Positions 1 through 64,000 of a stretch of 64,000 nucleotides of DNA are shown here, in pieces. The translations under genes were made by a program, and so were the position numbers. The stretch is from an uncultured Gammaproteobacteria bacterium. Lineage in GTDB: Bacteria > Pseudomonadota > Gammaproteobacteria > CAZDOC01. Location of the stretch: contig CAZDOC010000003.1 of assembly GCA_964506945.1 (NCBI GenBank), forward strand, positions 65,142 through 129,141. The letters are read 5' to 3'. The notes under the pieces are model-generated. The model made no database searches and was not told the DNA's origin. It worked only from the letters and a program-made list of their open reading frames with translations. Position 1 is the first letter of the stretch, and the number at the start of each line of letters is the position of its first letter.

Positions 1-264
1 CAGCAGGCCCTGGATCTGGCCATCCTCGCCACCCCGTCCATGCAGGGCGATGAAGGCACGATCAAACCGTCCACGCTCCAGATTCATCATCAACTGCGCA
101 TCCGGCTCCACGGCACGGGCATCGACCCCATGTCTCTGCAGGGCCTTCAGCACCGCGCCGCCGCTCTGCAGCGATATCTCGCGCTCCGCCGACTGGCCGC
201 CCATCAGTACGGCCACCCGACCGGGATAATTGACCGCCGTGTGGGCATGTGTCTGACTACCCAT
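1..264 (-). CDS. ddl: D-alanine--D-alanine ligase, N-terminal part (gene continues beyond window start)
   Basis: Reverse-complement translation of 1-264 gives [57 protein letters not shown]..., a typical Ddl N-terminus; position after murB in the dcw cluster. Confidence 0.8.
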
Positions 265-1159
265 GCCCATGCTCCCCGACTATCCGCACCTCCGGGATCA
301 GGCTGACCCCGTGCCGGCGCTGCACCGTGTCCCTGACATGCGTGATCAGCGCCTCGATATCGCTGGCGCTGGCCCCCCCCAGATTGATGATGAAATTGGC
401 GTGCTTTTCGGAGACACAGGCGTTGCCGATGCGCCAGCCCTTCAGCCCGCTGTCCTCTATCAGGCGCGCGGCATGCCCTCCGGGAGGATTACGGAATACC
501 GAACCGCAGCTGGGCTGTCCCAGCGGCTGGGTCTCGCCCCGTCGCGCCAGCAGGGATTTGATCCGGGCCATGCCGTCCCCCGCTGCCGGTCGCAGCGCGA
601 ACCAGGCGGCGACGAACCATTCCTCCGCGGGTCCCTTGACGCTGCGATAGCCAATCTGGAAATCCTCGACGCCGCGCGTGTGCAGCTGACCGCGACGATC
701 CAGCATCCGCACCCGGGTGACGATGGCCCAGGTCTCGCCGCCGAAGGCGCCGGCATTCATCGCCAGGGCGCCGCCGATGCTGCCGGGAATACCGGCCATG
801 AATTCCGCCCCGGCGCAGCCTGCCGCGGCGCTCTGGCGGGCCAGCTTGGCGCAGGTCACGCCGGCCTCCACCCGCCACAGGCATTGGTCCTCCCGGGAGA
901 TCCCCTGCAAGGCCTTGCCGGTCGCGATCACGGTGCCGGGGAAGCCTCCGTCCCGGACCAGCAGGTTGCTGCCCAGGCCCAGCCACAGCAGCGGCTCATC
1001 CTCATCCAGGGTGGTCATGAAATGCATCAGCTCGGAGAGGTCCGCCGGCTCGAAATAACACCGCGCGGCCCCCCCGGCGCGCCAGGAGACATGCCGGGAC
1101 ATGGGCTCGTCAAAGGCCAGGTAACCGCGATAGCCTGCCTGGTCATGGGCCGCGATCAT
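257..1159 (-). CDS. murB: UDP-N-acetylenolpyruvoylglucosamine reductase
   Basis: 300-aa ORF with FAD-binding MurB-like sequence ([20 protein letters not shown]...[13 protein letters not shown]); 4-nt overlap with murC stop; dcw order. Confidence 0.9.
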
Positions 1160-2565
1160 GCCGGCGCTCCCTGGAAGGCGAGCCAGAGCTCCCGACTGAT
1201 GCGGCCGACGCTGCCGGCGCCCATGGTGAGTACGATGTCACCGTCCTGGACCAGGCCCCGCAGGATCCCGGACAGTTCGGCGGGATCCGCGACGAAAACC
1301 GGATCGACCTGGCCACGCAGGCGGATGGCGCGACACAGGGCACGGCCGTCGGCCCCGGTAAGCGGCGGCTCCCCGGCCGCGTAGACCTCCAGCAACACCA
1401 GCACATCGATGCCGGCGAGCACCTGGCAGAAATCCTCGAACAGGTCCCGGGTGCGGCTATAGCGATGGGGCTGAAAGACCACCACCAGCCGCCTGCCGGG
1501 CCAACCATCGCGAATGGCCTGCAGGGTCGCGGCCAGTTCGGTGGGATGATGGGCATAATCATCGATCATCAACAGTCGCCGCCCCTCCAGCTCCACTTCG
1601 CCCATCACCTGCTGCCGCCGGGCGATACCCTCGAATCCGGTCAGGCCCCGGCGGATGGCCGCATCATCCACCCCCAGTTCCCGAGCCACCGCAATCGCGG
1701 CCAGCGCATTCAGCACATTGTGCCTGCCCGGCAGGCTCAGGCTCACCTGCAGCGGCGCATGCCCGGCCTGGATGACCTCGAAACCGGTCTTCATGCCCTG
1801 CTGCCGGATCCCCGTGGCCCGCACATCGGCCCCGGCCATGGCGCCGTAGGTCAGCACCGGCTTGTGCAACTGACCCAGGACCTCGCGGGCCTGGGGATCA
1901 TCCAGGCAGACCACCGCCAGGCCATAGAAGGGCAGGCGTTGCAGGAATTCGACGAAGGCCCGTCGCAGGCGCTGCATGTCGCCGCCATAGGTCTGCATGT
2001 GATCCGCGTCGACATTGGTCAACACCGCGATGACCGGCTGCAGGTACAGGAAGGAGGCATCACTCTCGTCCGCCTCGGCGACCAGATAGCGACTCTCGCC
2101 CAGACGGGCGTGGCTGCCTGAGCTGTTCAGGCGCCCACCGATGACATAGGTGGGATCCAGACCGCCTTCGGCCAGCAGCGAGGCGATCAGACTGGTGACC
2201 GTGGTCTTGCCATGGGTGCCCGCGACCGCGATGCCAAAACGGAAACGCATCAGTTCGGCCAGCATTTCGGCCCGGGGCACGACCGGTATGCGTGCCTCGC
2301 CGGCGGCCAGCACCTCGGCATTGGACGCCGCGATGGCACTGGACACCACCACCACATCGGCGCCGGCGACATTCTCGCCCTGGTGCGCCGGAAACAGTCT
2401 GATGCCGAGTTCGAGCAGACGCTGGGTGGCCTCGTTCTGCCCGGTATCGGAACCACTGATGGTATAGCCCAGATTATGCAGAACCTCGGCGATACCGCTC
2501 ATGCCGGCGCCGCCGATGCCGACGAAGTGGATGTGTTTCACCCTAGACATCGGCTGCCTATCCAT
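1156..2565 (-). CDS. murC: UDP-N-acetylmuramate--L-alanine ligase
   Basis: ORF 1156..2826 contains [19 protein letters not shown] Mur ligase N-terminus; true start probably the Met just before SRVKHIHF (2550 or 2565), the upstream extension overlaps murG. Confidence 0.88.
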
Positions 2566-3643
2566 GCGCCAGCCCTCCCGCGCGCAGGCACTCACCGGCC
2601 ACCAGGCGGGCGGCATCCGGGCAGGCCAGGGCGCGCGCCGCCTCGGCCATGCGCAGTCGCCTGGGGGCATCCACAGCCAGTTCCCGCAGCAAGGCCGCAA
2701 TCCCGCGCTCCAGCGCCTCGCCCTCGCTGAACATGAGCGCCGCGCCCGCCTCGTAGAGCCAGATGGCATTGGCGCGCTGATGGTCGTCCACGGCGTGAGG
2801 GTAAGGCACCAGCACGGCACCCACACCGACCGCGGTCAATTCGGCGATGGTCATCGCCCCGGCCCTGCAGACCACCAGATCGGCCCAGGCATAGGCCTCC
2901 GCCATGTCCTCGATGAAGGCCGTGACCTGGGCCTCGACACCCAGCCCCAGATAGGCGTCACGGGTCGGGCCCTCACCGCTGCCGCCACTCTGATGTCGCA
3001 CCCATATGCGTTCACCGGCGCAGGCGGCGACGGCCCGGGGCAGGACCTCGTTCAGGCAGCGCGCACCCTGACTGCCACCGAGAACCAGCAGACGCATGCC
3101 ACCCTTCCGGGTCGCCATCCGTCGTGCCGGCTGCGGCAACGCGAGGATCTCCTCGCGTACCGGGTTGCCCGTATGCAGGGCCCGCCAGCGGGCCGGCATG
3201 CTGCCGGGGAAGGCCTCCATAACCCGCCAGGCGAATGGTGCCAGCAGGCGGTTGGTCAGACCGGGAATGGCATTCTGTTCGTGGATCAGCAAGGGCACCC
3301 GCAGCAGCCAGGCCGCCAGTCCACCGGGGCCGCTGACGAACCCGCCCATGCCCAGCACCGCCACGGGCCGGGTCTGCATCAGCAATCGCAGGGATTGCCA
3401 CAGGGCCAGCAGCATGCGTGCCGGGGCCAGCAGACGGGTCGCCAGGCCCTTGCCCCGCAAGCCGGCGATGCTGATGGTCAGCAGTTCTATCCCGCGTTGC
3501 GGCACCACCCGCGCCTCCAGGCCCCGCTGGGTACCCAGCCAGAACAGCGGCACCCCCTGCCGGCGCAGACACTCGGCCACCGCCAGCGCCGGGTAGACAT
3601 GACCGCCGGTGCCACCCGCCATGATCAGGACAGCCCTAGACAT
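2558..3643 (-). CDS. murG: UDP-GlcNAc:undecaprenyl-PP-MurNAc-pentapeptide GlcNAc transferase
   Basis: [23 protein letters not shown]... glycosyltransferase-28 signature; start chosen at internal Met overlapping ftsW stop. Confidence 0.9.
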
Positions 3644-4826
3644 GCCCCTGTCCTTGTCTGCCGGGAATACTGCCCGCCTCATGATCGATTCGCAGCAACA
3701 GACCCATCGCCGCCGAGGTCACGATCAGGCTGTTGCTGCCGTAACTGATAAAGGGCAGGGTCAGGCCCTTGGTCGGCAAGACCCCCATGTTGACGCCGAT
3801 ATTGATCAGCGCCTGCAGGCCGATCAGCAGACCGATGCCATAGGCCAGATAGGCCGCGAACGGCGCCCCGGCGCGTTGCGCCCGGGCGCCGATGTGAAAA
3901 CTGCGCCAGATGATGAAGGTGAACGCGGCGATCACCACCAAGGAACCCAGCAAGCCGAATTCCTCGGCCAGCACCGCGAAGATGAAATCGGTATGCGCCT
4001 CCGGCAGATAGAACAGCTTCTGCACACTGGCGCCCAGACCGACCCCCAGCCACTCACCGCGGCCCATGGCGATCAGCGACTGGATGAGCTGAAAACCACT
4101 GTTGTAGGGATCCGCCCAGGGATCCATGAAGGTCAGCAGCCGTTGTACCCGGTAGGGCGCCAGCATCGCCACGCCGACCAGTGCGGCCACCGCCGTCAGG
4201 CCCCAGGCCGAAAAGCGCAGCAACGGCACGCCGCCCATGAACAGCATGCCCAGGGTGGTCGCGAACAGCACCACGGTGGCGCCAAAATCCGGCTCCAGCA
4301 GCAGCAGTCCGGCGATCACGGTCAGCACACCCATGGGTTTGATGAAACCGACGAAGGCGCTGCGCACCTGCTCGCCATGGCGCACCAGATAACCGGCAAG
4401 ATAGATGATGGTGCACAGCTTGACCGGTTCGGATGCCTGCAAGGTCACCGGCCCCAGACGGACCCAGCGCATGCTGCCGTTGACCTCGTGCCCGAGGCCC
4501 GGGATCAGCACCAGCAGCAACAGGCTCAGGCCCAGGAACAGGAACATGGAACTGGCCGCCTGCCACAACCGCAAAGGCAGCTTCATCAAGGCCATGATCA
4601 GGACGAGGCCGGCGCTCACCGAGCCAAGCTGGCGCCAGAAATAGTGCAGGGGTTCATGGAATTGGCGATCGGCCACGGTCACCGAGGCGGAAGCGACCAT
4701 GATCAGACCCACGCTCATCAGCAACAACACGCAGGCGATCAGCCACTGATCATAACCGCCCAGCAGGGGCGTGGCCGATGAACGGGTCCCGCGGGGCACG
4801 GCCTGGGATGCGATCACCGCGTTCAT
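3636..4826 (-). CDS. ftsW: Peptidoglycan glycosyltransferase / lipid II flippase FtsW (SEDS family)
   Basis: 396-aa polytopic membrane protein between murD and murG; SEDS-like hydrophobic profile. Confidence 0.88.
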   Translation of the reverse strand: MNAVIASQAVPRGTRSSATPLLGGYDQWLIACVLLLMSVGLIMVASASVTVADRQFHEPLHYFWRQLGSVSAGLVLIMALMKLPLRLWQAASSMFLFLGLSLLLLVLIPGLGHEVNGSMRWVRLGPVTLQASEPVKLCTIIYLAGYLVRHGEQVRSAFVGFIKPMGVLTVIAGLLLLEPDFGATVVLFATTLGMLFMGGVPLLRFSAWGLTAVAALVGVAMLAPYRVQRLLTFMDPWADPYNSGFQLIQSLIAMGRGEWLGVGLGASVQKLFYLPEAHTDFIFAVLAEEFGLLGSLVVIAAFTFIIWRSFHIGARAQRAGAPFAAYLAYGIGLLIGLQALINIGVNMGVLPTKGLTLPFISYGSNSLIVTSAAMGLLLRIDHEAGSIPGRQGQGHV

Positions 4827-6199
4827 GTTGGCAGATCCCTGACCGCGGCCACGAAGGCCTCGCCCCGGGCGATATAGTTCGTGAACATATCCTGGCTGGC
4901 GCAGGCCGGCGAGAACAGCACGACATCACCCGCCGTGGCCAGATCCGCCGCCATGCCCACGGCCGCCTCCAGGTCGGCGACCGCCTGTGTCCGCGTCACC
5001 CCGGCCAGGGCCTGTTGCAAGGAACCGGCATCGCGTCCGAACAGGATGGCGTCGCTGACCACCGCGCCCGCGGCCCGCGCCAGCGGGGTAAAGTCCGCAT
5101 CCTTGCCAAGGCCACCGGCGATCAGGATCACGCGCCGCCCGGCATAACCGGCCAGGGCCGCGACCGTGGCGCCGACATTGGTGCCCTTGGAATCATTGAC
5201 CCACAGGACCCCCCGGCGCTCGGCGACCCGTTCGCAGCGATGCGGCAGGCCGGTGAACCCGCTCAAGGCCCGGCACATGCCCGGGTGATCCAGACCCACG
5301 GCATGGCCGAGCGCCAGCGCCGCAAGGGCGTTGGCGATATTGTGCCGGCCCTGCAGACGCAGCTCGGCTACCGGCATCAGCGGCGCCCCTCCCCAGGCCA
5401 GGCAGGGCCCCTGCATGGGATCTTCGAGCAGGCCGAATTCGCCTGCCCGCGGCGTATTCAGGGTAAAGCGGATCACCTCGCGATCAGGCAGTGACATCGG
5501 CGCGACCCGCGAGTCATCGGCATTCAGCACCATCGCCCCGCGGCCACGATAGACGCGCTGCTTGCTGCGGGTGTAGTCCGCCAGGGAATCGTAGCGATCC
5601 ATATGGTCCGGGCTGATGTTCAGCAGCACCGCCGCCGCCGCATCCAGTGATTCGACCGTATCCAGTTGAAAACTCGACAACTCCAGCACATACAGGTCCG
5701 GTTCTTGCTGCTGCAGCAGCTCCAGCGCCGGGGTGCCGATATTGCCCCCCATGCGCACATCCCGGCCGCAGGCCCGGGCCATTGCCGTCACCATGCAGGT
5801 CACCGTACTCTTGCCATTGGCCCCGGTGATGGCGATGACGGGGGCCCTGGCCTGCCGCGCAAACAGCTCGATATCGCCGAGCACCTCGATGCCTTGCGCA
5901 CGCGCCCGCTGGAACAGGGGGTCCCGGGGCGAGACCCCGGGGCTGAGCACCAGGCGGTCCGCGGCCAGGATCCGCTCTGCTTCCAGGGGCCCGGTGTAGA
6001 CCGGCACTGCCGGCAGTTCCGCTTGCAGCTGCCGCAACGCCGGCGGCCGGTCACGGGTATCGACCACCGTCACCGCCACCCCCTGCGCATGCAGGAAACG
6101 GGCGCATGAAAGCCCGGTGACACCCAGGCCCACGACGATACTGGCCATGTGCTCGGGCGCCTTCGCGGGTGGCTGGGGGGGCATGGTCGCGGTCCTCAT
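4823..6199 (-). CDS. murD: UDP-N-acetylmuramoylalanine--D-glutamate ligase
   Basis: 458-aa ORF with [13 protein letters not shown] Rossmann N-terminus and Mur ligase motifs; true start may be internal Met near 6148; overlaps mraY and ftsW by 4 nt. Confidence 0.9.
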
Positions 6200-7278
6200 C
6201 GTATCTTCAGGCTCGCCAGCCCGACCAGCACCAGGATGACGGTGATGATCCAGAAACGGACGATCACCCGTGGCTCGGGCCAGCCCTTGAGTTCGAAATG
6301 ATGATGCAGCGGCGCCATGTGGAAGATCCGTCGCCCGGTCAGCTTGTAGGAGGCAACCTGCAGGATCACCGATACCGTCTCGACCACGAACACCCCGCCC
6401 ATGATCACCAGCACCAGTTCCTGACGCACGATCAGGGACACCACCCCCAGCGCCGCACCCAGCGCCAGGGCGCCGATATCCCCCATGAAGACCTGCGCCG
6501 GATAGGTATTGAACCAGAGGAAACCCAGGCCCGCGCCGACGATGGCGCCACAGAAGACGCTCAGCTCACCGACCCCGGCGATGTAGGGGATCCCCAGATA
6601 AGCGGAGAAGTTCACATGACCGGTGGCATAGGCGAAGACGATCAACGCCCCGGCCACCATCACCGTCGGCAGGATGGCCAGGCCGTCCAGGCCGTCGGTC
6701 AGGTTGACCGCGTTGCTGCTGCCGACGATGACGAAGTAGGCCAGCACCACGTAGCCCCAGCCCAGGTCGATGGCGATATTCTTGAAAAACGGCACGATCA
6801 GCGTGGTCTCGACCGTGGACTGGGCGCTGTAGAACAGATACAGCGCGGCTCCCAGGCCGAAAACCGACTGCCAGAAGTACTTCCAGCGCGAGGCCAGCCC
6901 ACGGGGATCCCGGGCCACGATCTTGAGATAGTCATCGACGAAGCCCACCGCGCCGAACAGCAGTGTCACCACCAGCACCACCCACACGAAACGGTTGCCC
7001 AGATCGGACCACAGCAGGGTGGCGAGACTGATGGATATCAGGATCAGCATGCCACCCATGGTTGGCGTGCCGGCCTTGACCAGGTGGGTCTCGGGCCCGT
7101 CATCGCGCACGCTCTGGCTAATCTGGGAAAGACTCAGGCGGCGGATCATCGCCGGCCCCACCAGGAACGAGATGAACAGCGCCGTCAACACGCCGAGGAT
7201 GGTCCTCAGGGTCAGATACTGGAAGACGTTGAAGCCGCGGTAGTATTGCGCCAGGTAGTCGGTCAGGAGCAGGAGCAT
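6196..7278 (-). CDS. mraY: Phospho-N-acetylmuramoyl-pentapeptide transferase
   Basis: 360-aa membrane protein; [13 protein letters not shown]...; conserved dcw position. Confidence 0.92.
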
Positions 7279-7279
7279 A

Positions 7280-8632
7280 TCAGTCGTCCTCCTCGCTCAG
7301 GGCCGCCACGCAGCGCTCCAGGCGCATGGCCCTCGAGCCCTTGATCAGCACCGTCACACCCGCGCGCAGGTCTTTCAGCAAGGCCTCGTTCAGGGCCTCG
7401 CAGTCCTCGAAATGCCGTCCCCCGGCACCGAAGGCCCTGGCCGCGGCACGACTCAGTTCACCCAGGGTATAGAGGCGTTCGATACCGGCCTCTCGCGCCC
7501 GCACCCCGGCCCGTGCATGCAGGTCCACCGCCGCGGCGCCGAGTTCCCCCATATCGCCCAGCACCAGCCAGCGCGCTCCATCCTGGCCGGCGAGGACCTC
7601 GATGGCCGCACCCAGGGAACCCGGATTGGCATTGTAGCTGTCATCGATCAGGGTGCTGCCGGCGCGGCCGTGCCGGAATTGCAGCCGGCCGGAGACGGCC
7701 TCCATCCGTTCCAGGCCGGCGGCGATCTCATCCACGTCCAGGCCCAGGACGCTGGCGCTGGCCGCCGCCGCCAGGGCATTCATGACATTGTGACGCCCCG
7801 CCAGGGGGATACGGGTTTCGACGCTGCCAGCGGGCAGACACAGGCGGAAACGACTGCCCTGCGGCCACGACTGTATGGACTCAGCCCTGACCTCGGCGCC
7901 GGGCCGGCAACCAAAACCGATCACCCTGCGCTCACCCGCCAGGCTCGTCCACAGGCCGGCAAAGTCATCCTCGGAATTGATCACGGCGACGCCATTCGAG
8001 GGTAGCGCCGTGATGATCTCACCCTTGGCGCGAGCCACCGACCGCAGGTCGCCGAAACCCTGCAGATGGGCCGGCGCGCACTGGGTGATCACGGCCACTC
8101 CGGGCAGGGCCAGGCTGCAAAGACCACCGATCTCGCCGGCGTGATTGGCACCCATCTCGATCACGGCGTAACGATGCTCACCACCCAGCCGGAACAAGGT
8201 CAATGGGACGCCGATATCGTTGTTCAGGTTGCCGCGGGTCGCCAGCACCTCACCCCGGGGACAGAGGATGCGCTTCAGCATCTCCTTGACCGTGGTCTTG
8301 CCATTGCTGCCGGTAACCGCGACCAGGGGCAGGGTGAAGCGCCGCCGCCAGTCCGCGGCCAGACGACCCAGGGCGGTGCGGGTATCGCCGACCTGCAATA
8401 CCGGCAGGGCATAGTCACCCTCGCGATCGACCACCGCGGCCGCGGCCCCGCGCCTGGCGGCGGCATCGATATAGTCATGACCATCGTGGCATGGGCCATG
8501 CAGGGCGACGAACAGGGCACCGGGATCGATCTGGCGGCTGTCCGTGCTGCAGCCTTCGAAGAGACGGTCCTCGCCCATGAGGGTGGCATGCAGGGGGCGC
8601 GAGGCCTCGGACAGTGGCAGGCGAATCATCAC
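7280..8632 (-). CDS. murF: UDP-MurNAc-tripeptide--D-alanyl-D-alanine ligase
   Basis: 450-aa Mur ligase (TGSNGKTT P-loop) between murE and mraY. Confidence 0.9.
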
Positions 8633-10143
8633 CGCGATACCCCCAGCAGCCTGGCGACGAAGTCCCGATCACTAAAGGGCAGACGGCGCTCGCCCACGAG
8701 CTGATAGTCCTCGTGGCCCTTGCCGGCGATGAGGACGATATCCTCCGCCGTGGCGCCGCGGATCGCCTCGGTGATGGCCGCGCCACGATCGCCGATGATC
8801 TCCGGCGCCACGTCACCGGGGATCCCGGCGAGGATATCCTCGATGATGCACTGAGGGGATTCGCCGCGCGGGTTGTCATGGGTCAGCACCACATGCTCGG
8901 CCAGTTCCCCCGCGATGGCCCCCATCAGCGGCCGTTTGCCACTGTCCCGCTCCCCGCCACAGCCGAACACGCACCAGATCTCGCCGTGACACAGGGTCCT
9001 CAGGCTACGCAGGGCCTGTTCCAGGCCATCCGGGGTATGGGCGTAATCGACCACCACCAGCGGGCGTCGCGGATCGCTGCCACGAAAGGCCTCCATGCGC
9101 CCCGGTACCCCGCGCATGCCGGACAGACACCGCACCGCCGTCCGCGGTGACAGCCCCAGGTGCAGAAGTACCCCCAGGGCGGAGAGAAGATTCCAGGCGT
9201 TCACCTCACCCAGCAGTTGCGTCTCCAGCAGACAGGTCTGTCCCAGGGCCTGGATTTCCAGTACCAGGCCACTGGCCTGCTGGGACACCCGGGTGGCGCG
9301 CAGGATGTCATCCCGCACGGGGCCTGGCCGCAGGCTGACGCCGAACACCGGCATCTTGCCGGCGATCTCCTCACGAATGGCCTGTCCGGCCGGATCATCG
9401 ATATTGATCACCGCGCCGCCCAGGCCCGCCTGCCGGAACAGACGACGCTTGACCCTGGCGTACTGCGACATCCCGCCGTGGTAATCCAGGTGATCACGAC
9501 TCAGATTGGTAAACACGGCGATATCGAAATCGACCCCGGCCACACGGCCCTGATCCAGGGCATGAGAGGATACCTCCAAGGCCACGCTGTTCACGCCCGC
9601 GTCGACGAATCCGGCCAGCAACCGCTGTATCCGGATCGCGTCCGGGGTCGTGTGCGTGGCGGTGTCCAGGGCCCCGGGCAGGCCATAACCCAGGGTTCCG
9701 ATCAGGCCACAGGGACCCACCGTTTCCTGATCCTGCAGGGCGGCGGCAATGAAGTGTGTCACCGAGGTCTTGCCGTTGGTACCGGTCACACCGATGGTGT
9801 GCAGCGTGCGGGACGGATGGTGGTGGAATCGCGCCGCGATCAGGCCCAGGCGGTGCTTCAGATCCGCGACCGGGATCACCGGCACCGTTCTGGGCGCGAT
9901 ATCCAGGCGCGCCTGCTCGGTGTCGAACACCACCGCACTGGCGCCCTGCTGGATGGCGGCATTGATGTAGTGCCGGCCATCATGCCGCATCCCCGCACAG
10001 GCGATGAACAGGTCCCCCTTCTGTATCCGGCGACTGTCCAGGCTGAGTCCGTGGATAGGCGTATCCACCAGCACGGCGGGGTCCGCGAGGCCGGAGAGCA
10101 AGTCCCGCAGAGAGGCACTCATGAGTGTCCCGGCAGTCATCAT
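8629..10143 (-). CDS. murE: UDP-MurNAc-L-Ala-D-Glu--2,6-diaminopimelate ligase
   Basis: 504-aa Mur ligase (GVTGTNGKTS); overlaps ftsI and murF; start may be a few codons internal. Confidence 0.9.
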   Translation of the reverse strand: MMTAGTLMSASLRDLLSGLADPAVLVDTPIHGLSLDSRRIQKGDLFIACAGMRHDGRHYINAAIQQGASAVVFDTEQARLDIAPRTVPVIPVADLKHRLGLIAARFHHHPSRTLHTIGVTGTNGKTSVTHFIAAALQDQETVGPCGLIGTLGYGLPGALDTATHTTPDAIRIQRLLAGFVDAGVNSVALEVSSHALDQGRVAGVDFDIAVFTNLSRDHLDYHGGMSQYARVKRRLFRQAGLGGAVINIDDPAGQAIREEIAGKMPVFGVSLRPGPVRDDILRATRVSQQASGLVLEIQALGQTCLLETQLLGEVNAWNLLSALGVLLHLGLSPRTAVRCLSGMRGVPGRMEAFRGSDPRRPLVVVDYAHTPDGLEQALRSLRTLCHGEIWCVFGCGGERDSGKRPLMGAIAGELAEHVVLTHDNPRGESPQCIIEDILAGIPGDVAPEIIGDRGAAITEAIRGATAEDIVLIAGKGHEDYQLVGERRLPFSDRDFVARLLGVSR

Positions 10144-11888
10144 TTCGACCCGCCCCCAGCGGTGCCAGTCATGCCGGAATCCCCTTGCGGCAGGTGCATG
10201 GCGATATGCATCTGCCCCAGTTCCCGGCTGTTGTCCGGGGCCACCGCCAGCATGCGCAGACTCTCTCCCATCACCCGCGCGAACAGCGGCGCCGCCACCT
10301 GGCCGCCATAATAGGAACCGGCGCTGGGTTCATCGATCATCACCGCGATCACCAGTCGCGGCCGGCTGGCGGGGGCCATGCCGGCAAATACGGCCAGATA
10401 GCGATCCACGGCATAGCCGCCTATGATCGATTTATGCACCGTGCCGGTTTTGCCGGCGACACGATAACCCGTGACCTGGGCGCGGCGGCCGGTGCCCCGG
10501 GTGATGACGGTCTCCAGCATCGTCCGGACCTGGATCGCGGTGGCCTCCCGCATGACCCGCCGGCCGATCACCGGCCGCTCCCGCTTCTCGATACTGAGTG
10601 GCAAGGCCATGCCGTCGTTGGCGAGGACGACATAGGCCTTGGCAAGCTGCAGCAGGCTCATCGACATACCATAACCAAAGGCCATGGTCGCCTGGCCTAT
10701 CTCCCGCCAGTCACGATAATCGACCAGTCGTCCGCTGGTCTCGCCGGGGAATCCGCCTCCGGGAACCTGGCCGAATCCAACCCGTTCATACATATCCCAG
10801 AGTTGCCGGGGATCCAGCGACAGGGCAATACGGCTGGCGCCGACATTGCTGGACTTGGTGATCACGCCGGTCACGTCCAGGCGGCCGTAATTGTGGGTAT
10901 CGCGGATGGTGTGGGTACCCAGTTTGTAGAAACCCGGGGCGGTATCGATCGGGGTCGTAGGGGTATAGGCGCCGCTTTCCAGCGCCGCGGCGATGGTGAA
11001 GGGCTTGATGGTCGAACCCGGCTCGAAGGCATCCGTGACCGCGCGGTTACGGACATAGGCATCCTTCATCTCGCTGCGGTTGTTGGGATTGTAGGAAGGC
11101 TGATTGGCCATCGCCAGGATCTCGCCGGTATGACTGTCGATCACCACGATCGATCCGGCCTTGGCCTGAAATTGGACCACCGCAGCCTTCAGCTCCCGGT
11201 AGGCGATATACTGAATGCGCCGGTCTATGCTCAGGAACAAGTCCCCGCCCCGTTGCGAGGTTCGCAGTCCCTCGACATTTTCAACGATCCGGCCGCGGCC
11301 ATCCTTGATCACGCGCTTGGCCCCCGGGCTGCCCCGCAAACGTGCATCGAAGGCCAGTTCCACTCCCTCCTGGCCGTGATCATCGACATTGGTGAACCCG
11401 ACCACGTGCGCGGCCACCTCACCGGCGGGATAATAGCGATGGAACTCCCGCTGCAGGGAGACGCCATTGATGCCCAGGGCCATGACCCTGGTGGCCATGT
11501 CTGGCGCCACGTGCCGCCGCAGGTAGACGAAACCGCGGGTTCTCCGCGGCAACACCAGGTCTTCCAGCTGTTTGCCCGTCACACCCAGCGCCCGCGCCAG
11601 CACCGGCCATTGCGACCGTGCCCGCATCAACAGCCTGGGGTTCGCCCATACGGAACTGACCGGGGTGCTGACCGCCAGGGGTTCACCATTGCGATCCAGG
11701 ATCATGCCCCGATGGGCGGGGGTTTCGACCACGCGCAGATAGCGTGCGTCACCGTGATCCTGCAGAAATTCCTTGCGCAGCAACTGCAGGTCGGCCGCTC
11801 GCGCGAGCAGCAACATGGCCGCGACGCTGAACAGTCCGACCAGGAACCAGCGACGACCGCTGACTGAAGGGATGCCCGGATCACTCAT
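10140..11888 (-). CDS. ftsI: Peptidoglycan D,D-transpeptidase FtsI (PBP3)
   Basis: 582-aa ORF with N-terminal TM anchor, PBP dimerisation and transpeptidase motifs (STIKP, KTGT); dcw position. Confidence 0.9.
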   Translation of the reverse strand: MSDPGIPSVSGRRWFLVGLFSVAAMLLLARAADLQLLRKEFLQDHGDARYLRVVETPAHRGMILDRNGEPLAVSTPVSSVWANPRLLMRARSQWPVLARALGVTGKQLEDLVLPRRTRGFVYLRRHVAPDMATRVMALGINGVSLQREFHRYYPAGEVAAHVVGFTNVDDHGQEGVELAFDARLRGSPGAKRVIKDGRGRIVENVEGLRTSQRGGDLFLSIDRRIQYIAYRELKAAVVQFQAKAGSIVVIDSHTGEILAMANQPSYNPNNRSEMKDAYVRNRAVTDAFEPGSTIKPFTIAAALESGAYTPTTPIDTAPGFYKLGTHTIRDTHNYGRLDVTGVITKSSNVGASRIALSLDPRQLWDMYERVGFGQVPGGGFPGETSGRLVDYRDWREIGQATMAFGYGMSMSLLQLAKAYVVLANDGMALPLSIEKRERPVIGRRVMREATAIQVRTMLETVITRGTGRRAQVTGYRVAGKTGTVHKSIIGGYAVDRYLAVFAGMAPASRPRLVIAVMIDEPSAGSYYGGQVAAPLFARVMGESLRMLAVAPDNSRELGQMHIAMHLPQGDSGMTGTAGGGSK

Positions 11889-12150
11889 CCACGGTCACCA
11901 GTACTATCGAATCACTTGCAGGTACTATCATGTCGAGCTTTTCCCGCGCCAGCCTCTCAATGCGCCCATGTGTCGCCCAGGTCGCCTGCTCCAGTTGCAG
12001 GCGGCCCCATTCTTCATTCATCAAATCCCGCTGCCGCTCGGCAAGCTGCAGTTGTACGAACAGCTTGCGTGACTCATGACGCGCCTCGATCACCGCAATG
12101 GCCGAGGTGAAGACCGCCACCACCAGCAGGAACGTGGCCAGTCTCAGCAT
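11881..12150 (-). CDS. ftsL: Cell division protein FtsL
   Basis: 89-aa bitopic protein with leucine-zipper-like periplasmic segment between rsmH and ftsI. Confidence 0.8.
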
Positions 12151-13100
12151 GGCAGCCGCTCCGCCATGCGCAGGACCGCGCTGCGGGCGCGCGGGTTTGC
12201 CGTCAGCTCGGCCGCTCCCGGACGCACGGCCCGACCCAGCAGGCGCAGGCGGGGATGCAGTTCCGCCGCGGTAACCGGCAGGTCGGGCGGGAAGTCATCC
12301 CCGCGCGCCTGCCGGCGCAGGAAACGTTTGACGATACGGTCCTCCAGCGAGTGAAAACTGATCACCAGCAGGCGCCCACCCGGGGCAAGCACGCGCAGTG
12401 CGGCATTGAGCGCGGGCTCGATGTGCTCCAGTTCCTTGTTGAGGAAGATCCGTATCGCCTGAAAACAGCGTGTCGCCGGATGGACCCCCTGCTGCCAGGC
12501 CGGATGGGCCCTGGCGATGATCCCGGCCAGCTGGCGGGTACGGGTAAGCGGCGCCTGCGCGCGGGCCACGGCGATGGCATGGGCGATGCGTCTTGCATAG
12601 CGTTCTTCACCATAGCGTTTGAAGACCCTGGCCATATCAGCCTCACTCGTAGTCTGCAGCCATTTCCATGCCGGGACACCGGCATCCGGATCCATGCGCA
12701 TATCCAGCGGCCCATCGTGCTGGAAACTGAAACCCCGCTCCGCACTGTCGAGCTGTGGCGACGAGACCCCCAGGTCCAGCAACACCCCGTTGACCCTGCC
12801 CGCCACGCCTTCAGCGCTCGCATAGCTGTCCATGTCGCTATACAGTCCGCGCTGAAAATGAAAACGCGGATCGCTCCGGGCCAGCAACATCGCTTCCCCG
12901 GCCGCCTGCGGGTCCCGGTCCATGGCCAGCAGCCGTCCTTCGGGACCCAGACCGGCCAGGATCCCCCGGCTGTGCCCGCCGCGCCCGAAGGTGCCATCGA
13001 TATAGATGCCCCCGGGCTGCAACGCCAGGCCGGAGATCACCTCCTGTAACAATACCGGCGTATGTCCGGCGCCACGCTGCTCCCATTCACCATTGTCCAC
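12144..13100 (-). CDS. rsmH: 16S rRNA (cytosine1402-N4)-methyltransferase
   Basis: 318-aa [12 protein letters not shown]...[14 protein letters not shown]-MTase motif characteristic of RsmH/MraW. Confidence 0.92.
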
Positions 13101-13108
13101 GGGCAGGC

Positions 13109-13567
13109 TTACAGCGACAGACTGCGCAAGGCCTCCGAGGCCTCTCCCCTGTCATCGTCGACTTGATCCAGCCAGGCATCGCGCTGACTCGACCAATGCC
13201 CCTCATCCCAAAGCTCGAACTTGTTACCCTGACCCAGCACCACGCATCGTTTGTCGATACCGGCGTAGTCCCGCAATTCCTGCGGCACGAGGATGCGTCC
13301 ATGGCCATCCAGCTCACAGTCACAGGCATAACCACGCATCATCTGTTTGGCGCGCCGGCTCTGCTTGTCGAAATCCGACAAGGCGCTCAACTTGGTTTCG
13401 ATGAGTTCCCATTCAGGCAGGGGATACAGCCACAGACAGCGGTCCAGTGGATTGAGGGTCAGGACCATGGCGCTCTCACACTCGACGGCAAGGCGATCGC
13501 GGTAACGGCTGGGGATCGCCAGTCGCCCCTTCACATCGAGATTGAGTGTACTGAAGCCCCTGAACAC
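13109..13567 (-). CDS. mraZ: Transcriptional regulator MraZ
   Basis: [24 protein letters not shown] tandem MraZ repeats; likely GTG start at ~13567 preceded by AAGGGG RBS (ORF track extends to 13618). Confidence 0.85.
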
Positions 13568-13593
13568 CGCCTGTACCCCTTGGATCGTTATGA

Positions 13594-13618
13594 TCCACAA
13601 AAACCCACTTTGTCCCAC
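13594..13618 (-). promoter_or_regulatory. MraZ operator: three direct repeats GTGGG-N5-GTGGG-N5-GTGGA just downstream of the Pmra -10
   Basis: Minus-strand sequence GTGGGACAAAGTGGGTTTTTGTGGA seen directly; matches the known MraZ box organisation (direct repeats of GTGGG with 5-nt spacers). Confidence 0.65.
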
Positions 13619-13626
13619 CTTGGTGA

Positions 13627-13656
13627 ACTATAGGGATCCGGAACCCGGTATGTCAA
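13627..13656 (-). promoter_or_regulatory. Pmra sigma-70 promoter (-35 TTGACA, 18-nt spacer, -10 TATAGT)
   Basis: Minus strand reads TTGACATACCGGGTTCCGGATCCCTATAGT; near-consensus hexamers about 60 nt upstream of the mraZ start. Confidence 0.65.
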
Positions 13657-13960
13657 GGAAATCAGGTGTTTTTTTGTGAACCAGTTCCCTTTCAGAACAG
13701 GGACTTAGCTTACAGATCCTCGGGAGGCTCTAATACTGCGGGGGCTATGGCCCCAGACTCTTCATTTACATCATCATGTTGCCATTGATAAGTAATAATT
13801 CACATTAAGTCCACCCCCGCTGTGCGGTCACTGCGGGAGGAATATCGGCAAGGCGCGGAAGAGATCCGCCACCAGGGGCGGCGGCGGCCGGCAAAGCCGC
13901 GTTTCCCGGGCCGGCAAGGGAACGCCCAGGGACGGACGTTTCCTTGCCGATATGGAAAAA

Positions 13961-14341
13961 ACGAGCCGGTCTGTAAGCCGGGTTCTGTACCATCCAGTGA
14001 TGGTGGCAGCCATTCATCTAGGCCGTGCGTCGCCGCACGGCTCCAGCGACCTACCCGGGGACTGGCGCGGACCACGCCATGCCGCTCATGGCGGCCCGCC
14101 CCCCTATTTGGTCTTGCTCCGGGTGGGGTTTACCCTGCCACCGGCGTTGGCCGGCGCGGTGCGCTCTTACCGCACCTTTTCACCCTTGCCGGCATGCCCG
14201 GGGGCATGCGTAGGCGGTATGTTTTCTGTGGCACTTTCCGTGGGCTCACGCCCCCCAGGCGTTACCTGGCACCCTGTCCTGTGGAGCCCGGACTTTCCTC
14301 TGTATCGAATCAAGGATACAGCGACTGCCCGACCGACTCGG
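13961..14341 (-). ncRNA. rnpB: RNase P RNA, bacterial type A (M1 RNA)
   Basis: Minus strand contains GGAAAGTCCGGGCTCC, AGGGTGCCAGGTAACGCCTGGGGGGCGTGAGCC, GGTGAAAAGGTGCGGTAAGAGCGCACC, CTAGATGAATGGCTGCCAC, ACAGAACCCGGCTTACAG. P1 can form between 5' GAGTCGGTC and 3' GACCGGCTC. Ends in a U-tract. Ends approximate (+/-5 nt). Confidence 0.9.
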
Positions 14342-14395
14342 GAGGGAGTGTCGGGCCTGGCGGGGATTTTTTCAAGCGCTTTGCGGATGGACCGC

Positions 14396-15241
14396 TCACG
14401 GATCCTGTTTCAAGGCCAGCGCCAGCTGGTACAGACTGTTCCTGCGCCCACCGACGATCTCAGCCGCGGCCGAGGCCGCCTGCCCGGCGGGCAGATGTCC
14501 CAGCAGGATGCGCAGCACACGTTCATCCTCGCGGGCATCCTGCGCCTGTTCGCCGGCACCCTCCACCAGCACCACGATCTCCCCGCGGCCGCGGTTCTCA
14601 TCGGCCCGCAGCCAGTCCTGCAGCGCCGCCAGGGTATCGCAGTGTACACTCTCGTGGATCTTGGTCAGTTCCCGCGCGACGCAGACCCGGCGCCCGTCGC
14701 CAAAGACCTCGGCGAGCGTGCCCAGCATCGGCAGCAGCCGATGTGGCGCCTCATAGAATATCAGCGTGCGCGACTCATCCACCAGCCCCTCCAGCCGCGT
14801 CCGGCGGGCGGCCTCCCTGGCCGGCAGGAACCCTTCGAAGCAAAAACGGTCGGAAGGCAGACCGGATACCGACAGCGCCGCAATCAGGGCGCAGGGTCCG
14901 GGTATGGCCCGGACCGGGATCCCCCGCGACCGCAATCCGCGCAACAGACGGAAACCCGGATCACTGATCAATGGGGTACCGGCATCCGAGATCAGCGCCA
15001 GGCTCCCCCCCGCCTGCAATTGCGCCGGCAGGGTTTCGCAGAGCGCGGCCTCGTTGTGTTCGTGGCAGGCACGCATGGGCGTGGTAATGCCATAATGGCG
15101 CAACAAACGCGCACTGTGACGGGTATCCTCGGCCAGTATCTGATCCACCTGACCGAGTACCGCCACGGCGCGGGGACTCATATCCTCGAGGTTGCCGATG
15201 GGCGTCGCCACCACATACAAAACCCCTTTCTCAATTGACAC
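14396..15241 (-). CDS. rsmI: 16S rRNA (cytidine1402-2'-O)-methyltransferase
   Basis: 281-aa tetrapyrrole-methylase-fold protein (VLYVVATPIGNLEDMSPRA...LISDAGTP); likely GTG start. The 981-aa ORF 14396..17341 in the track is an antisense read-through artefact across lpoA. Confidence 0.85.
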   Translation of the reverse strand: MSIEKGVLYVVATPIGNLEDMSPRAVAVLGQVDQILAEDTRHSARLLRHYGITTPMRACHEHNEAALCETLPAQLQAGGSLALISDAGTPLISDPGFRLLRGLRSRGIPVRAIPGPCALIAALSVSGLPSDRFCFEGFLPAREAARRTRLEGLVDESRTLIFYEAPHRLLPMLGTLAEVFGDGRRVCVARELTKIHESVHCDTLAALQDWLRADENRGRGEIVVLVEGAGEQAQDAREDERVLRILLGHLPAGQAASAAAEIVGGRRNSLYQLALALKQDP

Positions 15242-15310
15242 CTGACACCGCCCCCCCGGATACTGTGAAGCCTGCTGATATCGCTGCCGTAATACCGTAA
15301 AGAGGACATT

Positions 15311-17241
15311 ATGCCGTTTCCCTACCGCTTGCCACCACCGCGGACCCTGCTGACCCTTGCCGCCCTGATCGGCATGGCCCTGCTGCTCGCCGCCTGTGGC
15401 CCCGAGACCACGGTGAAGCCACAACAGGTGACCGCGCCTGCGGACGCCAGGGCCTGGCGACTCCTGCAACAGGGACAGCCGGCGGCGGCCGCCGCGGCCT
15501 TCATGGCCCTGGCGGCCAGCAGTGATGCCGGGCTGGCGCGAGGCTATCGCCTGCATGCGGCGGACGCCTTCCTGCAGGCCGGTGACATGGACAATGCCGA
15601 CAAGACCCTGAGTGCCCTGTCCGATGAGGGACTGACACCCGCGCAGAGCGCGCTGCGCGCCCTGCTTCGGGGAGAGATCCAGGTTCAGCGCCATCGCCCC
15701 AGGGAAGCCCTGGAAACGATACGCCCGCTGGACCCGAAACAGCTGCCCCCCCCCCTGCAGGCGCGTCTCCATCGCCTCCGCGCCGCGGCCTATGATGCCA
15801 TGGGCAATGCCCTGGAGAGCGCCCGCGCGCGGGTCGCCCTGGATCGATACCTGTCCACCGAGGCCGAACACGAGGCCAACAATGCCGCCATCTGGGCCGA
15901 TCTGAAGCGCATCAGACCCAAGGTCCTTAGCGAACTCCTGCCCGCCAGGGCCGATACCCTCTCCGGCTGGATGGAACTGTCCATCATCGCCCGCACCGAT
16001 GTCCTCGATACGAAGCTCTTCGCCGAGGCCATCTCCAGCTGGCAACAGCGATATCCGCAACACCCGGGGATGCGCTCGCTGGTCTCGAAACTGACCGAAA
16101 CCAGCAAGATACTCGATGTCAGCCCGGCCAGCCTGGCCCTGCTGCTGCCCTCCAGCGGCCGCTTCGCCGGTGCCGCCGCGGCCATCCGTGACGGCTTTCT
16201 GAGCGCCTGGTACACGGATCCCAGGGCGGACAAGCCGCCCATCAGGATCTATGATGCCAATGCCGCGAATATCGATTCCGTCTATCGGCAGGCCGTCGAT
16301 GACGGCGCGGAACTGATCGTCGGCCCCCTGGACAAGGCCGCGGTCGAATCCCTGGCCGCACGCAGCGAACTGCCGCTGCTGACCCTGGCCCTGAACCAGG
16401 TCGACAGGCCCAGCAACAGCAAGGCCGCTGACCCTCGACACCGGCTGCTGCAATTCGCCCTGGCCCCGGAGGACGAGGCCCGCCAGGTGGCCGAGCGCGC
16501 CTGGTTCGATGGTTATATCAACGCCCTGGCCCTCACCCCCGAGGGCGAGTGGGGACAGCGGGTCATCAAGGCCTTCAGTGACCGCTGGCTGGAACTCGGA
16601 GGCAAGCTGCTGTCTCAACAGGGTTTCAAGCCCGGGGCCGCGGATCTGTCGGCACCGGTCAAGCGCCTGCTGGGCATCGATGCCAGCGAGCGCCGCCGCA
16701 AACGCCTGCAGGCCAGCCTGGGGGAAAAACTGAAATTCGAGGTGCGCCGGCGCCAGGATGTGGATTTCGTCTTCATGGCCGCATTCCCGCGCGACGCCCG
16801 CCAGCTCCGCCCGCTGTTGCGTTTCTTTCACGCCAGCCAGGTGCCGGTGTACGCCACCTCGCAGGTATTCAGTGGCAAGCCGGATGCCGAGGCCGATCGG
16901 GATCTGAACGGCTTGATCTTCGCCGACATGCCCTGGGTGATCGATCATGGTGGCGGCTCGCCAGCCCTCTATCATCAGATCCAGCGTGACTGGCCGGACA
17001 CCGCCGCACGTTACACACGCCTCTATGCCCTGGGCATCGATGCCTATGGCCTGATCCCGCACCTGGGCCGCCTGCAGGTCAATGACTATGCCAGCTATGA
17101 AGGCGAGACCGGCAGCCTGAGCATGGATGCCGGCGGCCATGTCCACCGGCAGCTGAGCTGGGCGCGGTTCCAGGATGGCCTGCCGGTACCCCTGGCCGCG
17201 GAGGCTGCATCCAGCCCCCTGCTGAGCGCCAGGCTGCCCCG

Positions 17242-17245
<4 letters not shown>
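15311..17245 (+). CDS. lpoA: Penicillin-binding protein activator LpoA (lipoprotein)
   Basis: 644 aa with lipoprotein signal (LLLAACGP), N-terminal TPR-like region and C-terminal periplasmic-binding-like domain; conserved rsmI-lpoA-yraN-diaA-dolP synteny. Confidence 0.8.
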
Positions 17246-18257
<1,012 letters not shown>

Positions 18258-18258
18258 C

Positions 18259-18867
18259 ATGGCAGCTTCCCGGATAGCGTACCTGATCCTCATCGGCCTC
18301 ATCGCCGGCCAGCTCGGCGGCTGTATCGGGGCCGTGGCCACGGGCACCGCGGTGGGGATCTCCGTGGCGCACGACCGACGTACCGCGGGCACCGTACTCG
18401 ATGACGAGGGCATCGAACTCAAGGCCCTGCGGCTGGTCTTCGAGGACAAGGAGCTGCGTGAACAGACCCACATCAATGTCACCAGCTACAACCTGCAGGT
18501 ACTGGTCACCGGCGAGGCGCCGACCCGGGAACTGATGGATCGTCTCATCGACGGGATCCGGCGCATCCCCAAGGTGCGCAAGGTCTATAACGAGATCGCC
18601 ATCGCCGCGCCCAGCGCCCTGGTCTCCCGCTCCAGCGATTCCCTGCTCACCACCAAGGTAAAGACCAGACTGTTCACCATCAAGAATTTCGATGCCACGC
18701 GGGTCAAGGTGGTCACGGAGCGGGGCGTCGTCTATCTGATGGGACTGGTCAGCGCACAGGAGGCCGAGGCGGCGACCGAGGCGGCGCGTCAGGTGGGAGG
18801 GGTTCTGAAAGTGGTGAAACTGTTCGAACTCGTCGATCTCGAGCCCGCATCAAACGCAACGGAATGA
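18259..18867 (+). CDS. dolP: Dual BON-domain outer-membrane lipoprotein DolP/YraP
   Basis: About 200 aa with lipobox (LGGC) and two BON-like repeats; start at MAASRIAYLIL. Confidence 0.75.
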   Translation: MAASRIAYLILIGLIAGQLGGCIGAVATGTAVGISVAHDRRTAGTVLDDEGIELKALRLVFEDKELREQTHINVTSYNLQVLVTGEAPTRELMDRLIDGIRRIPKVRKVYNEIAIAAPSALVSRSSDSLLTTKVKTRLFTIKNFDATRVKVVTERGVVYLMGLVSAQEAEAATEAARQVGGVLKVVKLFELVDLEPASNATE

Positions 18868-18930
18868 GTTTGCCCCGCCGGGGATGATCACGTTCGCACT
18901 TCAGCTCCGACATCCGTTCGTCCGAAGCCG

Positions 18931-20193
18931 CTATTCCACGCCGTCGATGACCAGATTACGCCATTCACTGGTGGCGATACCCACCCCGTTTTTGTCTATG
19001 GCGACAACACGCCAGCGCAAGGCATCCCCGGCATATCGCTGCAGCCAGGGCGGCGCCCTGTAGCTGGACCCGGTGGACTTGACGATCGCCGACAACACGG
19101 GCCCCTGGTCATTGACCAGCTCCAGCTTGTAGAAGGCCGTATCGGGGTGGTTGATCCAGGTGAATTCCAGTTTCGTGGGGAGGATCCGGGCATCGCTACC
19201 CGGCAGCATCAAGCCGATCCGGCCCCTGGCCACCGGGCGGTCCAAGGCTTCCTCCTCCGTTCCCACATAATAGCGGAGTACCGGCAGCGGGAAACCGGCC
19301 ACCCCTCCGCTGACCGCAACACCCGCCAGGGTGTTTGAATCGCCTTCCTTGTCGTCCGTGGCCTCTATGCGCAGCAGGACACGGTACAGGCCACCGCCGT
19401 CCGTGGTCGGCCTGATACGTCTGGGTCCCGGCAGATAATAGCGACCCGTCGGGGGCAGAAACACTTCGAACCGCTCCAGCAAGGTATATCGTTTTTGCGT
19501 GCCCCGCTGTTCCACGGGTAATGTCGCCTCGGTCAACAGATCGCGCGTACTGGGCTCCGCGTCACCGGGATAGACCAGTTCCCAGCGGCCCTTCAGACGC
19601 CCGCTACCGTTATAGCGGATATCGGCCCCGAAATCGGGCAACGGCTCGCCGGTTCCAACGGCCAGGATGGCCTTGTCCCCGCCCTTGGCCGCGAAGCTGA
19701 TCTTCACGTCGGTCAGGGCGAAGGGCACCCTGGCGCCTCCTCCCGCCATCCTGCAGGTCACGGTGACAAAGGTATCGACCCCACCATTGCGGAATTGCCG
19801 GACGTAGAAGAATTCCGACGAATTGCCCCGCAAGGCCTCCTGGAATGCCCGCCTGGTGACGGAATCGGGGATGGTCATGATGTCGGTGAAATTTTTCACT
19901 CCCCCGGTACCACTCACCGTGGACTGGTCGTTGCGCAGGGGCAGACTGCCGAAGATCGTTCCCGGAACACAGGGATTGAAGCCGAGCACGCCGGTTGCGG
20001 TGACATCGCCACACCAGAAGGCGGCAACGGCCCGTTCCCCCGCCGCCAGTCCCTGGAAGGTTATGAATACCGTCGTCGGGCCATGAGAACTGACATTGAC
20101 GCCGGTCGGGTTTCGACCGGTTATGGCGTCTGCCGCCGACGCCAGCAGCCACAGACAGACAATGAGTAAAGTGCGATATTTAGGTGCCATCAC
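18931..20193 (-). CDS. Hypothetical secreted protein (420 aa, cleavable signal peptide), translationally coupled to the upstream beta-barrel gene
   Basis: Long ORF with N-terminal signal (MAPKYRTLLIVCLWLLASAADA); only 11 nt separate it from the preceding stop; no family recognised. Confidence 0.6.
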   Translation of the reverse strand: MMAPKYRTLLIVCLWLLASAADAITGRNPTGVNVSSHGPTTVFITFQGLAAGERAVAAFWCGDVTATGVLGFNPCVPGTIFGSLPLRNDQSTVSGTGGVKNFTDIMTIPDSVTRRAFQEALRGNSSEFFYVRQFRNGGVDTFVTVTCRMAGGGARVPFALTDVKISFAAKGGDKAILAVGTGEPLPDFGADIRYNGSGRLKGRWELVYPGDAEPSTRDLLTEATLPVEQRGTQKRYTLLERFEVFLPPTGRYYLPGPRRIRPTTDGGGLYRVLLRIEATDDKEGDSNTLAGVAVSGGVAGFPLPVLRYYVGTEEEALDRPVARGRIGLMLPGSDARILPTKLEFTWINHPDTAFYKLELVNDQGPVLSAIVKSTGSSYRAPPWLQRYAGDALRWRVVAIDKNGVGIATSEWRNLVIDGVE

Positions 20194-20204
20194 AGGGTTC
20201 CGGA

Positions 20205-22508
20205 TTAGAACAGGCTGATACTCAGACCTGAATTGACCGACCAGGTTCTGGCCGAACTCGAAAAGCCAAAGCTGTTATCGAGACTTTCACTCTCCTGAAA
20301 GGTGTAGCGGACAAACAGCGAGCCCGGGATTTTCCGCTCACCTATGGATGGCAGGGCAAAACTCCAGTTGAGCTGGGCCTGGCCATTGTTGTCCATACGC
20401 TGGGCGATCGACAGATCATCATCCTGGCGGGTATGGGTAAAGTTTGCATTCAGCGACCAGTTCTCCAGAAAGCGCCAGTCCAGCCCGGTATTGACCGTAT
20501 TGGTATGGCTGACGTTACCCGCTGCGATATCCTTGTTATCGACCATGGAGTAGGACACATTCAGGTTGAGCCGATCCAGGGGATTGATGGAGATGGAGAA
20601 GTCGTTACCGAAATTGCGGAAATCGTTCAGTGTACGTCCGACCTGCTGATTGTCCTGCCAGGAATTGGAATAGGTATAAGCGGCCGACCAGCGGGGACCG
20701 GACCAGTTAAGCCCCAGGCGCTGGTCCCGGTTGAACTGTTTCGGCAGATGACTGCCGCCATTGAAACCGCTCAGGGCGCCAGTCGGATTGTTGCCCGCCT
20801 TCTGGCGTACCTCGTTGACGGAATAGGTGGCATTGGGGATCAGGTACTGCACCAGCCCCGGAGGCCGGAATATCGTACCCAGCGGCACATTCAGGTTCAT
20901 TGACCGGGTGTAGGTCTTGGTCCGCAGCAGGGTCGGTATGTTATCGACATTGTCATGCGTATCGACATAGACATACTGCAGTGAAACACTGTTGATGGAG
21001 GCGCTGAGACTGTACTGGTCCTTGACCACATCGGGAGTGACGAAGGCGCCTATCGAGCGGTACAGGGCATCGGCCTGGTCGCGCCGGTATCCCAGCGTCA
21101 GGCTGACCTGATATCCCTCTGCCGGCGAATACTGCCGCAACAGATCGTAGGCCACATCCGTGGAATAGGCGCTGTCGGCTTCCCGCTTCACGGGCAGGGC
21201 ATTGCCGTTGGGATCGATCACTGGATCGGCGGGGTTGACATAGTTGCTGCGGGCAAAGAGGACACTGCCACGCAAACGTCCGCCGGGCGTGCTCCCCGAC
21301 AGGGTGACGCCATAACCATCACTTTGCTCTGCATCGACCACTTCCCCGATATTGAAGTTGGTCTCGTTCCTTTTCGAGGCTGTCATATAGGACACCTCCG
21401 CCCGCAACCCGCCGGGACGGTCCTTGATGAACTCGAGCCCGACCGTGCCCGCGGTGATATTGTGCTTGCCGAGGTCCCGCAACCCGAAGAAATTGTTGAA
21501 CCCGACGATACTCGTGGCATTCATTGTATTGAACGAGGCATCGAGCCGATCGCTGAAGCGGTGATACAGGACCAGTCCACGGCTGGCGACATTGTTGATG
21601 AGCAGGGGGTTGCCGCCGTAGCTGATGTGCCCCAATTGCAGGCGGCTGTCGCCTTTCTGCACATCGATCAGGTAATCGTTCATGTCATACTTCGGCGCCC
21701 GCCCGCCCAGTTCGCCAAATCGCAGGGCCTGCTGGCGGTTGGAGAAGCCTGAGAGATTGATCGAGGTGTCTATCACCAGGTCCCCACGGCTATGCCGGGT
21801 GACCAGTCCGGCCTGGATCTCGGTATCCTTGAAGGTACGCCGCCTGGGGCGGGGCGCGTCTTTCTCGAAGGAAAAATGATTCCGGGTATTGACGGAAACA
21901 TCCAGCCTGGGGGCAATCTCGGCTTGCTCGAAACCGGATCCCGTCAACACCCGCAGGGGCCGCCTGGCCAGTTCCTGCCAGTCCTCCGGTCCCCTGGCCA
22001 GATACACGATCAACTCGTGCGCCCCTGGGGACAGCGCCACCACGCCCCCGGGGTAGACCAGATCCGCCTCGCCCCTGATCCTGAACAGGGCGGACATGTC
22101 GATATTATCGACGAAGACCTTGAGAAAGCCCTCCGCCGGATCCGGGATGCGATCGAAACCCAGGCTGATGCCATCGCTGACCGCGAGCCACTTGTCGTCA
22201 GCGAAATTCGTGGCCTTGAGCATGACCGGGACAGCCGCCGGGGCGGCGTCCACCATCGCCTCCGCGGGGGTCTCATCATCAGGGAAGTCCATGCCCTCGA
22301 AGGCATTATCGAGGTCATCGCCGCCGGCATCGGGCGCCGCCTCACCCTGCGCGTCCGTGGCCGTCGGCGTTTCCGCCGGGATCACGACATCGTCGAAGGC
22401 GTCATCGAAGACAGCGCTGTCCGCGGCGGCAAGCGGCGCAGCGAAGCAGGCGAGGATGGCACCGATCAGCAGCATGCCGTGGAGACCGACGACTTTCAGA
22501 AGCCGCAT
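20205..22508 (-). CDS. Large outer-membrane beta-barrel protein with acidic N-terminal extension (uncharacterised)
   Basis: Signal peptide MRLLKVVGLHGMLLIGAILACFAAPLAAA; Asp/Glu-rich about 90-aa segment; then about 550 aa of alternating Y/F/W-rich strands ending ...NSGLSISLF (C-terminal Phe typical of OMPs). The track ORF extends to 22631 but the signal-peptide Met is at 22508. Confidence 0.65.
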   Translation of the reverse strand: MRLLKVVGLHGMLLIGAILACFAAPLAAADSAVFDDAFDDVVIPAETPTATDAQGEAAPDAGGDDLDNAFEGMDFPDDETPAEAMVDAAPAAVPVMLKATNFADDKWLAVSDGISLGFDRIPDPAEGFLKVFVDNIDMSALFRIRGEADLVYPGGVVALSPGAHELIVYLARGPEDWQELARRPLRVLTGSGFEQAEIAPRLDVSVNTRNHFSFEKDAPRPRRRTFKDTEIQAGLVTRHSRGDLVIDTSINLSGFSNRQQALRFGELGGRAPKYDMNDYLIDVQKGDSRLQLGHISYGGNPLLINNVASRGLVLYHRFSDRLDASFNTMNATSIVGFNNFFGLRDLGKHNITAGTVGLEFIKDRPGGLRAEVSYMTASKRNETNFNIGEVVDAEQSDGYGVTLSGSTPGGRLRGSVLFARSNYVNPADPVIDPNGNALPVKREADSAYSTDVAYDLLRQYSPAEGYQVSLTLGYRRDQADALYRSIGAFVTPDVVKDQYSLSASINSVSLQYVYVDTHDNVDNIPTLLRTKTYTRSMNLNVPLGTIFRPPGLVQYLIPNATYSVNEVRQKAGNNPTGALSGFNGGSHLPKQFNRDQRLGLNWSGPRWSAAYTYSNSWQDNQQVGRTLNDFRNFGNDFSISINPLDRLNLNVSYSMVDNKDIAAGNVSHTNTVNTGLDWRFLENWSLNANFTHTRQDDDLSIAQRMDNNGQAQLNWSFALPSIGERKIPGSLFVRYTFQESESLDNSFGFSSSARTWSVNSGLSISLF

Positions 22509-22627
22509 GAAGCATCCGGTCACCTCCACCGCCCCTGACCTCCCAATAAAACACTGGGCATTTCTGTGATATTCATTATGAAAGAGCGATATTCTCTTGA
22601 TTGTTCTTATATGGCAATGCCGGCAGA

Positions 22628-25600
22628 TCAATAGTTTCCAATGTCGAAAAACACGCGCCCGCCGCTCACAGGATAGACCGCCTTTATGCGCTTGGCGCCC
22701 GAGAAACGCACGATCGTGTTCAGCCCATCGATCAGGGCCGTCTCAATGGCCTGCTTGTCTATCCCGCCATTGACACCGGCGTTGATCTTGCCCAGCAGCC
22801 ATCCCTTTATCAGCGACAGGGGAATGTTGGAATTGGCCACATCGAGACTGAAATCACTGGCGAACTCCAGCCGTGTATCGCGTAGTGGCGTCAACTCGCC
22901 CTGCCGATTGACAAATGCATGGATGACGATCCTGAGTTCGGGCGATATCAGGTCCCCGGTGACCGCCCGGCCGAATGCCCTGCCCACGATCTCGTTGCCA
23001 CTGGTTTCGAAGGGGACCGTGATCGTGAACGTCAGCTGTTTCGTGCCACTGACCGTGGTCGACAGGGTCGGGCTGTTGGCGCTCATGTCGGCGATATCGA
23101 TATGCACCCGCCCCCCCAGACCATCATAGGGCGGAACCTCGAAAGTGGTGCTATCACCCAGCAGCGAGATGCTGCCGCTACCGATGGGAGCCCCTATGGT
23201 CGCGGTGAACTGGCTCAGCAGCCCATTCGCCCAGTCGGCATCCAGGACCCAGTAGGCGAACCGTGACATCTTGCGGGTAACGCCATTCACGCGGTAGTCG
23301 GCTCCGCCCAGCGTATCATGGACACTGATGTAGCCAGCTTCAAATCCAGTGTCCCTGAAATTGCTGACCTTGGCCTTGATGAGGTCGAATGTACCGGCCT
23401 GGCTGCGCTGCATTATCCTTGCCGCAACCCGGCCAACTTTCACTTCGGTGATACCGCTAAAGTTGTGTCCCTGCAGATAAAAAACACCATCGCTGCTGTC
23501 CGGATTCTGTAACAGGGCGGGATCGACGATGCCCTTGCCGTGGATCTTCTGTCCGCCAAGACCGGGCCGGTAGTCGTCTATCCACATGTCCGTGATCTCG
23601 GGCTCGGCGGGGAAGTCGCCTACGAACCGGAATGAAATGGAGAACACCAGCTTCCGTATCTCGCCCTGGGGTGTGGTGATTTCCAGATAGGGTAATGTCA
23701 TGGTGACTTGTCGATTGTTCTTCCATGCCTCAAGACGATCACGGCTGGGCTGGAGGACATAGGTCGCGCGCCGACCCGTATCATTCCTCACCGTGTCACT
23801 CAGGCCGCCCCATCGGTAGTGACTCCATCCCGGACTGGCGCAGGCATCCAACTCGATATTCCTTCCGGGTTCGTAGGTCACCATCAGGGGCTGCTGGAAC
23901 TGGATCCAGTAATCTCCATAGGGAGCCGGCGTTGCCGAGTCGAAATCGAGGGTTCTGGTTTCTCCGCCACAGGGGATCTCTATGGTCACGGAGTGCCGGT
24001 TTCTCGTCGCGGTGGCGGCAGCCTGCACCGCGCTGGCGACACTGGCACTGCTGGCGGTGGTCGATGATGTCGTACCACGCGCCTGGTGCTGCCTGCCGTT
24101 TGTCCTGCCAGCGGACGCCGCTGGACGCCGTGTATCCTTGACCTTAGCCTGCTGGGCGGGAACCCCGCCTGGCCGCCGTTCCTGCAACAGGGCAGTCGTC
24201 CCAGCCGCCGCAGGCGCCTTGCGCGACGGCGCCATGCCCCGCTTGCCGGCGGGAGCCGATGAGGACCCGGCCGCAGTAAGCGAGGTCCTGGAACCTGGGC
24301 CCTTCGCCCCCTGCCTGGACGTCTGCACAGGACCGTCCGCCGCCCGCAGCAAGCCCACCTGGATGGATTTCACCGGGCTCCGGACCCTGCCGGTATCCAG
24401 GGCAACGACGCTCAGCCCCTGGTCGCCGCCCTTCGAGGCAATCAGGTCCATGGTGAAGACTTCTCGCTTCCTGAACGGTGCCCTGGCCTTCAGCGTCCGG
24501 CGCTTGCCGGCATAACTGGCCGCAATGGCCACCACGCCGGCATCATCCGTGGCGGTGATGCTCGCCCGGAACTTCTGTCCCGGTTTTATCTTGGCGGGGA
24601 TGGAGATATTCGTCACCTGCGGGGGCTGATTGGCCCTGGCGCCCACGCCTCCGCGGCCTGACGCGGCGGCCCTGGCGGGGGTCCGGACGGGAGGCCGCGC
24701 AGCCGCGGCGGCGACCTGGGCTGCGGGCTTCGCCGGCCGCCTCCTGGTGGCCGCCTTGCCGCGTGGGGCCTTGGCCGCCACGACCGGTTTCACCTCCGCC
24801 GCCGCCGAGGCCCTGGCCGCCACCGTGGCGGTCCCCGCCGGGGCGTTGGCGGAGCTCCCCGCCCGTTGCCCCGCGGCGCGGCCCGGTCTGGCCGTCGCGG
24901 ACCGGCTCACCGGGGTGTTGACCGCCACCGGCCTGACCGTCTTCGCCTTGGCGGTACCGGAATTGGCCCTCGTGGTGGCCGCATTCACCCGGCTCACCCG
25001 CAGCGTCGCCGTGCCAACGGGCCGTTTGTTCCGGTCCCTCAAGATCAGCACATAGCGGCCTGGCGCTTCCTTCTTGTCCAGCCCCAGGGTCACCGTGCAC
25101 TGGCTCGCAGAGGGACAATTCAAACTGGGGTTGAAGCTGGCCACGGACCGGGGCCCCTGCATCACCACCACGCTGCTGGCCGCACCCAGAGCCTTGCCGG
25201 TGAGGCTCAGGGTCCGTTCGTTCCCCACCTGCAAGACCACCGAGGCCGGCGTCAGCTTCAGCGGTTGTGGCAGCTTGACCACTGGCCTCGGTGGCGTCTT
25301 CCCAGGTGTCCTTGCCGCCGTGTTGGTACTGGACCGCGTGGCCGCCACCCGGCTCACCGGGGCGACCGTGGGCGCCGGCGCGACGCGCCGACTCGCGGCC
25401 TGGCGGGACTTCGTCGCCACCGGGGCGGTGGTGATCTTCACTACCCGCAGGGCCGCGCTGGCCACCGGCAGCTTGCGGGCGGACTGCAGCATGACCACAT
25501 ACACGCCCCTGCGGATACCCGCCCTGGGCGTCAAGGTGACCTCACAGCGTGTCGCGCTGGGACAGTTCAATGCCATGCCGGCGTGCTGGCTGGGCTTGCC

Positions 25601-25792
25601 CCCCTGGTACAACACCACCCTGGCGGCCTGAGTCAGATCCTTGCCGCTCAGGGTCAAGCTCTGGACCCGGCCCACGCTCAGGCTCACCGACGCCGGTGTG
25701 ATCACCACGCGCTGCGCCGCCTGCACGCCCAGGCAGACGAACGATAGCAGCAACAGATACGGCAGTGTGTTTATCTTCCTGTTGGTCATCCT
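22628..25792 (-). CDS. Large secreted/surface protein with tandem Ig-like domains separated by basic Ala/Pro/Arg/Lys-rich linkers and an about 450-aa C-terminal globular domain
   Basis: Signal peptide MTNRKINTLPYLLLLSFVCLGVQAA. Two homologous about 90-aa modules (VVITPASVSLSVGRVQSLTLSGKDL... / LKLTPASVVLQVGNERTLSLTGKAL...) plus a third degenerate one; long low-complexity basic linkers. The track ORF extends to 25873. Confidence 0.65.
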   Translation of the reverse strand, partial: RMTNRKINTLPYLLLLSFVCLGVQAAQRVVITPASVSLSVGRVQSLTLSGKDLTQAARVVLYQGGKPSQHAGMALNCPSATRCEVTLTPRAGIRRGVYVVMLQSARKLPVASAALRVVKITTAPVATKSRQAASRRVAPAPTVAPVSRVAATRSSTNTAARTPGKTPPRPVVKLPQPLKLTPASVVLQVGNERTLSLTGKALGAASSVVVMQGPRSVASFNPSLNCPSASQCTVTLGLDKKEAPGRYVLILRDRNKRPVGTATLRVSRVNAATTRANSGTAKAKTVRPVAVNTPVSRSATARPGRAAGQRAGSSANAPAGTATVAARASAAAEVKPVVAAKAPRGKAATRRRPAKPAAQVAAAAARPPVRTPARAAASGRGGVGARANQPPQVTNISIPAKIKPGQKFRASITATDDAGVVAIAASYAGKRRTLKARAPFRKREVFTMDLIASKGGDQGLSVVALDTGRVRSPVKSIQVGLLRAADGPVQTSRQGAKGPGSRTSLTAAGSSSAPAGKRGMAPSRKAPAAAGTTALLQERRPGGVPAQQAKVKDTRRPAASAGRTNGRQHQARGTTSSTTASSASVASAVQAAATATRNRHSVTIEIPCGGETRTLDFDSATPAPYGDYWIQFQQPLMVTYEPGRNIELDACASPGWSHYRWGGLSDTVRNDTGRRATYVLQPSRDRLEAWKNNRQVTMTLPYLEITTPQGEIRKLVFSISFRFVGDFPAEPEITDMWIDDYRPGLGGQKIHGKGIVDPALLQNPDSSDGVFYLQGHNFSGITEVKVGRVAARIMQRSQAGTFDLIKAKVSNFRDTGFEAGYISVHDTLGGADYRVNGVTRKMSRFAYWVLDADWANGLLSQFTATIGAPIGSGSISLLGDSTTFEVPPYDGLGGRVHIDIADMSANSPTLSTTVSGTKQLTFTITVPFETSGNEIVGRAFGRAVTGDLISPELRIVIHAFVNRQGELTPLRDTRLEFASDFSLDVANSNIPLSLIKGWLLGKINAGVNGGIDKQAIETALIDGLNTIVRFSGAKRIKAVYPVSGGRVFFDIGNY
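25050..25770 (-). repeat. Diverged tandem intragenic DNA repeat encoding the two Ig-like modules
   Basis: Segments about 25080-25290 and 25530-25740 align at roughly 70% identity (e.g. gtcaccgtgcactggctcgcagagggacaattcaaactgg vs gtgacctcacagcgtgtcgcgctgggacagttcaatgcc). Confidence 0.6.
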
Positions 25793-25897
25793 CGCATTCA
25801 CTGGCGCTGAACTCCGTTGGGCAATACGGCCTAAGGTGAGGATAGGCAATCCACAACCGTCACGGTATCCCATGAATTGGGGGTGCCGGTCCGGCCC

Positions 25898-26617
25898 TCA
25901 GCGGAGGCGGTCAGCACAGATACCCCAGATCTCCCTGCGATAGACATGCAGCTGGTAGGCGATATCGCCAGTAGGCTCCTGATGCCACTTGATCTTTATT
26001 GGGCTGCATTGCAGGCAGCCCGGCTCGGGCCGGGACAGGATCCTGGCCAGGCCATAGCGCCCTTGCTGCAGCAGTTGCGCATGATCGAATATCAGGGCCC
26101 GGTGACGACATGCCGGCGGCGAATTGCCGACCTGATAGCTGTCCACCCCCTTGTCCCCGACCGACCTGCTGGAACTGCGCGCAAATACCAGCAGGTCCTT
26201 CACCGTACCCGCCGGGATCATCCGTGCTATCGACCTGCCAGGACGGATCACCGGCCTGATCGTATAGTGGCGGCTGTTGCTGCCACCCTTCTCGGCCACC
26301 ACCTGTACCTGCACCCGCAGGCCCTTGTTCAAATCCCTGATCCGGACCTGTATCCGGGTCTCCTCCCAGGATTCGATCTGGACGCTGTATTTCAGGCCGT
26401 GACCATAATCGGCGATGACCTCACAAGCTTGACAGCGCTGACCAAAATCATGGCCTGAAAGGGTGACCCGGTTCTCCTGGGCACCCTGGAGTGACAGTAT
26501 GGAGGGACTGGACTGCGCCCCGCAGATGAGCGGCATGAAGCAGCACAGGCCTGTGGGCAATAACAGATACCGTCTGCTGATCCTGCTATTGCCCCGGCAT
26601 GGTATCGCGACCTTCAT
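25898..26617 (-). CDS. Hypothetical small secreted protein with an Ig-like module related to the repeats of the large neighbour
   Basis: 239-aa ORF; hydrophobic N-terminus (YLLLPTGLCCFMPLICGA); ENRVTLSGHDFGQ resembles the TLSG/SLTG core of the neighbouring repeats. Confidence 0.5.
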   Translation of the reverse strand: MKVAIPCRGNSRISRRYLLLPTGLCCFMPLICGAQSSPSILSLQGAQENRVTLSGHDFGQRCQACEVIADYGHGLKYSVQIESWEETRIQVRIRDLNKGLRVQVQVVAEKGGSNSRHYTIRPVIRPGRSIARMIPAGTVKDLLVFARSSSRSVGDKGVDSYQVGNSPPACRHRALIFDHAQLLQQGRYGLARILSRPEPGCLQCSPIKIKWHQEPTGDIAYQLHVYRREIWGICADRLR

Positions 26618-26767
26618 GGTTCATGGATTATGTTCCGGAACGGACCAGTGTCTATCCCGTAAATAGGGGAGCCCCGCAACGGCACCCGGGCGGGGCAGGC
26701 CCCGACACCGCAGGCGCACCAGCACCCGGGGGTCCACGGCTCCGGTATCCTTGCTCGAAATCTTCGT

Positions 26768-28660
26768 TCAGGGGTCTGCCGTGGCGATGGGCAGCCAGAG
26801 ACTGACCCGGGTGCCGGAATCATCGGAAATCAGCTCGAAGAGGGCGCCGATCCGCTCCGCCCTGCGGCGCATATTGTCCAGGCCCCTGCCGCCGGATGCC
26901 GGTTCGCGCATGCCCCTGCCGTTGTCCTGAATCTCGACGATCACCCCAGGGAGGTCCCCGCTGTTCATCTCCCGGGTCAGGATCCTGATCTCGCTGGCTT
27001 TGGCGTGCTTGATGATATTGCTGATCGCCTCCTGCAGGATGCGCAATACCTGCAAGACCTTCTCTGGACCCAGCCCCGAGACCCTGGGGATATCGCTGAC
27101 ATGCCATCGCATCATGATGTTGCTTCGTTCGAGGCGTGGCTGGATCCGGGATCGGTACATGGCCAGCACGCTATTCAGATCATCCTCGACCGGGTCCAGG
27201 GAATCGATCATCACCCGCAGGTCATCGAGCGCGCCGTGCAGGGCATCGAGGATCTCTTCCCTGCTGGCATTACTGGTCTCGACCATCGACAGTGTCGAAA
27301 TGAGATGGCCACCCATACCATCGTGCATCTCCCGCATGATGCGCTCGCGTTCCATGATCAGCACCTGTTCCTTCTCCATCTGACGCAGGCGCTGGTAGTT
27401 GCGCTCCAGTTCCTGGTGCTTCTCCGCGACGCGCATGCCCAGCTCTATGTTGAGCCGCTCCGCTTCATCCAGGGCCTTCACAAAACGCGTCAGCAGGATC
27501 CAGCTGAAGATCAACAGCGGGACGGGCGCGGCATAATGCATCATCAGGCCATTCTCCCGGCTCACGAAGTCGTTCAGCATCAGCCAGTCATGAACGCCGA
27601 AGACTATCAGCAGGAGTCCGGACAGGAGCAGGAGATAGGCCCCCACATCGCGCTGCTTGCGGTACTCGTACATCAGCAACGATGCCGGATAGATCCCCAG
27701 CAGCAAGGACAGGGTATCGACGACACGATGACCCACGGTGGGCAACAGGCTTTCCGGCACCAGCAGCAGCGCGATCGCGCCGATCGTCCCGGCGATCACC
27801 AGGCCTCCCTCCAGAAGGTGACGTTCCACGCCGGTGAATCTGTGTACGAACAGGGTCACCAGGATCACGAACCAGGCCATGGTCGTGAACCACAACCATT
27901 CCCAGACATGGCTGGAGGTGGGTATATGGGTCACGAACAGGTTCAGGTTGTGGATGGCCCAGACGAAGAGCACCAGGGAGAACCAGCCGTAAACCGAATC
28001 CCGCCGGTGCAGATACCACAGCACGCCCATGAAAAAGCCCATGACCACCATGCTCCCGGTCAGGATCCGGGCGATCGTCACCTTGAGAAAATACCGCAGT
28101 TCATAGGCCGGCCGCAGCACTTCATCCGGCGCCAGATGCACCTTCCCCAGATAACCCGATCCGGGAGACAGCGCCGCGATCCTGATGACCACGATGTTTT
28201 CACCGGTATTCAACATGCCATTGGGGATCATGAAATACTGCGGGGTGTTCCAGTTCCGGGTCATCGGCGCGTCAAAGCGCCCGCCATCACCGAGCAGGTG
28301 TCCGTTCAGATAAACCGCCGTATTCATGTTGATCGTGGGCAGAAAGATCGCCCACAGGCGATTGGGCGACACGTTCAGGTCCAGGGCAAACCGGTACCAG
28401 GCATTGTGCGACTGGGTATCGGCATGCCGCCAGTCATCAGGAAGTACGCCAGGGCGCCAGCCGGCATTTCGTGAGGGGGGGGTGACGCCATCCTGATAGA
28501 GGACAGTCACCTCATCCATGGTCAGGATGTTGTCCGGCAGCCAGGATTGCGCCAGATAGCCGACTATCGACACGGTCGCCGGCAGGCCGAAGAATACCAG
28601 GCCTATGACCAGCATCCAGCTGCGCCTGGCGCTACCCGCCGAATTCGTACCGTCACTCAT
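26768..28660 (-). CDS. Sensor histidine kinase, 7TMR-DISM type (periplasmic 7TMR-DISMED2 domain, 7 TM helices, HisKA_3 and HATPase_c)
   Basis: 630 aa; N-terminal signal/TM, about 170-aa periplasmic domain, seven hydrophobic helices, then REMHDGMGGHLISTL (HisKA_3 H-box) and ILQEAISNIIKHAKAS...DNGRGM (ATPase N/G boxes). Confidence 0.85.
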   Translation of the reverse strand: MSDGTNSAGSARRSWMLVIGLVFFGLPATVSIVGYLAQSWLPDNILTMDEVTVLYQDGVTPPSRNAGWRPGVLPDDWRHADTQSHNAWYRFALDLNVSPNRLWAIFLPTINMNTAVYLNGHLLGDGGRFDAPMTRNWNTPQYFMIPNGMLNTGENIVVIRIAALSPGSGYLGKVHLAPDEVLRPAYELRYFLKVTIARILTGSMVVMGFFMGVLWYLHRRDSVYGWFSLVLFVWAIHNLNLFVTHIPTSSHVWEWLWFTTMAWFVILVTLFVHRFTGVERHLLEGGLVIAGTIGAIALLLVPESLLPTVGHRVVDTLSLLLGIYPASLLMYEYRKQRDVGAYLLLLSGLLLIVFGVHDWLMLNDFVSRENGLMMHYAAPVPLLIFSWILLTRFVKALDEAERLNIELGMRVAEKHQELERNYQRLRQMEKEQVLIMERERIMREMHDGMGGHLISTLSMVETSNASREEILDALHGALDDLRVMIDSLDPVEDDLNSVLAMYRSRIQPRLERSNIMMRWHVSDIPRVSGLGPEKVLQVLRILQEAISNIIKHAKASEIRILTREMNSGDLPGVIVEIQDNGRGMREPASGGRGLDNMRRRAERIGALFELISDDSGTRVSLWLPIATADP

Positions 28661-29318
28661 CGAGTCTGATGATCCCCAGTTGCATGGCCTCGAAAACCGC
28701 CTCTCCCCGGGATCTTACCGAAAGCTTTTTATAGATATTCTTGATATGCGAGGTCACGGTATGCCCTGACACGTCGATGATCCCGGCGATCTCGTTATAG
28801 CTGAAACCCTTGGCTACATAACGGAGGACCTCTGTCTCTCTTTCCGTCAAGTGGGGTGCGTCTGCGTTACCGCCCACTTCGCCGCGATGCTGTCCGCCCT
28901 GGAATCGTCGCAACAAATGTCGCGCGATCGACGGACTCATCGGCGAAGCCCCCCCCGCGAGTTCGATGATTGATGCGCCTATCGCATCCATGCTGCTGTC
29001 CTTCAGCAGATAACCCGATGCCCCGGCCTCGATGGCCGAGAGCACATGTCGTTCATCACCGAACACGGTGATGACCATGATCTCCGTATCGGGGTATTGC
29101 CTGACCGTCTCCTCGATGATCTCCACCCCTTCCCCATCCGGCAGTCCCAGGTCCGTGACCAGGATATCCGGGGCCTGCCGCGCCAGGACCTCCCGGGCGG
29201 CATGGCAGCTATCCACCGCGGCCAACAGGCTCAGGCCCCGATGTCCGGTGATGGCCTGGGCGAGCTTGTTGCGCGTATTGGTGTCATCCTCGACCAACAT
29301 CACGGAATACGGTGGCAT
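28653..29318 (-). CDS. NarL/LuxR-family response regulator (REC and HTH_LuxR)
   Basis: SVMLVEDDTNTR...DILVTDLGLPDG receiver and C-terminal LTERETEVLRYVAKGFSYNEIAG...TVTSHIKNIYKKL LuxR HTH; 8-nt overlap with the kinase gene; start at MPPYS preceded by AGGGG. Confidence 0.88.
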   Translation of the reverse strand: MPPYSVMLVEDDTNTRNKLAQAITGHRGLSLLAAVDSCHAAREVLARQAPDILVTDLGLPDGEGVEIIEETVRQYPDTEIMVITVFGDERHVLSAIEAGASGYLLKDSSMDAIGASIIELAGGASPMSPSIARHLLRRFQGGQHRGEVGGNADAPHLTERETEVLRYVAKGFSYNEIAGIIDVSGHTVTSHIKNIYKKLSVRSRGEAVFEAMQLGIIRLDE

Positions 29319-29370
29319 GGCGGTGCCCCTGCCCTTGTCAAGGAAACCCTGATTAATCCAGAGTTTCCGC

Positions 29371-29412
29371 GGCACATGGATGTGCCCTGATAATTCATGA
29401 ATGAATTATCAG
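29371..29412. promoter_or_regulatory. Two adjacent perfect palindromes upstream of the response-regulator gene (candidate operator)
   Basis: GGCACAT-GG-ATGTGCC (29371-29386) immediately followed by CTGATAATTCAT-GA-ATGAATTATCAG (29387-29412); AT-rich in a GC-rich genome. Confidence 0.45.
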
Positions 29413-29668
29413 AGCCTCCTCTAACAACCACCTCAGCAATAACAAGCATCCTCCGGCGGTGTCAAGCCATACGCCAGGAATGATGCCGCTGCACGAATGG
29501 ACGGGATTCCACACACCGGAGCTACTGGCGGCAGGCCATCAAGACATTGGCCTGAAGTATCCCGGCTGACGGCCGCGCGCAGGTGATTGAATGAGAGACC
29601 CTACCCTGGATGTAAGCCGGGCGTCTTGCAATCAGGAATTCGTTCTTGGTGCGCCTCGGGGAAGGGCC

Positions 29669-30067
29669 TTATTTGACCAGTTTAAGACTCGGCCTGCCCT
29701 TGTCCGGATGCTCGTCCGGGGGCGTCGGTGGTGCATCCTCGGGTCCTTCATCTTCGGAAAACACCATGCCACGCCCGTTTTCCTGGGCATAGATGGCCTT
29801 GACCGCCGCCATCGGCACACTGACATCGAAGGGCTTGCCGGAAAAACGCGCACTGAACAGCACCCCCTCATTGCCCAGATCCAGCCCCCTGACCGCGGAA
29901 GGCGAGACGTTGAGGACGATGCGTCCATTGTCGATATACTGGCTTGGAACATGGACCTGGTCGTATTCGGCATCGACCAGCAAGTAGGGCGTCATGCCGT
30001 TGTCCACTATCCATTCGTACAGGGCCCTGAGCAGATAGGGCCTGGTTGAGGTCATCTCCTGCTGCAT
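29669..30067 (-). CDS. sspB: Stringent starvation protein B (ClpXP adaptor)
   Basis: RPYLLRALYEWIVDNGMTPYLLVDA...IVLNVSPSAV closely matches SspB N-domain; acidic C-terminal tail ending LKLVK. Confidence 0.9.
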   Translation of the reverse strand: MQQEMTSTRPYLLRALYEWIVDNGMTPYLLVDAEYDQVHVPSQYIDNGRIVLNVSPSAVRGLDLGNEGVLFSARFSGKPFDVSVPMAAVKAIYAQENGRGMVFSEDEGPEDAPPTPPDEHPDKGRPSLKLVK

Positions 30068-30101
30068 ATCAATAACCCGGGCACATACCGCCTGGCATGG
30101 G

Positions 30102-30728
30102 CTATGTCCGCATCTCCTTCTCCTGTGGCGACAGACAGGCCTTGAAGGCATCACGGGCAAACAGGGCATCGGCGTATTTCTGCAGCGGCTTTGCCTGGGC
30201 CGGTAGCTTGATGCCATGGACATCGAGTCGCCACAACAGCGGTGCCAGGCAGCAATCCACCAGTGAGAATTCATCCGACATGAAGAATTCCTGCTGCCCC
30301 AGGGCCGGGGAAATCGCTGTCAGATTGTCACGCAGCGCCTTGGTGGACGCCGATACACGCTTGTTGTCTCCCGACTCCAGTTCATGGAGGAGACTGTAGA
30401 GATCGTTGACGATACGGTAACGCAACTGGCGATTGAGGGCCCGGTGCACCGGGTCCACCGGCATCAGGGGAGGATGGGGGAAACGCTCATCCAGGTATTC
30501 CATCATGATCTGGGCGTCATAGAGGACCAGATCCCGGTCGATCAGGGTGAGGACGGAATTGTAGGGATTCAGTTCGCTGATCTCTTCCGGGATATCTCCG
30601 CTGTCGATATATTTGATCTCGACATTGATATCCTTCTCCGCCAGCACGATACGCACGCAATGGCTGGTGGCGCTGGTCGGCTCCGAATACAGCATCATGA
30701 CCGAGCGCCGGTTCGCTAGTGCTGACAT
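30102..30728 (-). CDS. sspA: Stringent starvation protein A (GST-fold)
   Basis: MMLYSEPTSATSHCVRIVLAEKDINVEIKYID... GST N- and C-domains; sspA-sspB order downstream of pet operon. Confidence 0.9.
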   Translation of the reverse strand: MSALANRRSVMMLYSEPTSATSHCVRIVLAEKDINVEIKYIDSGDIPEEISELNPYNSVLTLIDRDLVLYDAQIMMEYLDERFPHPPLMPVDPVHRALNRQLRYRIVNDLYSLLHELESGDNKRVSASTKALRDNLTAISPALGQQEFFMSDEFSLVDCCLAPLLWRLDVHGIKLPAQAKPLQKYADALFARDAFKACLSPQEKEMRT

Positions 30729-30907
30729 GCATTTCCCTCCCCTGCCACGGACCACTCAGGATGCCCGTGGATGATGGCATGAGACCCGTTGGCAACCCCA
30801 CCCCGATGACTGTAACACATAAGTTCCAGGCCTAGACCCTGGTGCTCGCGGCGCGCGTCATGTCAAGCCCGAATCCAGGCGAGACGCTTCGGCACCCTGG
30901 AGATTAT

Positions 30908-31633
30908 TCAATGGACATCCCGCCAGAATTCCTTCTTCAGCTTCCAGGCCAGGACGGTGAACACGACCAGGAACAGCATCACCCACAGACCCAGGCGGTA
31001 TCGCACCAGCTTGGCTGGCTCGCCGACATATTCGAGGAAATTGACCAGGTCCCTGGCCGTATGACGATATTCCTCGGGGCTCTGGGTGCCGGCGCGAGCC
31101 AGTTCCAGCTCGACGGCGGCGCCCTCCTCATCTCCACCCACGCGCCGCTGCCAGCCCTGCAATTCCCACAGCACATGCGGCATGGCAACGTCCTTGAAAA
31201 CGGCATTGTTGACCCCGGTGGGACGAGACGGATCCAGGTAAAAGCCCAGCAGATAGGAATACAGCCAGTCGGCGCCACGGGCCCGCGCCACCACGGACAG
31301 GTCCGGCGGTGCGGTGCCGAACCAGGACTCACCATCGCTGGCCTTCATGCTGGTACGGATGCCTTCACCGATCTTGCTGGTATTGAACATCAGGTTTGCC
31401 TTGACCTGTTTGTCCGTCAGGCCGATATCCCTGGCCATGCGGTTGTAACGCATGAAGCTGAGGCCATGGCAACCGCTGCAATAGTTGATGAAGGTACGCG
31501 CGCCACGTTGCAGGGAAGCCTGATCGTGCAGGTCCAGTTCCACGTGCCGCAGATGGGCCTCGCCAGCATTGGCCAGGACAAGGGCCGGCGACAGCGTCAG
31601 CAATACAGAAAGGATTATGCGTTTCATGTTCAT
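30908..31633 (-). CDS. petC: Ubiquinol-cytochrome c reductase cytochrome c1 subunit
   Basis: Signal peptide MNMKRIILSVLLTLSPALVLA, CSGCH heme-binding motif, C-terminal TM anchor; track ORF is an upstream-extended read-through. Confidence 0.9.
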   Translation of the reverse strand: MNMKRIILSVLLTLSPALVLANAGEAHLRHVELDLHDQASLQRGARTFINYCSGCHGLSFMRYNRMARDIGLTDKQVKANLMFNTSKIGEGIRTSMKASDGESWFGTAPPDLSVVARARGADWLYSYLLGFYLDPSRPTGVNNAVFKDVAMPHVLWELQGWQRRVGGDEEGAAVELELARAGTQSPEEYRHTARDLVNFLEYVGEPAKLVRYRLGLWVMLFLVVFTVLAWKLKKEFWRDVH

Positions 31634-32865
31634 GTCAACCTCGTCGGGACGGGGCCAGATTTGTCCATCTTCGTGTAAACCGGCATCAGCAGGAAGAAGG
31701 CGAAATACAATACCGAGAAGATCCGCGCCAGCATTGTCAGCGTCGGGGTCGGCGGCTGCGTACCCAGCCAGCCCAGGAACAGGAAGCTGATCACGAACAC
31801 CGTCAGGGCCAGGCGGTAGAGAATACCGCGATAGCGTATCGACTTGACCGGGTCCCGATCCAGCCAGGGCAGCAGGAAGAACACGCCCACGGCGCCGCCC
31901 ATGGCGATCACCCCCATGAGTTTGTCTGGCACCGCGCGCAGGATGGCGTAGAACGGGGTGAAATACCATACCGGGGCGATATGCGGCGGGGTCTTCAGCG
32001 GGTTGGCCGGGATGAAATTATTGTCCTCCAGGAACCATCCGCCCATTTGCGGCAAAAAGAACACCACGGCCAGGAAGAAGATCAGGAACACGCCCACGCC
32101 AAAGATGTCCTTGACCGTGTAATACGGGTGGAAGGGGATGCCATCCAGCGGGATACCGTCGGCACCCTTGTTGGCCTTGATCTCGATGCCATCCGGATTA
32201 TTGGAACCGACCTCGTGCAGGGCCAGCACATGCACCACCACCAGGCCGCACAGCACCAGCGGCACGGCGATCACATGGAAGGCGAAGAAGCGGTTCAGGG
32301 TCACATCGGAGACCACGAAATCTCCGCGGATCCAGGTGGAAAGAAAATCACCGATGCCGAACGGGATGGCCCCGAACAGTGAGATGATCACCTGCGCGCC
32401 CCAGTAGGACATCTGTCCCCAGGGCAGCAGATAGCCCATGAAGGCCTCGGCCATCAGGGTCAGGTAGATCACCATGCCGGTAATCCACAGCAGTTCCCTG
32501 GGCTGCTTGTAGGAACCGTACATCAGGGCCCGGAACATGTGCAGGTAGATGACGATGAAGAAGGCCGAAGCGCCGGTCGAGTGCAGGTAGCGGATCAGCC
32601 AGCCCCAGTCCACGTCGCGCATGATGTATTCCACCGAGGCAAAGGCCTCGCTGGCGTCCGGCTTGTAGTTCATGGTCAGCCAGATGCCGGTCAGGATCTG
32701 CAACACCAGCACCATCAGCGCCAGGGAGCCGAAGAAATACCAGAAATTGAAATTCTTCGGTGCGTAATACTCGGCCAGATGTTCGTTCCACATCTTGGTC
32801 AGTGGAAAACGCTTGTCCACCCAGCCCAGCAGGGCTTCCAGTCTGGAGTTCGAGGTACTCATCAT
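31630..32865 (-). CDS. petB: Ubiquinol-cytochrome c reductase cytochrome b subunit
   Basis: 411-aa polytopic protein with cytochrome b N/C signatures (WNEHLAEYYAPKNFNFWYFFGSLAL). Confidence 0.92.
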   Translation of the reverse strand: MMSTSNSRLEALLGWVDKRFPLTKMWNEHLAEYYAPKNFNFWYFFGSLALMVLVLQILTGIWLTMNYKPDASEAFASVEYIMRDVDWGWLIRYLHSTGASAFFIVIYLHMFRALMYGSYKQPRELLWITGMVIYLTLMAEAFMGYLLPWGQMSYWGAQVIISLFGAIPFGIGDFLSTWIRGDFVVSDVTLNRFFAFHVIAVPLVLCGLVVVHVLALHEVGSNNPDGIEIKANKGADGIPLDGIPFHPYYTVKDIFGVGVFLIFFLAVVFFLPQMGGWFLEDNNFIPANPLKTPPHIAPVWYFTPFYAILRAVPDKLMGVIAMGGAVGVFFLLPWLDRDPVKSIRYRGILYRLALTVFVISFLFLGWLGTQPPTPTLTMLARIFSVLYFAFFLLMPVYTKMDKSGPVPTRLT

Positions 32866-33455
32866 GTGGCTCCTTTGTCGACACCGATCTGAATTATCGT
32901 ATCGCTGACGTAGTGATAGGGTGGAACGACCAGATTGGTCGGGGCCGGCACCCCCTTGTGTACGCGTCCCGCCAGATCGAAGCGCGAACCATGGCAGGGA
33001 CAGAAGAATCCCGCGTACCAGGCGGGGCCGAGGTTATTGGGGGTACCCGGCGGAAAGTACTTAGGCGAACATCCCAGATGGGTGCAGATCCCGATCAGGA
33101 CCAGATACTCCGGCTTGATGGAGCGATAGTCATTCTTGGCATAGGGGGGCTGTTGATCCACTTCCGAGGCGGGATCACGCAGGTCGCCGGTATCCTTGCG
33201 CAGGTGGTCGAGTTCGTCCTGTGTGCGCCGCACCACCCAGATCGGTTTGCCACGCCACTTGCCGACGATCATCTGTTCCGGCTCGAGCTTGCTGATATCG
33301 ATCTCGATAGGCCCCCCCATCGCCTTGGCGCGCTCACTCGGCTGCATCGACGCCAGGAATGGCACCGCCGCGAACGCGCCGCCCACCCCGCCGACCACGA
33401 CCGTAGCCGCGGTCAGGAAACGGCGTCTGTTGGAATCCACGCCATCATTGCTCAT
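32862..33455 (-). CDS. petA: Ubiquinol-cytochrome c reductase Rieske iron-sulfur subunit
   Basis: Tat-like RRRFLTAAT signal; CTHLGC and CPCHGS Rieske boxes. Confidence 0.92.
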   Translation of the reverse strand: MSNDGVDSNRRRFLTAATVVVGGVGGAFAAVPFLASMQPSERAKAMGGPIEIDISKLEPEQMIVGKWRGKPIWVVRRTQDELDHLRKDTGDLRDPASEVDQQPPYAKNDYRSIKPEYLVLIGICTHLGCSPKYFPPGTPNNLGPAWYAGFFCPCHGSRFDLAGRVHKGVPAPTNLVVPPYHYVSDTIIQIGVDKGAT

Positions 33456-33513
33456 TGGCAAATCTCCAAATAGGCTGAAAACAGGCTGGCCGCACCCCGC
33501 CAGCATTATCAAT

Positions 33514-33542
33514 TCTGAATTTTTTATTATAACATTATTCAG
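33514..33542 (-). promoter_or_regulatory. Candidate petABC promoter: perfect -10 TATAAT embedded in an inverted repeat TCTGAAT-N15-ATTCAGA
   Basis: Minus strand reads TCTGAATAATGTTATAATAAAAAATTCAGA about 60 nt upstream of petA start; AT-rich island in GC-rich DNA. Confidence 0.45.
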
Positions 33543-33792
33543 ACCATTCTTGCGCGCCGGGGGATCTTATTTCTCGCCTGTCCGCCAATCCGGGCGCAAG
33601 GGCCGGGGCCTGTCCCGGACGGGGCCGGCAGACGCCTCCATCCCGTGGGCCACCCACCCACAACTTCGCTGATCCGGGGTCAAGGAAGAGGAAGCAAGCC
33701 GGGATCCGCGCGCACCGATGCCGCGCATGAACGCGCCGGCGCGGCGCCTCAGTGAATGCCGATGATTTGAGCCGACCTGACCACGAGCCTAC

Positions 33793-34896
33793 ATGAAGCC
33801 CCATCGCCACCTGCCATTCCTGTTACAGAGCCTCATCGCGGGGCTGGCCATCGCCTTCGTGGCCGTGGTCCTGAAACCCTCGCTACTGGGTCCTGCGGCC
33901 AGCCGGACGGGGGCCATGAACGGCGGTTTCGCCAGTGCGGTGGCCCTTGCCGCCCCTACCGTCGTCAATATCTATACATCGAAGCTCGACCGCCGGCGGG
34001 ACAATCCCCTCCTGCGTGATCCGCTGTTCCGGCGTTTTTTCGGCGACAAACTGCCAGAGCCCGGCAACCTCAAGCAATCCAGTCTCGGTTCCGGGGTGAT
34101 CGTCAGCGAGGACGGTTACATCCTCACCAATCACCATGTCATCCGGGGCGCGGATGCCATCGAGGTGGCCCTGTATGATGGCCGTCTGGCCCAGGCCACC
34201 GTGGTCGGCACCGACCCGGAGAGCGACCTGGCGGTACTGCGTATCGAGCTGTCGCACTTGCCGCGGATCACCATCGAGACCGGCACCAAACCCCGGGTGG
34301 GAGATATCGTCCTGGCCATTGGCAATCCCTTCGGCGTAGGCCAGACCGTGACCCAGGGCATCATCAGCGCCACCGGCCGCAACCGCCTGGGCATCAACAC
34401 CTTCGAAAATTTCATTCAGACCGATGCCGCCATCAACCCCGGTAATTCCGGGGGCGCCCTGATCAATACCCGTGGCGAGCTGCTCGGCATCAACACCGCC
34501 ATCTTCTCCGAAAACGGTGGCTATCAAGGCATCGGTTTCGCCATCCCCATGGGTATCGCCAGCAATGTGCTGCAACAGATCATCGACCATGGCCGGGTGA
34601 TCCGGGGCTGGCTGGGATTACAGGTACGGGATATCACCGTACATGGGGATCTGGCGGCGCGGCTCGGACGCCGGCGCGCGGTCCTGGTCGTCGGCGTACT
34701 GGCGGAGGGACCGGCACTGCAGGCCGGACTGCGGGCCGGGGACATCCTTGCCGGCATCGCGAAGCAAGCGATCCGTGACTCGCGCCAGGCCATCGATCTG
34801 ATCTCCAGCCTGTCACCCGGCACGCTGACCCGGATTGCGCTGCTGCGTGACGGGGTGCCGATAACCGTACGGGCGCGCATCGGCAAGCGCCCCTGA
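33793..34896 (+). CDS. degS: Periplasmic serine endoprotease, DegS-like (trypsin fold and single PDZ, N-terminal membrane anchor)
   Basis: Catalytic-triad motifs (HH in TNHHVI, GNSGGAL), one PDZ domain, single N-terminal TM helix. Confidence 0.85.
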   Translation: MKPHRHLPFLLQSLIAGLAIAFVAVVLKPSLLGPAASRTGAMNGGFASAVALAAPTVVNIYTSKLDRRRDNPLLRDPLFRRFFGDKLPEPGNLKQSSLGSGVIVSEDGYILTNHHVIRGADAIEVALYDGRLAQATVVGTDPESDLAVLRIELSHLPRITIETGTKPRVGDIVLAIGNPFGVGQTVTQGIISATGRNRLGINTFENFIQTDAAINPGNSGGALINTRGELLGINTAIFSENGGYQGIGFAIPMGIASNVLQQIIDHGRVIRGWLGLQVRDITVHGDLAARLGRRRAVLVVGVLAEGPALQAGLRAGDILAGIAKQAIRDSRQAIDLISSLSPGTLTRIALLRDGVPITVRARIGKRP

Positions 34897-34912
34897 CCCT
34901 CGCGCGCCGGCC

Positions 34913-35998
34913 TCAGTCCAGCGCCTGCCGCAAGGCTTCCAGAAAGAGGCGGTTTTCCTCGCCGGTGGAGACCGTCACGCGCAGACAATTCGCCAGTAGC
35001 GGATGCGCGCCGTGCAGGTTCCTGAGCAGGATCCCCCGCGCCTTGAGGGCCTCATCCACGGCCGGGGCATCGCTCACCCGCAGGAGCAGGAAATTGGCCC
35101 GGCTGGGCCACACCCGCACCCCGGGCATGGCCGCCAGTTGCCGATAGAGCCATTCCCGATCGCCCCGGATCCGGGCCGCCTGTTCATCCAGCACCCCGGC
35201 ATGCTGGAGGATGAAGCCGGCGCTGGCCTGGGAGAGGACGTTGATATTATAGGGCAGACGCAGCTTGTTCAGCTCCGCCAGCCACTGCGGGGCGCCCGCC
35301 AGGACTCCGATGCGCAGGCCGGCCAGGCCCACCTTGGACAGGGTCCGCATCACCAGCAGGCGGGGATGATCGGGCAGATCGCCCATGAAGGTCTCGCCGG
35401 CGAAGCTGTGATAGGCCTCGTCCAGCACCACCAGGCCGGGCGCCGCGGCAAGGATCCGCAGCACGGCCTCGCGATCCAGCAGGTTGCCGGTGGGGTTATT
35501 GGGACAGGCCAGGAACACCACCGCCGGCTGGCACTCGGCGATCGCGGCCAGCATGTCCTCGACATCGAGGGCGAAATCATCCGCTCGCAAAGGCACGCCA
35601 CGGTACTCCAGGCCCGTCACCCGGGCGATCAACGGATACATCGCGAAGCCGGGTTCCGGCGCCAGCAGGGTGCGGCCGGGACCGGCCAGCGCCAGCGCCA
35701 CCATCTGGATCAGTTCATCGGAGCCATTACCGAGCAGCAGTTCACTGCCGTCAGGAACCTCCAGCCAGTCGCGCAGGCGGGTCTTCAGGCTGGCGGCCTC
35801 CGGATCCGGGTAGCGGTTCAGCTGGACCCCGCGCAGAACCTCCAGCCATTCATCCAGCAGGGCCTGGGGCAAGGTGTAGGGATTCTCCATCGCATCCAGC
35901 TTTACATAACCGCCGGCATCATGCACCCGGTATGCGGCCAGACTGCGAATGGCGGGGCGCACCCAGCGTTCGATCGCTGCGGCCGCCAGCGCCCGCAT
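34913..35998 (-). CDS. hisC: Histidinol-phosphate aminotransferase
   Basis: Class II aminotransferase; LDAMENPY...; PLP-Lys region LSKVGLAGLRIG; his operon position. Confidence 0.88.
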   Translation of the reverse strand: MRALAAAAIERWVRPAIRSLAAYRVHDAGGYVKLDAMENPYTLPQALLDEWLEVLRGVQLNRYPDPEAASLKTRLRDWLEVPDGSELLLGNGSDELIQMVALALAGPGRTLLAPEPGFAMYPLIARVTGLEYRGVPLRADDFALDVEDMLAAIAECQPAVVFLACPNNPTGNLLDREAVLRILAAAPGLVVLDEAYHSFAGETFMGDLPDHPRLLVMRTLSKVGLAGLRIGVLAGAPQWLAELNKLRLPYNINVLSQASAGFILQHAGVLDEQAARIRGDREWLYRQLAAMPGVRVWPSRANFLLLRVSDAPAVDEALKARGILLRNLHGAHPLLANCLRVTVSTGEENRLFLEALRQALD

Positions 35999-35999
35999 C

Positions 36000-37307
36000 T
36001 CAGTCCCGCGGGACACCGAGCCGGTACTCGGCCGAGCGTGCATGCGCGGTCAGGGATTCACCACGCGCCAGGGTCGCGGCCACCGCCCCCAGGGTTCGGG
36101 CCCCGTCCGCGGAGCAGTGGATCAAGGATGAGCGTTTCTGGAAATCGTACACCCCCAGAGGCGAGGAAAAACGCGCCGTGCGCGCGGTGGGCAGCACATG
36201 GTTGGGGCCGGCGCAATAATCACCCAGGGCCTCGGCGGTGTAACGGCCCATGAAGATGGCGCCGGCATGCCGAATGGCCGGCAACATGGCCTCGGGATCG
36301 GCCACCGACAACTCCAGGTGCTCGGGGGCGATACGGTTGATAATCCGTACGGCCTCATCCAGATCCCGGACCTGGATCAGGGCGCCACGGCCCTCCAGCG
36401 ACCGACGGATGATCCCGGCGCGCTCCATTCGTGGCTGCAGCCTGTCGATGGCCTCCGCGACACGGTCCAGGAACGCGCCATCCGGCGAGATCAGGATGGC
36501 CTGGGCATCCTCGTCATGTTCTGCCTGCGAGAACAGGTCCATCGCAATCCAGTCCGCATCGGTGTCACCGTCACACACGACCAGGATCTCCGACGGCCCG
36601 GCAATCATGTCGATACCGACGGCGCCGAACACCATGCCCTTGGCCGTGGCCACATAGATATTCCCGGGACCGACGATCTTGTCCACCCTCGGGACCAGCG
36701 CGGTGCCATAGGCCAGCGCGGCCACGGCCTGGGCGCCACCGATGCTGAATACGCGGTCCACCCCGGCCACCGCCGCGGCCGCCAGCACGATCGGCTCCAG
36801 CTGGTCGTCGGGGGCCGGCACCACCATGATGACCTCATCGACACCGGCGACCCTCGCCGGGATCACGTTCATCAGCACCGACGAGGGATAGGCCGCCTTG
36901 CCGCCGGGAACATACACCCCGACCCGGTCCATCGGCGTGATCTGCTGGCCGAGCATGGTGCCGTCGGCCTCCTCGTAACGCCAGGATCCCTGTACCTGGT
37001 GCTGGTGATAGGCGCGAATACGCTCGCTGGCGAATTCCAGCGCCGTGCGGATCTCCGCATCGATACCGGCCAGGGCCGCGTCGATGGCCGGGCGCGGGAT
37101 CTCCATCGACGACGCCTGTGAGAGTTCGCGCCGGTCGAAGCGGTTGGTGTATTCCAGCAAGGCCTGGTCGCCGCGGCGGCGGATATCATCGAGGATCCCG
37201 CGCACGGTGCTCTGGATGCCGGCATCGATATCGGCGTCCCAGCTCAGCAGCCGTTCCAGGGCCGGGTCGAAATCCTCGGCGCAGGTGTGCAGACGGGTCA
37301 GATTCAT
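36000..37307 (-). CDS. hisD: Histidinol dehydrogenase
   Basis: About 436 aa starting MNLTRL; conserved HisD motifs ([30 protein letters not shown]); track ORF is upstream-extended. Confidence 0.9.
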
Positions 37308-37951
37308 GGGCGTACCTCCACCGCCTCGCGCAACTGCCCGATGAGGCGCTTCACCGCCGGCGCTTTCATCTTCATCGAGGCCTTGTTGACCACCAGCCGC
37401 GAGCTGATATCGGCGATCAACCGCAACGGCACCAGGCCGTTGGCCTTGAGGGTATTGCCGGTGTCCACCAGGTCCACGATGCAGTCGGCGAGGCCGACGA
37501 TGGGAGCCAGTTCCATGGAACCGTACAACTTGATCACCTCGACCTGGGTCCCCTGGGCCGCAAACCAGCGCCGGGCGGTAGCCGTGTATTTGGTCGCCAC
37601 GCGCAAGCGCGTGCTGCCGTCCAGGGCATCGGCCTTGCCGGCCACCATCAGGCGGCACCGGGCAATCCCCAGGTCCAGGGGTTCATACAGTCCGGCGCCG
37701 GCGTATTCCATCAGCACGTCCTTGCCGGCCACCCCCAGATCGGCGGCGCCGTATTCCACATAGGTGGGCACGTCGGTGGCGCGTATCACCACCAGTTTCA
37801 CGTCCGCGCGGGTGGTCGGCAGGATGAGCTTGCGAGAGACATCCGGATCCTCGGTCGGCTCGATGCCGGCCGCCGCCAGCAGGGGCAGGGTCTCCTTGAG
37901 GATGCGGCCCTTGGACAGGGCGATGGTGATGGCTTTGTCCCGTGTACTCAT
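37304..37951 (-). CDS. hisG: ATP phosphoribosyltransferase (short form, HisZ-dependent)
   Basis: 215 aa, [18 protein letters not shown]...[14 protein letters not shown]. Confidence 0.9.
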
Positions 37952-37970
37952 GTTCGTCCGTCAGGGCCGC

Positions 37971-39239
<1,269 letters not shown>

Positions 39240-39488
39240 TCAAAAACTCTGCAGGCGACTGACCGAGGCCCACTGCTCCGGGGTATAGGCACGAATCGAC
39301 AGGGCATGTATCTCGTCCTGCATGGCATTCCCCAGACAGGCATAGACGCGCTGATGCCGCTGCACCATGGACTCACCGGAAAAGACCTCGCTGACCACCA
39401 CGGCCTCGAAATGACTGCCATCACCGCGCACCCGTACCTCGGCGCCAGCCAGACCGGACTCGATCATGTTCTTAATCTGCTCACTCGT
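39240..39488 (-). CDS. ibaG: BolA-family protein IbaG/YrbA
   Basis: About 83 aa, GDGSHFEAVVVSEVFSG BolA motif; conserved between murA and mlaB. Confidence 0.8.
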   Translation of the reverse strand, partial: TSEQIKNMIESGLAGAEVRVRGDGSHFEAVVVSEVFSGESMVQRHQRVYACLGNAMQDEIHALSIRAYTPEQWASVSRLQSF

Positions 39489-39607
39489 CATCGCTACGCC
39501 TAGCACATGGACAGGGGGGCGCAAGCATACCGGCGGCGACCGCGCTTGTCACCTCCGCGCAGAACCCGTCCCGGGAAGGCGCGTCATCGGCGCCATGGGC
39601 GACACCG

Positions 39608-39904
39608 TCAGGCCGGGTTCAACACCGATTCCAGGCCACAGACCCGGGCCAGGGACATGATATCATCGGGAATATTGTGGAAGCGGATGTCACCCCCGCT
39701 GGCGCGGGCCTCGCGCAACCACTCCAGCAACAGGCCGAGGCCGGCGCTGTCCATCTCGCCAACCGCGGCCAGATCGGCATCGCAGCGACAGGAGCGACCC
39801 ATCAGTTCATGGGATTGCTCCAGCAGATCGGGCACGGTATCGAAATTGAGATCGCCGCTGACGAGCCAATGATCGCCCTGTTTCTGGATCCTGGGTTCAG
39901 TCAC
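39608..39904 (-). CDS. mlaB: STAS-domain lipid asymmetry protein MlaB
   Basis: 98-aa STAS protein in mlaFEDCB order. Confidence 0.8.
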   Translation of the reverse strand: MTEPRIQKQGDHWLVSGDLNFDTVPDLLEQSHELMGRSCRCDADLAAVGEMDSAGLGLLLEWLREARASGGDIRFHNIPDDIMSLARVCGLESVLNPA

Positions 39905-40517
39905 TGGCTCGGGAGGCGTGATTCTTTGCCACCAGGCTGGAGATCAGGCCGTTGATGCCCGACTTCTTGATGGTGGCGGCGAAGGAATTGCGATAGGTGG
40001 AAACCAGACTGACGCCGTCGATGGCGACATCGAACACCTTCCAGCCCTGCTTGCTCGGATACATGCGATAGTTGATCGGCACCTTGCTGCTGCTGGACTG
40101 CTCGATCACGGTCTTGACAGTGACGGACTTGGCTCCGGACTTGGCATGTATCGGCAGATACTTGATGGTCTGATCGGAATATTCCAGCAGGGCCGTGGCA
40201 TAGGTCCGCACCAGCAGCTTGCGGAACTCGTCCACGAACTGCGCCTGCTGCTGCTTGCTGGCCTTGCGCCAGTATTTGCCCAGCACCCATCGGGACATCC
40301 GCTGGAAGTCGAAATGCGGGATGATCAATTCATCCACCAGCCGGTGCAGACGCGCCGGATCCTTTCTCAAGGCATCACGATCGTCCTTGACCTTGGCGAT
40401 GACCTTATCGGCCGTCGTCTGTACCAATGTCCTGGCGCCTTCGGCGGGCATCGCCAGGCTAACCGAACTCAGAACCAGCAACACCAGCGAGACCACGCCA
40501 TATTGAAACTTATGCAT
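39897..40517 (-). CDS. mlaC: Periplasmic phospholipid-binding protein MlaC (Ttg2D/Tol_Tol_Ttg2 family)
   Basis: Signal peptide and toluene-tolerance Ttg2 family sequence. Confidence 0.85.
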   Translation of the reverse strand: MHKFQYGVVSLVLLVLSSVSLAMPAEGARTLVQTTADKVIAKVKDDRDALRKDPARLHRLVDELIIPHFDFQRMSRWVLGKYWRKASKQQQAQFVDEFRKLLVRTYATALLEYSDQTIKYLPIHAKSGAKSVTVKTVIEQSSSSKVPINYRMYPSKQGWKVFDVAIDGVSLVSTYRNSFAATIKKSGINGLISSLVAKNHASRASD

Positions 40518-40727
40518 TAGACAAACCTCCACACCCATCCATGTCGATTATTTCGTTCATATTATTGCGGCACGATACCAACAGACTTTAATCCCTTCCG
40601 CAGGCCCATGTTTTTCCTGCGCTTATCCTGATGCCACCTGCATCGGCGCGGCAAGACCAGCACGCTTTCCCGTGCAGCCGGTGATTATAGCCGCATTCGG
40701 CCCCGGGAGAAAAACCCGGCACTGGCC

Positions 40728-41210
40728 TCAGCCATCACCTCCGCCCTTGCCTTCCTGGGCCTTGCCATAGATAAACTGGCCGATGACCTGCTCCAGGACC
40801 ATGGCCGACTGGGTCAGGGTCAGACTGTCGCCGTCCTTCAGGTATTCCTCCTCGCCACCCGCCTCCAGGCTGATGTACTGCTCGCCCAGCAGACCGGCGG
40901 TAAAGACATTGGCGGTGCTGTCGGTCGGGATGCGGTTGTATTCCGGCCTGATGCGCAACACGGCCACGGCCTGATAGTTCTCCGAATCAAAACGGATATC
41001 CGCCACCCGTCCGATCACGACCCCGGCCATCTTCACCGGTGAACGCACCTTCAGGCCACCAATATTGTCGAACTCGGCCTTGACCTCGTAACCCTCGTCG
41101 CCGCCCAGGGAACTGAGATTGCTGACCTGCATCGCCAGCAGCAGCATCGCCGCCAGGCCAATGGCGATAAAGATCCCGACTATGGTTTCCGTCAATTTGC
41201 TGTTTAACAT
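40728..41210 (-). CDS. mlaD: MCE-domain protein MlaD
   Basis: N-terminal TM anchor and MCE domain (EVKAEFDNIGGLKVRSPVKMAGVVIGRV). Confidence 0.88.
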   Translation of the reverse strand: MLNSKLTETIVGIFIAIGLAAMLLLAMQVSNLSSLGGDEGYEVKAEFDNIGGLKVRSPVKMAGVVIGRVADIRFDSENYQAVAVLRIRPEYNRIPTDSTANVFTAGLLGEQYISLEAGGEEEYLKDGDSLTLTQSAMVLEQVIGQFIYGKAQEGKGGGDG

Positions 41211-41253
41211 TCCCGCTACTCCCATTGGCCCGGCGTTCCCCGCAGGCCTGCCG

Positions 41254-42033
41254 TTACTGGTTGAACATCATGGCCGTGAGGACGAAGTCCAGCGACAACA
41301 CCGCCAGCGAGGCATGCACTACCGTGCGGGTGGTGGCACGGCTGATGCCCTCGGAGGTCGGTACCGTATCATAGCCCTCGAAGACCGCTATCCAGGTCAC
41401 CACGAAGCCGAATACGGCGCTCTTGATGATGCCATTGACCACGTCGTCGTGGAAATCCACCGCCGCCTGCATCTGCGACCAATAGGCGCCGGTATCGACG
41501 CCCAGCAGACCCACGCCGACGAAATAGCCCCCGTAGACACCGAGGATACTGAAAACCGCCGCCAGCAGCGGCATCGACAGACTCCCGGCCAGGAGCCGGG
41601 GGGCCACCACCCGATGCAAGGGATCCACGGCCATCATCTCCATGGCCGAGAGTTGTTCGGTGGCCTTCATCAGGCCGATCTCGGCGGTCAGGGCGGATCC
41701 GGCCCGCCCGGCGAACAGCAGGGCCGCCACCACCGGCCCCAGCTCCCTGACCAGCGACAGCGCCACGACCACGCCCAGGTGCTCCTCGGCGCCAAAATCG
41801 ACCAGCGTATTGTAACCCTGCAGGCCCAGCACCATGCCCACGAACAGACCCGAGGCCAGGATGATCAACAGCGACAGCACACCGACGGAGAAGATCTGCT
41901 GCACCACCAGGCGCCAGCGCGGCAGCATCTCGGGCATGCCGCCCAGCACATAGAGCAGGAACAGGTGACCCCGTCCCAGGCGTTGAAAGAATCCCAGCCC
42001 CCAGCGCCCCAGCCATTGCAGCGCGGCCATCAC
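41254..42033 (-). CDS. mlaE: Phospholipid ABC transporter permease MlaE
   Basis: 259-aa polytopic permease with MlaE-like sequence. Confidence 0.9.
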
Positions 42034-42863
42034 GCATCCCTCCCGAGCAGGTCGTGATCCAGCGCCGGGGCCGGATAGTGAAATGGCACCGGTCCATCCG
42101 GCTGGGCATCCACGAACTGCCGCACCCAGGCGGAATCGCTGTGCGCGATCTCCTCCGGACTCCCCTGGCCGACGATCTTGCCCTGCGAGAGAATGAAGAC
42201 CCGATCGGCAATCGACAGGGTCTCCTGGACGTCGTGCGAGACCAGGATGCTGCTCAGACCCAGGGCATCGTTCATCAACCGGATCAGGCGCACCAGCACC
42301 CCCATCGAGATCGGATCCTGGCCGGTAAAGGGCTCATCGTACATGATCATCATCGGGTCCATGATCACCGCCCGCGCCAGTGCCGCGCGCCGGGCCATGC
42401 CGCCGGACAGTTCGCTGGCCATCAACTCGCGGGCCCCGCGCAGGCCCACGGCCTCCAGGCGCATCAGCACCAGATCACGGATGATCGACTCCGGCAGGCG
42501 GGTGTGTTCACGCAGGGGAAAGGCGATATTGTCGAAGACATTCAGATCGGTCAGCAGGGCGCCGCTCTGGAACAGCATGCCCATGCGCTTGCGCAGCTGC
42601 ATCAGATCCTTGCGCGAGAGCCGGGTCACGTCCTCGCCATCGACCACGATACTGCCGCTGTCGGGCCTGATCTGACCTCCGATCAGACGTAACAGGGTGG
42701 TCTTGCCGCAGCCGCTGGGCCCCATGATGGCCGAAATGCGGCCACGCGGAATATCGAGATCGACATCCTCGAAGATGGGGCGGTCTCCCCGGTAGAAGGT
42801 CAGGCCGCGGATTTTGACCAGCGGCTCGGCGCCGCCATTGTTATTGTTCATGGTCCGCATCAA
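42030..42863 (-). CDS. mlaF: Phospholipid ABC transporter ATP-binding protein MlaF
   Basis: Walker [13 protein letters not shown] signature [14 protein letters not shown]. Confidence 0.92.
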
Positions 42864-42903
42864 TGAGACAAAGCCGTGATTGTCGGCGAGCCCGGGCCAC
42901 AGG

Positions 42904-43311
42904 TCAACCTGGGCCGGGCCGCGCCAGCGCGGAGTCGGTCAGCAGCTCGATCTTGTAGCCGTCCGGATCCTCGATGAAGGCGATCACGGTGGACCCGCCC
43001 TGCATCGGACCGGCCTCCCTGACGACCTTGCCGCCACGCTCGCGGATCCGTTCACAGGCGGCATAGACATCCGCCACACCGATGGCGATATGGCCATAGG
43101 CGTCACCCATTTCATAGTGATCCGTACCCCAGTTCCAGGTCAGTTCCAGCACCGCGCTGTCCTCTTCCGCGGCATAGCCGAGGAAGGCCAGGCTGAACTG
43201 CCCGTCCGGATAATCCTGGCGCCTCAGCAGGCGCATCTCCAGCACCCCGGTATAGAATGACAGCGCGGCCTCCAGATTCCGCACGCGCAACATGGTATGC
43301 ATGATTCGCAT
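42904..43311 (-). CDS. gloA: Lactoylglutathione lyase (glyoxalase I)
   Basis: MRIMHTMLRVRNLEAALSFY... near-collinear with enterobacterial GloA. Confidence 0.92.
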   Translation of the reverse strand: MRIMHTMLRVRNLEAALSFYTGVLEMRLLRRQDYPDGQFSLAFLGYAAEEDSAVLELTWNWGTDHYEMGDAYGHIAIGVADVYAACERIRERGGKVVREAGPMQGGSTVIAFIEDPDGYKIELLTDSALARPGPG

Positions 43312-43509
43312 CGACTTCCCTCCAGGCCTGTATGTGTTTGAATCCTACCGCTCCGGGCGCCGCGGGCACACCGGGGCGTGAACGACAGGGTAATCCCTGC
43401 CATCCTTCACAGCCAGCCCCAGCTGGATGCGGCGGGCCGGCCTGCCTCACTTCCCTGTGCGGTGCTGCAGCGGATCGCGGGCCATGGGAGCGCGCCCGGG
43501 CGTCACCCC

Positions 43510-44307
43510 TCAGGCAAACAGCCCGATCAACACCACCCCCAGCAGCAGGCGATAGATCACGAAGGGCAACATGCTCATGCGTGCGATCAGCTTGAGAAAG
43601 AAATGGATGCAGGCGAAGGCGCTGATGCAGGACAGGACGACGATGAGTACCAGGGCGCCCCAGTCGATAGGGATCGCCTGCCGGTACAAAGCCACCGCCT
43701 CCAGGGCCCCGGCCGCCATGATGATCGGGATCGAGAGCAGGAAGGAGTAGCGCGCCGCGGCTTCGCGCGTCAGGCCCAGGAACAGGCCCGCGGTAATGGT
43801 GATGCCGGAGCGCGAGGTGCCCGGTACCAGCGCCAGGGCCTGGGCCAGGCCGACCAGCATGACGTCCCGCCAGCCCAGACTGTACTCGTCCCGCAGAATC
43901 CGGGCGCGGGCATCGGCCCACCACAGCAGCAGGCCGAAAGTGATCGTGGTGCTGGCGATCACCAGCGGGCTGCGCAGGCTGGTCTCGACGACGCCATGCC
44001 AGAGCAGGCCGGCGATCCCCGCTGGCACGGTACCCCACAACACCGCCCAGCCCAGGCGGCTGTCGGGGGTCGCCGCCGCCCCCCGCAGGCTGGCCAGCCA
44101 GTCACCGCCGATACGAAGCAGCTCATGGCGGAAATACAGCACCACCGCCAGCAGTGTGCCGAGATGGGCGGCGATATCGTGCATCAGGCCCTGATCGGCC
44201 CAGCCGCCCAGATAGGGCAGCAGGATCAGATGTGCGGAGCTGGAGATGGGCAGGAATTCCGTCAGTCCCTGGACCAGGGCGAGGACGATGATATTGAGCA
44301 AATCCAA
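43510..44307 (-). CDS. uppP: Undecaprenyl-diphosphatase
   Basis: 265-aa BacA-family membrane protein (GLTEFLPISSSAHLIL). Confidence 0.92.
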   Translation of the reverse strand: MDLLNIIVLALVQGLTEFLPISSSAHLILLPYLGGWADQGLMHDIAAHLGTLLAVVLYFRHELLRIGGDWLASLRGAAATPDSRLGWAVLWGTVPAGIAGLLWHGVVETSLRSPLVIASTTITFGLLLWWADARARILRDEYSLGWRDVMLVGLAQALALVPGTSRSGITITAGLFLGLTREAAARYSFLLSIPIIMAAGALEAVALYRQAIPIDWGALVLIVVLSCISAFACIHFFLKLIARMSMLPFVIYRLLLGVVLIGLFA

Positions 44308-44335
44308 ACTGTGATCTCCTTGTCCTTGTCGGGGC

Positions 44336-45049
44336 TCAGATCGGCAGGAATACCGCCGTGGCCATATTCTGTATCACCTTCTTGATCACCCGGTTACTGC
44401 CGTCGGCGATAATGACCGCGAGGGTGTCCTGGAGGCTGATGATCTTGCCCAGCAGGCGTTCGTAGCTCAGGTTGGCGGGCTCCCCCGGACGTGAGTTACT
44501 GAGCAGCAACAGCCTGCCATCGCGGTCCCTGGCGTTGCTGAGCTTCCACACCGCGATCTCGATATTGCGGGCGCTATTGTACAGCTTCTGCGGATCCAGG
44601 CTGTCGAACAGATAGAACTCGGTCTTGTTGCCATAGGCGGCGTGGCACATGGTCGCCAGACCCATGATCAGCGCCATGACCCGGTCCCCGGGATAATCCT
44701 TGTCCAGTGCCAGGTTGATGCAGGCCACGGCCTTGCAGCCGTTCAGCTCGGCAAGGCGGGCCGGGCCCCCGGCTCCGAACACCGCCGTCAGACGCTGGCC
44801 GATGGTGGACCCGCCCGCCCGCCGCAGTTGCACCGGGTTGCGCCGGTAGAGCTTGATCATCAGGGTGCGCAGATGTTCCATGACCCGTTGATGATGGATC
44901 TCGGCGACCGTGTTGATATCGGTCTTGCCCAGGCGCTTGAACTCGAAGCCGCGTCGCTCGGGCCCCCGGCCATCCCCTGCCGGAGTCGCGGCGCAGGCGA
45001 CCAGCGACGACAAGGCGATCGACAACAGCAGGGGGATCACCGGTCTCAT
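44336..45049 (-). CDS. Hypothetical lipoprotein
   Basis: Signal plus lipobox (SLVAC); no family recognised. Confidence 0.55.
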   Translation of the reverse strand: MRPVIPLLLSIALSSLVACAATPAGDGRGPERRGFEFKRLGKTDINTVAEIHHQRVMEHLRTLMIKLYRRNPVQLRRAGGSTIGQRLTAVFGAGGPARLAELNGCKAVACINLALDKDYPGDRVMALIMGLATMCHAAYGNKTEFYLFDSLDPQKLYNSARNIEIAVWKLSNARDRDGRLLLLSNSRPGEPANLSYERLLGKIISLQDTLAVIIADGSNRVIKKVIQNMATAVFLPI

Positions 45050-46287
45050 AGCGCATGCCGCCGATCGAATTCCCGGAAACCGATCAGATCGATATCGATA
45101 CCACGGCCCAGGGCCATCATCTTGAAGCGCTCCCCCATCTCTCCGGGCAGCATCAGGCGGCGGGCCTGTCCGGCCCAGCGCAGGGCGGCATCGGGATCCT
45201 CCCGCATGCCGGCCTGCAGGATCTCCTCGATGCCCAGATTGATCAGACCATGGGCCTGGGTGACATAGCCCTCCAGGGCAAGCCCCAGGGTCTCGCCCGC
45301 CTCCGCCACGGCGGTGAAATCGACATCGCTGGTGAGGTCCTGCAGACCCGGCAGGAAAAAGGGATCATCGTGCAGGCGATGGCGGTAATAACAGCGCAGG
45401 CTGCCATCGACACGCCCGGGATGCCAGACCTCGGCGCGGCTGCCGCCATAGTCGATCAACAACAGCACGCCGCTGTCCAGACCGGCGGTGATCTGTTCCA
45501 GCCAGCCCCGGAGCCGGGGGCTGAACTCTCCGGCATAGCCCTCCGCCAGGTGGATCCCGGCCCTGCCGGCGAGTGCCCGCACCTGTCGCGCCAGCTCCCG
45601 ATCCGGCTCCGGTTCCGATTGCCAGCACAGTCGTCCTTCCTCCAGGGCCACCTTGCGGGCCAGCACCTGGCCGTCGTGGATCCGAAAACAGTCCACCGGC
45701 AGGGCGTCCAGCACCTCGTTGGCCAGGATCACGCCACGAAACGCCGCTGGCGGCCGATCCAGCCAGTCGACCCGCCCGCCCAGATGGGGGATCAGTCCCT
45801 CGATGCACTGTTGCTGCCGCTGCCTCAGATCGGCACTGGTCTCCAGGATCCTGTAGCGCCCGGGCAGGCTGCCAGCGGCCTCCAGGGCCAGCAGGAGGTC
45901 CACGGCCAGGCGTCCGCTGCCGGCGCCGAGTTCGAGGATATCGCCACCGTCGAGGCGCGCCAGGATCTGTCCGCACTGCCGCGCCAGGCAACGCCCGAAC
46001 AGGGGTCCCAGCTCCGGTGCGGTCACGAAGTCCCCGGCCTCGCCGAACTTGCTCGCGCCGGCGCTGTAATAGCCGAGTCCCGGTGCGTACAGGCAGAGAT
46101 CCATGTAATCGGAAAAGGGGATTGGGCCATGGCGAGCTTCGATCAGGGCGGTGATCTCCCGCAGCAGGCGCCGGCTGTGGGCGACGGCCTCCGCCGGGGG
46201 CTGCGGCAGTCCGCTCGGTGCTGCTGGGGACACGGTCAAGACAGGCGCGGGGCTGGGCTTACTGGTCGAAATCTGGCAGATCGCCAT
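45046..46287 (-). CDS. Class I SAM-dependent methyltransferase, MidA/NDUFAF7-like (DUF185)
   Basis: DYMDLCLYAPGLGYYSAGASKFGEAGDFVTAPELGPLFG...ILELGAGSG motifs; exact start uncertain (46287 or 46365; the N-terminal extension overlaps the next gene). Confidence 0.75.
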   Translation of the reverse strand: MAICQISTSKPSPAPVLTVSPAAPSGLPQPPAEAVAHSRRLLREITALIEARHGPIPFSDYMDLCLYAPGLGYYSAGASKFGEAGDFVTAPELGPLFGRCLARQCGQILARLDGGDILELGAGSGRLAVDLLLALEAAGSLPGRYRILETSADLRQRQQQCIEGLIPHLGGRVDWLDRPPAAFRGVILANEVLDALPVDCFRIHDGQVLARKVALEEGRLCWQSEPEPDRELARQVRALAGRAGIHLAEGYAGEFSPRLRGWLEQITAGLDSGVLLLIDYGGSRAEVWHPGRVDGSLRCYYRHRLHDDPFFLPGLQDLTSDVDFTAVAEAGETLGLALEGYVTQAHGLINLGIEEILQAGMREDPDAALRWAGQARRLMLPGEMGERFKMMALGRGIDIDLIGFREFDRRHAL

Positions 46288-46672
46288 CCAGCAGCCAGTG
46301 CTTCTCCGTGTCGGAATACCACCAGGTCTGGTCCTGCCGGGTCTGTCTGAGGGTCCCGCTGTCACTGCGATAATAACCGATCCTGGCGGTCACATGGGCC
46401 TCGTGCCGGTCGCCCACGAGGACCGGATCGGACATTTCGTAACTGACCACGCGAACCGCTTTCAGGCTCGCCGTATCCCGTTTCCTGAGCTCGCCCCGAC
46501 GCGGCCGCAGGTAATTGGCGGCGGTCTCGAAATAGCCCCAGCGGATGGCCTTGCGATAGGTCTCCAGGGTATTCTTCAGGGCGTTGCTTTCCTTGCGCGC
46601 CTGGAGATCGGCGCATCCCGCCAGTGACGACAGCAGCAACGCGGCCACCAGGGTCTTCATCATCGTCTGCAT
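46259..46672 (-). CDS. Hypothetical lipoprotein
   Basis: MQTMMKTLVAALLLSSLAGCADL lipobox; about 135 aa. Confidence 0.5.
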   Translation of the reverse strand: MQTMMKTLVAALLLSSLAGCADLQARKESNALKNTLETYRKAIRWGYFETAANYLRPRRGELRKRDTASLKAVRVVSYEMSDPVLVGDRHEAHVTARIGYYRSDSGTLRQTRQDQTWWYSDTEKHWLLDGDLPDFDQ

Positions 46673-46676
46673 CGGT

Positions 46677-47189
46677 TCACCCCGTTGTTTCAGTCTCATC
46701 CAGCGGCGAGAACATCACCGGCTTCATGTCTAGCCCCCGTTTGTCGAAGGCCGCCCACAGCTCGGCGAAACTCCGGCCGCTGACGGGATGACAGGCCTCC
46801 GGAGCGATCTCGGCCAGCGGCGCGAGCACGAAAGGGTAGACCTCCACATCCTCGCGCGGCAGGCGCAGGCCATCGCTGTCGATCACCTGGTAGCCGTACA
46901 ACAGCAGGTCCAGGTCCAGGCGGCGTGATGAGGGGCCGCGGGTATCCGCGTCCCGGCCATGCCGGAATTCCACTTCCCGCAACTGGCGGGCGATCTCCCG
47001 CGCCGGCAGGCCGCTGTCGAAACCCGCCACCAGATTGAAAAAGTCCCCGCCATCGAAGCCCAGTGCCCGGGTCTGATAGACCGTGGACAGGGTCAGGGCG
47101 CCGAAGCTGGCGGCCAGCTCGCGCAGGCCCTCGCGCAGGCTGTTCTCGCGATCGATATTGCTGCCGATGCCGACATAGACCCGCGGCAT
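46677..47189 (-). CDS. folK: 2-amino-4-hydroxy-6-hydroxymethyldihydropteridine pyrophosphokinase
   Basis: MPRVYVGIGSNIDRENSL... HPPK signature. Confidence 0.9.
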   Translation of the reverse strand: MPRVYVGIGSNIDRENSLREGLRELAASFGALTLSTVYQTRALGFDGGDFFNLVAGFDSGLPAREIARQLREVEFRHGRDADTRGPSSRRLDLDLLLYGYQVIDSDGLRLPREDVEVYPFVLAPLAEIAPEACHPVSGRSFAELWAAFDKRGLDMKPVMFSPLDETETTG

Positions 47190-47193
47190 GGCG

Positions 47194-47550
47194 TCAATCC
47201 GGCCTCTGGCCGCGTTCGATGAGCACGCCGACATCGCGCACCCCGCGCAGGGCGCCCTTCTTGTTGATGCGCAGGCGCAGCCAGGGCACGTCGAATTCCC
47301 GCAGGATGATCGCGGCGACCTGCTCGGCCAGGGTCTCGATCAGCTGGAAACGGCTTTCCTGCACGAAGCGGATCACCCGGTCGCAGACCGCCTTGTAGTC
47401 CAGGGTATCCCCGATGGCGTCCGAGGCCGCGGCGGCGCGGATATCGGTGGCCATCTCCAGATCCAGGATCAGGGTCTGGCGAATGCGCTTCTCCCATTCA
47501 TACAGGCCGATGACGGTCTCGATCCGCAGGTCTTTGAGGTAGATGATGTC
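47194..47550 (-). CDS. folB: Dihydroneopterin aldolase
   Basis: MDIIYLKDLRIETVIGLYEWEKRIRQTL...; 118 aa embedded in a longer track ORF. Confidence 0.88.
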   Translation of the reverse strand, partial: DIIYLKDLRIETVIGLYEWEKRIRQTLILDLEMATDIRAAAASDAIGDTLDYKAVCDRVIRFVQESRFQLIETLAEQVAAIILREFDVPWLRLRINKKGALRGVRDVGVLIERGQRPD

Positions 47551-47646
47551 CATGTATCCGTGCTTTGGGCTGGCCCTGTGTCGCGCAATGATAACCCGAA
47601 AACGCCGTGCTTGACCGTGCCGCCGCAAACGATTCCAATAGCCCCC

Positions 47647-48267
47647 ATGACTGACGCCCTGATGATCCTGGCCGGCTACCTGTTCGGCTCCATCTCCTCC
47701 GCCCTGATCCTGTGCCGGGTCATGGGCTATCCCGATCCCAGGAACGAGGGTTCCGGCAACCCCGGCGCCACCAACATCCTGCGCCTGCACGGCAAGCCGG
47801 CGGCCCTGGTCACCCTGTCCGGGGACCTGCTCAAGGGCCTGCTGCCCCTGCTGGCCGCGCGCTGGCTCGGCGCCGCTGACTGGGTCCTGGCGGGTATGGG
47901 CACGGCCGCCTTCCTCGGCCACCTGTATCCGGTGTTCTTCGGTTTCCGTGGCGGCAAGGGCGTGGCCACCTTCGCCGGCGTCCTCTATGGCCTGTACTGG
48001 CCGGCCGGTGTTGCCTTCATGGCCATCTGGATCACGGTGGCGGCGGTGGCGCGCTATTCCTCCCTGGCGGCGCTGATCGCCTCGGCATTCAGCCCGGCGG
48101 CGCTGTTCCTGTTCACCGGTTCATGGTCCTACATGTGCGCCAGCCTGGTGATGGTGATCCTGCTGTTCTGGCGCCATCGCAGCAATATCGCCAAGCTCAT
48201 GGACGGCAGCGAACCCCGGCTGGGCAGGAAGGACGAACCCGGCGATGCGGGTCCGGGCGGGGACTGA
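47647..48267 (+). CDS. plsY: Glycerol-3-phosphate acyltransferase PlsY
   Basis: GSGNPGATNILR motif, polytopic; start at MTDALMILAGYLFGSI inside the longer track ORF. Confidence 0.9.
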   Translation: MTDALMILAGYLFGSISSALILCRVMGYPDPRNEGSGNPGATNILRLHGKPAALVTLSGDLLKGLLPLLAARWLGAADWVLAGMGTAAFLGHLYPVFFGFRGGKGVATFAGVLYGLYWPAGVAFMAIWITVAAVARYSSLAALIASAFSPAALFLFTGSWSYMCASLVMVILLFWRHRSNIAKLMDGSEPRLGRKDEPGDAGPGGD

Positions 48268-48272
48268 GCCCC

Positions 48273-49289
48273 TCAATCCAGACCCGGCAGCGCCTCCATC
48301 GGCCAGCGCGGCAAGGCATCGAACCCCAGCCCCTGGTGCTGCCCCGCGGCCAGCCTCAGGCTCCCGACATAGGCGATCATGGCCCCATTGTCGGTACAGA
48401 ACCGCGCTCGCGGATAGTGCACCGACAACCCCTCCTCCCCGGCCAGCCGCGCCAGGCCCTCGCGCAACTGCCGGTTGGCGCTGACCCCGCCGGCGGCCAC
48501 CAGGGTGCGGATGCCGGTCTGGCGCACCGCCCGGCGACACTTGATCACCAGGGTGTCCACCACCGCCTCGATGAAGGCCCGGGCGATATCGGCCCGGCTC
48601 TGCTCGTCCAGGCCTTCCCCGCCGATGGCGTTCAGGGCCGCGGTCTTGAGCCCGCTGAAGCTGAAATCCAGGCCCGGACGGTTGACCATCGGCCGGGGAA
48701 ACTCGAACCGTCCCGTGCGACCCTGCTCCGCCAGCGCCGACAAGGCCGGCCCGCCGGGATAACCCAGCCCCAGCAGTTTGGCGGTCTTGTCGAAGGCCTC
48801 GCCGACGGCATCGTCCAGGGTCTCGCCGAGGATGCGGTAGCGTCCCACGCCCCTGACCTCGACCAGTTGGGTATGCCCGCCGGAGACCAGCAGGGCGATG
48901 AACGGAAAGTCCGGCGGGGCCGGCTCCAGCATCGGCGCCAGCAGATGCCCTTCCATATGATGAACGCCGATGCAGGGCACACCCCAGCCCCAGGCCAGGG
49001 AACGGCCCAGGGCCGCGCCCACCAGCAGGGCCCCGACCAGACCCGGCCCGCGGGTATAGGCGATGCCGTCGATATCCCCACCCTGGCAACCGGCCCCGGC
49101 CATGACCTCCCGGATCAGCGGTACGGCCTTGCGCACATGGTCGCGCGAGGCCAGCTCCGGCACCACGCCGCCGTACTCGCCGTGCATCTCGACCTGGCTG
49201 AACAGCGCCTCGGCCAGCAGACCCCGCGTGCTGGAATAGATGGCCACGCCGGTCTCGTCACAGGATGTCTCTATGCCCAGTACCTTCAT
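48273..49289 (-). CDS. tsaD: tRNA N6-adenosine threonylcarbamoyltransferase
   Basis: [18 protein letters not shown]...; Kae1/TsaD family; divergent from rpsU as in many proteobacteria. Confidence 0.92.
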
Positions 49290-49598
49290 ACCCTCAGTAT
49301 CCATCCCGGTTTCTGAAACCTGACACCGGCACATGCCCATGCCACCTCAACTACCGCCCGTGCCGAGGGTCACGCCCCCCGTCTCGAAACCCGACCTCCC
49401 CCACGCCCGGATCGTCCGCCGCAACGGCTCGGGGTCCCCAAGCGCTCCCGGACGCGATCAGCGGCAGGATCCCGGGTATCCCATGGACCCACGGCGTCCA
49501 GATTTTGCAATTTACAGGCCGACTCTTTACACTGTTGCGCCTTTCCACGTGGGGTGGTCCCGCGTGGCAAAAACGAATCCTACAGGAAAACAGCATCA

Positions 49599-49814
49599 AT
49601 GCCCGAAGTTAAGGTCAGAGAAAACGAACCCTTCGACGTCGCCCTGCGCCGTTTCAAGCGTTCCTGCGAAAAGGCCGGCGTGCTGGCCGAGGTCCATCGG
49701 CGTGAATTCTACGAGAAGCCGACCCAGGTCCGTAAGCGCAAGGCCGCCGCCGCCGTCAAACGCTGGCAGAAGAAACTCAACCGCACCAGCGTCCGCCGCA
49801 CACGCCTGTACTGA
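49599..49814 (+). CDS. rpsU: 30S ribosomal protein S21
   Basis: [32 protein letters not shown]... 71 aa. Confidence 0.95.
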
Positions 49815-49829
49815 GCCCCGCGGCCGCGG

Positions 49830-50292
49830 CGGCACATCCATGGACACCCCACTGAAGCAGCGCATCCAGGACGACGTCAAGGATGCCATGCGCAGCAAGG
49901 ACAGGCAGCGCCTGAGCACCCTGCGCCTGCTGACCGCCGCCATCAAGCAGCGCGAGGTGGATGAGCGCATCGTCCTGGACGATGCCGCCGTCACCGCCCT
50001 GATCGAAAAGATGGCGCGCCAGCGCAAGGACTCCATCGAGCAGTATGACAAGGCCGGACGCCAGGACCTGATCGACATCGAGACCTACGAGCTCGAGCTG
50101 TTGCGGGCCTACCTGCCGGAACCCATGGACGAGGCGGAACTGGAGTCTCTGGTGGACAAGGCGATCGATGAGTCCGGCGCCAGCGGCATCCGCGATATGG
50201 GCAGGGTCATGGGCCTGCTCAGGGACCGGGTCCAGGGTCGCGCGGACCTGTCCCAGGTCAGCGCCCTGGTCAAGTCGAAACTCAACGGCTGA
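49830..50292 (+). CDS. yqeY: GatB/YqeY-domain protein
   Basis: MDTPLKQRIQDDVKDAMRSKDRQRLSTLRLLTAAIKQREVD... typical YqeY; between rpsU and dnaG. Confidence 0.85.
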
Positions 50293-50383
50293 GACCGCGC
50301 CGACCCCATCGCCGGCATCGGCCCGGCGGCAGCCAGCACCCCCGGTGACGGCAACACGAATGATCGAATGCAGCGCTAAATAG

Positions 50384-52120
50384 ATGGCCGGTCGCATTCC
50401 CCAGGCATTTATCGACGACCTGCTCGCCCGCACCGATATCGTCGAGGTCATCGACGAACGCGTGCCCCTGCGCAAGGCCGGGCGCAATTACACCGCCTGC
50501 TGCCCCTTCCACAACGAAAAGACCCCCTCCTTCAGCGTCAGCCCGGACAAGCAGTTCTATTACTGTTTCGGCTGCGGCGCCAGCGGTTCCGCCATCGGCT
50601 TCCTGATGGACTACGCCAAGCTGGGGTTTGTCGATGCGGTACACGAACTGGCCGGCCATGCCGGGCTCGAGGTGCCGGACGACGGCCAGCCGGATCGTCG
50701 CCAGCAGTTCAACGGCATCTACACACTGCTGGAACAGGCCGCAGCCTACTATGCCCGCCAGCTGCGTGAACACGCGGCCGCCCCGAATGCGGTGGCATAC
50801 CTCAAGCAACGCGGACTCAGCGGCGAGATCGCGGCCGAGTACGGACTCGGTTTCGCCCCCCCCGGCTGGGACAACCTGAATCACCACCTGAGCGGTCACC
50901 CGCCGGGCGAACTGCTCGCCGCCGGCCTGGTGATCGAACGTGATGGCGGCGGCCATTACGACCGTTTCCGGGATCGCATCATGTACCCCATCCACGATCA
51001 GCGCGGCCGCGTGATCGGTTTCGGCGGCCGTAGCATCGGCGATGCCGAACCCAAGTACCTCAATTCCCCCGAGACCCCGGTCTTCCACAAGGGCCGCGAA
51101 CTCTACGGCCTCTACCAGGCCCGCAAGTCCGGTGCCGATCTGGCCCGCATGCTGGTCGTGGAGGGCTATATGGATGTGCTGGCGCTGGCCCAGTATGGTG
51201 TCCGTAACGTGATCGCCACCCTGGGCACCGCCACCACCGGCGAGCATCTCGAACGCCTGTTCCGGATCAGCACGGATATCGTCTTCTGTTTCGATGGCGA
51301 CCGCGCCGGTCGCAGCGCCGCCTGGCGCGCCCTGGAAAACTCGCTGCCGCTGCTGCAGAGCGGTCGCCAGGTCTATTTCCTGTTCCTGCCCGAGGGCGAG
51401 GACCCGGACAGCCTGGTACGCGGCCGTGGCGCGGACTTTTTCACCGAACACCGGCATCTGACCGCGCTGGGCGATTTCCTGTTCGAACACCTCAGCGCCG
51501 ACCTCAGCGTCGCGAGCCTGGATGGACGGGCGCGCCTGACGGATCGCCTGGTCCCGTTGCTGAAACGGATGCCGGAGGGCGCCTACCGTCACCTGCTGAG
51601 CGCCCGGCTGGCGCAGCTGAGTCAACTGCCGGCCGCGGACATCAACGCCCTGCTGGACGGTGCATCCCGGCCACCGACACCGGCATCGCCCGCCTCGCGC
51701 TCCCGCCCCGGCAAGCGCCGCCACAGCCCCTCACTGGTGCGCTCGGCCATCACCCTGCTGCTGCGCAAGCCGGCGCTGGCGCTGCGCATGGAATCCCCCA
51801 CCACCCTCGAGAACCTGCAACTGCCCGGGATCGCACTGCTGCTGGAACTGCTTGAAATCGTACACCGTCAACCCGATATCACCACCGGCATGGTGCTGGA
51901 ACATTTCCGTGATCGGGATGAAAAAAGGCATCTCGAAACCCTGCTCGGACACGAACTCCCCATCGATGACGAAGGCCTGCCGCAGGAGTTCGACGGCGTG
52001 GTGCAGCGCCTGGGCATGCAGTCCCGGCGCCAGCGGCTCAACGCCCTGCTGCAAAGACAGGCCAGCCTGGACCCGGACGAGAAGCGGGAACTGGCGGACC
52101 TGCTTCAGGAGGGCCGTTGA
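50384..52120 (+). CDS. dnaG: DNA primase
   Basis: Zinc-ribbon CPFHNEKTPSFSV, TOPRIM EGYMDVLAL...FDGDRAGR, C-terminal helicase-binding domain. Confidence 0.95.
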   Translation: MAGRIPQAFIDDLLARTDIVEVIDERVPLRKAGRNYTACCPFHNEKTPSFSVSPDKQFYYCFGCGASGSAIGFLMDYAKLGFVDAVHELAGHAGLEVPDDGQPDRRQQFNGIYTLLEQAAAYYARQLREHAAAPNAVAYLKQRGLSGEIAAEYGLGFAPPGWDNLNHHLSGHPPGELLAAGLVIERDGGGHYDRFRDRIMYPIHDQRGRVIGFGGRSIGDAEPKYLNSPETPVFHKGRELYGLYQARKSGADLARMLVVEGYMDVLALAQYGVRNVIATLGTATTGEHLERLFRISTDIVFCFDGDRAGRSAAWRALENSLPLLQSGRQVYFLFLPEGEDPDSLVRGRGADFFTEHRHLTALGDFLFEHLSADLSVASLDGRARLTDRLVPLLKRMPEGAYRHLLSARLAQLSQLPAADINALLDGASRPPTPASPASRSRPGKRRHSPSLVRSAITLLLRKPALALRMESPTTLENLQLPGIALLLELLEIVHRQPDITTGMVLEHFRDRDEKRHLETLLGHELPIDDEGLPQEFDGVVQRLGMQSRRQRLNALLQRQASLDPDEKRELADLLQEGR

Positions 52121-52290
52121 GCAGCGTCGCAGCCCCGACAGGCCCGTCATATGACCGGTATGGACGGGCCCGGTGGCGGCAATCGATGCCGTGTCCATCT
52201 TTAATCTGGAAATATACACCCCACTTTATTATAATGGTGTGTTCGCCTGCCGGTCTTTCGGGACTGGCAGGTTTACGATCCTGTTACTAG

Positions 52291-52312
52291 ACTTGCAGTA
52301 GTCACTGCAAGT
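52291..52312 (+). promoter_or_regulatory. Perfect 9-bp inverted repeat (ACTTGCAGT-N4-ACTGCAAGT) in the rpoD leader; upstream perfect TATAAT at about 52233
   Basis: Seen directly in the dnaG-rpoD intergenic region 43 nt before the rpoD ATG. Confidence 0.4.
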
Positions 52313-52354
52313 TTCTGAAGCAGCATACAATCAGTTTGAGGCCGCAACGTCACA

Positions 52355-54199
<1,845 letters not shown>

Positions 54200-54274
54200 C
54201 AACAGGGGCGGCATCGCCACCACCATGCCGCCCCTTTTCACCCGTGCTTGTGTATAATCACCCCCCTCAGACAG

Positions 54275-54351
<77 letters not shown>

Positions 54352-54365
54352 CAGGACACACGCTG

Positions 54366-54917
54366 CTAGCGCGCCTGAAAGCCTCTGACCCAGTCCTCCT
54401 GGGCCCGGGTCTGGATCGCGCCGGAGCGGACCTTGCGCACGGCCTGGATGGCCTGCCCGGGCTGCAGGCCGGACTCCGTCAGCAGGCAGGCGGCCAGCAT
54501 CCCGGTGCGGCCCAGCCCCCCCAGGCAATGGATGACGATCGCCTCTCCCCGCGACAGGCGGGCGCGCAGGTCGGCGCCGCCGTCACGCCAGCGGCCGGTG
54601 AAGTCCGCACCGGGGATATCCATGTCCCGGATCGGCAGGTGCAGCCAGTCCAGACCCAGCCCCCGGGTCCGCTCCGGCAGATCGGCGACGCCGTATTCGC
54701 GCAGTTCGAAGGACTCCATCAGGGTCACCAGGATACCGGCGCCCCAGGCCCGGATGGCCTCCAGATCGGCCCCCAGGTCGCGCCGCCAGTCGGGGCTGGT
54801 GGCCAGCGGGTGATTGCGCCCCGGGCAGCAGCACATGCCGATGCGGCCACTGCCGCCGGGAACCTCCAGGCTGTCGATATGCAGTCTTTTCACCGTCCTC
54901 CGCCAGGCCAGGGTCAT
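54366..54917 (-). CDS. Cys-X5-Arg protein tyrosine/dual-specificity phosphatase-like protein
   Basis: About 184 aa with VIHCLGGLGRTG P-loop (HCxxGxxRT) and an upstream Asp candidate (DMDIPGADF). Confidence 0.7.
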   Translation of the reverse strand: MTLAWRRTVKRLHIDSLEVPGGSGRIGMCCCPGRNHPLATSPDWRRDLGADLEAIRAWGAGILVTLMESFELREYGVADLPERTRGLGLDWLHLPIRDMDIPGADFTGRWRDGGADLRARLSRGEAIVIHCLGGLGRTGMLAACLLTESGLQPGQAIQAVRKVRSGAIQTRAQEDWVRGFQAR

Positions 54918-55017
54918 GGCCCCATGATGGCACAAACAGCCGGCGCCAGACACCATCGGAATCCATCGCGCCCGCGGCCCGATTTCAGGCTATGCTTCGA
55001 ATACAGGGGGACGCAAG

Positions 55018-55857
55018 ATGACGAAACAATACCTGGTCTTCACCGATCTCGACAGCACCCTGCTGGATCACGATGATTACGGCTATGAACCGGTACGGCC
55101 GCTGGTGCGCGAACTGGAACAAGGCGGTATCCCGCTGATCTTCAACAGCAGCAAGACCCAGGTGGAGAGCCTGCACCTGCGCGAGGAACTGGACAACCGC
55201 CATCCCTTCATCTTCGAGAACGGCGGCGGCCTGGCCATACCGGAGGCTTACTTCGATCACATCATGCCCGAATTGGCCCCGGAGGCCGGTTACCTGCTGC
55301 AACTGTTCGGCGCGGACTACGGCTCCATCCGCCGCATCCTGCTGGACCTGCGCGAGGAGAAGGGCTACCCGTTCCGGGGCCTGGGGGACATGGATGAAGC
55401 CGAGATAGGCCGGCACACCCGCCTGTCCGGGGCCGCGGCGGAACGCGCCTGGCTGCGACGCAGTTCCGAACCGCTCATCTGGCAGGGTGATCCGGAGCGC
55501 CTGCATGCCTTCTCCCACGACCTGCGCGAACACGGCCTGAAACTGGTCAGGGGGGGCCGCTTCCTGCACGTGATGGGTCGCACCGACAAGGGCCGGGCGA
55601 TGAAATGGCTGCTGGCCCAGTACCGGCAGCGTTTCCAAAAGCCCCTGCACGTCATCGCCCTGGGGGACAGTGACAACGATCGGCCGATGCTGGAGCTGGC
55701 GGAGACGGCCATCGTCATCCCGCACCGCGATGGCAGCCACCTGGAGATGGAACACCCCGACCTGATCACGGCCGATACCCCGGCCCCACGGGGCTGGGTA
55801 CGGGGGCTGGCACAGGTCCTGCGGCGGATCGGCAAAGGAGACATCGTTCATGAGTGA
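55018..55857 (+). CDS. HAD-IIB phosphatase, mannosyl-/glucosyl-3-phosphoglycerate phosphatase family (MpgP/GpgP/YedP-like)
   Basis: N-terminal FTDLDSTLL HAD motif I, SSKT motif II, GDSDND motif IV; 8-nt overlap (ATGAGTGA) with the following glycosyltransferase gene. Confidence 0.75.
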   Translation: MTKQYLVFTDLDSTLLDHDDYGYEPVRPLVRELEQGGIPLIFNSSKTQVESLHLREELDNRHPFIFENGGGLAIPEAYFDHIMPELAPEAGYLLQLFGADYGSIRRILLDLREEKGYPFRGLGDMDEAEIGRHTRLSGAAAERAWLRRSSEPLIWQGDPERLHAFSHDLREHGLKLVRGGRFLHVMGRTDKGRAMKWLLAQYRQRFQKPLHVIALGDSDNDRPMLELAETAIVIPHRDGSHLEMEHPDLITADTPAPRGWVRGLAQVLRRIGKGDIVHE

Positions 55858-57067
55858 CTTCTTCCAGAACGGCATCATCACCACCCTGCACAATCTCACC
55901 GATCGCCCCATCGCCGAGCTCGAGCGGGAGCTGACCGGCTTTGCCCGCCAGCGACCGATGTCGCTGGTCCTGCCCTGCCTGTTCGCGGAGATCGGCACCC
56001 CGGCGCTGGAGTTGATCGTTTCCGAACTGGCCCGGGTCCCCTATCTCGACGAGATCATCATCGGCCTGGACCGCGCCGACGAGGCGCAATTCCAGCAGGC
56101 CAAGGAATACTTCTCCCGCCTGCCCCAGCACCACCGTATCCTCTGGAACGACGGCCCGCGCCTGACCGGCCTGGACCAGGCCCTGATGGACCAGAACCTG
56201 GCCCCGATGGAGATGGGCAAGGGCCGCAACGTCTGGTACTGCTTCGGTTATGTGCTGGCCTCGGGGCGTGGCAAGGCGGTGGCCCTGCACGACTGTGACA
56301 TCACCACCTATGACCGTTCCCTGCTGGCGCGCCTGATCTATCCCATCGCCAACCCCAAGTTCCATTATGAATTCTGCAAGGGCTATTACGCCCGCTATTC
56401 CACCACCACCCTGAACGGCCGCGTCACCCGCCTGCTGGTGACGCCATTGATCCGCACCCTGAAGAGGGTCCTGGGATCGGTCAAGTACCTGGATTACCTG
56501 GACAGTTTCCGTTATCCCCTGGCGGGGGAGTTCTCCATGCGCGCGGATGTCCTGCTGGACATCCGCATCCCCAGTGACTGGGGCCTGGAGATCGGCGTGC
56601 TGTCCGAGGTCTATCGCAACTACTCCACCAACCGCCTGTGCCAGGTGGATATCTCGGATCACTATGATCACAAGCACCAGGAGCTGTCCGCGGATGATTT
56701 CGAGACCGGCCTGGCGAAGATGAGTACCGACATCAGCAAGGCCATATTCCGCAAGCTGGCCACCAAGGGTCACATCTTCTCCGCGGGCACCTTCCGCAGC
56801 ATCAAGGCCACCTATTTCCGGATCGCCCTGGATTTCATCAAGACCTATTACGACGATGCCGCCATCAATGGCCTGATCCTGGATCGCCATGCCGAGGAAA
56901 AGGCGGTGGAACTGTTTTCACGCTCCATCATGCGCGCCGGCGAGAGCTTCCTGGACAACCCGATGGAGACCCCCTTCATCCCCAGCTGGAACCGCATCAT
57001 CAGCGCCAAGCCGGACTTTATAGAACGGCTCTACGATGCCGTGGAAAAGGATTATGCCGATTGCTGA
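55850..57067 (+). CDS. Glucosyl-/mannosyl-3-phosphoglycerate synthase-like retaining glycosyltransferase
   Basis: 405-aa cytoplasmic protein translationally coupled to the MpgP-family phosphatase; GT-A-like DxD candidate (LHDCDITTYD). Family assignment by context, not verified. Confidence 0.55.
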   Translation: MSDFFQNGIITTLHNLTDRPIAELERELTGFARQRPMSLVLPCLFAEIGTPALELIVSELARVPYLDEIIIGLDRADEAQFQQAKEYFSRLPQHHRILWNDGPRLTGLDQALMDQNLAPMEMGKGRNVWYCFGYVLASGRGKAVALHDCDITTYDRSLLARLIYPIANPKFHYEFCKGYYARYSTTTLNGRVTRLLVTPLIRTLKRVLGSVKYLDYLDSFRYPLAGEFSMRADVLLDIRIPSDWGLEIGVLSEVYRNYSTNRLCQVDISDHYDHKHQELSADDFETGLAKMSTDISKAIFRKLATKGHIFSAGTFRSIKATYFRIALDFIKTYYDDAAINGLILDRHAEEKAVELFSRSIMRAGESFLDNPMETPFIPSWNRIISAKPDFIERLYDAVEKDYADC

Positions 57068-58803
57068 TCGGCGCGCATGTCCAGCCACAGACACTGGTAA
57101 GGACCCAGCGTGACCTGCCCCAGGGCAACGCCCTGATCCGTGATCAGGTCATGCCAGGCGGCCTCCCGCAGCCTCGCTTCCAGGCCTTCCCGGGGCACGC
57201 CCTGGGGATAGGGAGTGACATTGCTGATCGCGAGCAGGGTCTGGCTGTCATCGACGGCATGACGCAGTACCGCGAACAGGGCATCATCCAGGACGACGAT
57301 GTCCTGGATGGCATCCGGGTGCAGGGCCGGCTGCGCCCGCCGCAGGCGCATCAGCCGGCTCAGTTCACTGAAAACCTGGGCATTCACGCTGGCTGGGTTG
57401 TCCAGCTTTTCCTGCAAATCCTCGTAGCACCATCGGTGCCGGTTGATGGTGCGGGTGCGGTCCGTGCGCTCGACCGCTTCCAGGTCATTCGGCGTGGCCG
57501 TAAGGGAGTGGATATAGACCGCCGGGATGCCCCTCAGCACCAGCATCATGGCCTGGGAGCAGAGGAAGCGCTGCAACTGCCATTCATCCGCCCCCAGGCG
57601 GGTACCCATCATGGCGTCGAAATAGGAGATATTGATCTCGTAGGGGCTGTCGCTGCCATCACCGTTGGACTTCATGCTGGCGAAGCCGCCGAAGCGGCGC
57701 ATGCAATCGATCAGGTCGTGGATCTCGTCCGCGGGGATGATCTGCTCCACCGCGCGGACACCGATGCCATCGTGCGAGGCGGTGAAATTGAGGAAACTGC
57801 AGCCCGGTGGCGGGGGCTCCAGAGCCGCTGCCCACTGGCTCAGATAGTGGGCGTTGCCGCGATTCAGGGCGTGCAGGATCAAGGGTGGCAGGGCGAACTG
57901 GTAGACCATGTGCGCCTCGTCACCGTCACCGAAATAACTGATGTTCTCGCGGTGCGGCACGTTGGTCTCGGTGAGCAGTACCACGGCCGGCGCGGCGATG
58001 CGCAGCACATCGTTCAGCAGCTTGATGATCTCGTGGGTCTGAGGCAGGTGGATGCAGGGGCTGCCGATGGTCTTCCACAGGTAGGCGATCGCATCCAGGC
58101 GGATGAAACGCGCCCCGGCCCGGACATAGAACAGCAGGATATCGACGAATTCCATCAATACCCGGGGATTGTGAAAGTTCAGGTCTATCTGGTCCTTGCT
58201 GAAGGTCGCCCAGACATGCCGTGTGCCCCGGTGCGTGGGTACCTCCACCAGCAGGGAACTGTTGCGGGGACGCACCACGGCCGAGAGATCGGTATCGGGA
58301 TCGACCTCGATGAAATAATCGCAATAGGGCTCATTGTTGTTGATGAAATCCAGAAACCACAGGCTCTGCCTGGAGATGTGATTGATCACCAGGTCGATCA
58401 TCAGGTCGAACTCCGTACCCAGCGCGGCAATATCATCCCAGTCCCCGAGATCATGCTTGACCTCACGGAAATTGATCACCGAAAAACCGTCATCCGAGCT
58501 ATAGGGAAAGAAGGGCAGGATATGCACGGCGCTGATGGTGCCGTGCAGGTAGTGGTGCAACATCCGGCGCAGGGTCCGCAGGGGCAGTTCGCCCTCCCTG
58601 AGGATGCTGTCGGCATAGGTGATCAGCAGCACGTCCTGCTCGCTCCAGCGCACGCGCGGCCGCGGCGGCATCTGCTCCATGTGGGCATGCATCAGCATCA
58701 GCAACTGATCCAGGAGATGCGCGCCGGCATCGGGATAGATGTGTTCCAGATGCCGTTGCAGCTCGGCGATGTCAGCCGCGTCGATTACACAGGTTTCCGT
58801 CAT
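57052..58803 (-). CDS. GH13_18 sucrose-phosphorylase-family enzyme (glucosylglycerate/glucosylglycerol phosphorylase-like)
   Basis: LLITYADSI...[23 protein letters not shown]...[12 protein letters not shown] collinear with sucrose phosphorylase catalytic core (RLDA nucleophile region); convergent and overlapping 3' end with the synthase gene. Confidence 0.8.
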
Positions 58804-58956
58804 CCGCTTGCGTCGCCTTCAGGGAGAGGCAATGGCCCGATGGACTATCATGCCACGCCCGGGCGGGGGACTGAAACAGAAGGGCATGGACGCGGGCCCG
58901 CCCGGCAGGTGGAGACGGGTCGGGAACACCCGGCCCCACGGGGCCGGGTCACTCAC

Positions 58957-60397
58957 TCAGCGCGGCAGATCGCTGCGTCCCATCAGGTACTCATCCACCG
59001 CCCGGGCGCACTGGCGGCCCTCGCGGATGGCCCAGACCACCAGCGACTGGCCACGGCGCATGTCGCCGGCGCTGAAGACCCGCTCGATGGAGGTGTAGTA
59101 GGCCCGCTCGCCCTCGGTCTCGCCCTTGACGTTGCCGCGGCCGTCCAGCTCCGTCCCGAGTTCCTCGATCATGCCCTGGTGTACCGGGTGCAGGAAGCCC
59201 ATGGCCAGGGTCGCCAGTTCGGCCTTGATCTCGAATTCGGAGCCCGGCACCTCCGACATCCGCCACTGGTGATTTTCGTCCTGCTCCCAGGCCACCTTGA
59301 TGCACCGCAGCCCGGCCAGCCGGCCCTGGCCGTCGTCGATGAATTCCTTGGTGGCGACCGACCACATCCGCTCACAGCCCTCTTCCTGGGAACTGGAGGT
59401 GCGCATCTTGTTGGGCCAGTGCGGCCAGGTGCTCAGCTTGTCTTCCCGGGCCGGCGGCTGGGGCAGGATCTCTATCTGGGTCACGGAACGCGCGCCCTGG
59501 CGTATGGAGGTGCCGATGCAGTCCGAACCGGTGTCGCCGCCGCCGATCACGACCACGTTCCTGCCTTCTGCGGAGATGAAATTCTCGACCTCGTCTCCCT
59601 GCACCCGGTGGCTGTTGCTGCGCAGGAAGTCCATCGCGAAATGCACCCCGTCCAGGTCCCGGCCCGGCACCGGCAGGTCGCGCGGCTGTTCCGCGCCGCC
59701 GGTCAGGACCACGGCATCGTACTCATCCAGCAAACGGGCCGCGGGCAGGTCGACGCCGATATGGACATTGACCCGGAACTCCACGCCCTCGGTCAGCATC
59801 TGCGCCATGCGCCGGTCGATGACCTTCTTGTCCAGCTTGAAGTCGGGGATGCCATAGCGCAGCAGCCCGCCGATGCGGTTCTGTTTCTCGAACAGGGTCA
59901 CCGCATGCCCGGCCCGGGCCAGCTGCTGGGCACAGGCCATGCCGGCCGGCCCCGAGCCCACCACGGCCACCCGCTTGCCGGTCTTGTGCGCGGGGATCTG
60001 CGGCTTGATCCAGCCTTCTTCCCAGCCCTTTTCGATAATGCTGTACTCGATGGTCTTGATGGTGACCGGCGCATCATCCAGGTTCAGGGTACAGGCCGCC
60101 TCGCAGGGGGCGGGGCAGATGCGGCCGGTGAATTCCGGGAAATTGTTGGTCGAATGCAGGACCTCCAGGGCCGCCAGCCAGTCTCCCTGATAGACCAGAT
60201 CGTTCCAGTCCGGGATGATGTTGTTGACCGGGCAGCCCTCGTGGCAGAAGGGGATGCCACAATCCATGCAGCGCGCGCCCTGCTGGCTCAGGGCCTTTTC
60301 ACTGAGCGGGATGACGAACTCGGCAAAATTGTCCACCCGGTCGGCGACCGGCAGACAGGCCCGGTCCTGACGCTGGAATTCCATGAAACCCGTAGGC

Positions 60398-60405
<8 letters not shown>
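58957..60405 (-). CDS. gltD: Glutamate synthase (NADPH) small subunit
   Basis: 482 aa; Fe-S cysteine clusters ([19 protein letters not shown]), FAD/NAD Rossmann [12 protein letters not shown]. Confidence 0.93.

Positions 60406-64000
<3,595 letters not shown>

Follow-up and report, generated by a model that had tools for sequence, protein, structure and literature searches.

A predicted 26-strand outer-membrane barrel and a secreted Ig-like partner form the conserved core of a variable bacterial gene cluster

Gene content and composition of the locus

The locus lies in a 64,000-nucleotide stretch of gammaproteobacterial DNA (the window) and comprises six co-directional open reading frames, all on the minus strand at 18931-29375. 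ORF calls support all six as real genes. They encode a response regulator, a sensor histidine kinase, a small secreted protein, a giant secreted protein, an outer-membrane barrel and a secreted protein of 420 aa, here called p420 (Table 1). Domain matches bear out the identity of both flanks, of which one holds cytochrome c1, a GST (SspA-like) and SspB, and the other BON (DolP-like), SIS, UPF0102 and LppC proteins. The four structural products carry signal-peptide-like N-termini, as judged by inspection of the translations. The original prediction also described the locus as visibly poorer in GC than its surroundings, with AT-rich intergenic islands and tight spacing, and these descriptions hold only in part. 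The GC content of the locus is marginally lower than that of the window (0.616 vs 0.642), and GC3 of its genes is 0.72-0.80 against roughly 0.73-0.88 in the neighbours. The sspB/pet flank is as low in GC as the locus, and part of the giant gene reaches 0.72-0.735. Since the difference is this small, it gives no argument for recent acquisition, and we discarded the idea of a low-GC island. Only the spacer between the giant and barrel genes is AT-rich, whereas the others have a GC content of 0.56-0.65. Tight spacing is restricted to the regulator and kinase genes, which overlap by 8 nt, and to the barrel and p420 genes, with 11 nt from stop to start, while the other gaps measure 108-150 nt.

Table 1. 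Genes, domains and sequence elements of the locus, in positions of the window
Feature	Position	Strand	Description
p420	18931..20193	-	secreted partner, 420 aa; signal peptide, three beta-sandwich (Ig/Fn3-like) domains
Outer-membrane barrel	20205..22508	-	767 aa from MRLLKVV; NCBI start 7 codons upstream; raw ORF to 22631
26-strand beta-barrel domain	20211..21926	-	residues 195-766; C-terminal Phe; DSSP of AF2 model
N-terminal beta-sandwich of barrel	21948..22220	-	residues 97-187; presumed periplasmic; AF2 strands
Acidic N-terminal extension of barrel	22224..22424	-	residues ~29-95; disordered, pLDDT <50
Giant/barrel spacer	22509..22627	-	AT-rich, GC 0.46; may hold internal promoter
Giant secreted protein	22628..25789	-	1,053 aa from MTNRK; two Ig-like N-modules, linkers, middle module, C-terminal domain
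Giant C-terminal domain	22631..23995	-	residues 599-1053; rare
Giant middle module	24335..24622	-	residues ~390-485; conserved among giant-type proteins
Second cis-element copy, CCCCCAATTCATGGGATA	25866..25883	-	~80 nt ahead of the likely start of the giant gene
Small secreted protein	25898..26617	-	239 aa; N-terminal part IPT/TIG-like
Promoter-like TAGACA-16-CATAAT	26654-26627	-	upstream of small gene
Cis-element, CCCCTATTTACGGGATA	26653..26669	-	TATCCC-N8-GGGATA type; upstream of small gene, abuts -35 hexamer
Sensor histidine kinase	26768..28660	-	periplasmic jelly-roll-like domain, 7TMR-DISM 7TM, HisKA_3, HATPase_c
Response regulator	28653..29318	-	NarL/FixJ type, receiver + GerE HTH; raw ORF to 29375
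Palindrome upstream of regulator gene	29384..29415		candidate operator, distinct from GGGATA element

The regulator and the kinase are ordinary members of known families. The regulator is of the NarL/FixJ type, with above-cut-off matches to Response_reg (73 bits) and to GerE (64 bits). The kinase is a 7TMR-DISM sensor by its 7TMR-DISM_7TM (PF07695, 40.4 bits, cut-off 29) and HATPase_c (38.4 bits) matches; HisKA_3 stays sub-threshold at 19.3 bits. The predicted two-component system is thus present, but the DISMED2 domain attributed to its sensor is not: PF07696 gives no match even at E up to 10, and the periplasmic domain has only a sub-threshold match to the BetaGal_ABD2 jelly roll (E = 0.012). 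The domain make-up is that of NarL/FixJ systems with RetS/LadS-type sensors, from which the present pair differs by this periplasmic domain without a 7TMR-DISMED2 match and by an uncharacterised target module.

As predicted, none of the four structural proteins matches a named family in Pfam, NCBIfam, PADLOC or the PDB sequences. Scans of Pfam, NCBIfam and PADLOC with these proteins, their sub-domains and 13 barrel and 61 p420 relatives return nothing above threshold, PADLOC anti-phage defence models included, and PDB sequence and profile searches find no relatives. An Ig-like module had been thought common to three of the products, which show no detectable homology in it; the only modules found to be related are the two at the N-terminus of the giant. 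Profile-profile comparison gives no support for a module shared by the small protein and the giant (hhalign probability <1%), and we rejected the idea.

Linkage and spread of the barrel and p420

The barrel gene lies directly upstream of p420 in 71 of 71 related loci with enough DNA, from six or more phyla. The conserved core is therefore this pair, and is smaller than the self-contained six-gene module first proposed: the strict pairing and the recurrence of the two-component system beside it agree with that proposal, but the six genes are not conserved together as a single cassette. The best conserved member is p420, with ~50% identity across Gamma-, Beta- and Zetaproteobacteria, Cyanobacteria, Acidobacteriota and Gemmatimonadota, and a median identity of 51% against 34% for the barrel. 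Its homologues number more than 2,243, with more than 2,200 clusters, and occur in 258 species representatives; the best 120 are all at least 50% identical, and none has a Pfam domain. The carriers span environmental sulfur- and iron-oxidisers, marine heterotrophs, soil Acidobacteria, Gemmatimonadota and filamentous cyanobacteria, with Aliikangiella marina GYP-15, Aurantivibrio plasticivorans, Nostocales HT-58-2, Leptothermofonsia ETS-13 and Tolypothrix among those in culture. We found no description of the module in the literature.

The AF2 model of the barrel, built on an alignment of only 13 sequences (pTM 0.62), has strands on which hydrophobic and polar faces alternate, and no plug is inserted. 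The last three loops, L11-L13, are 4 aa long each. The N-terminal beta-sandwich is found by phmmer in nearly all related barrels. When sidedness is assigned by the usual topology rule for outer-membrane proteins, conservation within the barrel is highest in the putative extracellular loops (2.48 bits), followed by the lipid face (1.94) and the periplasmic turns (1.66). Ordinary porins display the opposite pattern. Loops that bind a fixed partner would be expected to be conserved in this way. The model of p420 (pLDDT 83) consists of three beta-sandwich domains, for which fold searches return generic Fn3/Ig matches only. Domains D1 and D2 (3.2 bits per column) and the loop 278-300 (3.4 bits, overlapping the low-confidence model stretch 282-296) are its most constrained parts, a pattern that fits a buried interface.

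Accessory proteins

The secreted proteins encoded beside the pair vary between loci and are not conserved. Homologues of the small protein (10-12) are found in ~14% of loci, mostly beside the kinase gene. Its six cysteines, including two CxxC motifs, are invariant; it has no Pfam match, and one homologue has a single weak TIG match. Giant-type proteins occur in three loci, those of the window and of its close relatives L008 and L090. The giant is basic (pI 10.9), as had been claimed, with basic linkers of Ala, Pro, Arg and Lys, and has no Pfam match. Its modules N1 and N2 are related to each other (42% identity, E = 8e-20), and its middle module is 46% identical to that of L008 and 42-46% to those of two L090 proteins. 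The relatives in L008 and L090 keep the N-terminal and middle modules and swap the C-terminal payload. The C-terminal domain has only 38 relatives among 1.84 billion representatives in an exhaustive search, and two homologues lie on contigs without a barrel. A profile of this domain finds no match in 85 barrel/p420 loci, and we rejected it as a core component. Across the loci, the accessories encoded beside the pair range from CARDB-like and Cys-rich proteins, the latter of ~145 aa, to giant-type proteins whose C-terminal payloads are TSP1-like or of another kind.

The N-terminus of the barrel is acidic, as predicted, and its extension holds a motif repeated twice, VFDDAFDDVVIPAE and LDNAFEGMDFPDDE. 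Beyond the window, this repeat is present only in the L008 and L090 barrels and in 0 of 59 other barrels. Giant-type proteins and the acidic repeat thus co-occur in all three loci.

Cis-elements and regulators

A palindromic element of the type TATCCC-N8-GGGATA precedes the small and giant genes in the window and in L008, two giant-type genes and the barrel gene in L090, and barrel, small or accessory genes in ~12 other loci. Upstream of the giant gene it keeps the same relative position in L008 and L090. Its density is 0.55/kb in upstream windows vs 0.026/kb elsewhere, and many loci that carry the two-component system have it before structural genes. A conserved palindrome in these positions argues for dedicated regulation. 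We propose the element here for the first time as an operator, which the response regulator would presumably recognise. No GGGATA element lies directly upstream of the barrel gene in the window, and the giant/barrel spacer contains no strict sigma-70 match, GGGATA element or inverted repeat. Promoter and terminator scans of the locus do not exceed shuffled expectation.

The palindrome upstream of the regulator gene has 15-nt arms, 93% complementary in a repeat search, with an exact 12-2-12 core, CTGATAATTCAT-TC-ATGAATTATCAG, at 29387-29412. Its half-site does not recur within the locus. A Fur box was considered and dismissed on inspection, since the half-site spacing and central hexamers do not fit the Fur consensus.

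Full-length homologues of the kinase adjoin barrel/p420 in 24 of 85 loci. Cooperation may be confined to the barrel and p420, with the neighbouring two-component system, small protein and giant each having a role of its own. This would suit the limited occurrence of the latter three (28% and 14% of loci and three loci, respectively), and also the closer association of the small protein with the kinase gene than with the barrel. On the other side, the regulator and 7TMR-DISM kinase of the same families recur as a pair, in several orientations, beside barrel/p420 in distant Gamma- and Betaproteobacteria, and a common cis-element lies upstream of barrel and small genes as well as of giant-type and accessory genes. 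We consider separate roles improbable.

Other lineages have a different regulator beside the pair, with BTAD/TPR and TPR-CHAT proteins, ECF sigma factors and hybrid kinases all represented. Some regulator lies within ~9 kb in 34 of the 44 loci of at least 15 kb, and this abundance of differing types suggests that signalling could be central to the function. Outer-membrane proteins thread RcsF to the surface, and FecA has a periplasmic signalling domain. By analogy, p420 might be threaded through the barrel to the surface, or the N-terminal domain of the barrel might signal to a kinase, anti-sigma factor or BTAD regulator. The conservation of that periplasmic domain and the extreme conservation of p420 are compatible with such a sensor. 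However, the remaining 10 long loci have no recognised regulator, no STN/FecR-type domain was found, and regulators adjacent to an operon usually just control it, a simpler reading that the cis-element fits. A trans-outer-membrane sensor seems to us quite unlikely.

Comparison with known systems

Fold searches with the barrel yield generic matches only, with MtrB ranked first. The two share 9% identity, the MtrB_PioB profile does not match, and the present barrel has an additional N-terminal beta-sandwich. MtrAB(C) has a multiheme partner, in contrast to the three-Ig p420, which lacks CXXCH heme sites; no multiheme CXXCH partner was found. LptD resembles the barrel in its 26 strands, N-terminal beta-rich periplasmic domain and separately encoded plug protein, and yet neither the OstA N-terminal domain, the LptD C-terminal profile nor an LptE lipoprotein is detected. 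The FimD/PapC ushers, 24-strand barrels with an internal plug, resemble the locus in that a large barrel with an N-terminal beta-sandwich is combined with secreted partners of Ig-like fold, and chaperone-usher loci also encode variable surface proteins beside a conserved outer-membrane component. No Usher, PapC_N or PapC_C domain is found, and PapD_N, PapD_C and Fimbrial match none of the four proteins, leaving the locus with no recognisable chaperone or pilin. Nor did we find the components of a T5bSS, namely TpsB with POTRA and a 16-strand barrel and TpsA with a TPS/haemagglutination domain. A highly diverged chaperone-usher system, LptD paralogue or porin-cytochrome conduit overlooked by the profile searches is very improbable.

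Barrel and p420 might instead import a large or polymeric nutrient, with the surface loops and p420 binding it and the sensors inducing expression. Against this, the four proteins have no Plug, TonB_dep_Rec or STN match and no TonB box, and the barrel has 26 strands vs the 22 of TonB-dependent receptors. The pair has no conserved neighbour that is an inner-membrane transporter, a binding protein or a catabolic enzyme, and the genes co-regulated nearby encode secreted proteins that look structural and not enzymatic. A specific uptake channel is consequently unlikely.

A proposed plugged complex for variable secreted proteins

Our tentative preference, held with somewhat less than even confidence, is that barrel and p420 form a plugged complex for the export or display of co-regulated, variable secreted proteins under the control of the two-component system. 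The barrel and the soluble three-Ig p420 would associate as a two-protein complex in the outer membrane. LptE occupies LptD, and MtrA occupies MtrB. The barrel is wide, its terminal loops are short and it has no internal plug; thus, its lumen must be occluded. Large barrels are noted in the literature to require a globular plug (PMC13048289). Here p420, possibly with the N-terminal domain of the barrel, could fill the lumen or its mouth. The complex might then serve as an export and anchoring platform for secreted beta-sandwich proteins, which in the window would be the small IPT-like protein and the giant. The N-terminal and middle modules of the giant may dock at the barrel, perhaps on the lineage-specific acidic repeat, with the variable C-terminal domain as the displayed payload. 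On a presumed signal, the adjacent 7TMR-DISM kinase and GerE-type regulator would switch expression on, the regulator most likely binding TATCCC-N8-GGGATA where it overlaps the -35 region of the structural-gene promoters.

More broadly, the pair could be the outer-membrane core of an unrecognised export and surface-display pathway, a new type of secretion system spread horizontally among Proteobacteria, Cyanobacteria, Acidobacteriota and Gemmatimonadota with lineage-specific cargo and regulators. The cargo would comprise the giant-type adhesin-like, CARDB-like and Cys-rich small proteins. We consider this wider reading doubtful. Conservation beside the pair does not extend to any energy source, inner-membrane component or periplasmic chaperone that could drive export, which counts against both this and the narrower reading.

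Few outer-membrane barrels of very large size are known, and every one of them defines a major pathway, be it the insertion of LPS, the assembly of pili or electron transfer to the outside of the cell. The present locus adds a further predicted 26-strand barrel, whose partner is obligate and unusually well conserved. The pair extends over at least 258 species, at least six phyla and more than 2,200 clusters without a family model or solved structure. Its function, once worked out, would add a new envelope machine and explain a recurrent regulated gene cluster, and the predicted operator together with the cultured carriers makes the module testable now.

Composition of the locus

Positions 18931-29375 hold six open reading frames, all on the minus strand: a two-component system, consisting of a response regulator (RR) and a 7TMR-DISM sensor kinase, and four further genes, whose products, on inspection, all carry a signal-peptide-like N-terminus. 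The flanks of the original prediction are confirmed by a public contig that holds an identical locus, with cytochrome c1, an SspA-like GST and SspB on one side and DolP-like BON, SIS, UPF0102 and LppC on the other. The claimed low GC content of the locus is weak: it amounts to 0.616 against 0.642 in the window, the GC3 values of its genes (0.72-0.80) overlap those of the neighbours (about 0.73-0.88), and the sspB/pet flank is equally low. Of the AT-rich intergenic islands, only the spacer between the giant and barrel genes (GC 0.46) was found. Long antisense ORFs opposite real genes, such as one of 981 aa at 14396-17341 (-) opposite lpoA at 15311-17245 (+) and one of 489 aa opposite the kinase gene, are GC-rich artefacts and not genes.

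Genes, candidate cis-elements and RNA genes in the window
Feature	Position	Strand	Remarks
RR	28653-29318	-	From likely ATG; 8-nt overlap with kinase gene
Sensor kinase	26768-28660	-	150-nt gap to small gene
Small (secreted protein, 239 aa)	25898-26617	-	108 nt to giant gene
Giant (secreted Ig-like/basic-linker protein, ~1,053 aa)	22628-25789	-	Counted from MTNRK; followed by 119-nt AT-rich spacer
Barrel (predicted outer-membrane protein, 767 aa)	20205-22508	-	Counted from MRLLKVV; 11 nt to p420 gene
p420 (secreted partner of barrel, 420 aa)	18931-20193	-
GGGATA element	26669-26653	-	CCCCTATTTACGGGATA; upstream of small gene, abuts -35 hexamer
Second GGGATA element	25883-25866	-	CCCCCAATTCATGGGATA; ~80 nt upstream of giant's start
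Palindrome upstream of RR gene	29384-29415 (extended arms); 29387-29412 (exact 12-2-12 core)		CTGATAATTCAT-TC-ATGAATTATCAG
Further palindrome upstream of RR gene	29342-29368		GGAAACCCTG-N7-CAGAGTTTCC
RNase P RNA, bacterial class A	13958-14340	-	326 bits; between lpoA-side block and upstream genes
Single tRNA gene	54275-54348	+	Rfam, 74.5 bits

Conservation and distribution of barrel and p420

We compared the six window proteins by tblastn with 85 related loci from other genomes. The p420 gene is immediately preceded by a barrel gene in every locus with enough upstream DNA (71 of 71), and across the loci compared p420 has a median identity of 51%, the barrel one of 34%. The locus was a well-chosen target, but as a six-gene system it had been drawn too large: the conserved unit is the barrel together with p420. 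A loose association, in which these two proteins alone work together, is very unlikely in our estimate.

With each species represented by a single genome, a scan identified 258 carriers; cultured carriers are Aliikangiella marina GYP-15, Aurantivibrio plasticivorans and Nostocales HT-58-2. They include Thiotrichaceae, Kangiellaceae, Cellvibrionaceae, Thiodiazotropha and others among the Gammaproteobacteria, as well as Burkholderiales, Zetaproteobacteria, several filamentous Cyanobacteria, Acidobacteriota and Gemmatimonadaceae. A word-indexed protein search returned more than 2,243 homologues of p420, the best 120 of them all at least 50% identical, and at least 13 of the barrel. Queried with the C-terminal domain of the giant, this search missed the giant itself, even though the protein is in the collection; its negatives, including the low barrel count, are unreliable. 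The closest relative is locus L008, with a p420 identity of 74%. The L008 record is labelled 'uncultured Enterobacteriaceae bacterium', an assignment that looks unlikely from the order and content of its flanking genes when set against the gene order of Enterobacteriaceae; an artefact of binning or taxonomy is the probable cause. In Aurantivibrio plasticivorans (GCA_054767355.1, locus L006, 7897-9989) the barrel is encoded in two pieces, ORFs of 388 and 272 aa, and the cause may be a frameshift, decay to a pseudogene or an error in sequencing; a related Cellvibrionaceae MAG has an intact barrel of 697 aa.

Predicted structure of the pair

The AF2 model of the barrel (13-sequence alignment, pLDDT 77) predicts a disordered acidic segment at residues 1-91, a beta-sandwich at 97-187 and 26 strands at 195-766, ending in Phe. 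Known 26-strand barrels are MtrB and LptD, while FimD has 24 strands (PMC7198977). The p420 model (pLDDT 83) consists of a signal peptide and three beta-sandwich domains, for which fold searches returned only Fn3/Ig strings. In an alignment of 61 barrels, hydrophobic and polar faces alternate along the strands as expected. The most conserved class of positions is the loops placed extracellular by the usual topology rule (2.48 bits/column), compared with 2.12 for lumen-facing, 1.94 for lipid-facing and 1.66 for periplasmic-turn positions; the last three putative extracellular loops have 4 residues each. Conservation of p420 is higher, with a mean of 3.2 bits in domains 1 and 2 and 3.4 bits in the loop 278-300, modelled with low confidence at 282-296.

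A 26-strand barrel without a plug insertion implies that something must close it, and PMC13048289 notes that a globular plug is required in barrels of larger size. A fixed interface between barrel and partner would be expected to show itself in loop conservation, in a hyper-conserved partner and in strict linkage of the two genes, and we infer such an interface, by which p420 would close the barrel. LptD-LptE and MtrB-MtrA function in this manner; the likeness of barrel and p420 to them concerns a possible working mode, not family membership. A specific uptake channel would be another use for such a barrel, though an unlikely one.

Neither barrel, p420, giant, small nor their sub-domains have a match in Pfam, NCBIfam, PADLOC or PDB sequences. 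Scanned singly, 13 barrel and 61 p420 family members yielded only weak generic Ig or porin matches and no family match. When tested for membership among chaperone-usher, LptDE, MtrAB, TPS and TonB-dependent systems, the pair fell into none of them, and that it represents a diverged known machine is hardly probable at all. Our database and literature searches recovered no family model, solved structure or paper for the pair.

Regulators and cis-elements

The RR displays Response_reg and GerE domains, the kinase 7TMR-DISM_7TM and HATPase_c domains and a HisKA_3 match below threshold. NCBIfam places both only loosely near NarL/NarX-type families; as regulators they belong to known families and are unremarkable. 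The DISMED2 domain attributed to the kinase was undetected, its periplasmic part giving only a sub-threshold match to a beta-galactosidase jelly-roll. By tblastn, the RR and the 7TMR-DISM kinase occur as a pair in 24 of the 85 loci, all proteobacterial, in upstream, divergent or downstream orientation. Elsewhere the regulators are BTAD/TPR proteins, ECF sigma factors, hybrid kinases or TPR-CHAT proteins, and of the 44 loci that span 15 kb or more, 34 have some regulator. We consider it distinctly unlikely that the pair itself is a trans-outer-membrane sensing device.

The locus has a single good promoter-like site, TAGACA-16-CATAAT, which lies upstream of the small gene. A palindromic element, TATCCC-N8-GGGATA, occurs there and upstream of the giant gene, and L008 has it at the same two positions despite much more AT-rich DNA. 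In L090, another close relative, it precedes two giant-type genes and the barrel, and in about 12 further loci it stands before a barrel, small or accessory gene. In loci with the two-component system, the strict pattern reaches 0.55/kb in upstream windows versus 0.026/kb elsewhere in the same loci; beyond the two copies upstream of small and giant, the 64-kb window contains three matches, all within genes. Palindromes of this form, of ~20 bp, are the expected target of a dimeric GerE-type regulator, which is why we see in the neighbouring RR the presumed activator of small and giant and, in relatives at any rate, of barrel and p420. The two palindromes upstream of the RR gene differ from this element, and the locus contains no further copy of either.

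Accessory proteins

Small and giant are lineage-specific accessories. The small gene was detected by tblastn in 12 of the 85 loci, mostly directly after the kinase gene. Six Cys residues are invariant across its family, including two CxxC motifs (C62/C65, C201/C204); they could be engaged in disulfides or bind a metal. In the public annotation the gene call, of 212 aa, has its start further downstream, which would strip the signal peptide. The giant has two related N-terminal Ig-like modules (42% identical), linkers of basic Ala/Pro/Arg/Lys composition (pI 10.9), a middle module and, at the C-terminus, a domain for which 1.84 billion representative proteins yielded only 38 relatives; the two relatives looked up have no barrel nearby. 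An Ig module had been thought common to small and giant, yet the two show no detectable homology (hhalign probability <1%).

Giant-type proteins of L008 and L090 share the N-terminal and middle modules, but differ in their linkers (Lys/Ala/Pro-rich or Ala/Glu/Lys-rich) and in their C-terminal parts. Among the latter are TSP1-like repeats (W-x2-W ... C-S-x-x-C-G), carried by the proteins at L008 2083-6369 and L090 1-687; thrombospondin type-1-like repeats are uncommon in bacteria. An acidic motif that occurs twice in the N-terminal extension of the barrel, DAFDD-x3-P-x-EE or a close variant, is restricted to the window, L008 and L090, and absent from the 59 other barrels. In other lineages the pair adjoins different secreted accessories, none of which is present in the window: CARDB-like proteins, a ~145-aa Cys-rich family and others. 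The ~145-aa family, without annotation, lies beside the pair in 18 loci, for example in Kangiellaceae (L027, L028, L046, L063, L065, L082), each member having three C-x2-G-[YF]-x(8-12)-C-x-K modules.

Taken jointly, we tentatively favour, at somewhat less than even odds, a reading in which p420 would occupy the outer-membrane barrel, the complex would act as a platform on which co-regulated secreted proteins of variable kind are exported or anchored, and a lineage-specific sensor would control expression of the module. As far as these tools can tell, the barrel/p420 module, wide but patchy in its distribution, is an undescribed kind of envelope component.

Follow-up and report, generated by a model that had tools for sequence, protein, structure and literature searches.

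Organization of the locus and architecture of the barrel protein

The gene under study lies at positions 20205-22508 of the window, the 64,000-nucleotide stretch of DNA analysed here, and encodes an outer-membrane protein of an unnamed family. The features of the locus are as follows.

18931-20193, minus strand: w420, a secreted protein of 420 aa with three Ig/FnIII-like beta-sandwich domains (translation, AlphaFold2, synteny)
20205-22508, minus strand: gene for the outer-membrane protein, 767 aa (translation, profile search, AlphaFold2)
20208-21926, minus strand: predicted 26-strand beta-barrel, aa 195-767, with C-terminal Phe (DSSP on the AlphaFold2 model)
21945-22223, minus strand: N-terminal beta-sandwich domain, aa 96-188 (seven strands, pLDDT 84-90)
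22224-22421, minus strand: acidic disordered tail, aa 30-95 (composition, pLDDT, motif)
22422-22508, minus strand: signal peptide, aa 1-29 (basic n-region, hydrophobic core, AAA|D cleavage site)
22628-25789, minus strand: w1081, a clade-specific giant secreted protein, 1053 aa counted from Met29, with the ORF extending to 25873 (translation)
24005-25717, minus strand: basic N-terminal half of w1081, mature aa 25-595, with Ig-like modules and Ala/Pro/Arg/Lys linkers (charge profile)
25898-26617, minus strand: w239, a small secreted Cys-containing protein (homologue synteny)
26768-28660, minus strand: 7TMR-DISM histidine kinase (Pfam 7TMR-DISM_7TM, HisKA_3, HATPase_c)
28653-29375, minus strand: LuxR/NarL-type response regulator (Pfam Response_reg and GerE)

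The barrel ORF starts with the ATG at 22508 and ends with the stop codon at 20205-20207, and a GTG seven codons further upstream is a possible alternative start. The N-terminal stretch MRLLKVVGLHGMLLIGAILACFAAPLAAA|DS looks like a Sec signal peptide cleaved at an AXA site. The N-terminal sandwich domain that follows the acidic tail is presumed to be periplasmic and is conserved throughout the family (1.90 bits); in other lineages a flexible linker of 90-130 aa separates it from the barrel. The barrel strands span residues 195-766, mostly at a pLDDT above 80, and the chain ends in ...GLSISLF. In the AlphaFold2 model (pLDDT 76.9 and pTM 0.62, based on just 13 sequences) the periplasmic turns are short, the loops measure 4-19 aa without an inserted plug domain, and the side chains are polar toward the lumen and hydrophobic or aromatic outward. 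The absence of a plug together with short loops in so wide a barrel suggests that something else should be needed to fill the lumen. Conservation within the barrel was highest in the presumed extracellular loops (2.38 bits), followed by the strands (1.97) and the periplasmic turns (1.55). The extracellular loops are usually the most variable part of ordinary porins. The original prediction of a large outer-membrane barrel with 20 or more strands, ending in Phe, is borne out by the model, in which DSSP counts 26 strands and the last residue is Phe. The acidic N-terminal segment that it described is indeed rich in Asp/Glu and disordered, and comprises about 66 aa (30-95) rather than about 90, since the last 25-30 residues assigned to it fall in the folded sandwich (96-188).

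The barrel family and its downstream partner

In the sequence searches the protein showed no relationship to any housekeeping outer-membrane family, in line with the original prediction. The barrel protein belongs to no Pfam or NCBIfam family, the OstA/LptD models of both collections failed to match even at E<=1, and a search of PDB sequences with a profile of 118 family members returned no relative. A weak match to Porin_4 (13.1 bits, E 0.085) stayed under the 27-bit cut-off. Foldseek yielded generic barrels only; the best geometric match was MtrB (6r2q_B; TMq 0.41, TMt 0.47), accompanied by the FimD usher (TM ~0.33) and by generic matches to BtuB and FepA (TM 0.27-0.30). Searches of the literature on CARDB gene clusters, on 26-stranded barrels and on plug-and-barrel systems yielded no description of the family.

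A word-index search with the barrel protein of the window recovered 13 homologues, and the profile search gave 1,196 clusters at 50% identity, distributed over Proteobacteria, Cyanobacteria, Acidobacteriota and Gemmatimonadota. The family is found in about 360 of 185,579 species representatives and is not universal among diderm bacteria. Cultured carriers, which make the module testable, include Aliikangiella marina GYP-15, Leptothermofonsia sp. ETS-13, Tolypothrix sp. VBCCA 56010 and Aurantivibrio plasticivorans. The pair family is defined by the sandwich plus barrel (profile A1/A3) followed by a w420 homologue; the window has both and seeds the profile. An apparent fusion of barrel and partner at locus L081 was traced to an over-extended ORF on a high-GC contig, and long 'N-terminal tails' at L034, L043, L047, L061 and L065 also proved to be ORF over-extensions.

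The gene for w420 begins 11 nt past the barrel-gene stop on the same strand. Its homologue is the obligate partner gene of the barrel: across 86 related loci from four phyla it lies directly downstream of the barrel gene wherever upstream sequence exists, with a median gap of ~12 nt. The original prediction had cast the upstream giant in the role of partner, a role that falls instead to this downstream triple Ig-like protein. More than 2,243 homologues of w420 were found, all annotated as hypothetical. The protein carries a type I signal peptide without a lipobox Cys; its AlphaFold2 model (pLDDT 80) retrieved generic Ig/FnIII folds only with Foldseek, and no usher or chaperone structures. The partner is better conserved across loci than the barrel (44-74% against 28-63% identity), and mean pairwise identity is 66% in its domain D1, 62% in D2 and 39% in D3. 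Two segments of w420, residues 23-29 and 282-296, are highly conserved yet modelled with low confidence, a pattern expected of interface peptides. The N-terminal peptide NPxGVNV of the partner is invariant and also of low model confidence. The charge of the lumen-facing barrel residues did not correlate with that of the partner; whole-protein charges of the two were weakly correlated when kinship was ignored (rho -0.24, p 0.047).

The kinase and response-regulator genes overlap by 8 nt, and the 7TMR-DISM kinase family occurs near the barrel/partner pair in 19 loci. The w239 protein, which belongs to no Pfam family, is a recurrent accessory with homologues in 12 loci, where they adjoin the barrel gene, the histidine kinase or both. 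More generally, small secreted accessory families are found repeatedly beside the pair. Among 100 adjacent same-strand genes of related loci CARDB was the sole recurrent Pfam family, and no inner-membrane or ATP-driven machinery recurred. In many loci the pair is isolated, without a candidate cargo gene in the vicinity, and a cargo role is therefore not required. The island of the window showed no marking tRNA gene, flanking repeat or Rfam element, and promoter and terminator scans gave background levels.

The acidic tail and the basic upstream protein

Residues 30-95 of the barrel protein contain 19 Asp/Glu and no Lys/Arg. Relative to the remainder of the chain, acidic residues are in excess (P = 3.5e-5) and basic ones are lacking (P = 1e-3), and the tail is modelled as disordered (pLDDT <40). 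It holds an F(G)DAFDD[IV]x[IV]P-type motif and a second, degenerate copy of it. The tail occurs in five sequences of one clade (the window, P0002, P0003, P0004 and L091) and is missing from ~229 other family members examined. Two scans of metagenome contigs for further members of the tail clade found none, and a tblastn search of plasmids was likewise empty. All five tails retain the motif despite ~40% sequence divergence, which suggests a defined ligand rather than bulk charge; outside it the tail is poorly conserved.

The Arg/Lys-rich linkers foreseen in the neighbour at 22628-25789 on the minus strand are present: mature residues 25-595 of w1081 contain 91 Lys and Arg against 16 Asp and Glu, for a net charge of +75. 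This protein has no Pfam family and is an orphan, with only itself recovered among 5.8 billion proteins. It nevertheless shares 45% identity over 161 aa with a 1428-aa protein at the same position in locus L007; this shared part is the third Ig-like domain of w1081, and from locus to locus the giants have unrelated C-terminal halves. All members of the tail clade with a visible upstream region (4/4) have a large gene immediately upstream, and both fully sequenced loci, the window and L007, combine strongly basic Ala/Pro/Lys/Arg linkers with a common domain. The charges are kept while the residues differ: Asp/Ala/Pro is found with Arg/Ala/Pro in the window, and Glu/Asp/Ile/Val with Lys/Ala/Pro/Thr in L007. 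The sister clade (L087/L088) has neither the tail nor the basic giant. The tail is a late addition, appearing with the very basic giant upstream protein, and the co-occurrence of the two is a single evolutionary event. From this co-occurrence, charge-pairing of the tail with the basic linkers is plausible, although the net charge of the tail (-19) is small against +75.

Acidic or low-complexity inserts arose elsewhere in proteins of the family, without basic neighbours. Examples are linkers of 90-130 aa rich in Pro/Glu/Gln/Ser/Lys behind the N-terminal domain, and acidic Glu/Pro inserts in one presumed extracellular loop in cyanobacteria and in P0045. Such inserts at other sites suggest that acidic disorder may serve the general function of the family.

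Proposed function and comparison with known systems

The best reading, by analogy with LptD-LptE or MtrB-MtrA, is that barrel and partner would form a complex of the plug-and-barrel type. We tentatively propose, at somewhat less than an even chance for the whole, that the barrel and the triple Ig-like protein constitute an undescribed outer-membrane module of this type that anchors or passes surface proteins, and whose tail in the clade of the window captures basic linkers. The two proteins would associate stoichiometrically, with the slowly evolving domains D1 and D2 of the partner in or against the barrel lumen and the conserved loops, and the variable D3 as the exposed end. The module would often be controlled by the 7TMR-DISM/LuxR two-component system, and the frequency of this control together with the position beside variable secreted Ig-like/CARDB proteins leads us to propose the anchoring or passage role: the module may anchor or export Ig-like surface proteins, conveying such variable Ig-like/CARDB proteins through the outer membrane. 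The clade of the window would have gained the giant with basic linkers and the acidic F(G)DAFDD tail together, and the tail, in the periplasm, would capture or guide those linkers.

It is possible, if somewhat unlikely, that the barrel-partner complex stands and the tail is unrelated to the giant, serving as a generic disordered element of the periplasm, for instance as a spacer, for divalent-cation binding or as a solubility tag, with the giant leaving the cell otherwise, for example by type II secretion. The repeated gain of low-complexity inserts with no basic neighbour, the poor conservation beyond the short motif, and a co-occurrence that amounts to one event are all consistent with a generic tail. 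Against it stand the retention of the motif in every tail and the joint gain of tail and basic giant, both missing in the sister clade. A substrate-specific uptake channel is a quite unlikely account, in which the barrel would serve as a large, regulated pore for a bulky nutrient such as an oligosaccharide, with the Ig-like partner as its binding or gating subunit and with induction by the two-component system. The recurrence of the 7TMR-DISM sensor and LuxR regulator beside the pair, the polar lining of the lumen and the presence of the family in environmental polymer degraders (for example Cellvibrionaceae and Kangiellaceae) would fit such a channel, as would the fact that Ig/FnIII/CARDB-type folds often bind glycans. 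However, glycoside hydrolases, periplasmic binding proteins and inner-membrane transporters do not recur among the 100 neighbours, which are mostly secreted and of unassigned function; the barrel has no TonB box or plug domain, and diffusion channels known so far are much smaller than a 26-strand pore.

The usher likeness raised by the original prediction did not hold up, the locus having no plug domain, chaperone gene or usher Pfam match. A non-canonical fibre or pilus platform analogous to chaperone-usher systems is regarded as very doubtful; in it the barrel would serve as usher, the flanking small secreted proteins would supply the subunits, and the triple Ig-like protein would act as chaperone, plug or tip. 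The usher-like periplasmic sandwich at the N-terminus of the barrel, the appearance of FimD among the Foldseek matches, the 1-4 small secreted proteins (130-270 aa, sometimes paralogues) of many loci and the invariant NPxGVNV peptide of the partner argue for it. It is opposed by the lack of Pfam usher, chaperone or fimbrial matches, by a model with 26 strands rather than 24 and with neither an in-barrel plug nor C-terminal domains, by the fold search with the partner, and by the many loci without any small-subunit gene. A lipid-linked glycan exporter like LptD or GfcD, or an electron-transfer sheath like MtrB, is highly improbable. The strand count of 26 equals that of LptD and MtrB, MtrB has the top TM-score, a full-text literature match for 26-stranded barrels (PMC11494523) brought up GfcD, and one related locus fragment contains two CXXCH motifs. 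The defining partner genes are absent, which largely refutes this reading: glycosyltransferase, lipid-transport and multihaem genes do not recur among the neighbours; CXXCH occurs in 0/4 island proteins of the window, and no OstA/LptD, YjbH or MtrB_PioB Pfam match was obtained.

Beyond the module proposed for the window, a more general and rather unlikely idea is that the pair is a widely distributed, hitherto unrecognised translocon or anchor for Ig-like/CARDB surface proteins. It would then represent a new Sec-dependent, ATP-independent route of secretion or display, in which lineage-specific disordered tails would match lineage-specific cargo, as the acidic F(G)DAFDD tail would match the giant with basic linkers. 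With more than 1,000 sequence clusters from four or more diderm phyla, a strict partner and a recurrent, dedicated two-component system, the unnamed family is a coherent module. Among the very large barrels of the outer membrane that have an obligate partner are central machines of the envelope, for example LptDE, the Mtr complex and the ushers. A role in surface display or export, if true, would extend the catalogue of outer-membrane protein pathways, and the acidic tail with its basic cargo would be a natural example of a machine gaining a new substrate.

Several known classes differ from the pair. The Omp85/TpsB proteins combine POTRA domains with a 16-strand barrel, whereas the barrel of the window is modelled with 26 strands and has no POTRA, Bac_surface_Ag or ShlB Pfam match; TonB-dependent receptors consist of a plug and a 22-strand barrel, and neither Plug nor TonB_dep_Rec was matched. 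The FimD/PapC ushers also have a large barrel, a periplasmic N-terminal sandwich (substrate-recruiting in ushers) and Ig-fold proteins encoded alongside. Unlike in fimbrial ushers (PF00577), no Pfam match was found, no insert exceeds 19 aa and the barrel reaches the C-terminal Phe; PapD-like chaperone or pilin genes were found neither in the neighbours of the window nor in the 100 neighbours from related loci. MtrB-MtrA(-MtrC) offers a 26-strand barrel sheathing a periplasmic partner, and an operon-encoded partner at the surface. MtrB resembles the barrel of the window structurally in barrel size alone, and it lacks the N-terminal domain that the window protein has. The window protein gives no MtrB_PioB match, and neither w420 nor the neighbours in the window contain haem-binding motifs.

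The resemblance to LptD-LptE concerns architecture only, as judged from the model. Both would combine a periplasmic beta-rich N-terminal domain and a 26-strand barrel with a soluble partner, encoded by a gene of its own, that would sit in the lumen. The barrel of the window has no sequence or Pfam relationship to LptD, whose N-domain is an OstA jellyroll and not a small 7-strand sandwich; LptE is a lipoprotein, in contrast to the 420-aa triple Ig-like w420 without a lipobox, and only the family of the window is distinguished by barrel and partner genes that are always adjacent. The tail and the linkers may find an analogy in the TonB spacer (Glu-Pro / Lys-Pro repeats), in which acidic Pro and basic Pro/Ala segments pair in the periplasm; those segments are on one polypeptide in TonB, whereas here they would be contributed by two proteins.

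The gene block and the predicted barrel protein

The barrel gene belongs to a minus-strand block of six genes spanning window positions 18931-29375, listed below in order of transcription.

28653-29375 (-), LuxR-type response regulator
26768-28660 (-), 7TMR-DISM histidine kinase
25898-26617 (-), secreted 239-aa protein (w239)
22628-25789 (-), secreted 1053-aa protein (the giant neighbour), within an ORF reaching to 25873
20205-22508 (-), barrel gene, 767 aa by ORF translation, ATG at 22508 and stop at 20205-20207
18931-20193 (-), secreted 420-aa protein (w420), starting 11 nt past the barrel stop

The block is flanked by housekeeping genes, with rsmI, lpoA, a SIS-domain gene and a BON-domain gene (dolP/yraP-like) on one side and sspB, sspA and cytochrome bc1 genes on the other; the BON-domain gene and sspB form its immediate borders. 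The G+C content of most of the block is 0.58-0.61, as compared with 0.62-0.68 in the flanking housekeeping regions, the exception being the part that codes for the giant neighbour's Ala/Arg-rich linkers. Because of this lower G+C, horizontal acquisition of the block is suggested. No tRNA gene, integrase, flanking repeat or Rfam element was found at the block edges, and none of the four secreted proteins has a Pfam or NCBIfam match. Elsewhere in the window, mraZ and rsmI are separated by a bacterial class A RNase P RNA (13958-14340, minus strand; Rfam 325.8 bits), and the mechanical ORFs 13822-14967 and 13952-15238 (+) that overlap this RNA have no Pfam match and are probably not genes. Of the 981-aa ORF at 14396-17341 (-), the C-terminal third alone is genuine (rsmI, TP_methylase); the remainder overlaps the true lpoA (LppC; 15311-17245, plus strand), a typical case of ORF over-extension at high G+C.

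At its N-terminus the barrel protein has a typical Sec signal peptide (...FAAPLAAA|DS); an alternative GTG start, seven codons upstream of the ATG, is used by one database copy. Residues 30-95 form an acidic tail with 19 Asp/Glu and no Lys/Arg (acidic excess P = 3.5e-5, scarcity of basic residues P = 1e-3, relative to the rest of the protein), and the C-terminus reads ...GLSISLF. The AlphaFold2 model (input alignment of 13 sequences, mean pLDDT 76.9, pTM 0.62) shows residues 1-91 as disordered, residues 97-187 as a seven-strand beta-sandwich (pLDDT 84-90) and residues 195-766 as 26 antiparallel strands, connected by 2-4-residue turns alternating with 4-19-residue loops. Each strand is hydrophobic or aromatic on one face and polar on the opposite face. 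The original prediction of an outer-membrane beta-barrel with more than 20 strands, an acidic N-terminal extension and a terminal Phe was thus correct; the acidic segment, put there at about 90 aa, is present with a length of about 66 aa, the remainder being folded domain. Conservation peaks in the presumed extracellular loops, at 2.38 bits versus 1.97 in the strands and 1.55 in the periplasmic turns, which is unusual for an outer-membrane protein.

The barrel family and its triple Ig-like partner

A word-indexed search returned only 13 barrel homologues. An exhaustive profile search yielded 1,196 clusters at 50% identity (E<=1e-3), 502 of them at E<=1e-30; the barrel represents a large family left nameless by both Pfam and NCBIfam. 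Profiles of 13 or 118 members found no sequence relatives in the PDB, and Foldseek against the PDB gave generic barrel matches only, led by the 26-strand MtrB (TMq 0.41, TMt 0.47), with FimD, TonB-dependent receptors, AlgE and LptD scoring lower.

Related loci (n=86) were surveyed in Gamma-, Beta- and Zetaproteobacteria, Cyanobacteria, Acidobacteriota and Gemmatimonadota. Wherever upstream sequence is available, the w420 homologue is immediately preceded by a co-oriented barrel homologue, at a median gap of about 12 nt. The partner is the better conserved of the two (44-74% identity, versus 28-63% for the barrel); a pattern scan found its relatives in 360 species representatives, and every one of more than 2,243 homologues is labelled hypothetical. 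The AlphaFold2 model of w420 (pLDDT 80) has three beta-sandwich domains, with mean pairwise identities of 66%, 62% and 39% for domains 1, 2 and 3, and Foldseek matched it to generic FnIII/Ig folds only. Segments 23-29 and 282-296 have low model confidence, yet are among the most conserved, a pattern typical of peptides that may become ordered upon partner binding. Since the modelled barrel has 26 strands, short loops only and no inserted plug, its lumen should need an occupant; by analogy with LptD-LptE and MtrB-MtrA, this would be w420. Charge-complementarity tests between barrel and w420 were null or weak. Searches of the literature turned up no account of this pair.

In about a quarter of the loci, some of them truncated by contig ends, the pair stands without close same-strand genes to either side. 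CARDB (five members) is the sole recurrent Pfam family among 100 adjacent same-strand genes, which contain no recurring chaperone, ATPase, glycosyltransferase or cytochrome set. The 7TMR-DISM kinase occurs near the pair in 19 loci, with LuxR regulators, and the w239 family in 12. Small secreted families lacking a Pfam model also recur (L027, L028, L045, L062, L082, L036, L065, L063, L079 and others): a Cys-rich basic family of 130-200 aa in 21 loci, several next to kinase/regulator genes, and a "KNGW" family with a common C-terminal region (...LKNGW[KR]...V.V) in 15 loci, immediately downstream of the pair and sometimes fused to CARDB. One further small secreted family recurs in eight loci. 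These neighbours favour a dedicatedly regulated function at the cell surface or in the envelope, though they point to no particular substrate.

The acidic tail and the basic giant neighbour

Among 234 family barrels inspected, the tail is confined to the window protein and the homologues P0002, P0003 and P0004; a fifth carrier, L091, was retrieved afterwards, its contig beginning within the tail. Longer "tails" in other members are ORF over-extensions on high-GC contigs. The motif F(G)DAFDD[IV]x[IV]P occurs in all five tails and in two copies in three of them, the second copy of the window protein being degenerate. The giant neighbour is an orphan over its whole length, and a search of 5.8 billion proteins returned no match other than the protein itself. 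Residues 350-508, which cover a basic linker and the third Ig-like module, share 45% identity with the protein in the same position at L007, a tail-clade locus with complete sequence, where long Lys/Ala/Pro/Thr linkers are also present. The mature N-terminal half of the window giant carries a net charge of +75. The C-terminal halves of the clade giants differ wholly between loci, and the 458-aa C-terminal region in the window has no detectable relative.

L007, 3083-7369 (+), 1428-aa giant, in which numerous tandem beta-rich repeats accompany a thrombospondin type 1 domain (Pfam E 3e-11)
L089, 2-874 (+), C-terminal giant fragment with two CXXCH motifs (CKKCH, CALCH), upstream of tail-bearing barrel P0004

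The L007 architecture is adhesin-like. With the CXXCH motifs at L089, the giants of different clade members thus end in unrelated C-terminal modules. The Ala/Pro/Arg/Lys linkers of the window giant resemble histone H1/AlgP-type tracts, which would make DNA, polyphosphate or acidic polysaccharide possible ligands.

It had been proposed that the tail docks the basic linkers. In the next clade out (L087/L088, partner 63% identical), the signal peptide of the 707-aa barrel runs directly into the N-domain, and the upstream gene encodes an unrelated gamma-glutamyltranspeptidase; tail and basic giant are therefore either both present or both missing. The window and L007, the two completely sequenced loci, use different residues but preserve the opposite charges. 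The support this lends to docking is real but thin, because the co-occurrence amounts to a single evolutionary gain. Against an exclusive pairing of tail and basic giant count the low-complexity linkers of 90-130 aa (Pro/Gln/Glu/Ser/Lys-rich) inserted between N-domain and strand 1 in other lineages (cyanobacterial L030, L055 and L069; P0011, P0014, P0026, P0045 and P0139), as well as acidic inserts, 40-100 aa long and rich in Glu/Pro or Asp/Glu, in L030, L055, L069 and P0045, which follow residue 428 of the window barrel in a presumed extracellular loop and have no basic neighbours. The variable tether that the linkers form suggests an N-domain that has to reach a partner far off in the periplasm.

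Interpretation and comparison with known systems

The original observation is confirmed, and its interpretation has partial support. Most valuable is a result beyond that hypothesis, namely a widespread, unnamed module that couples a 26-strand barrel to a triple Ig-like protein and recurs with a two-component regulator; to this module the clade of the window has added an acidic tail, gained jointly with the basic giant. A role in surface display or export is the leading hypothesis, held tentatively at somewhat below even chances.

No housekeeping outer-membrane family is clearly homologous to the barrel, a finding that would have refuted the original reading; the barrel falls outside the Pfam models for LptD, usher, MtrB/PioB, Omp85/TpsB, TonB-dependent receptor and porin. 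Its model has neither a plug domain nor C-terminal domains, the partner is not a lipoprotein as in the LptE type, and neither haem motifs in the four proteins of the block examined for them nor chaperone or pilin genes among the 100 adjacent same-strand genes were found. The module belongs to the theme of a large barrel with an obligate partner. Its periplasmic N-domain resembles that of ushers, and the closest working architecture is that of LptD-LptE and MtrB-MtrA, where a second gene supplies the occupant of a large barrel.

Follow-up and report, generated by a model that had tools for sequence, protein, structure and literature searches.

A rare exported giant protein with Ig-like modules, disordered polycationic linkers and an unannotated C-terminal head

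The gene at 22628..25789 or 22628..25801 on the minus strand, depending on its start codon, is intact within the window (the whole 64,000-nucleotide stretch of DNA analysed here, to which all positions refer), and we tentatively read its giant product as a flexible beads-on-a-string tether that presents a binding head and has acquired a lineage-specific polycationic stickiness. The product would be exported by Sec and lose its signal peptide; in the mature form, small Ig-like β-sandwich modules, three in number, are spaced by three disordered linkers of ~50–120 residues that may serve chiefly as flexible spacers. A compact head at the far end is predicted to combine a β domain of InlB-B-repeat-like type with an IPT-like Ig domain and an α/β domain of helix-in-sheet build, in which a hydrophobic ligand may be bound. 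The head would represent the conserved functional part that defines a rare protein family, and the stalk would be evolutionarily plastic, with modules being duplicated or swapped and linker sequences drifting freely. In the high-GC lineage studied here, the linkers may have drifted to an Ala/Arg/Pro/Gly-rich composition and also have shed almost every acidic residue, so that the N-terminal 570 residues now form a polycation (+76). Such a polycation would stick non-specifically to anionic constituents of the envelope or matrix, including LPS, peptidoglycan, acidic polysaccharide and eDNA, so that the giant protein probably stays cell-associated; this stickiness would be a property of the lineage rather than a conserved mechanism.

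Domain architecture and the head family

AlphaFold2 modelling of residues 54–625 yielded three all-β modules with pLDDT values of 80–97, and the remaining 257 residues had pLDDT values <50 and no secondary structure. Module 1 (ORF residues 54–147; 25433..25714, minus strand; pLDDT 91–97) features the conserved Cys pair NCPSATRC and gave tandem-Ig matches in Foldseek, and module 2 (residues 203–296; 24986..25267, minus strand), likewise all-β in the model, is its paralog: an ungapped alignment of the two gives 42.6% identity (E 8e-20), and an HMM of the module-1 family hits module 2 at 202–294 with E 1e-31. Module 1 shares 36–40% identity with module 1 of P0002, the only ortholog known, which is encoded on a contig of 41% GC. 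Module 3 (residues 417–511; 24341..24625, minus strand; all-β, pLDDT 80–92) belongs to a separate sequence family with the motif IKPGQKF.A.ITATDD.GV, shows no BLAST similarity to modules 1 and 2, and is 41–46% identical to the matching module of P0002 and of a P0002 paralog. When the model of residues 54–625 was searched against the PDB using Foldseek, 434 matches were obtained at E<=1e-3, including SGBP-B and titin-like tandem Ig proteins; the best 50 of these were nearly all tandem Ig/Fn3 proteins with a probability of 1.00. The modules thus resemble solved Ig/Fn3 domains, in line with an Ig-like β-sandwich (E-set-like) fold. At the sequence level, neither the full-length protein nor the modules taken singly drew any Pfam family, IPT/TIG and Big_x included, even at E<=10, and an hhalign comparison of the module-1 profile with the IPT-like profile of the head reached a probability of 3%.

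The C-terminal region (residues 626–1081, 456 aa, pI 5.9) was without a match in Pfam and NCBIfam and is predicted to fold confidently into three parts (pLDDT 83.6, pTM 0.77). Subdomain 1 (626–752; 23618..23998, minus strand; model pLDDT 62–80) is modelled as a β domain that contains a conserved Cys pair as well as an InlB-B-repeat/Flg_new_2-like motif. A phmmer search tied residues 23–90 of the C-terminal region (ORF 648–715) to proteins bearing eight Flg_new_2 repeats, and the InlB B-repeat motif (Flg_new_2, PF18998; Y.PG..V.L.A.A..GW.F..W.G) is matched with 35–45% identity over 31 residues; a direct Pfam scan of the segment was negative for Flg_new_2. Subdomain 2 (753–867; 23273..23617, minus strand), an IPT-like Ig domain with the motif WI.DYRPG..G....G..DP, is the best-conserved core across the relatives described below, with pLDDT values of mostly 89–96 that drop to 54–82 near its C-terminal boundary. 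Subdomain 3 (868–1081; 22631..23272, minus strand; pLDDT mostly 86–95) combines a β sheet with two long helices and has a hairpin at its end, carries the conserved motifs G.P.G.G and FE..G.E..G (alignment A3), and is without the Cys-rich insert that is present in most relatives. Subdomain 3 is predicted to pack long helices on a curved β sheet, an arrangement that may recall YceB/DUF1439 and other bacterial TULIP lipid-binding domains, whose fold has a long helix wrapped in a curved β sheet (PMC6791001, PMC5507252). However, the Foldseek match to YceB (3l6i_A, probability 0.99) is weak, with a target-normalised TM of only 0.40 and E 7e-3, and the giant protein has no lipid anchor. Furthermore, a 20-member family profile gave nothing beyond chance-level matches against PDB sequences at E<=10, and no DUF1439 was found in the Pfam scans.

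Using the C-terminal region as a query, phmmer retrieved 38 relatives among 1.84 billion representatives, all sharing the head, with E-values ranging from 2e-53 (P0002) to 1e-10 for 16 relatives. The resulting unannotated head-domain family, consisting of the giant protein and P0002–P0032, is characterised by the motifs WI.DYRPG, then G.P.G.G, FE..G.E..G and a C-terminal GR.F.D, all of which are present in the giant protein. The head therefore represents a very rare family that has no sequence relative in Pfam, NCBIfam or the PDB, yet a confident predicted structure. With respect to the preliminary description of this locus, the two homologous Ig-like modules of ~90 aa (by identity, AlphaFold and Foldseek) and the unannotated C-terminal domain of ~450 aa proved real, and the third module, considered there as a degenerate copy, is instead a separate Ig-like type conserved in the ortholog.

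Ig-like beads on disordered strings with a distal head are, as a general design, well known among bacterial surface proteins. Modular surface or exported proteins with repeated Ig-like domains (E-set, IPT/TIG, Big), for example adhesin stalks and the SGBP-B of Bacteroides, combine Ig beads, flexible spacers and a distal head in the same manner, and also share fast divergence and domain shuffling with the giant protein. In contrast to these, its linkers are unusually long (49–116 aa) and polycationic, its head family is unannotated, and it has neither a sequence-level Pfam Ig family nor a dedicated anchor or secretion signal. TolA/TonB-type periplasm-spanning proteins likewise place a long low-complexity spacer between folded envelope ends, and a Lys/Glu/Ala-rich linker of P0002 resembles TolA domain II. 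The giant protein differs from this group by its cleavable-looking signal peptide and by the absence of an N-terminal membrane anchor and of a TonB/TolA C-terminal domain.

Linker charge and its divergence

Linker 1 (residues 148–202; 25268..25432, minus strand) comprises 55 aa with a net charge of +10 and no acidic residue, and its core is without secondary structure at pLDDT 41–50. Linker 2 (297–416; 24626..24985, minus strand; pLDDT 34–42) contains 40 Ala and 16 Arg among 120 aa, is charged +21, and is encoded with a GC content of 0.79 (GC3 0.89). Linker 3 (512–625; 23999..24340, minus strand; pLDDT 34–48) is an Ala/Ser/Gly/Thr/Arg-rich segment of 114 aa and net +14. Each linker has a pI of 12, and together their 289 residues consist of 26.6% A, 12.1% R, 11.1% T, 9.7% P and 4.8% K; the 49 K+R face only 4 D+E (binomial P 3.5e-11 for so few acidic among 53 charged residues). 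The extremely basic, low-complexity character reported earlier for the linkers is thus evident from the pI and charge of each segment. The linkers show no recurring 5-mer, no tandem repeat in DNA or protein (none of relevance by TRF), no match to one another and no conserved motif, and KPAA occurs once in the 289 residues. The stretch quoted in the preliminary description is located in linker 2.

Basic, Ala/Pro-rich disorder is known from AlgP, PhaF and other histone-H1-like proteins of Pseudomonas, where it binds DNA, polyP or RNA (PMC9239181, PMC12818456), and the linkers share this type of sequence. However, AlgP and PhaF are cytoplasmic and Lys-based with many tandem KPAA-type repeats, whereas the giant protein is exported by Sec, draws its positive charge mainly from Arg (12.1%, against 4.8% Lys) and has no repeats. 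A histone-H1/AlgP-like label, as initially proposed, can therefore not be maintained for a protein that departs from this group in tandem repeats, in Lys dominance and in its signal peptide.

Comparison with P0002 revealed a pronounced discrepancy in charge: the N-terminal part, ~570 residues in the giant protein, carries +76 (pI 12.0) in the latter and −21 (pI 4.9) in the ortholog. Of the linkers of P0002, one is Lys/Glu/Ala-rich with a net charge of about 0, another Thr/Pro-rich at +4 and another acidic, being rich in Ser/Thr/Asp/Glu and charged −10; the domain content of P0002 differs as well, as module 2 has no counterpart and one extra domain is present. Overall linker-coding GC is 0.75 in the giant protein versus 0.44 in P0002, G+A+R+P account for 56.7% versus 27.2% of linker residues and F+Y+M+I+N+K for 8% versus 20%. 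Linker composition thus tracks GC content, and the charge bias (49 K+R, 4 D+E, P 3.5e-11) exceeds what composition gives. With 29–41% identity between the two orthologs, compared to 63% for the outer-membrane-type protein (OMP) of the same locus, the giant protein is diverging much faster. Since the only ortholog has neutral-to-acidic linkers, we concluded that the strong charge is a lineage peculiarity and not a conserved device.

On physical grounds, binding of polyanions by this particular polycation is very likely. Whether the basic linkers exist specifically to bind polyanions (eDNA, polyphosphate, LPS or acidic exopolysaccharide), making the giant protein a matrix scaffold or adhesin, is a separate question, and we regard such a role as possible though unlikely. 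A precedent exists in the mycobacterial heparin-binding haemagglutinin HBHA, an envelope protein whose Lys/Ala/Pro-rich basic low-complexity tail binds the polyanion heparan sulfate (PMC3293801). The tail of HBHA is a short, C-terminal, Lys-rich repeat on a coiled coil in a protein without a classical signal peptide, whereas the giant protein is non-homologous and its basic regions are internal linkers. A dedicated function would agree with the non-random depletion of acidic residues, and with the observation that the charge extends beyond the drifting linkers to the folded Ig modules, which have pI values of 10.9–11.5 compared to 8.9–9.0 in P0002. It would also agree with the net-positive linkers of three other high-GC relatives (P0019 +16, P0005 +11, P0022 +11), in which positive charge could be recurrently selected, beyond mere tolerance. 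The neutral or acidic linkers and net-negative N-terminal part of the sole ortholog, the absence of repeat structure or conserved motifs in the linkers, and a partial parallel with a general basic shift among exported proteins of the window argue against it.

This shift forms the basis of another explanation, which we consider distinctly unlikely, namely that the charge has no specific function and results from GC-driven amino-acid usage in unconstrained disorder together with an organism-wide basic shift of the exported proteome. Exported-proteome shifts toward basic pI have been described for acidophiles. In the window, 10 of 11 putatively exported proteins have a pI of 7.8–10.9, compared to 4.6–6.3 for cytoplasmic proteins, in a small sample with heuristic signal-peptide calls; exported proteins other than the giant protein range from 7.8 to 10.5. 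The linker-coding GC of 0.71–0.79, the large share of G+A+R+P and the missing conservation of charge in P0002 are consistent with such a by-product. However, the GAN codons of Asp and Glu are GC-neutral, so GC pressure alone cannot remove these residues, and the OMP of the same cluster is acidic (pI 5.1–5.4). A tether with lineage-specific stickiness is the reading that we favour. As a general caution, charge patterns in high-GC low-complexity linkers need an ortholog check before being read as conserved function; conversely, the step from −21 to +76 between orthologs offers a case for studying the evolution of linker charge in disordered regions, and a net charge of +76 over 570 residues is extreme for an exported protein, on which the handling of polycations by Sec could be studied.

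Export and gene cluster

The export by Sec that had been proposed earlier is borne out by a Sec-type signal peptide, MTNRKINTLPYLLLLSFVCLGVQA/AQ (25715..25789, minus strand; the slash marks the cleavage site), which was read directly from the sequence and is the same for both candidate start codons; the cleavage motif VQA/A occurs in both orthologs. Together with the conserved Cys pairs of Ig-like modules 1 and 2 and of head subdomain 1, the signal peptide would fit an oxidising, extracytoplasmic location. Searches of Pfam and NCBIfam revealed no autotransporter, two-partner, T1SS-RTX or T9SS secretion domain in the giant protein or the three neighbouring genes, and a lipoprotein anchor, autotransporter barrel, T1SS/T9SS signal or sortase signal is absent from the giant protein. 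Because no export or anchoring signal other than Sec is recognisable, the giant protein could simply be periplasmic.

The upstream gene (25898..26617, minus strand; a 239-aa ORF that JGI calls at 212 aa) encodes a small Cys-rich exported protein without a match in Pfam and NCBIfam and with a weak match to the IPT-like profile of the head. A promoter-like site (26627–26654) is located only upstream of this first gene of the cluster. Downstream, the OMP (20205..22508, minus strand; 767–774 aa) ends in ...SISLF and is inferred to form a β-barrel. It has 13 homologs among 5.8 billion clusters, is 58–63% identical to homologs in contigs of 37–41% GC, and gave no match in Pfam and nothing near significance in NCBIfam and the PDB. 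The gene of a 420-aa exported protein (18931..20193, minus strand), for which Pfam and NCBIfam gave no match and the PDB no significant one, starts 11 nt past the OMP stop codon. In loci L003–L008 its counterparts are 48–74% identical and always lie immediately downstream of the OMP gene, and this pair is conserved although the upstream genes differ. The giant-protein gene accordingly occupies a slot of varying content on the upstream side of the conserved OMP/420-aa core, within a cluster found in contigs of 37% to 71% GC. An adjacent two-component system (26768..29375, minus strand; assigned by Pfam), in which a 7TMR-DISM histidine kinase is paired with a response regulator of LuxR type, is a possible regulator of the cluster, and LuxR-type regulators or sensor kinases adjoin it in L007 and L004 as well.

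The giant-protein gene marks a conserved, wholly unannotated OMP-centred cluster, possibly a novel envelope system. Its OMP and 420-aa partner probably constitute an outer-membrane platform, and the variable Ig-rich proteins may work with this pair or be displayed by it. A more far-reaching version appears improbable to us, in which four genes form an undescribed outer-membrane system whose OMP and 420-aa partner export or display variable Ig-rich cargo, with the +76 stalk as an electrostatic 'velcro' to an anionic surface or matrix and a lipid- or hydrophobe-binding head being presented. If true, an unusual export problem would arise, since such a polycation would have to cross the inner membrane in opposition to the membrane potential before passing through the OMP. 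The connection between giant protein and OMP relates to two loci only, as the genes of the head-sharing relatives P0019, P0003 and P0005 are not beside this OMP.

It seems highly improbable that the polycationic stalk docks electrostatically on the acidic N-terminal tail of the OMP (~22224–22424), thereby tethering or plugging the OMP or guiding the giant protein to it for export. The genes are adjacent and co-oriented behind the single promoter-like site, and the tail, with its motifs FDDAFDD and LDNAFEG, is strongly acidic and free of basic residues over ~65 positions. However, loci L002–L005, and likewise P0040, P0041 and P0042, keep this tail together with a twice-repeated F[DG]DAFDD motif, although the proteins upstream of the OMP are non-basic in L002 and the contig-truncated fragments in L003–L005 show no match to the giant protein. 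Conservation of a short motif suggests a specific partner rather than bulk electrostatics, and more distant OMP homologs are missing the tail altogether. Overall, the preliminary description was confirmed in its observations, and only part of its interpretation finds support: the idea that the protein is dedicated to binding polyanions or pairs with the OMP tail is weakened by the charge of −21 in P0002 and by the conservation of the tail without a basic neighbour.

Reading frame and record support

The uninterrupted ORF extends over 22628..25873 on the minus strand and comprises 1081 codons counted from the first ATG. Two starts are plausible, namely ATG 25789, used in the JGI and NCBI gene calls and giving 1053 aa, and GTG 25801, used in the Logan gene call and preceded by GGAG 10 nt upstream. 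Position 25792, previously given as the start, is not a start codon and lies one codon upstream of the ATG. Long spurious ORFs do arise in high-GC DNA, the region itself is overlapped by several on either strand, and the contigs of L003–L005 terminate within the gene upstream of the OMP. Nevertheless, an origin from a pseudogene, a wrong frame or a misassembled repeat, which had been named as grounds for discarding the protein, is effectively refuted by the intact frame, by a GC3 of 0.75–0.89 in the called frame over modules and linkers alike, by regions homologous to P0002 that share one frame on either side of each linker, by the absence from the gene of tandem DNA repeats able to collapse in assembly, and by agreeing records. 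The giant protein is on record in three separate depositions, from JGI, Logan and NCBI, which differ by a single R/G substitution in linker 1.

Ig-like modules and linker charge

Structure prediction and sequence comparison of the exported giant protein (window 22628-25789 or 22628-25801, minus strand) placed its modules and linkers where the preliminary description had put them. Numbered from the first ATG of the 1081-codon open reading frame, the chain comprises module 1 (residues 54-147), linker 1 (148-202; pI 12, net charge +10), module 2 (203-296), linker 2 (297-416; pI 12, net +21), module 3 (417-511), linker 3 (512-625; pI 12, net +14) and a C-terminal region, here called the head (626-1081; pI 5.9). 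Modules 1 and 2 are indeed homologous, with 42.6% identity in an ungapped alignment (E 8e-20). However, module 3, previously taken for a degenerate third copy, has no detectable similarity to either and represents a separate Ig-like family, 41-46% identical to its counterparts in P0002 (1161 aa), the only full-length ortholog, and in the paralog of P0002.

An AlphaFold2 run on residues 54-625, using a shallow, hand-checked alignment, returned three all-beta modules with block pLDDT values of 91-97, 86-95 and 80-92, and the remaining 257 residues had pLDDT <50 and no secondary structure. Foldseek comparison of this model with the PDB gave 434 matches at E<=1e-3, the best 50 of which were almost all tandem Ig/Fn3 proteins at probability 1.00; PTP-delta, titin, SYG and SGBP-B were among the matches listed. 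The model and these matches confirmed the proposed arrangement of Ig-like modules on disordered linkers. None of the three modules matched a Pfam Ig family, an hhalign comparison of the module-1 profile with that of the IPT-like domain of the head was not significant, and a BFVD search gave nothing specific.

The extreme basicity ascribed to the linkers was borne out: their 289 residues together contain 49 Lys and Arg and 4 Asp and Glu, and so few acidic residues among 53 charged ones correspond to a binomial P of 3.5e-11. Unlike AlgP/H1-like proteins (PMC9239181), to which the linkers had been likened, the giant protein is Arg-based, non-repetitive and exported, and HBHA (PMC3293801) provides a functional analogy only. 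It fits best among the modular Ig-domain surface proteins, a broad class from which it differs by its own long polycationic linkers, an unannotated head family and an uncharacterised gene cluster centred on a large outer-membrane-type protein (OMP).

P0002 is encoded on a 41% GC contig with the same gene order, and its OMP is 63% identical to that of the window; the two giant proteins are 36% identical over module 1, about 41% over module 3 and 29% over the head. Among the linkers of P0002 are about 100 consecutive Lys/Glu/Ala-rich residues with almost zero net charge, a Thr/Pro-rich segment (net +4) and acidic segments rich in Ser/Thr/Asp/Glu/Asn, in which 40-residue windows reach a net charge of -10 or -11. 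The N-terminal part carries a net charge of +76 (pI 12.0) in the giant protein against -21 (pI 4.9) in P0002, and the Ig modules have a pI of 10.9-11.5 against 8.9-9.0. Linker composition tracks genomic GC content, as is familiar from weakly constrained sequence: G+A+R+P account for 56.7% of linker residues in the giant protein and 27.2% in P0002, F+Y+M+I+N+K for 8% and 20%, and linker-coding GC is 0.75 and 0.44, respectively.

The best-supported reading, which we put forward tentatively, is that of a flexible tether with a stalk that is polycationic in this lineage. Disordered spacers and Ig beads would project a conserved, putative binding head on an evolutionarily plastic stalk, which, because of its polycationic nature in this lineage, should stick to anionic polymers of the envelope or matrix. 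The model proposed initially, a dedicated polyanion binder, is possible for this lineage, albeit with limited likelihood. The near-absence of Asp and Glu from the linkers is a real lineage-specific shift, as GC content does not explain it. That the charge is of purely compositional or organismal origin, without function, appears doubtful. Part of the Asp/Glu depletion may be organism-wide, and the organism may have undergone a basic envelope-proteome shift, by analogy with acidophiles; 10 of the 11 putatively exported window proteins (heuristic signal-peptide calls) have a pI of 7.8-10.9, and the cytoplasmic ones cluster at pI 4.6-6.3. The linkers of P0019, P0005 and P0022, relatives of the head family from high-GC sources, are net-positive yet also contain many acidic residues. 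Putatively exported or envelope proteins, mostly basic, are encoded, for example, at window 33793-34896, 39897-40538, 44336-45049 and 10140-11888.

The C-terminal head and its relatives

When the C-terminal region was searched alone, as had been suggested for its last 450 or so residues, phmmer, run exhaustively against 1.84 billion representatives, yielded 38 relatives at E<=1e-3, of which 16 reached E<=1e-10, and the family is unannotated. This search was decisive, since a word-index search with the 456-aa region returned nothing even though the protein is present in that database, so that negatives of this kind need care; with the full-length protein it recovered the query alone, probably since words of low complexity had filled the candidate list. 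Most relatives are 450-735 aa long and have in common an IPT-like domain and the third subdomain of the head, in most cases together with a four-Cys insert missing from the window protein, and their N-terminal parts vary between module-1-type Ig domains, helical repeats and CARDB. Three head-family relatives were looked up, and none adjoins such an OMP. Locus scans of genome and metagenome contigs with OMP, module-3 and IPT-like patterns gave no matches, nor did a search of plasmid sequences.

Modelled with 26 relatives (pLDDT 83.6, pTM 0.77), the head resolves into three subdomains. The first is a beta domain in which residues 23-90 of the 456 bear the motif Y.PG..V.L.A.A.PGW...W.G, which in a motif alignment resembles that of 'divergent InlB B-repeats'; a direct Pfam scan of this subdomain gave no match, and the putative link comes from this alignment and from phmmer matches to proteins with eight Flg_new_2 repeats. 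The second is an IPT-like Ig domain with WI.DYRPG, the best-conserved motif of the family. The third spans 214 residues and combines a sheet with two long helices; its sole suggestive Foldseek match was E. coli YceB (3l6i_A; probability 0.99, target-normalised TM 0.40, E 7e-3).

The gene cluster and its OMP

The giant-protein gene comes second in a set of four co-oriented genes, for none of which Pfam or NCBIfam provided an annotation. The first encodes a small Cys-rich exported protein, the third the OMP (767-774 aa), and the fourth, which begins 11 nt beyond the stop codon of the OMP gene, a 420-aa exported protein. The first gene is preceded by a promoter-like site, just beyond which a 7TMR-DISM histidine kinase and a LuxR-type response regulator are encoded, and the block is flanked by petABC-sspAB and dolP-diaA-yraN-lpoA-rsmI-mraZ, a backbone typical of Gammaproteobacteria. 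PADLOC found no matches and Rfam no relevant RNA family; the window holds a class A bacterial RNase P RNA (13958-14340, minus strand; 325.8 bits), a potential marker for taxonomic placement, and a tRNA gene (54275-54348, plus strand).

Homologs of the OMP number 13 among 5.8 billion clusters and occur on contigs of 37-71% GC. At each of six further loci (L003-L008) the 420-aa protein (48-74% identity) comes directly after the OMP, and the genes upstream of the OMP differ from locus to locus, encoding fragments without BLAST match to the giant protein, a CARDB-like protein, Ig-like proteins and, at one locus, a protein with two CXXCH motifs. Thus, the OMP and the 420-aa protein form the conserved core, next to a variable slot filled here by the giant protein; the core pair (window 18931-22508, minus strand) may constitute an undescribed envelope system. 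In the most novel, though rather improbable, reading, the cluster would be a new outer-membrane system that displays or exports a polycationic cargo.

Conservation is higher in the 420-aa protein (up to 74% identity) than in the OMP (63%). A porin-cytochrome system was rejected, as CXXCH is confined among these clusters to the partial upstream protein at the contig end of L004 (2-874, plus strand; CKKCH and CALCH, haem-binding motifs). Chaperone-usher, autotransporter and T1SS adhesin systems were dismissed because Pfam and NCBIfam found no such domains, and a module-1-type 'handle' shared across the OMP system because it was not detected in the proteins encoded upstream at other loci. L002, the P0002 locus, also encodes a 623-aa paralog (5145-7016, plus strand) with module 1, Lys/Glu/Ala-rich linkers and module 3 and no head, ending in a repeated ITIGxMxITGH motif, and a 190-aa Cys-containing protein between this paralog and the OMP gene. 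The low-GC contigs L003, L004 and L005, which carry close OMP homologs, all break off at their 5' ends within the gene that precedes the OMP, suggesting that this gene is hard to assemble there, perhaps owing to repeats or strain variation. The four-gene unit with the two-component system (window 18900-29400) has a GC of 0.58-0.62 (0.71-0.79 in linker-coding stretches), lower than the 0.62-0.68 of the flanking housekeeping genes; together with the location of the closest OMP homologs on 37-41% GC contigs, this hints that the unit may have been acquired horizontally.

The N-terminal tail of the OMP (window about 22224-22424, minus strand) is strongly acidic, contains zero basic residues and bears a twice-repeated F[DG]DAFDD[IV] motif. 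On sequence grounds, F[DG]DAFDD looks like a candidate short linear binding motif; it is kept in a close subgroup (P0040, P0041, P0042 and L002:7813-9780) whatever gene stands upstream and is missing from more distant OMP homologs. Docking of the stalk onto this tail, suggested in the preliminary description from the opposite charges, is unlikely, as conservation regardless of the upstream gene speaks against a mere charge attraction between the tail and the basic linkers.

Integrity of the giant-protein gene

The open reading frame (25873 to 22628, minus strand) is unbroken. Its earliest ATG would add 28 residues without signal-peptide character, and translation likely starts at ATG 25789, the choice of JGI and NCBI (1053 aa), or at GTG 25801, the choice of Logan, a codon that has GGAG ahead at 10-nt spacing; position 25792, given earlier as the start, holds no start codon and lies one codon upstream of ATG 25789. 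The N-terminus (MTNRKINTLPYLLLLSFVCLGVQA, followed by AQ) is a typical Sec signal peptide with an equivalent in P0002, which ends in VYA before VE, in line with the export originally assumed.

The concern that the gene might be a pseudogene, a misassembled repeat region or read in the wrong frame was checked and can effectively be excluded: GC3 in the called frame is 0.75-0.89 in every segment including the linkers, P0002-homologous regions flank each linker in the same frame, Tandem Repeats Finder detected nothing within the gene able to collapse in assembly, and the records from JGI, Logan and NCBI agree except for one Arg/Gly change. This change lies in linker 1 (window about 25369, mature residue 168), with Arg in the window, NCBI and Logan and Gly in the JGI metagenome version; as small differences also separate the OMP of the window from that of the JGI locus L001, window and locus appear to be near-identical strains. 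Long open reading frames overlap the gene on either strand, a usual by-product of high GC content. Spurious antisense frames typical of high-GC DNA include one of 293 aa opposite the linker-coding region (window 24866-25747, plus strand) and one of 981 aa opposite the lpoA-like gene (window 14396-17341, minus strand).

What the first reader, a model, noticed from the sequence alone, without database searches (positions are those of the whole stretch)
54366..58803. Compatible-solute module downstream of rpoD-tRNA: MpgP/GpgP phosphatase overlapping a 3-phosphoglycerate glycosyl-synthase, convergent with a GH13_18 phosphorylase, flanked by a Cys-X5-Arg phosphatase
Synthesis genes (a two-step synthase/phosphatase pathway known for glucosylglycerate and mannosylglycerate) and a sucrose-phosphorylase-family enzyme of the subfamily that contains glucosylglycerate and glucosylglycerol phosphorylases sit tail-to-tail with 16-bp overlap. 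This implies a make-and-recycle cycle for a glyceryl glycoside. The solute identity (glucosyl- vs mannosyl-glycerate vs glucosylglycerol) cannot be decided from sequence alone. The module is inserted at a tRNA between rpoD and gltDB
Basis: partly seen in the sequence, partly recalled or inferred. Interest (0 to 1): 0.55.

Follow-up and report, generated by a model that had tools for sequence, protein, structure and literature searches.

The report
Glucosylglycerate synthesis-and-recycling gene cluster
This is an ordinary, already-described type of gene cluster for making the osmoprotectant glucosylglycerate (GpgS + GpgP) and breaking it down again with a dedicated phosphorylase (GGaP), here in an uncultured gammaproteobacterium; it was not inserted at the neighbouring tRNA.

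Summary
The window holds a CX5R phosphatase-like gene (54366-54956, -), an MPGP-family HAD phosphatase (55018-55857, +) overlapping by 8 bp a GT81 glycosyltransferase (55850-57067, +), and a convergent GH13_18 enzyme (57052-58803, -) with a 16-bp 3' overlap. The module lies between rpoD-tRNA-Met and gltDB.

- The GT matches the glucosyl-3-phosphoglycerate synthase model over its full length (E 7e-110). It hits only GT81 structures, not GT55 or GT78.
- The GH13 enzyme carries both published signatures of strict glucosylglycerate phosphorylases (TETN; Glu in loop A). It is 41% identical over its full length to characterised E. coli YcjM and groups with it, away from sucrose and glucosylglycerol phosphorylases.

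In 80 species-representative genomes, gpgP sits directly before gpgS in 78 and a GGaP lies within 10 kb in 74. This association is what led to the discovery of GGaP (Franceus 2017), so the module is a new member of a known kind.

The "inserted at a tRNA" reading is not supported. Islands that use this tRNA in relatives land between the tRNA and the module. The CX5R phosphatase and gltDB adjacency occur only in the closest relatives.

The parts
54275..54351 (+). tRNA-Met (CAT). It is context only. In relatives it serves as an integration site for genomic islands.
   Evidence: ARAGORN and Rfam RF00005 at 74.5 bits. Relative L003 keeps only the 3' 45 nt, followed by AT-rich DNA carrying AbiEi/AbiEii. 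L087, from the same sample, has rpoD-tRNA-Met-integrase.
54366..54956 (-). Cys-X5-Arg (HCLGGLGR) dual-specificity/PTP-like phosphatase of unknown role. It is a neighbour and not a demonstrated part of the module. The start is probably Met14, giving 183 aa as called in the 98% relative.
   Evidence: Pfam PF22785 Tc-R-P at E 1e-11, plus PTP-SAK and CDKN3. No NCBIfam or PADLOC hit. Found next to gpgP only in the close relatives L003, L004 and L086 and in 0 of 80 other gpgS loci.
55018..55857 (+). gpgP: HAD-IIB phosphatase of the mannosyl-/glucosyl-3-phosphoglycerate phosphatase family. Predicted reaction: glucosyl-3-phosphoglycerate -> glucosylglycerate + Pi.
   Evidence: TIGR01486 at 226.2 bits (cutoff 164.75), full length. 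Best solved relative is E. coli YedP (1XVI), E 1.9e-40, then archaeal and Thermus MpgP. HAD motif I is DLDSTLL at residues 10-16. A homologue lies directly upstream of gpgS on the same strand in 78 of 80 genomes.
55850..57067 (+). gpgS: long-form (about 400 aa) GT81 glucosyl-3-phosphoglycerate synthase. Predicted reaction: NDP-glucose + 3-phosphoglycerate -> glucosyl-3-phosphoglycerate.
   Evidence: NF040724 GpgS at E 7e-110 and 367.6 bits, covering residues 3-403 of 405. Solved-structure hits are only GT81 GpgS and the dual MpgS; the family profile gives E 1e-18 to 7e-15, GT78 scores 0.15 and GT55 is absent. The DXD motif (D148-C-D150), GKG, GRVT and PLAGE motifs are conserved across the family. 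Homologues in marine Gammaproteobacteria are 65-75% identical, and JGI names them GpgS.
57052..58803 (-). GGaP: GH13_18 glucosylglycerate phosphorylase. Predicted reaction: glucosylglycerate + Pi <-> alpha-glucose 1-phosphate + D-glycerate.
   Evidence: 41% identity over 564 aa to E. coli YcjM, against 207 bits or less for any solved sucrose or glucosylglycerol phosphorylase. TETN motif at 278-281 and loop A PYEIN at 388-392, the GGaP signatures of PMC7178133. Catalytic D237, E279 and D345 are present. The NJ tree places it with YcjM.
58804..58956 (-). 153-bp spacer between gltD and GGaP. It holds a G+C-rich hairpin directly after the gltD stop. The transcriptional link between gltBD and GGaP is unresolved.
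   Evidence: Sequence and alignment with three relatives. The fold is no more stable than shuffled sequence, z = -0.21, and no consensus terminator or promoter was found.
58957..60405 (-). gltD (glutamate synthase small subunit); context only.
   Evidence: TIGR01317 at 710 bits. Adjacent to GGaP only in the close relatives.
60398..64000 (-). gltB (glutamate synthase large subunit), cut by the end of the window; context only.
   Evidence: ORF. The orthologue in L086 carries GATase_2, Glu_syn_central, Glu_synthase and GXGXG domains.

Best explanation
The three core genes encode the known glucosylglycerate (GG) pathway plus its phosphorolytic sink.
1. GpgS, a retaining GT-A glycosyltransferase of family GT81, transfers glucose from an NDP-glucose to 3-phosphoglycerate.
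2. GpgP, an MPGP-family HAD phosphatase translationally coupled to gpgS through an 8-bp overlap, removes the phosphate to give the anionic compatible solute 2-O-alpha-glucosylglycerate.
3. The convergently transcribed GH13_18 enzyme is a strict glucosylglycerate phosphorylase (GGaP). It splits GG with phosphate into glucose 1-phosphate and D-glycerate, so both halves re-enter central metabolism or the pathway itself.

Gene identities, motifs and the conservation of gene order are shown here. Enzyme activities, the sugar donor, the in vivo direction of GGaP and the regulation are inferred from characterised homologues. By analogy with other GG producers, GG would accumulate under salt stress, especially when nitrogen is limiting, and would be recycled when no longer needed.

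The cluster is part of the conserved chromosome of this uncultured gammaproteobacterial lineage and is not a tRNA-borne island. The glycerate 3-kinase that accompanies the operon in most relatives is not encoded in this window.
For: GT:
- Full-length match to the GpgS model NF040724 (E 7e-110). This is stronger than the score of a representative of the picocyanobacterial clade (271 bits); GpgS enzymes of two cyanobacteria have been characterised.
- The family profile hits only GT81 GpgS and the dual MpgS structures (E 1e-18 to 7e-15). GT78 scores 0.15 and GT55 is absent.

Phosphatase:
- Above the curated cutoff of the MPGP family.

GH13 enzyme:
- 41% identical over its full length to characterised E. 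coli YcjM.
- Carries the TETN and loop-A Glu signatures that the GH13_18 review gives for strict GGaPs. It lacks the VGAIYQ motif of glucosylglycerol phosphorylase and the LPE(I/V)H motif seen in the solved sucrose and glucosylglycerol phosphorylases.
- Groups with YcjM in the NJ tree.

Context in 80 species-representative genomes:
- gpgP lies directly upstream of gpgS in 78.
- GGaP lies directly downstream on the same strand in 65, convergent in 7, and elsewhere within 10 kb in 2.
- A GLYK-type glycerate 3-kinase (PDB 7XPC, 6CKG) lies upstream in 61.
- A natural GpgS-GGaP fusion protein exists in Myxococcota.

Literature:
- GGaP specificity was originally deduced from exactly this gene neighbourhood (PMC7178133; PMC11009771).
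- A 'glucosylglycerate metabolism operon' with synthesis and recycling genes is described in Prochlorococcus.
Against: - No enzyme was assayed and no solute was measured.
- The GT scores below the NF040724 equivalog cutoff (368 against 700 bits). That model is tuned to Methanococcoides-type sequences.
- I could not obtain the characterised M. burtonii, P. marina or cyanobacterial GpgS sequences for a formal tree.
- MPGP-family phosphatases do not by themselves discriminate glucosyl- from mannosyl-3-phosphoglycerate.
- No glycerate kinase, phosphoglucomutase or NDP-glucose pyrophosphorylase is encoded in the window, so the 'cycle' is closed only by genes assumed to lie elsewhere.
- The physiological role of GGaP is untested in any organism.
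Confidence: 0.85

Rival explanations
1. The synthase/phosphatase pair makes mannosylglycerate (MpgS/MpgP) rather than glucosylglycerate.
For: The phosphatase's named matches are all 'mannosyl-3-phosphoglycerate phosphatase' models. The GT81 enzyme of Rubrobacter (3F1Y) is a dual MpgS/GpgS and is among the structural hits.
Against: - The GT matches GpgS over its full length at E 7e-110, but matches the Rubrobacter enzyme only over about 190 residues and more weakly than mycobacterial GpgS.
- Classical MpgS (GT55) and MGS (GT78) are not hit.
- The partner phosphorylase has the signatures of a strict glucosylglycerate enzyme.
- All phosphatase scores are far below the MpgP equivalog cutoffs (224 against 353 or more).
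Confidence: 0.04
2. The GH13_18 enzyme is a sucrose, sucrose-6F-phosphate or glucosylglycerol phosphorylase, so the locus handles a different glucoside.
For: The best NCBIfam name is 'sucrose phosphorylase' (TIGR03852, 230 bits), many database entries are so named, and the top solved structures are sucrose phosphorylases.
Against: - TIGR03852 is below its cutoff (230 against 334).
- Identity and coverage are much higher to the characterised GGaP YcjM: 450 bits over the full length, against 207 bits or less for the solved enzymes.
- TETN and PYE are present, while the loop-A Gln seen in the solved sucrose and glucosylglycerol phosphorylases and the VGAIYQ motif of glucosylglycerol phosphorylase are absent.
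- The tree separates it from the sucrose phosphorylase entry 7QQJ, the related unnamed entry 7QQI, and the glucosylglycerol phosphorylase 7XDQ.
Confidence: 0.03
3. The module is a horizontally acquired island integrated at tRNA-Met between rpoD and gltDB.
For: - It starts 15 bp after a tRNA that is demonstrably an integration hot spot in relatives.
- G+C dips to 0.60-0.61 around 56000-58500, against about 0.65-0.69 nearby.
- A more distant relative (RpoD 72%) has unrelated genes after rpoD.
Against: - There is no second copy of the tRNA 3' end anywhere in the window, and no integrase or mobility gene between the tRNA and gltD.
- GC3 of the four genes (0.81-0.88) lies inside the window's range and equals that of rpoD and gltD; rpoD itself has G+C of 0.60-0.62.
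- The block PTP-gpgP-gpgS-GGaP-gltD-gltB is collinear at 83-85% nucleotide identity in relatives.
- In those relatives the integrated island, with its 45-nt att repeat, lies on the tRNA side of the PTP gene, outside the module.
Confidence: 0.08
4. Glucosylglycerate is not the end product here but a precursor, for example of mannosylglucosylglycerate as in Petrotoga and Rhodopirellula, or of a glucan primer as in mycobacterial MGLP. Alternatively, GGaP works in the synthetic direction.
For: GpgS feeds such pathways in other phyla (PMC2674218 listed). The GGaP reaction is reversible.
Against: - No mggA/mggS-like or further glycosyltransferase gene lies in the cluster, either here or in the 80 related loci, where the recurrent partners are only GLYK, gpgP and GGaP.
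- A glycerate 3-kinase partner fits recycling of glycerate rather than elongation.
Confidence: 0.05

Closest known systems
Glucosylglycerate phosphorylase (GGaP, EC 2.4.1.352; GH13_18). Characterised in Meiothermus silvanus, Spirochaeta thermophila and E. coli YcjM (Franceus 2017 and Mukherjee 2018, as cited in PMC7178133).
   Same: - Full-length homology: 41% identity to YcjM over 564 aa.
- TETN motif and loop-A Glu, and the catalytic Asp/Glu/Asp.
- Length of about 560-585 aa.
- Neighbourhood of gpgS and gpgP, the very feature from which the specificity was first deduced.
   Different: - In E. coli the gene heads a catabolic sugar-uptake operon (ycjM-V) without gpgS/gpgP.
- Here it is convergent with, and overlaps by 16 bp, the synthase gene, and it sits downstream of gltBD.
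- It belongs to a subclade (51-60% identity) whose members are typically convergent. The majority subclade (42-56% identity) lies co-directionally in the operon.
Two-step GpgS/GpgP pathway of Methanococcoides burtonii, Persephonella marina and marine picocyanobacteria (Costa 2006 and 2007, Klaehn 2010, as cited in PMC3736172 and PMC11009771).
   Same: - A long-form GT81 synthase of about 400 aa next to an MpgP-like HAD-IIB phosphatase.
- Full-length match to the M. burtonii-based model.
- About 50% identity to the picocyanobacterial clade.
   Different: - Gene order here is phosphatase first, with an 8-bp translational-coupling overlap.
- The host is an uncultured high-G+C gammaproteobacterium whose RpoD is at most 73% identical to any sequence outside its own small lineage (four sequences at 86-100% including its own), and none of the closer ones is named.
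- The sugar-donor preference (ADP-, GDP- or UDP-glucose differs among characterised enzymes) cannot be read from the sequence.
GLYK-gpgP-gpgS-GGaP operon of marine Gammaproteobacteria (Marinobacter, Alteromonas, Glaciecola, Thalassolituus and others), and the 'glucosylglycerate metabolism operon' of Prochlorococcus (PMC11631117).
   Same: The same three core genes. GpgS is 65-75% identical.
   Different: - The window lacks the glycerate 3-kinase gene.
- GGaP is on the opposite strand.
- The flanks are a CX5R phosphatase gene and gltDB, instead of for example the eda-edd-pgl-zwf genes of Thalassolituus.
Mycobacterial GpgS (Rv1208, GT81; PDB 4Y6N, 7P5L).
   Same: GT-A core with DXD, GKG, GRVT and PLxGE motifs alignable over about 180 residues.
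   Different: - The mycobacterial enzyme is a short form of about 325 aa.
- Its partner phosphatase belongs to a different family: a typical GpgP was missing in mycobacteria and Rv2419c fills that role (PMC3240985, listed).
- GG there primes MGLP and is degraded by a hydrolase rather than a phosphorylase.

Membership tests
GH13_18 strict glucosylglycerate phosphorylase (GGaP) | [quoted passage not shown] | tested here: met
   LLTETNVPH, residues 276-284. It is identical in type to YcjM (ITETNVPH), whereas the solved sucrose and glucosylglycerol phosphorylases have LPE(I/V)H.
GH13_18 strict glucosylglycerate phosphorylase (GGaP) | Conserved Glu in loop A where other clades have Gln (PMC7178133) | tested here: met
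   SPYEINISY at residues 386-394, against IYQIN and IYQVN in the two entries 7QQJ (sucrose phosphorylase) and 7QQI (unnamed Aamy-domain protein), and VGAIYQ in the glucosylglycerol phosphorylase.
GH13_18 strict glucosylglycerate phosphorylase (GGaP) | GH13 catalytic nucleophile Asp, acid/base Glu and transition-state Asp | tested here: met
   RLD237A, TE279TN and HD345G align with the corresponding motifs of the solved GH13_18 enzymes.
GH13_18 strict glucosylglycerate phosphorylase (GGaP) | Closer to a characterised GGaP than to sucrose, sucrose-6F-phosphate or glucosylglycerol phosphorylases | tested here: met
   450 bits and 41% identity over the full length to YcjM, against 207, 188 and 155 bits to the best solved sucrose, glucosylglycerol and sucrose-6F-phosphate phosphorylases. 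The NJ tree groups it with YcjM. The M. silvanus and S. thermophila enzymes were not available for comparison.
GH13_18 strict glucosylglycerate phosphorylase (GGaP) | Phosphorolysis of 2-O-alpha-glucosylglycerate and no activity on sucrose | not testable with these tools
   Needs a recombinant enzyme assay.
Glucosyl-3-phosphoglycerate synthase (GT81, long form) | Full-length homology to characterised GpgS | tested here: met
   NF040724 at E 7e-110, covering residues 3-403 of the protein and positions 2-400 of 402 in the model.
Glucosyl-3-phosphoglycerate synthase (GT81, long form) | Reaches the NCBIfam equivalog cutoff of NF040724 (700 bits) | tested here: not met
   367.6 bits. The model is specific to Methanococcoides-type sequences: eight diverse family representatives, including the picocyanobacterial clade, score 178-303 bits. 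The protein is therefore not a member of that narrow equivalog; this does not bear on the wider family.
Glucosyl-3-phosphoglycerate synthase (GT81, long form) | GT81 rather than GT55 (MpgS) or GT78 (MGS) | tested here: met
   The family profile hits mycobacterial GpgS at E 1e-18 to 5e-16 and the GT81 Rubrobacter MpgS/GpgS at 7e-15. GT78 MGS scores E 0.15 and no GT55 entry is hit.
Glucosyl-3-phosphoglycerate synthase (GT81, long form) | GT-A DXD metal site and the GKG, GRVT, PLxGE and His motifs that line the donor and 3-phosphoglycerate sites in mycobacterial GpgS (the roles of these motifs are recalled from the structural literature, not re-derived here) | tested here: met
   D148-C-D150, G123-K-G125, G190-R-V-T193, P223-L-A-G-E227 and H274/H276 align with the mycobacterial enzyme. 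They are invariant or at least 90% conserved in 57 family members.
Glucosyl-3-phosphoglycerate synthase (GT81, long form) | NDP-glucose donor and 3-phosphoglycerate acceptor | not testable with these tools
   Needs an enzyme assay; donor preference varies among characterised GpgS enzymes.
HAD-IIB mannosyl-/glucosyl-3-phosphoglycerate phosphatase family (TIGR01486) | Score above the curated family cutoff, and HAD motif I | tested here: met
   226.2 bits against a cutoff of 164.75, covering residues 6-267. The motif is FTDLDSTLL, with D10 and D12.
HAD-IIB mannosyl-/glucosyl-3-phosphoglycerate phosphatase family (TIGR01486) | Preference for glucosyl- over mannosyl-3-phosphoglycerate | not testable with these tools
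   It can only be inferred from the conserved pairing with gpgS, 78 of 80 genomes.
tRNA-integrated genomic island | Direct repeat of the tRNA 3' end at the distal border | tested here: not met
   The 32-nt 3' end of the tRNA occurs once in the window at up to 3 mismatches.
tRNA-integrated genomic island | Integrase or other mobility genes, and deviant composition | tested here: not met
   No such gene lies between 54352 and 58956. GC3 is 0.81-0.88, within the window's range of 0.70-0.88.
tRNA-integrated genomic island | Presence or absence polymorphism among close relatives, with the att site at the border | tested here: not met
   The module is present in all three close relatives. The real island in L087/L003 is bounded by the tRNA and a 45-nt repeat that lies before the PTP gene.

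The most novel reading that the evidence does not exclude
In this lineage the layout may act as a reciprocal switch between the two anionic osmolytes, glutamate and glucosylglycerate. GGaP lies 153 bp downstream of gltBD on the same strand, and its 3' end overlaps gpgS by 16 bp. Read-through from the glutamate synthase operon would raise GGaP expression. By convergent transcription into gpgS-gpgP, with no room for a terminator, it would also lower GG synthesis. GG would then be dismantled exactly when nitrogen assimilation into glutamate resumes. The evidence does not exclude this, but nothing tested here supports it beyond the geometry. The gltD-GGaP spacer shows no significant structure or consensus signals, and the arrangement is confined to a few close relatives.
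Probability: 0.08. Interest if true: 0.45.

Novelty: new member of a known kind. Interest (0 to 1): 0.2.

Why it matters
Mainly as annotation.
- The three genes can be named gpgP, gpgS and glucosylglycerate phosphorylase. At present they are labelled 'HAD hydrolase', 'glycosyl transferase' and 'sucrose phosphorylase/alpha-amylase'.
- This predicts that the uncultured gammaproteobacterium uses glucosylglycerate as an osmolyte, typically one favoured under nitrogen limitation.

The survey also shows how widespread the GLYK-gpgP-gpgS-GGaP cluster is in marine Gammaproteobacteria. This is relevant to glucosylglycerate turnover in the ocean.

The in vivo role of GGaP is still an acknowledged open point (PMC7178133). 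This locus does not make that question more testable than cultured carriers such as Marinobacter or Alteromonas already do.

Tried and rejected
- Reading the primary papers (Franceus 2017, PMC5601347; Costa 2006 and 2007, PMC1347341 and PMC1855766): none is held, so reviews were used instead.
- Exact look-up of the window's own GT and GH13 proteins in the contig index: not on record. RpoD is at most 73% identical to anything outside a small uncultured lineage.
It was repeated with 12 closer sequences. This returned only Gammaproteobacteria-like relatives at 65% identity or more, so the characterised archaeal, Aquificae and cyanobacterial GpgS sequences could not be fetched for a formal tree. 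Model-score bracketing was used instead.
- Promoter and terminator scan of the module: counts were no higher than in shuffled sequence. The fold of the gltD-GGaP spacer was not better than shuffles. A TGGCAT element conserved upstream of GGaP was considered as a sigma-54 -24 box and rejected, because no -12 GC element sits at the right spacing.
- Rfam scan: no riboswitch or regulatory RNA near the module.
- A GLYK-like kinase, RIO-like kinase and fatty-acid hydroxylase found in the Thalassolituus cluster were searched for in the window: absent.
- The CX5R phosphatase as part of a defence or toxin system: no PADLOC hit. As a pathway member: rejected for lack of co-occurrence.

Full report
**Observation.**
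- A 196-aa ORF at 54366-54956 (-) carries HCLGGLGR, a Cys-X5-Arg motif. It matches DSP/PTP-type Pfam families (Tc-R-P at E 1e-11, PTP-SAK, CDKN3).
- A 279-aa HAD-IIB phosphatase lies at 55018-55857 (+), a 405-aa glycosyltransferase at 55850-57067 (+), and a 583-aa GH13 protein at 57052-58803 (-).
- The phosphatase/GT junction reads AAAGGAGacatcgttcATGAGTGA. The genes overlap by 8 bp, and a Shine-Dalgarno sequence precedes the GT start.
- The stop codons of the GT (57065-57067) and the GH13 gene (complement of 57052-57054) give a 16-bp tail-to-tail overlap. Three relatives show the same overlap.
- dnaG, rpoD and tRNA-Met(CAT, 54275-54351) lie upstream. gltD and gltB lie downstream on the minus strand.

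**The glycosyltransferase.**
- Pfam has no model for it. NCBIfam NF040724 (glucosyl-3-phosphoglycerate synthase, built on Methanococcoides) matches residues 3-403 at E 7e-110 and 367.6 bits.
- This is below the 700-bit equivalog cutoff. That cutoff is narrow: eight diverse full-length family members score only 178-303 bits. They include P0244, a representative of the picocyanobacterial clade (its cluster contains a Cyanobium sequence and JGI 'GpgS' names). GpgS enzymes of two cyanobacteria have been characterised.
- Among solved structures the single sequence hits only GT81 enzymes.
- A profile of 57 family members hits mycobacterial GpgS at E 1e-18 to 5e-16 and the dual-specificity Rubrobacter MpgS/GpgS at 7e-15. 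GT78 mannosylglycerate synthase scores an insignificant 0.15, and GT55 MpgS is not hit.
- The DXD motif (D148-C-D150) and the GKG, GRVT, PLAGE and His motifs align with mycobacterial GpgS. They are invariant or nearly so across the family.
Within that group the evidence favours GpgS.

**The phosphatase.** It exceeds the curated cutoff of TIGR01486, the mannosyl-3-phosphoglycerate phosphatase family (226 against 165 bits). Its best solved relatives are E. coli YedP and the archaeal and Thermus MpgPs. This family does not by itself distinguish the glucosyl from the mannosyl substrate. That inference rests on its partner.

**The GH13 enzyme.**
- Its best solved relatives are GH13_18 members, at 207 bits or less and covering only the catalytic domain.
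- E. coli YcjM is annotated and characterised as a glucosylglycerate phosphorylase. It aligns over 564 residues at 41% identity and 450 bits.
- The GH13_18 review (PMC7178133) gives two sequence signatures that separate strict GGaPs from the other specificities. One is a (T/S)ETN motif holding the acid/base Glu. The other is a Glu in loop A where other clades have Gln.
- The window protein has LLTETNVPH (276-284) and SPYEINISY (386-394). The solved sucrose phosphorylase 7QQJ and the related unnamed entry 7QQI have LPEIH and IYQ(I/V)N. The glucosylglycerol phosphorylase has LPEVH and VGAIYQ.
- The catalytic residues D237, E279 and D345 are in place.
- In a neighbour-joining tree the protein groups with YcjM and the operon-encoded homologues of Marinobacter, Alteromonas and others. 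It is clearly separated from the sucrose phosphorylase 7QQJ, the related entry 7QQI, and the glucosylglycerol phosphorylase 7XDQ.
- The second refutation condition is thus not met either.

**Conservation of the neighbourhood.** The GT family is very common: 1898 representatives at 50% clustering. I examined the 80 best loci, which come from Marinobacter, Alteromonas, Glaciecola, Thalassolituus, Amphritea, Zooshikella, Halieaceae, Methylotuvimicrobium and others.
- gpgP lies directly upstream on the same strand in 78.
- A GGaP-type gene lies directly downstream on the same strand in 65, convergent in 7, and elsewhere within 10 kb in 2.
- Of the six loci without a GGaP, two are on short contigs.
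- In 61 a P-loop kinase precedes gpgP. It is homologous to solved D-glycerate 3-kinases (7XPC at E 4e-24, 6CKG, 1ODF). It would return the glycerate released by GGaP to 3-phosphoglycerate.
- The window has the minority convergent layout. Its GGaP belongs to the subclade that goes with that layout (51-60% identity, against 42-56% for the co-directional ones).
- No GLYK-like gene is present in the 64 kb.
- A 991-aa Myxococcota protein, present in two assemblies, fuses GpgS to a TETN/PYE-type GGaP. This fusion is independent evidence that the two activities belong together.

**What is already known.** The reviews state that putative sucrose phosphorylase homologues tend to lie near GG genes. [quoted passage not shown] A 'glucosylglycerate metabolism operon' with de novo synthesis and recycling branches is used in Prochlorococcus transcriptomics. 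The make-and-recycle reading is therefore correct but not new. The in vivo purpose of GGaP is still described as unverified.

**The tRNA-insertion idea.**
- The 3' end of the tRNA occurs only once in the window. There is no integrase or other mobility gene in the module.
- GC3 of the four genes (0.81-0.88) matches that of rpoD and gltD (0.88) and lies within the window's range. The modest G+C dip is no larger than that of rpoD itself.
- Relatives L003 and L004 are collinear with the window from gltB to position 54307/54306 at 83-85% nucleotide identity. That is, they match through the module, the CX5R gene and the last 45 nt of the tRNA.
- At that point L003 switches to AT-rich DNA encoding AbiEi/AbiEii, and no intact tRNA is present.
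- A second contig from the same sample, L087, carries rpoD (91% identical), an intact tRNA-Met and a phage-type integrase.
- Together these describe an island integrated into tRNA-Met whose distal att repeat lies before the CX5R gene. The tRNA is a hot spot, but the GG module sits outside the island on the conserved backbone.
- A relative with 98% identical RpoD has the window's arrangement exactly. One at 72% has unrelated genes after rpoD, so deeper history cannot be resolved.

**The flanking genes.** The CX5R phosphatase and gltDB are neighbours only in this small lineage, 0 of 80 other loci. Nothing ties the phosphatase to the pathway. The gltBD adjacency is suggestive because GG replaces glutamate as counter-anion under nitrogen limitation. 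However, the 153-bp spacer has no significant structure or consensus signals. I list a reciprocal-switch idea only as the low-probability novel case.

**Verdict.** The functional interpretation is supported and sharpened to glucosylglycerate. The insertion claim and the implied relevance of the CX5R phosphatase are not supported. This is a new member of a known kind of cluster in an uncultured gammaproteobacterium, and its interest is low.

Noticed in passing
L003:8768-11754 and L087:11905-13093 (relatives of window 54275-54366): In a relative from sample ERZ27249683, a low-G+C island is integrated into the tRNA-Met that precedes the module. One end carries a phage-type integrase. The other end carries AbiEi/AbiEii toxin-antitoxin genes and is bounded by a 45-nt repeat of the tRNA 3' end. 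L004 breaks at the same nucleotide. The window itself has an empty site.
   Followed up: partly
P0241 / P0392 (Myxococcota MAGs; not in the window): A 991-aa natural fusion of GpgS (residues 1-401, 61% identical to the window's GT) with a GH13_18 domain carrying the GGaP signatures TETN and PYEIN. It is seen in two independent assemblies. A synthase fused to the phosphorylase of its own pathway's end product is odd and may bear on how the two activities are coordinated.
   Followed up: partly
L001:6234-7190 and 61 of 80 related loci (absent from the window): A GLYK-type D-glycerate 3-kinase gene (homologous to PDB 7XPC, 6CKG and 1ODF) is the usual first gene of the gpgP-gpgS-GGaP operon in marine Gammaproteobacteria. 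NCBIfam recognises it only weakly, as a nucleoside/uridine kinase-like protein. In Thalassolituus the convergent GGaP heads an eda-edd-pgl-zwf (Entner-Doudoroff) gene string.
   Followed up: partly
window 18931-26617 (- strand): Four consecutive long ORFs (420, 808, 1081 and 239 aa; GC3 0.74-0.78) have no match in Pfam, NCBIfam or PADLOC. They lie directly downstream of a 7TMR-DISM histidine kinase (26768-28660) and a LuxR-type response regulator (28653-29375).
   Followed up: no
window 58900-58956 (- strand, just after the gltD stop): A G+C-rich hairpin (ACCCGGCCCC-GU-GGGGCCGGGU) follows gltD, and a hairpin-like element recurs at that position in relatives. A TGGCAT(G/C)AT element about 50 nt upstream of the GGaP start is invariant in four relatives despite otherwise variable spacer sequence. 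Neither matches the consensus terminator or promoter scans.
   Followed up: partly
window 13958-14340 (-): A bacterial RNase P RNA (class A, 326 bits) lies between a dcw/mur-like gene block and rsmI. The rest of the window is housekeeping: petABC, hisC, hisD, murA, mlaFEDC and rpsU-yqeY-dnaG-rpoD.
   Followed up: no
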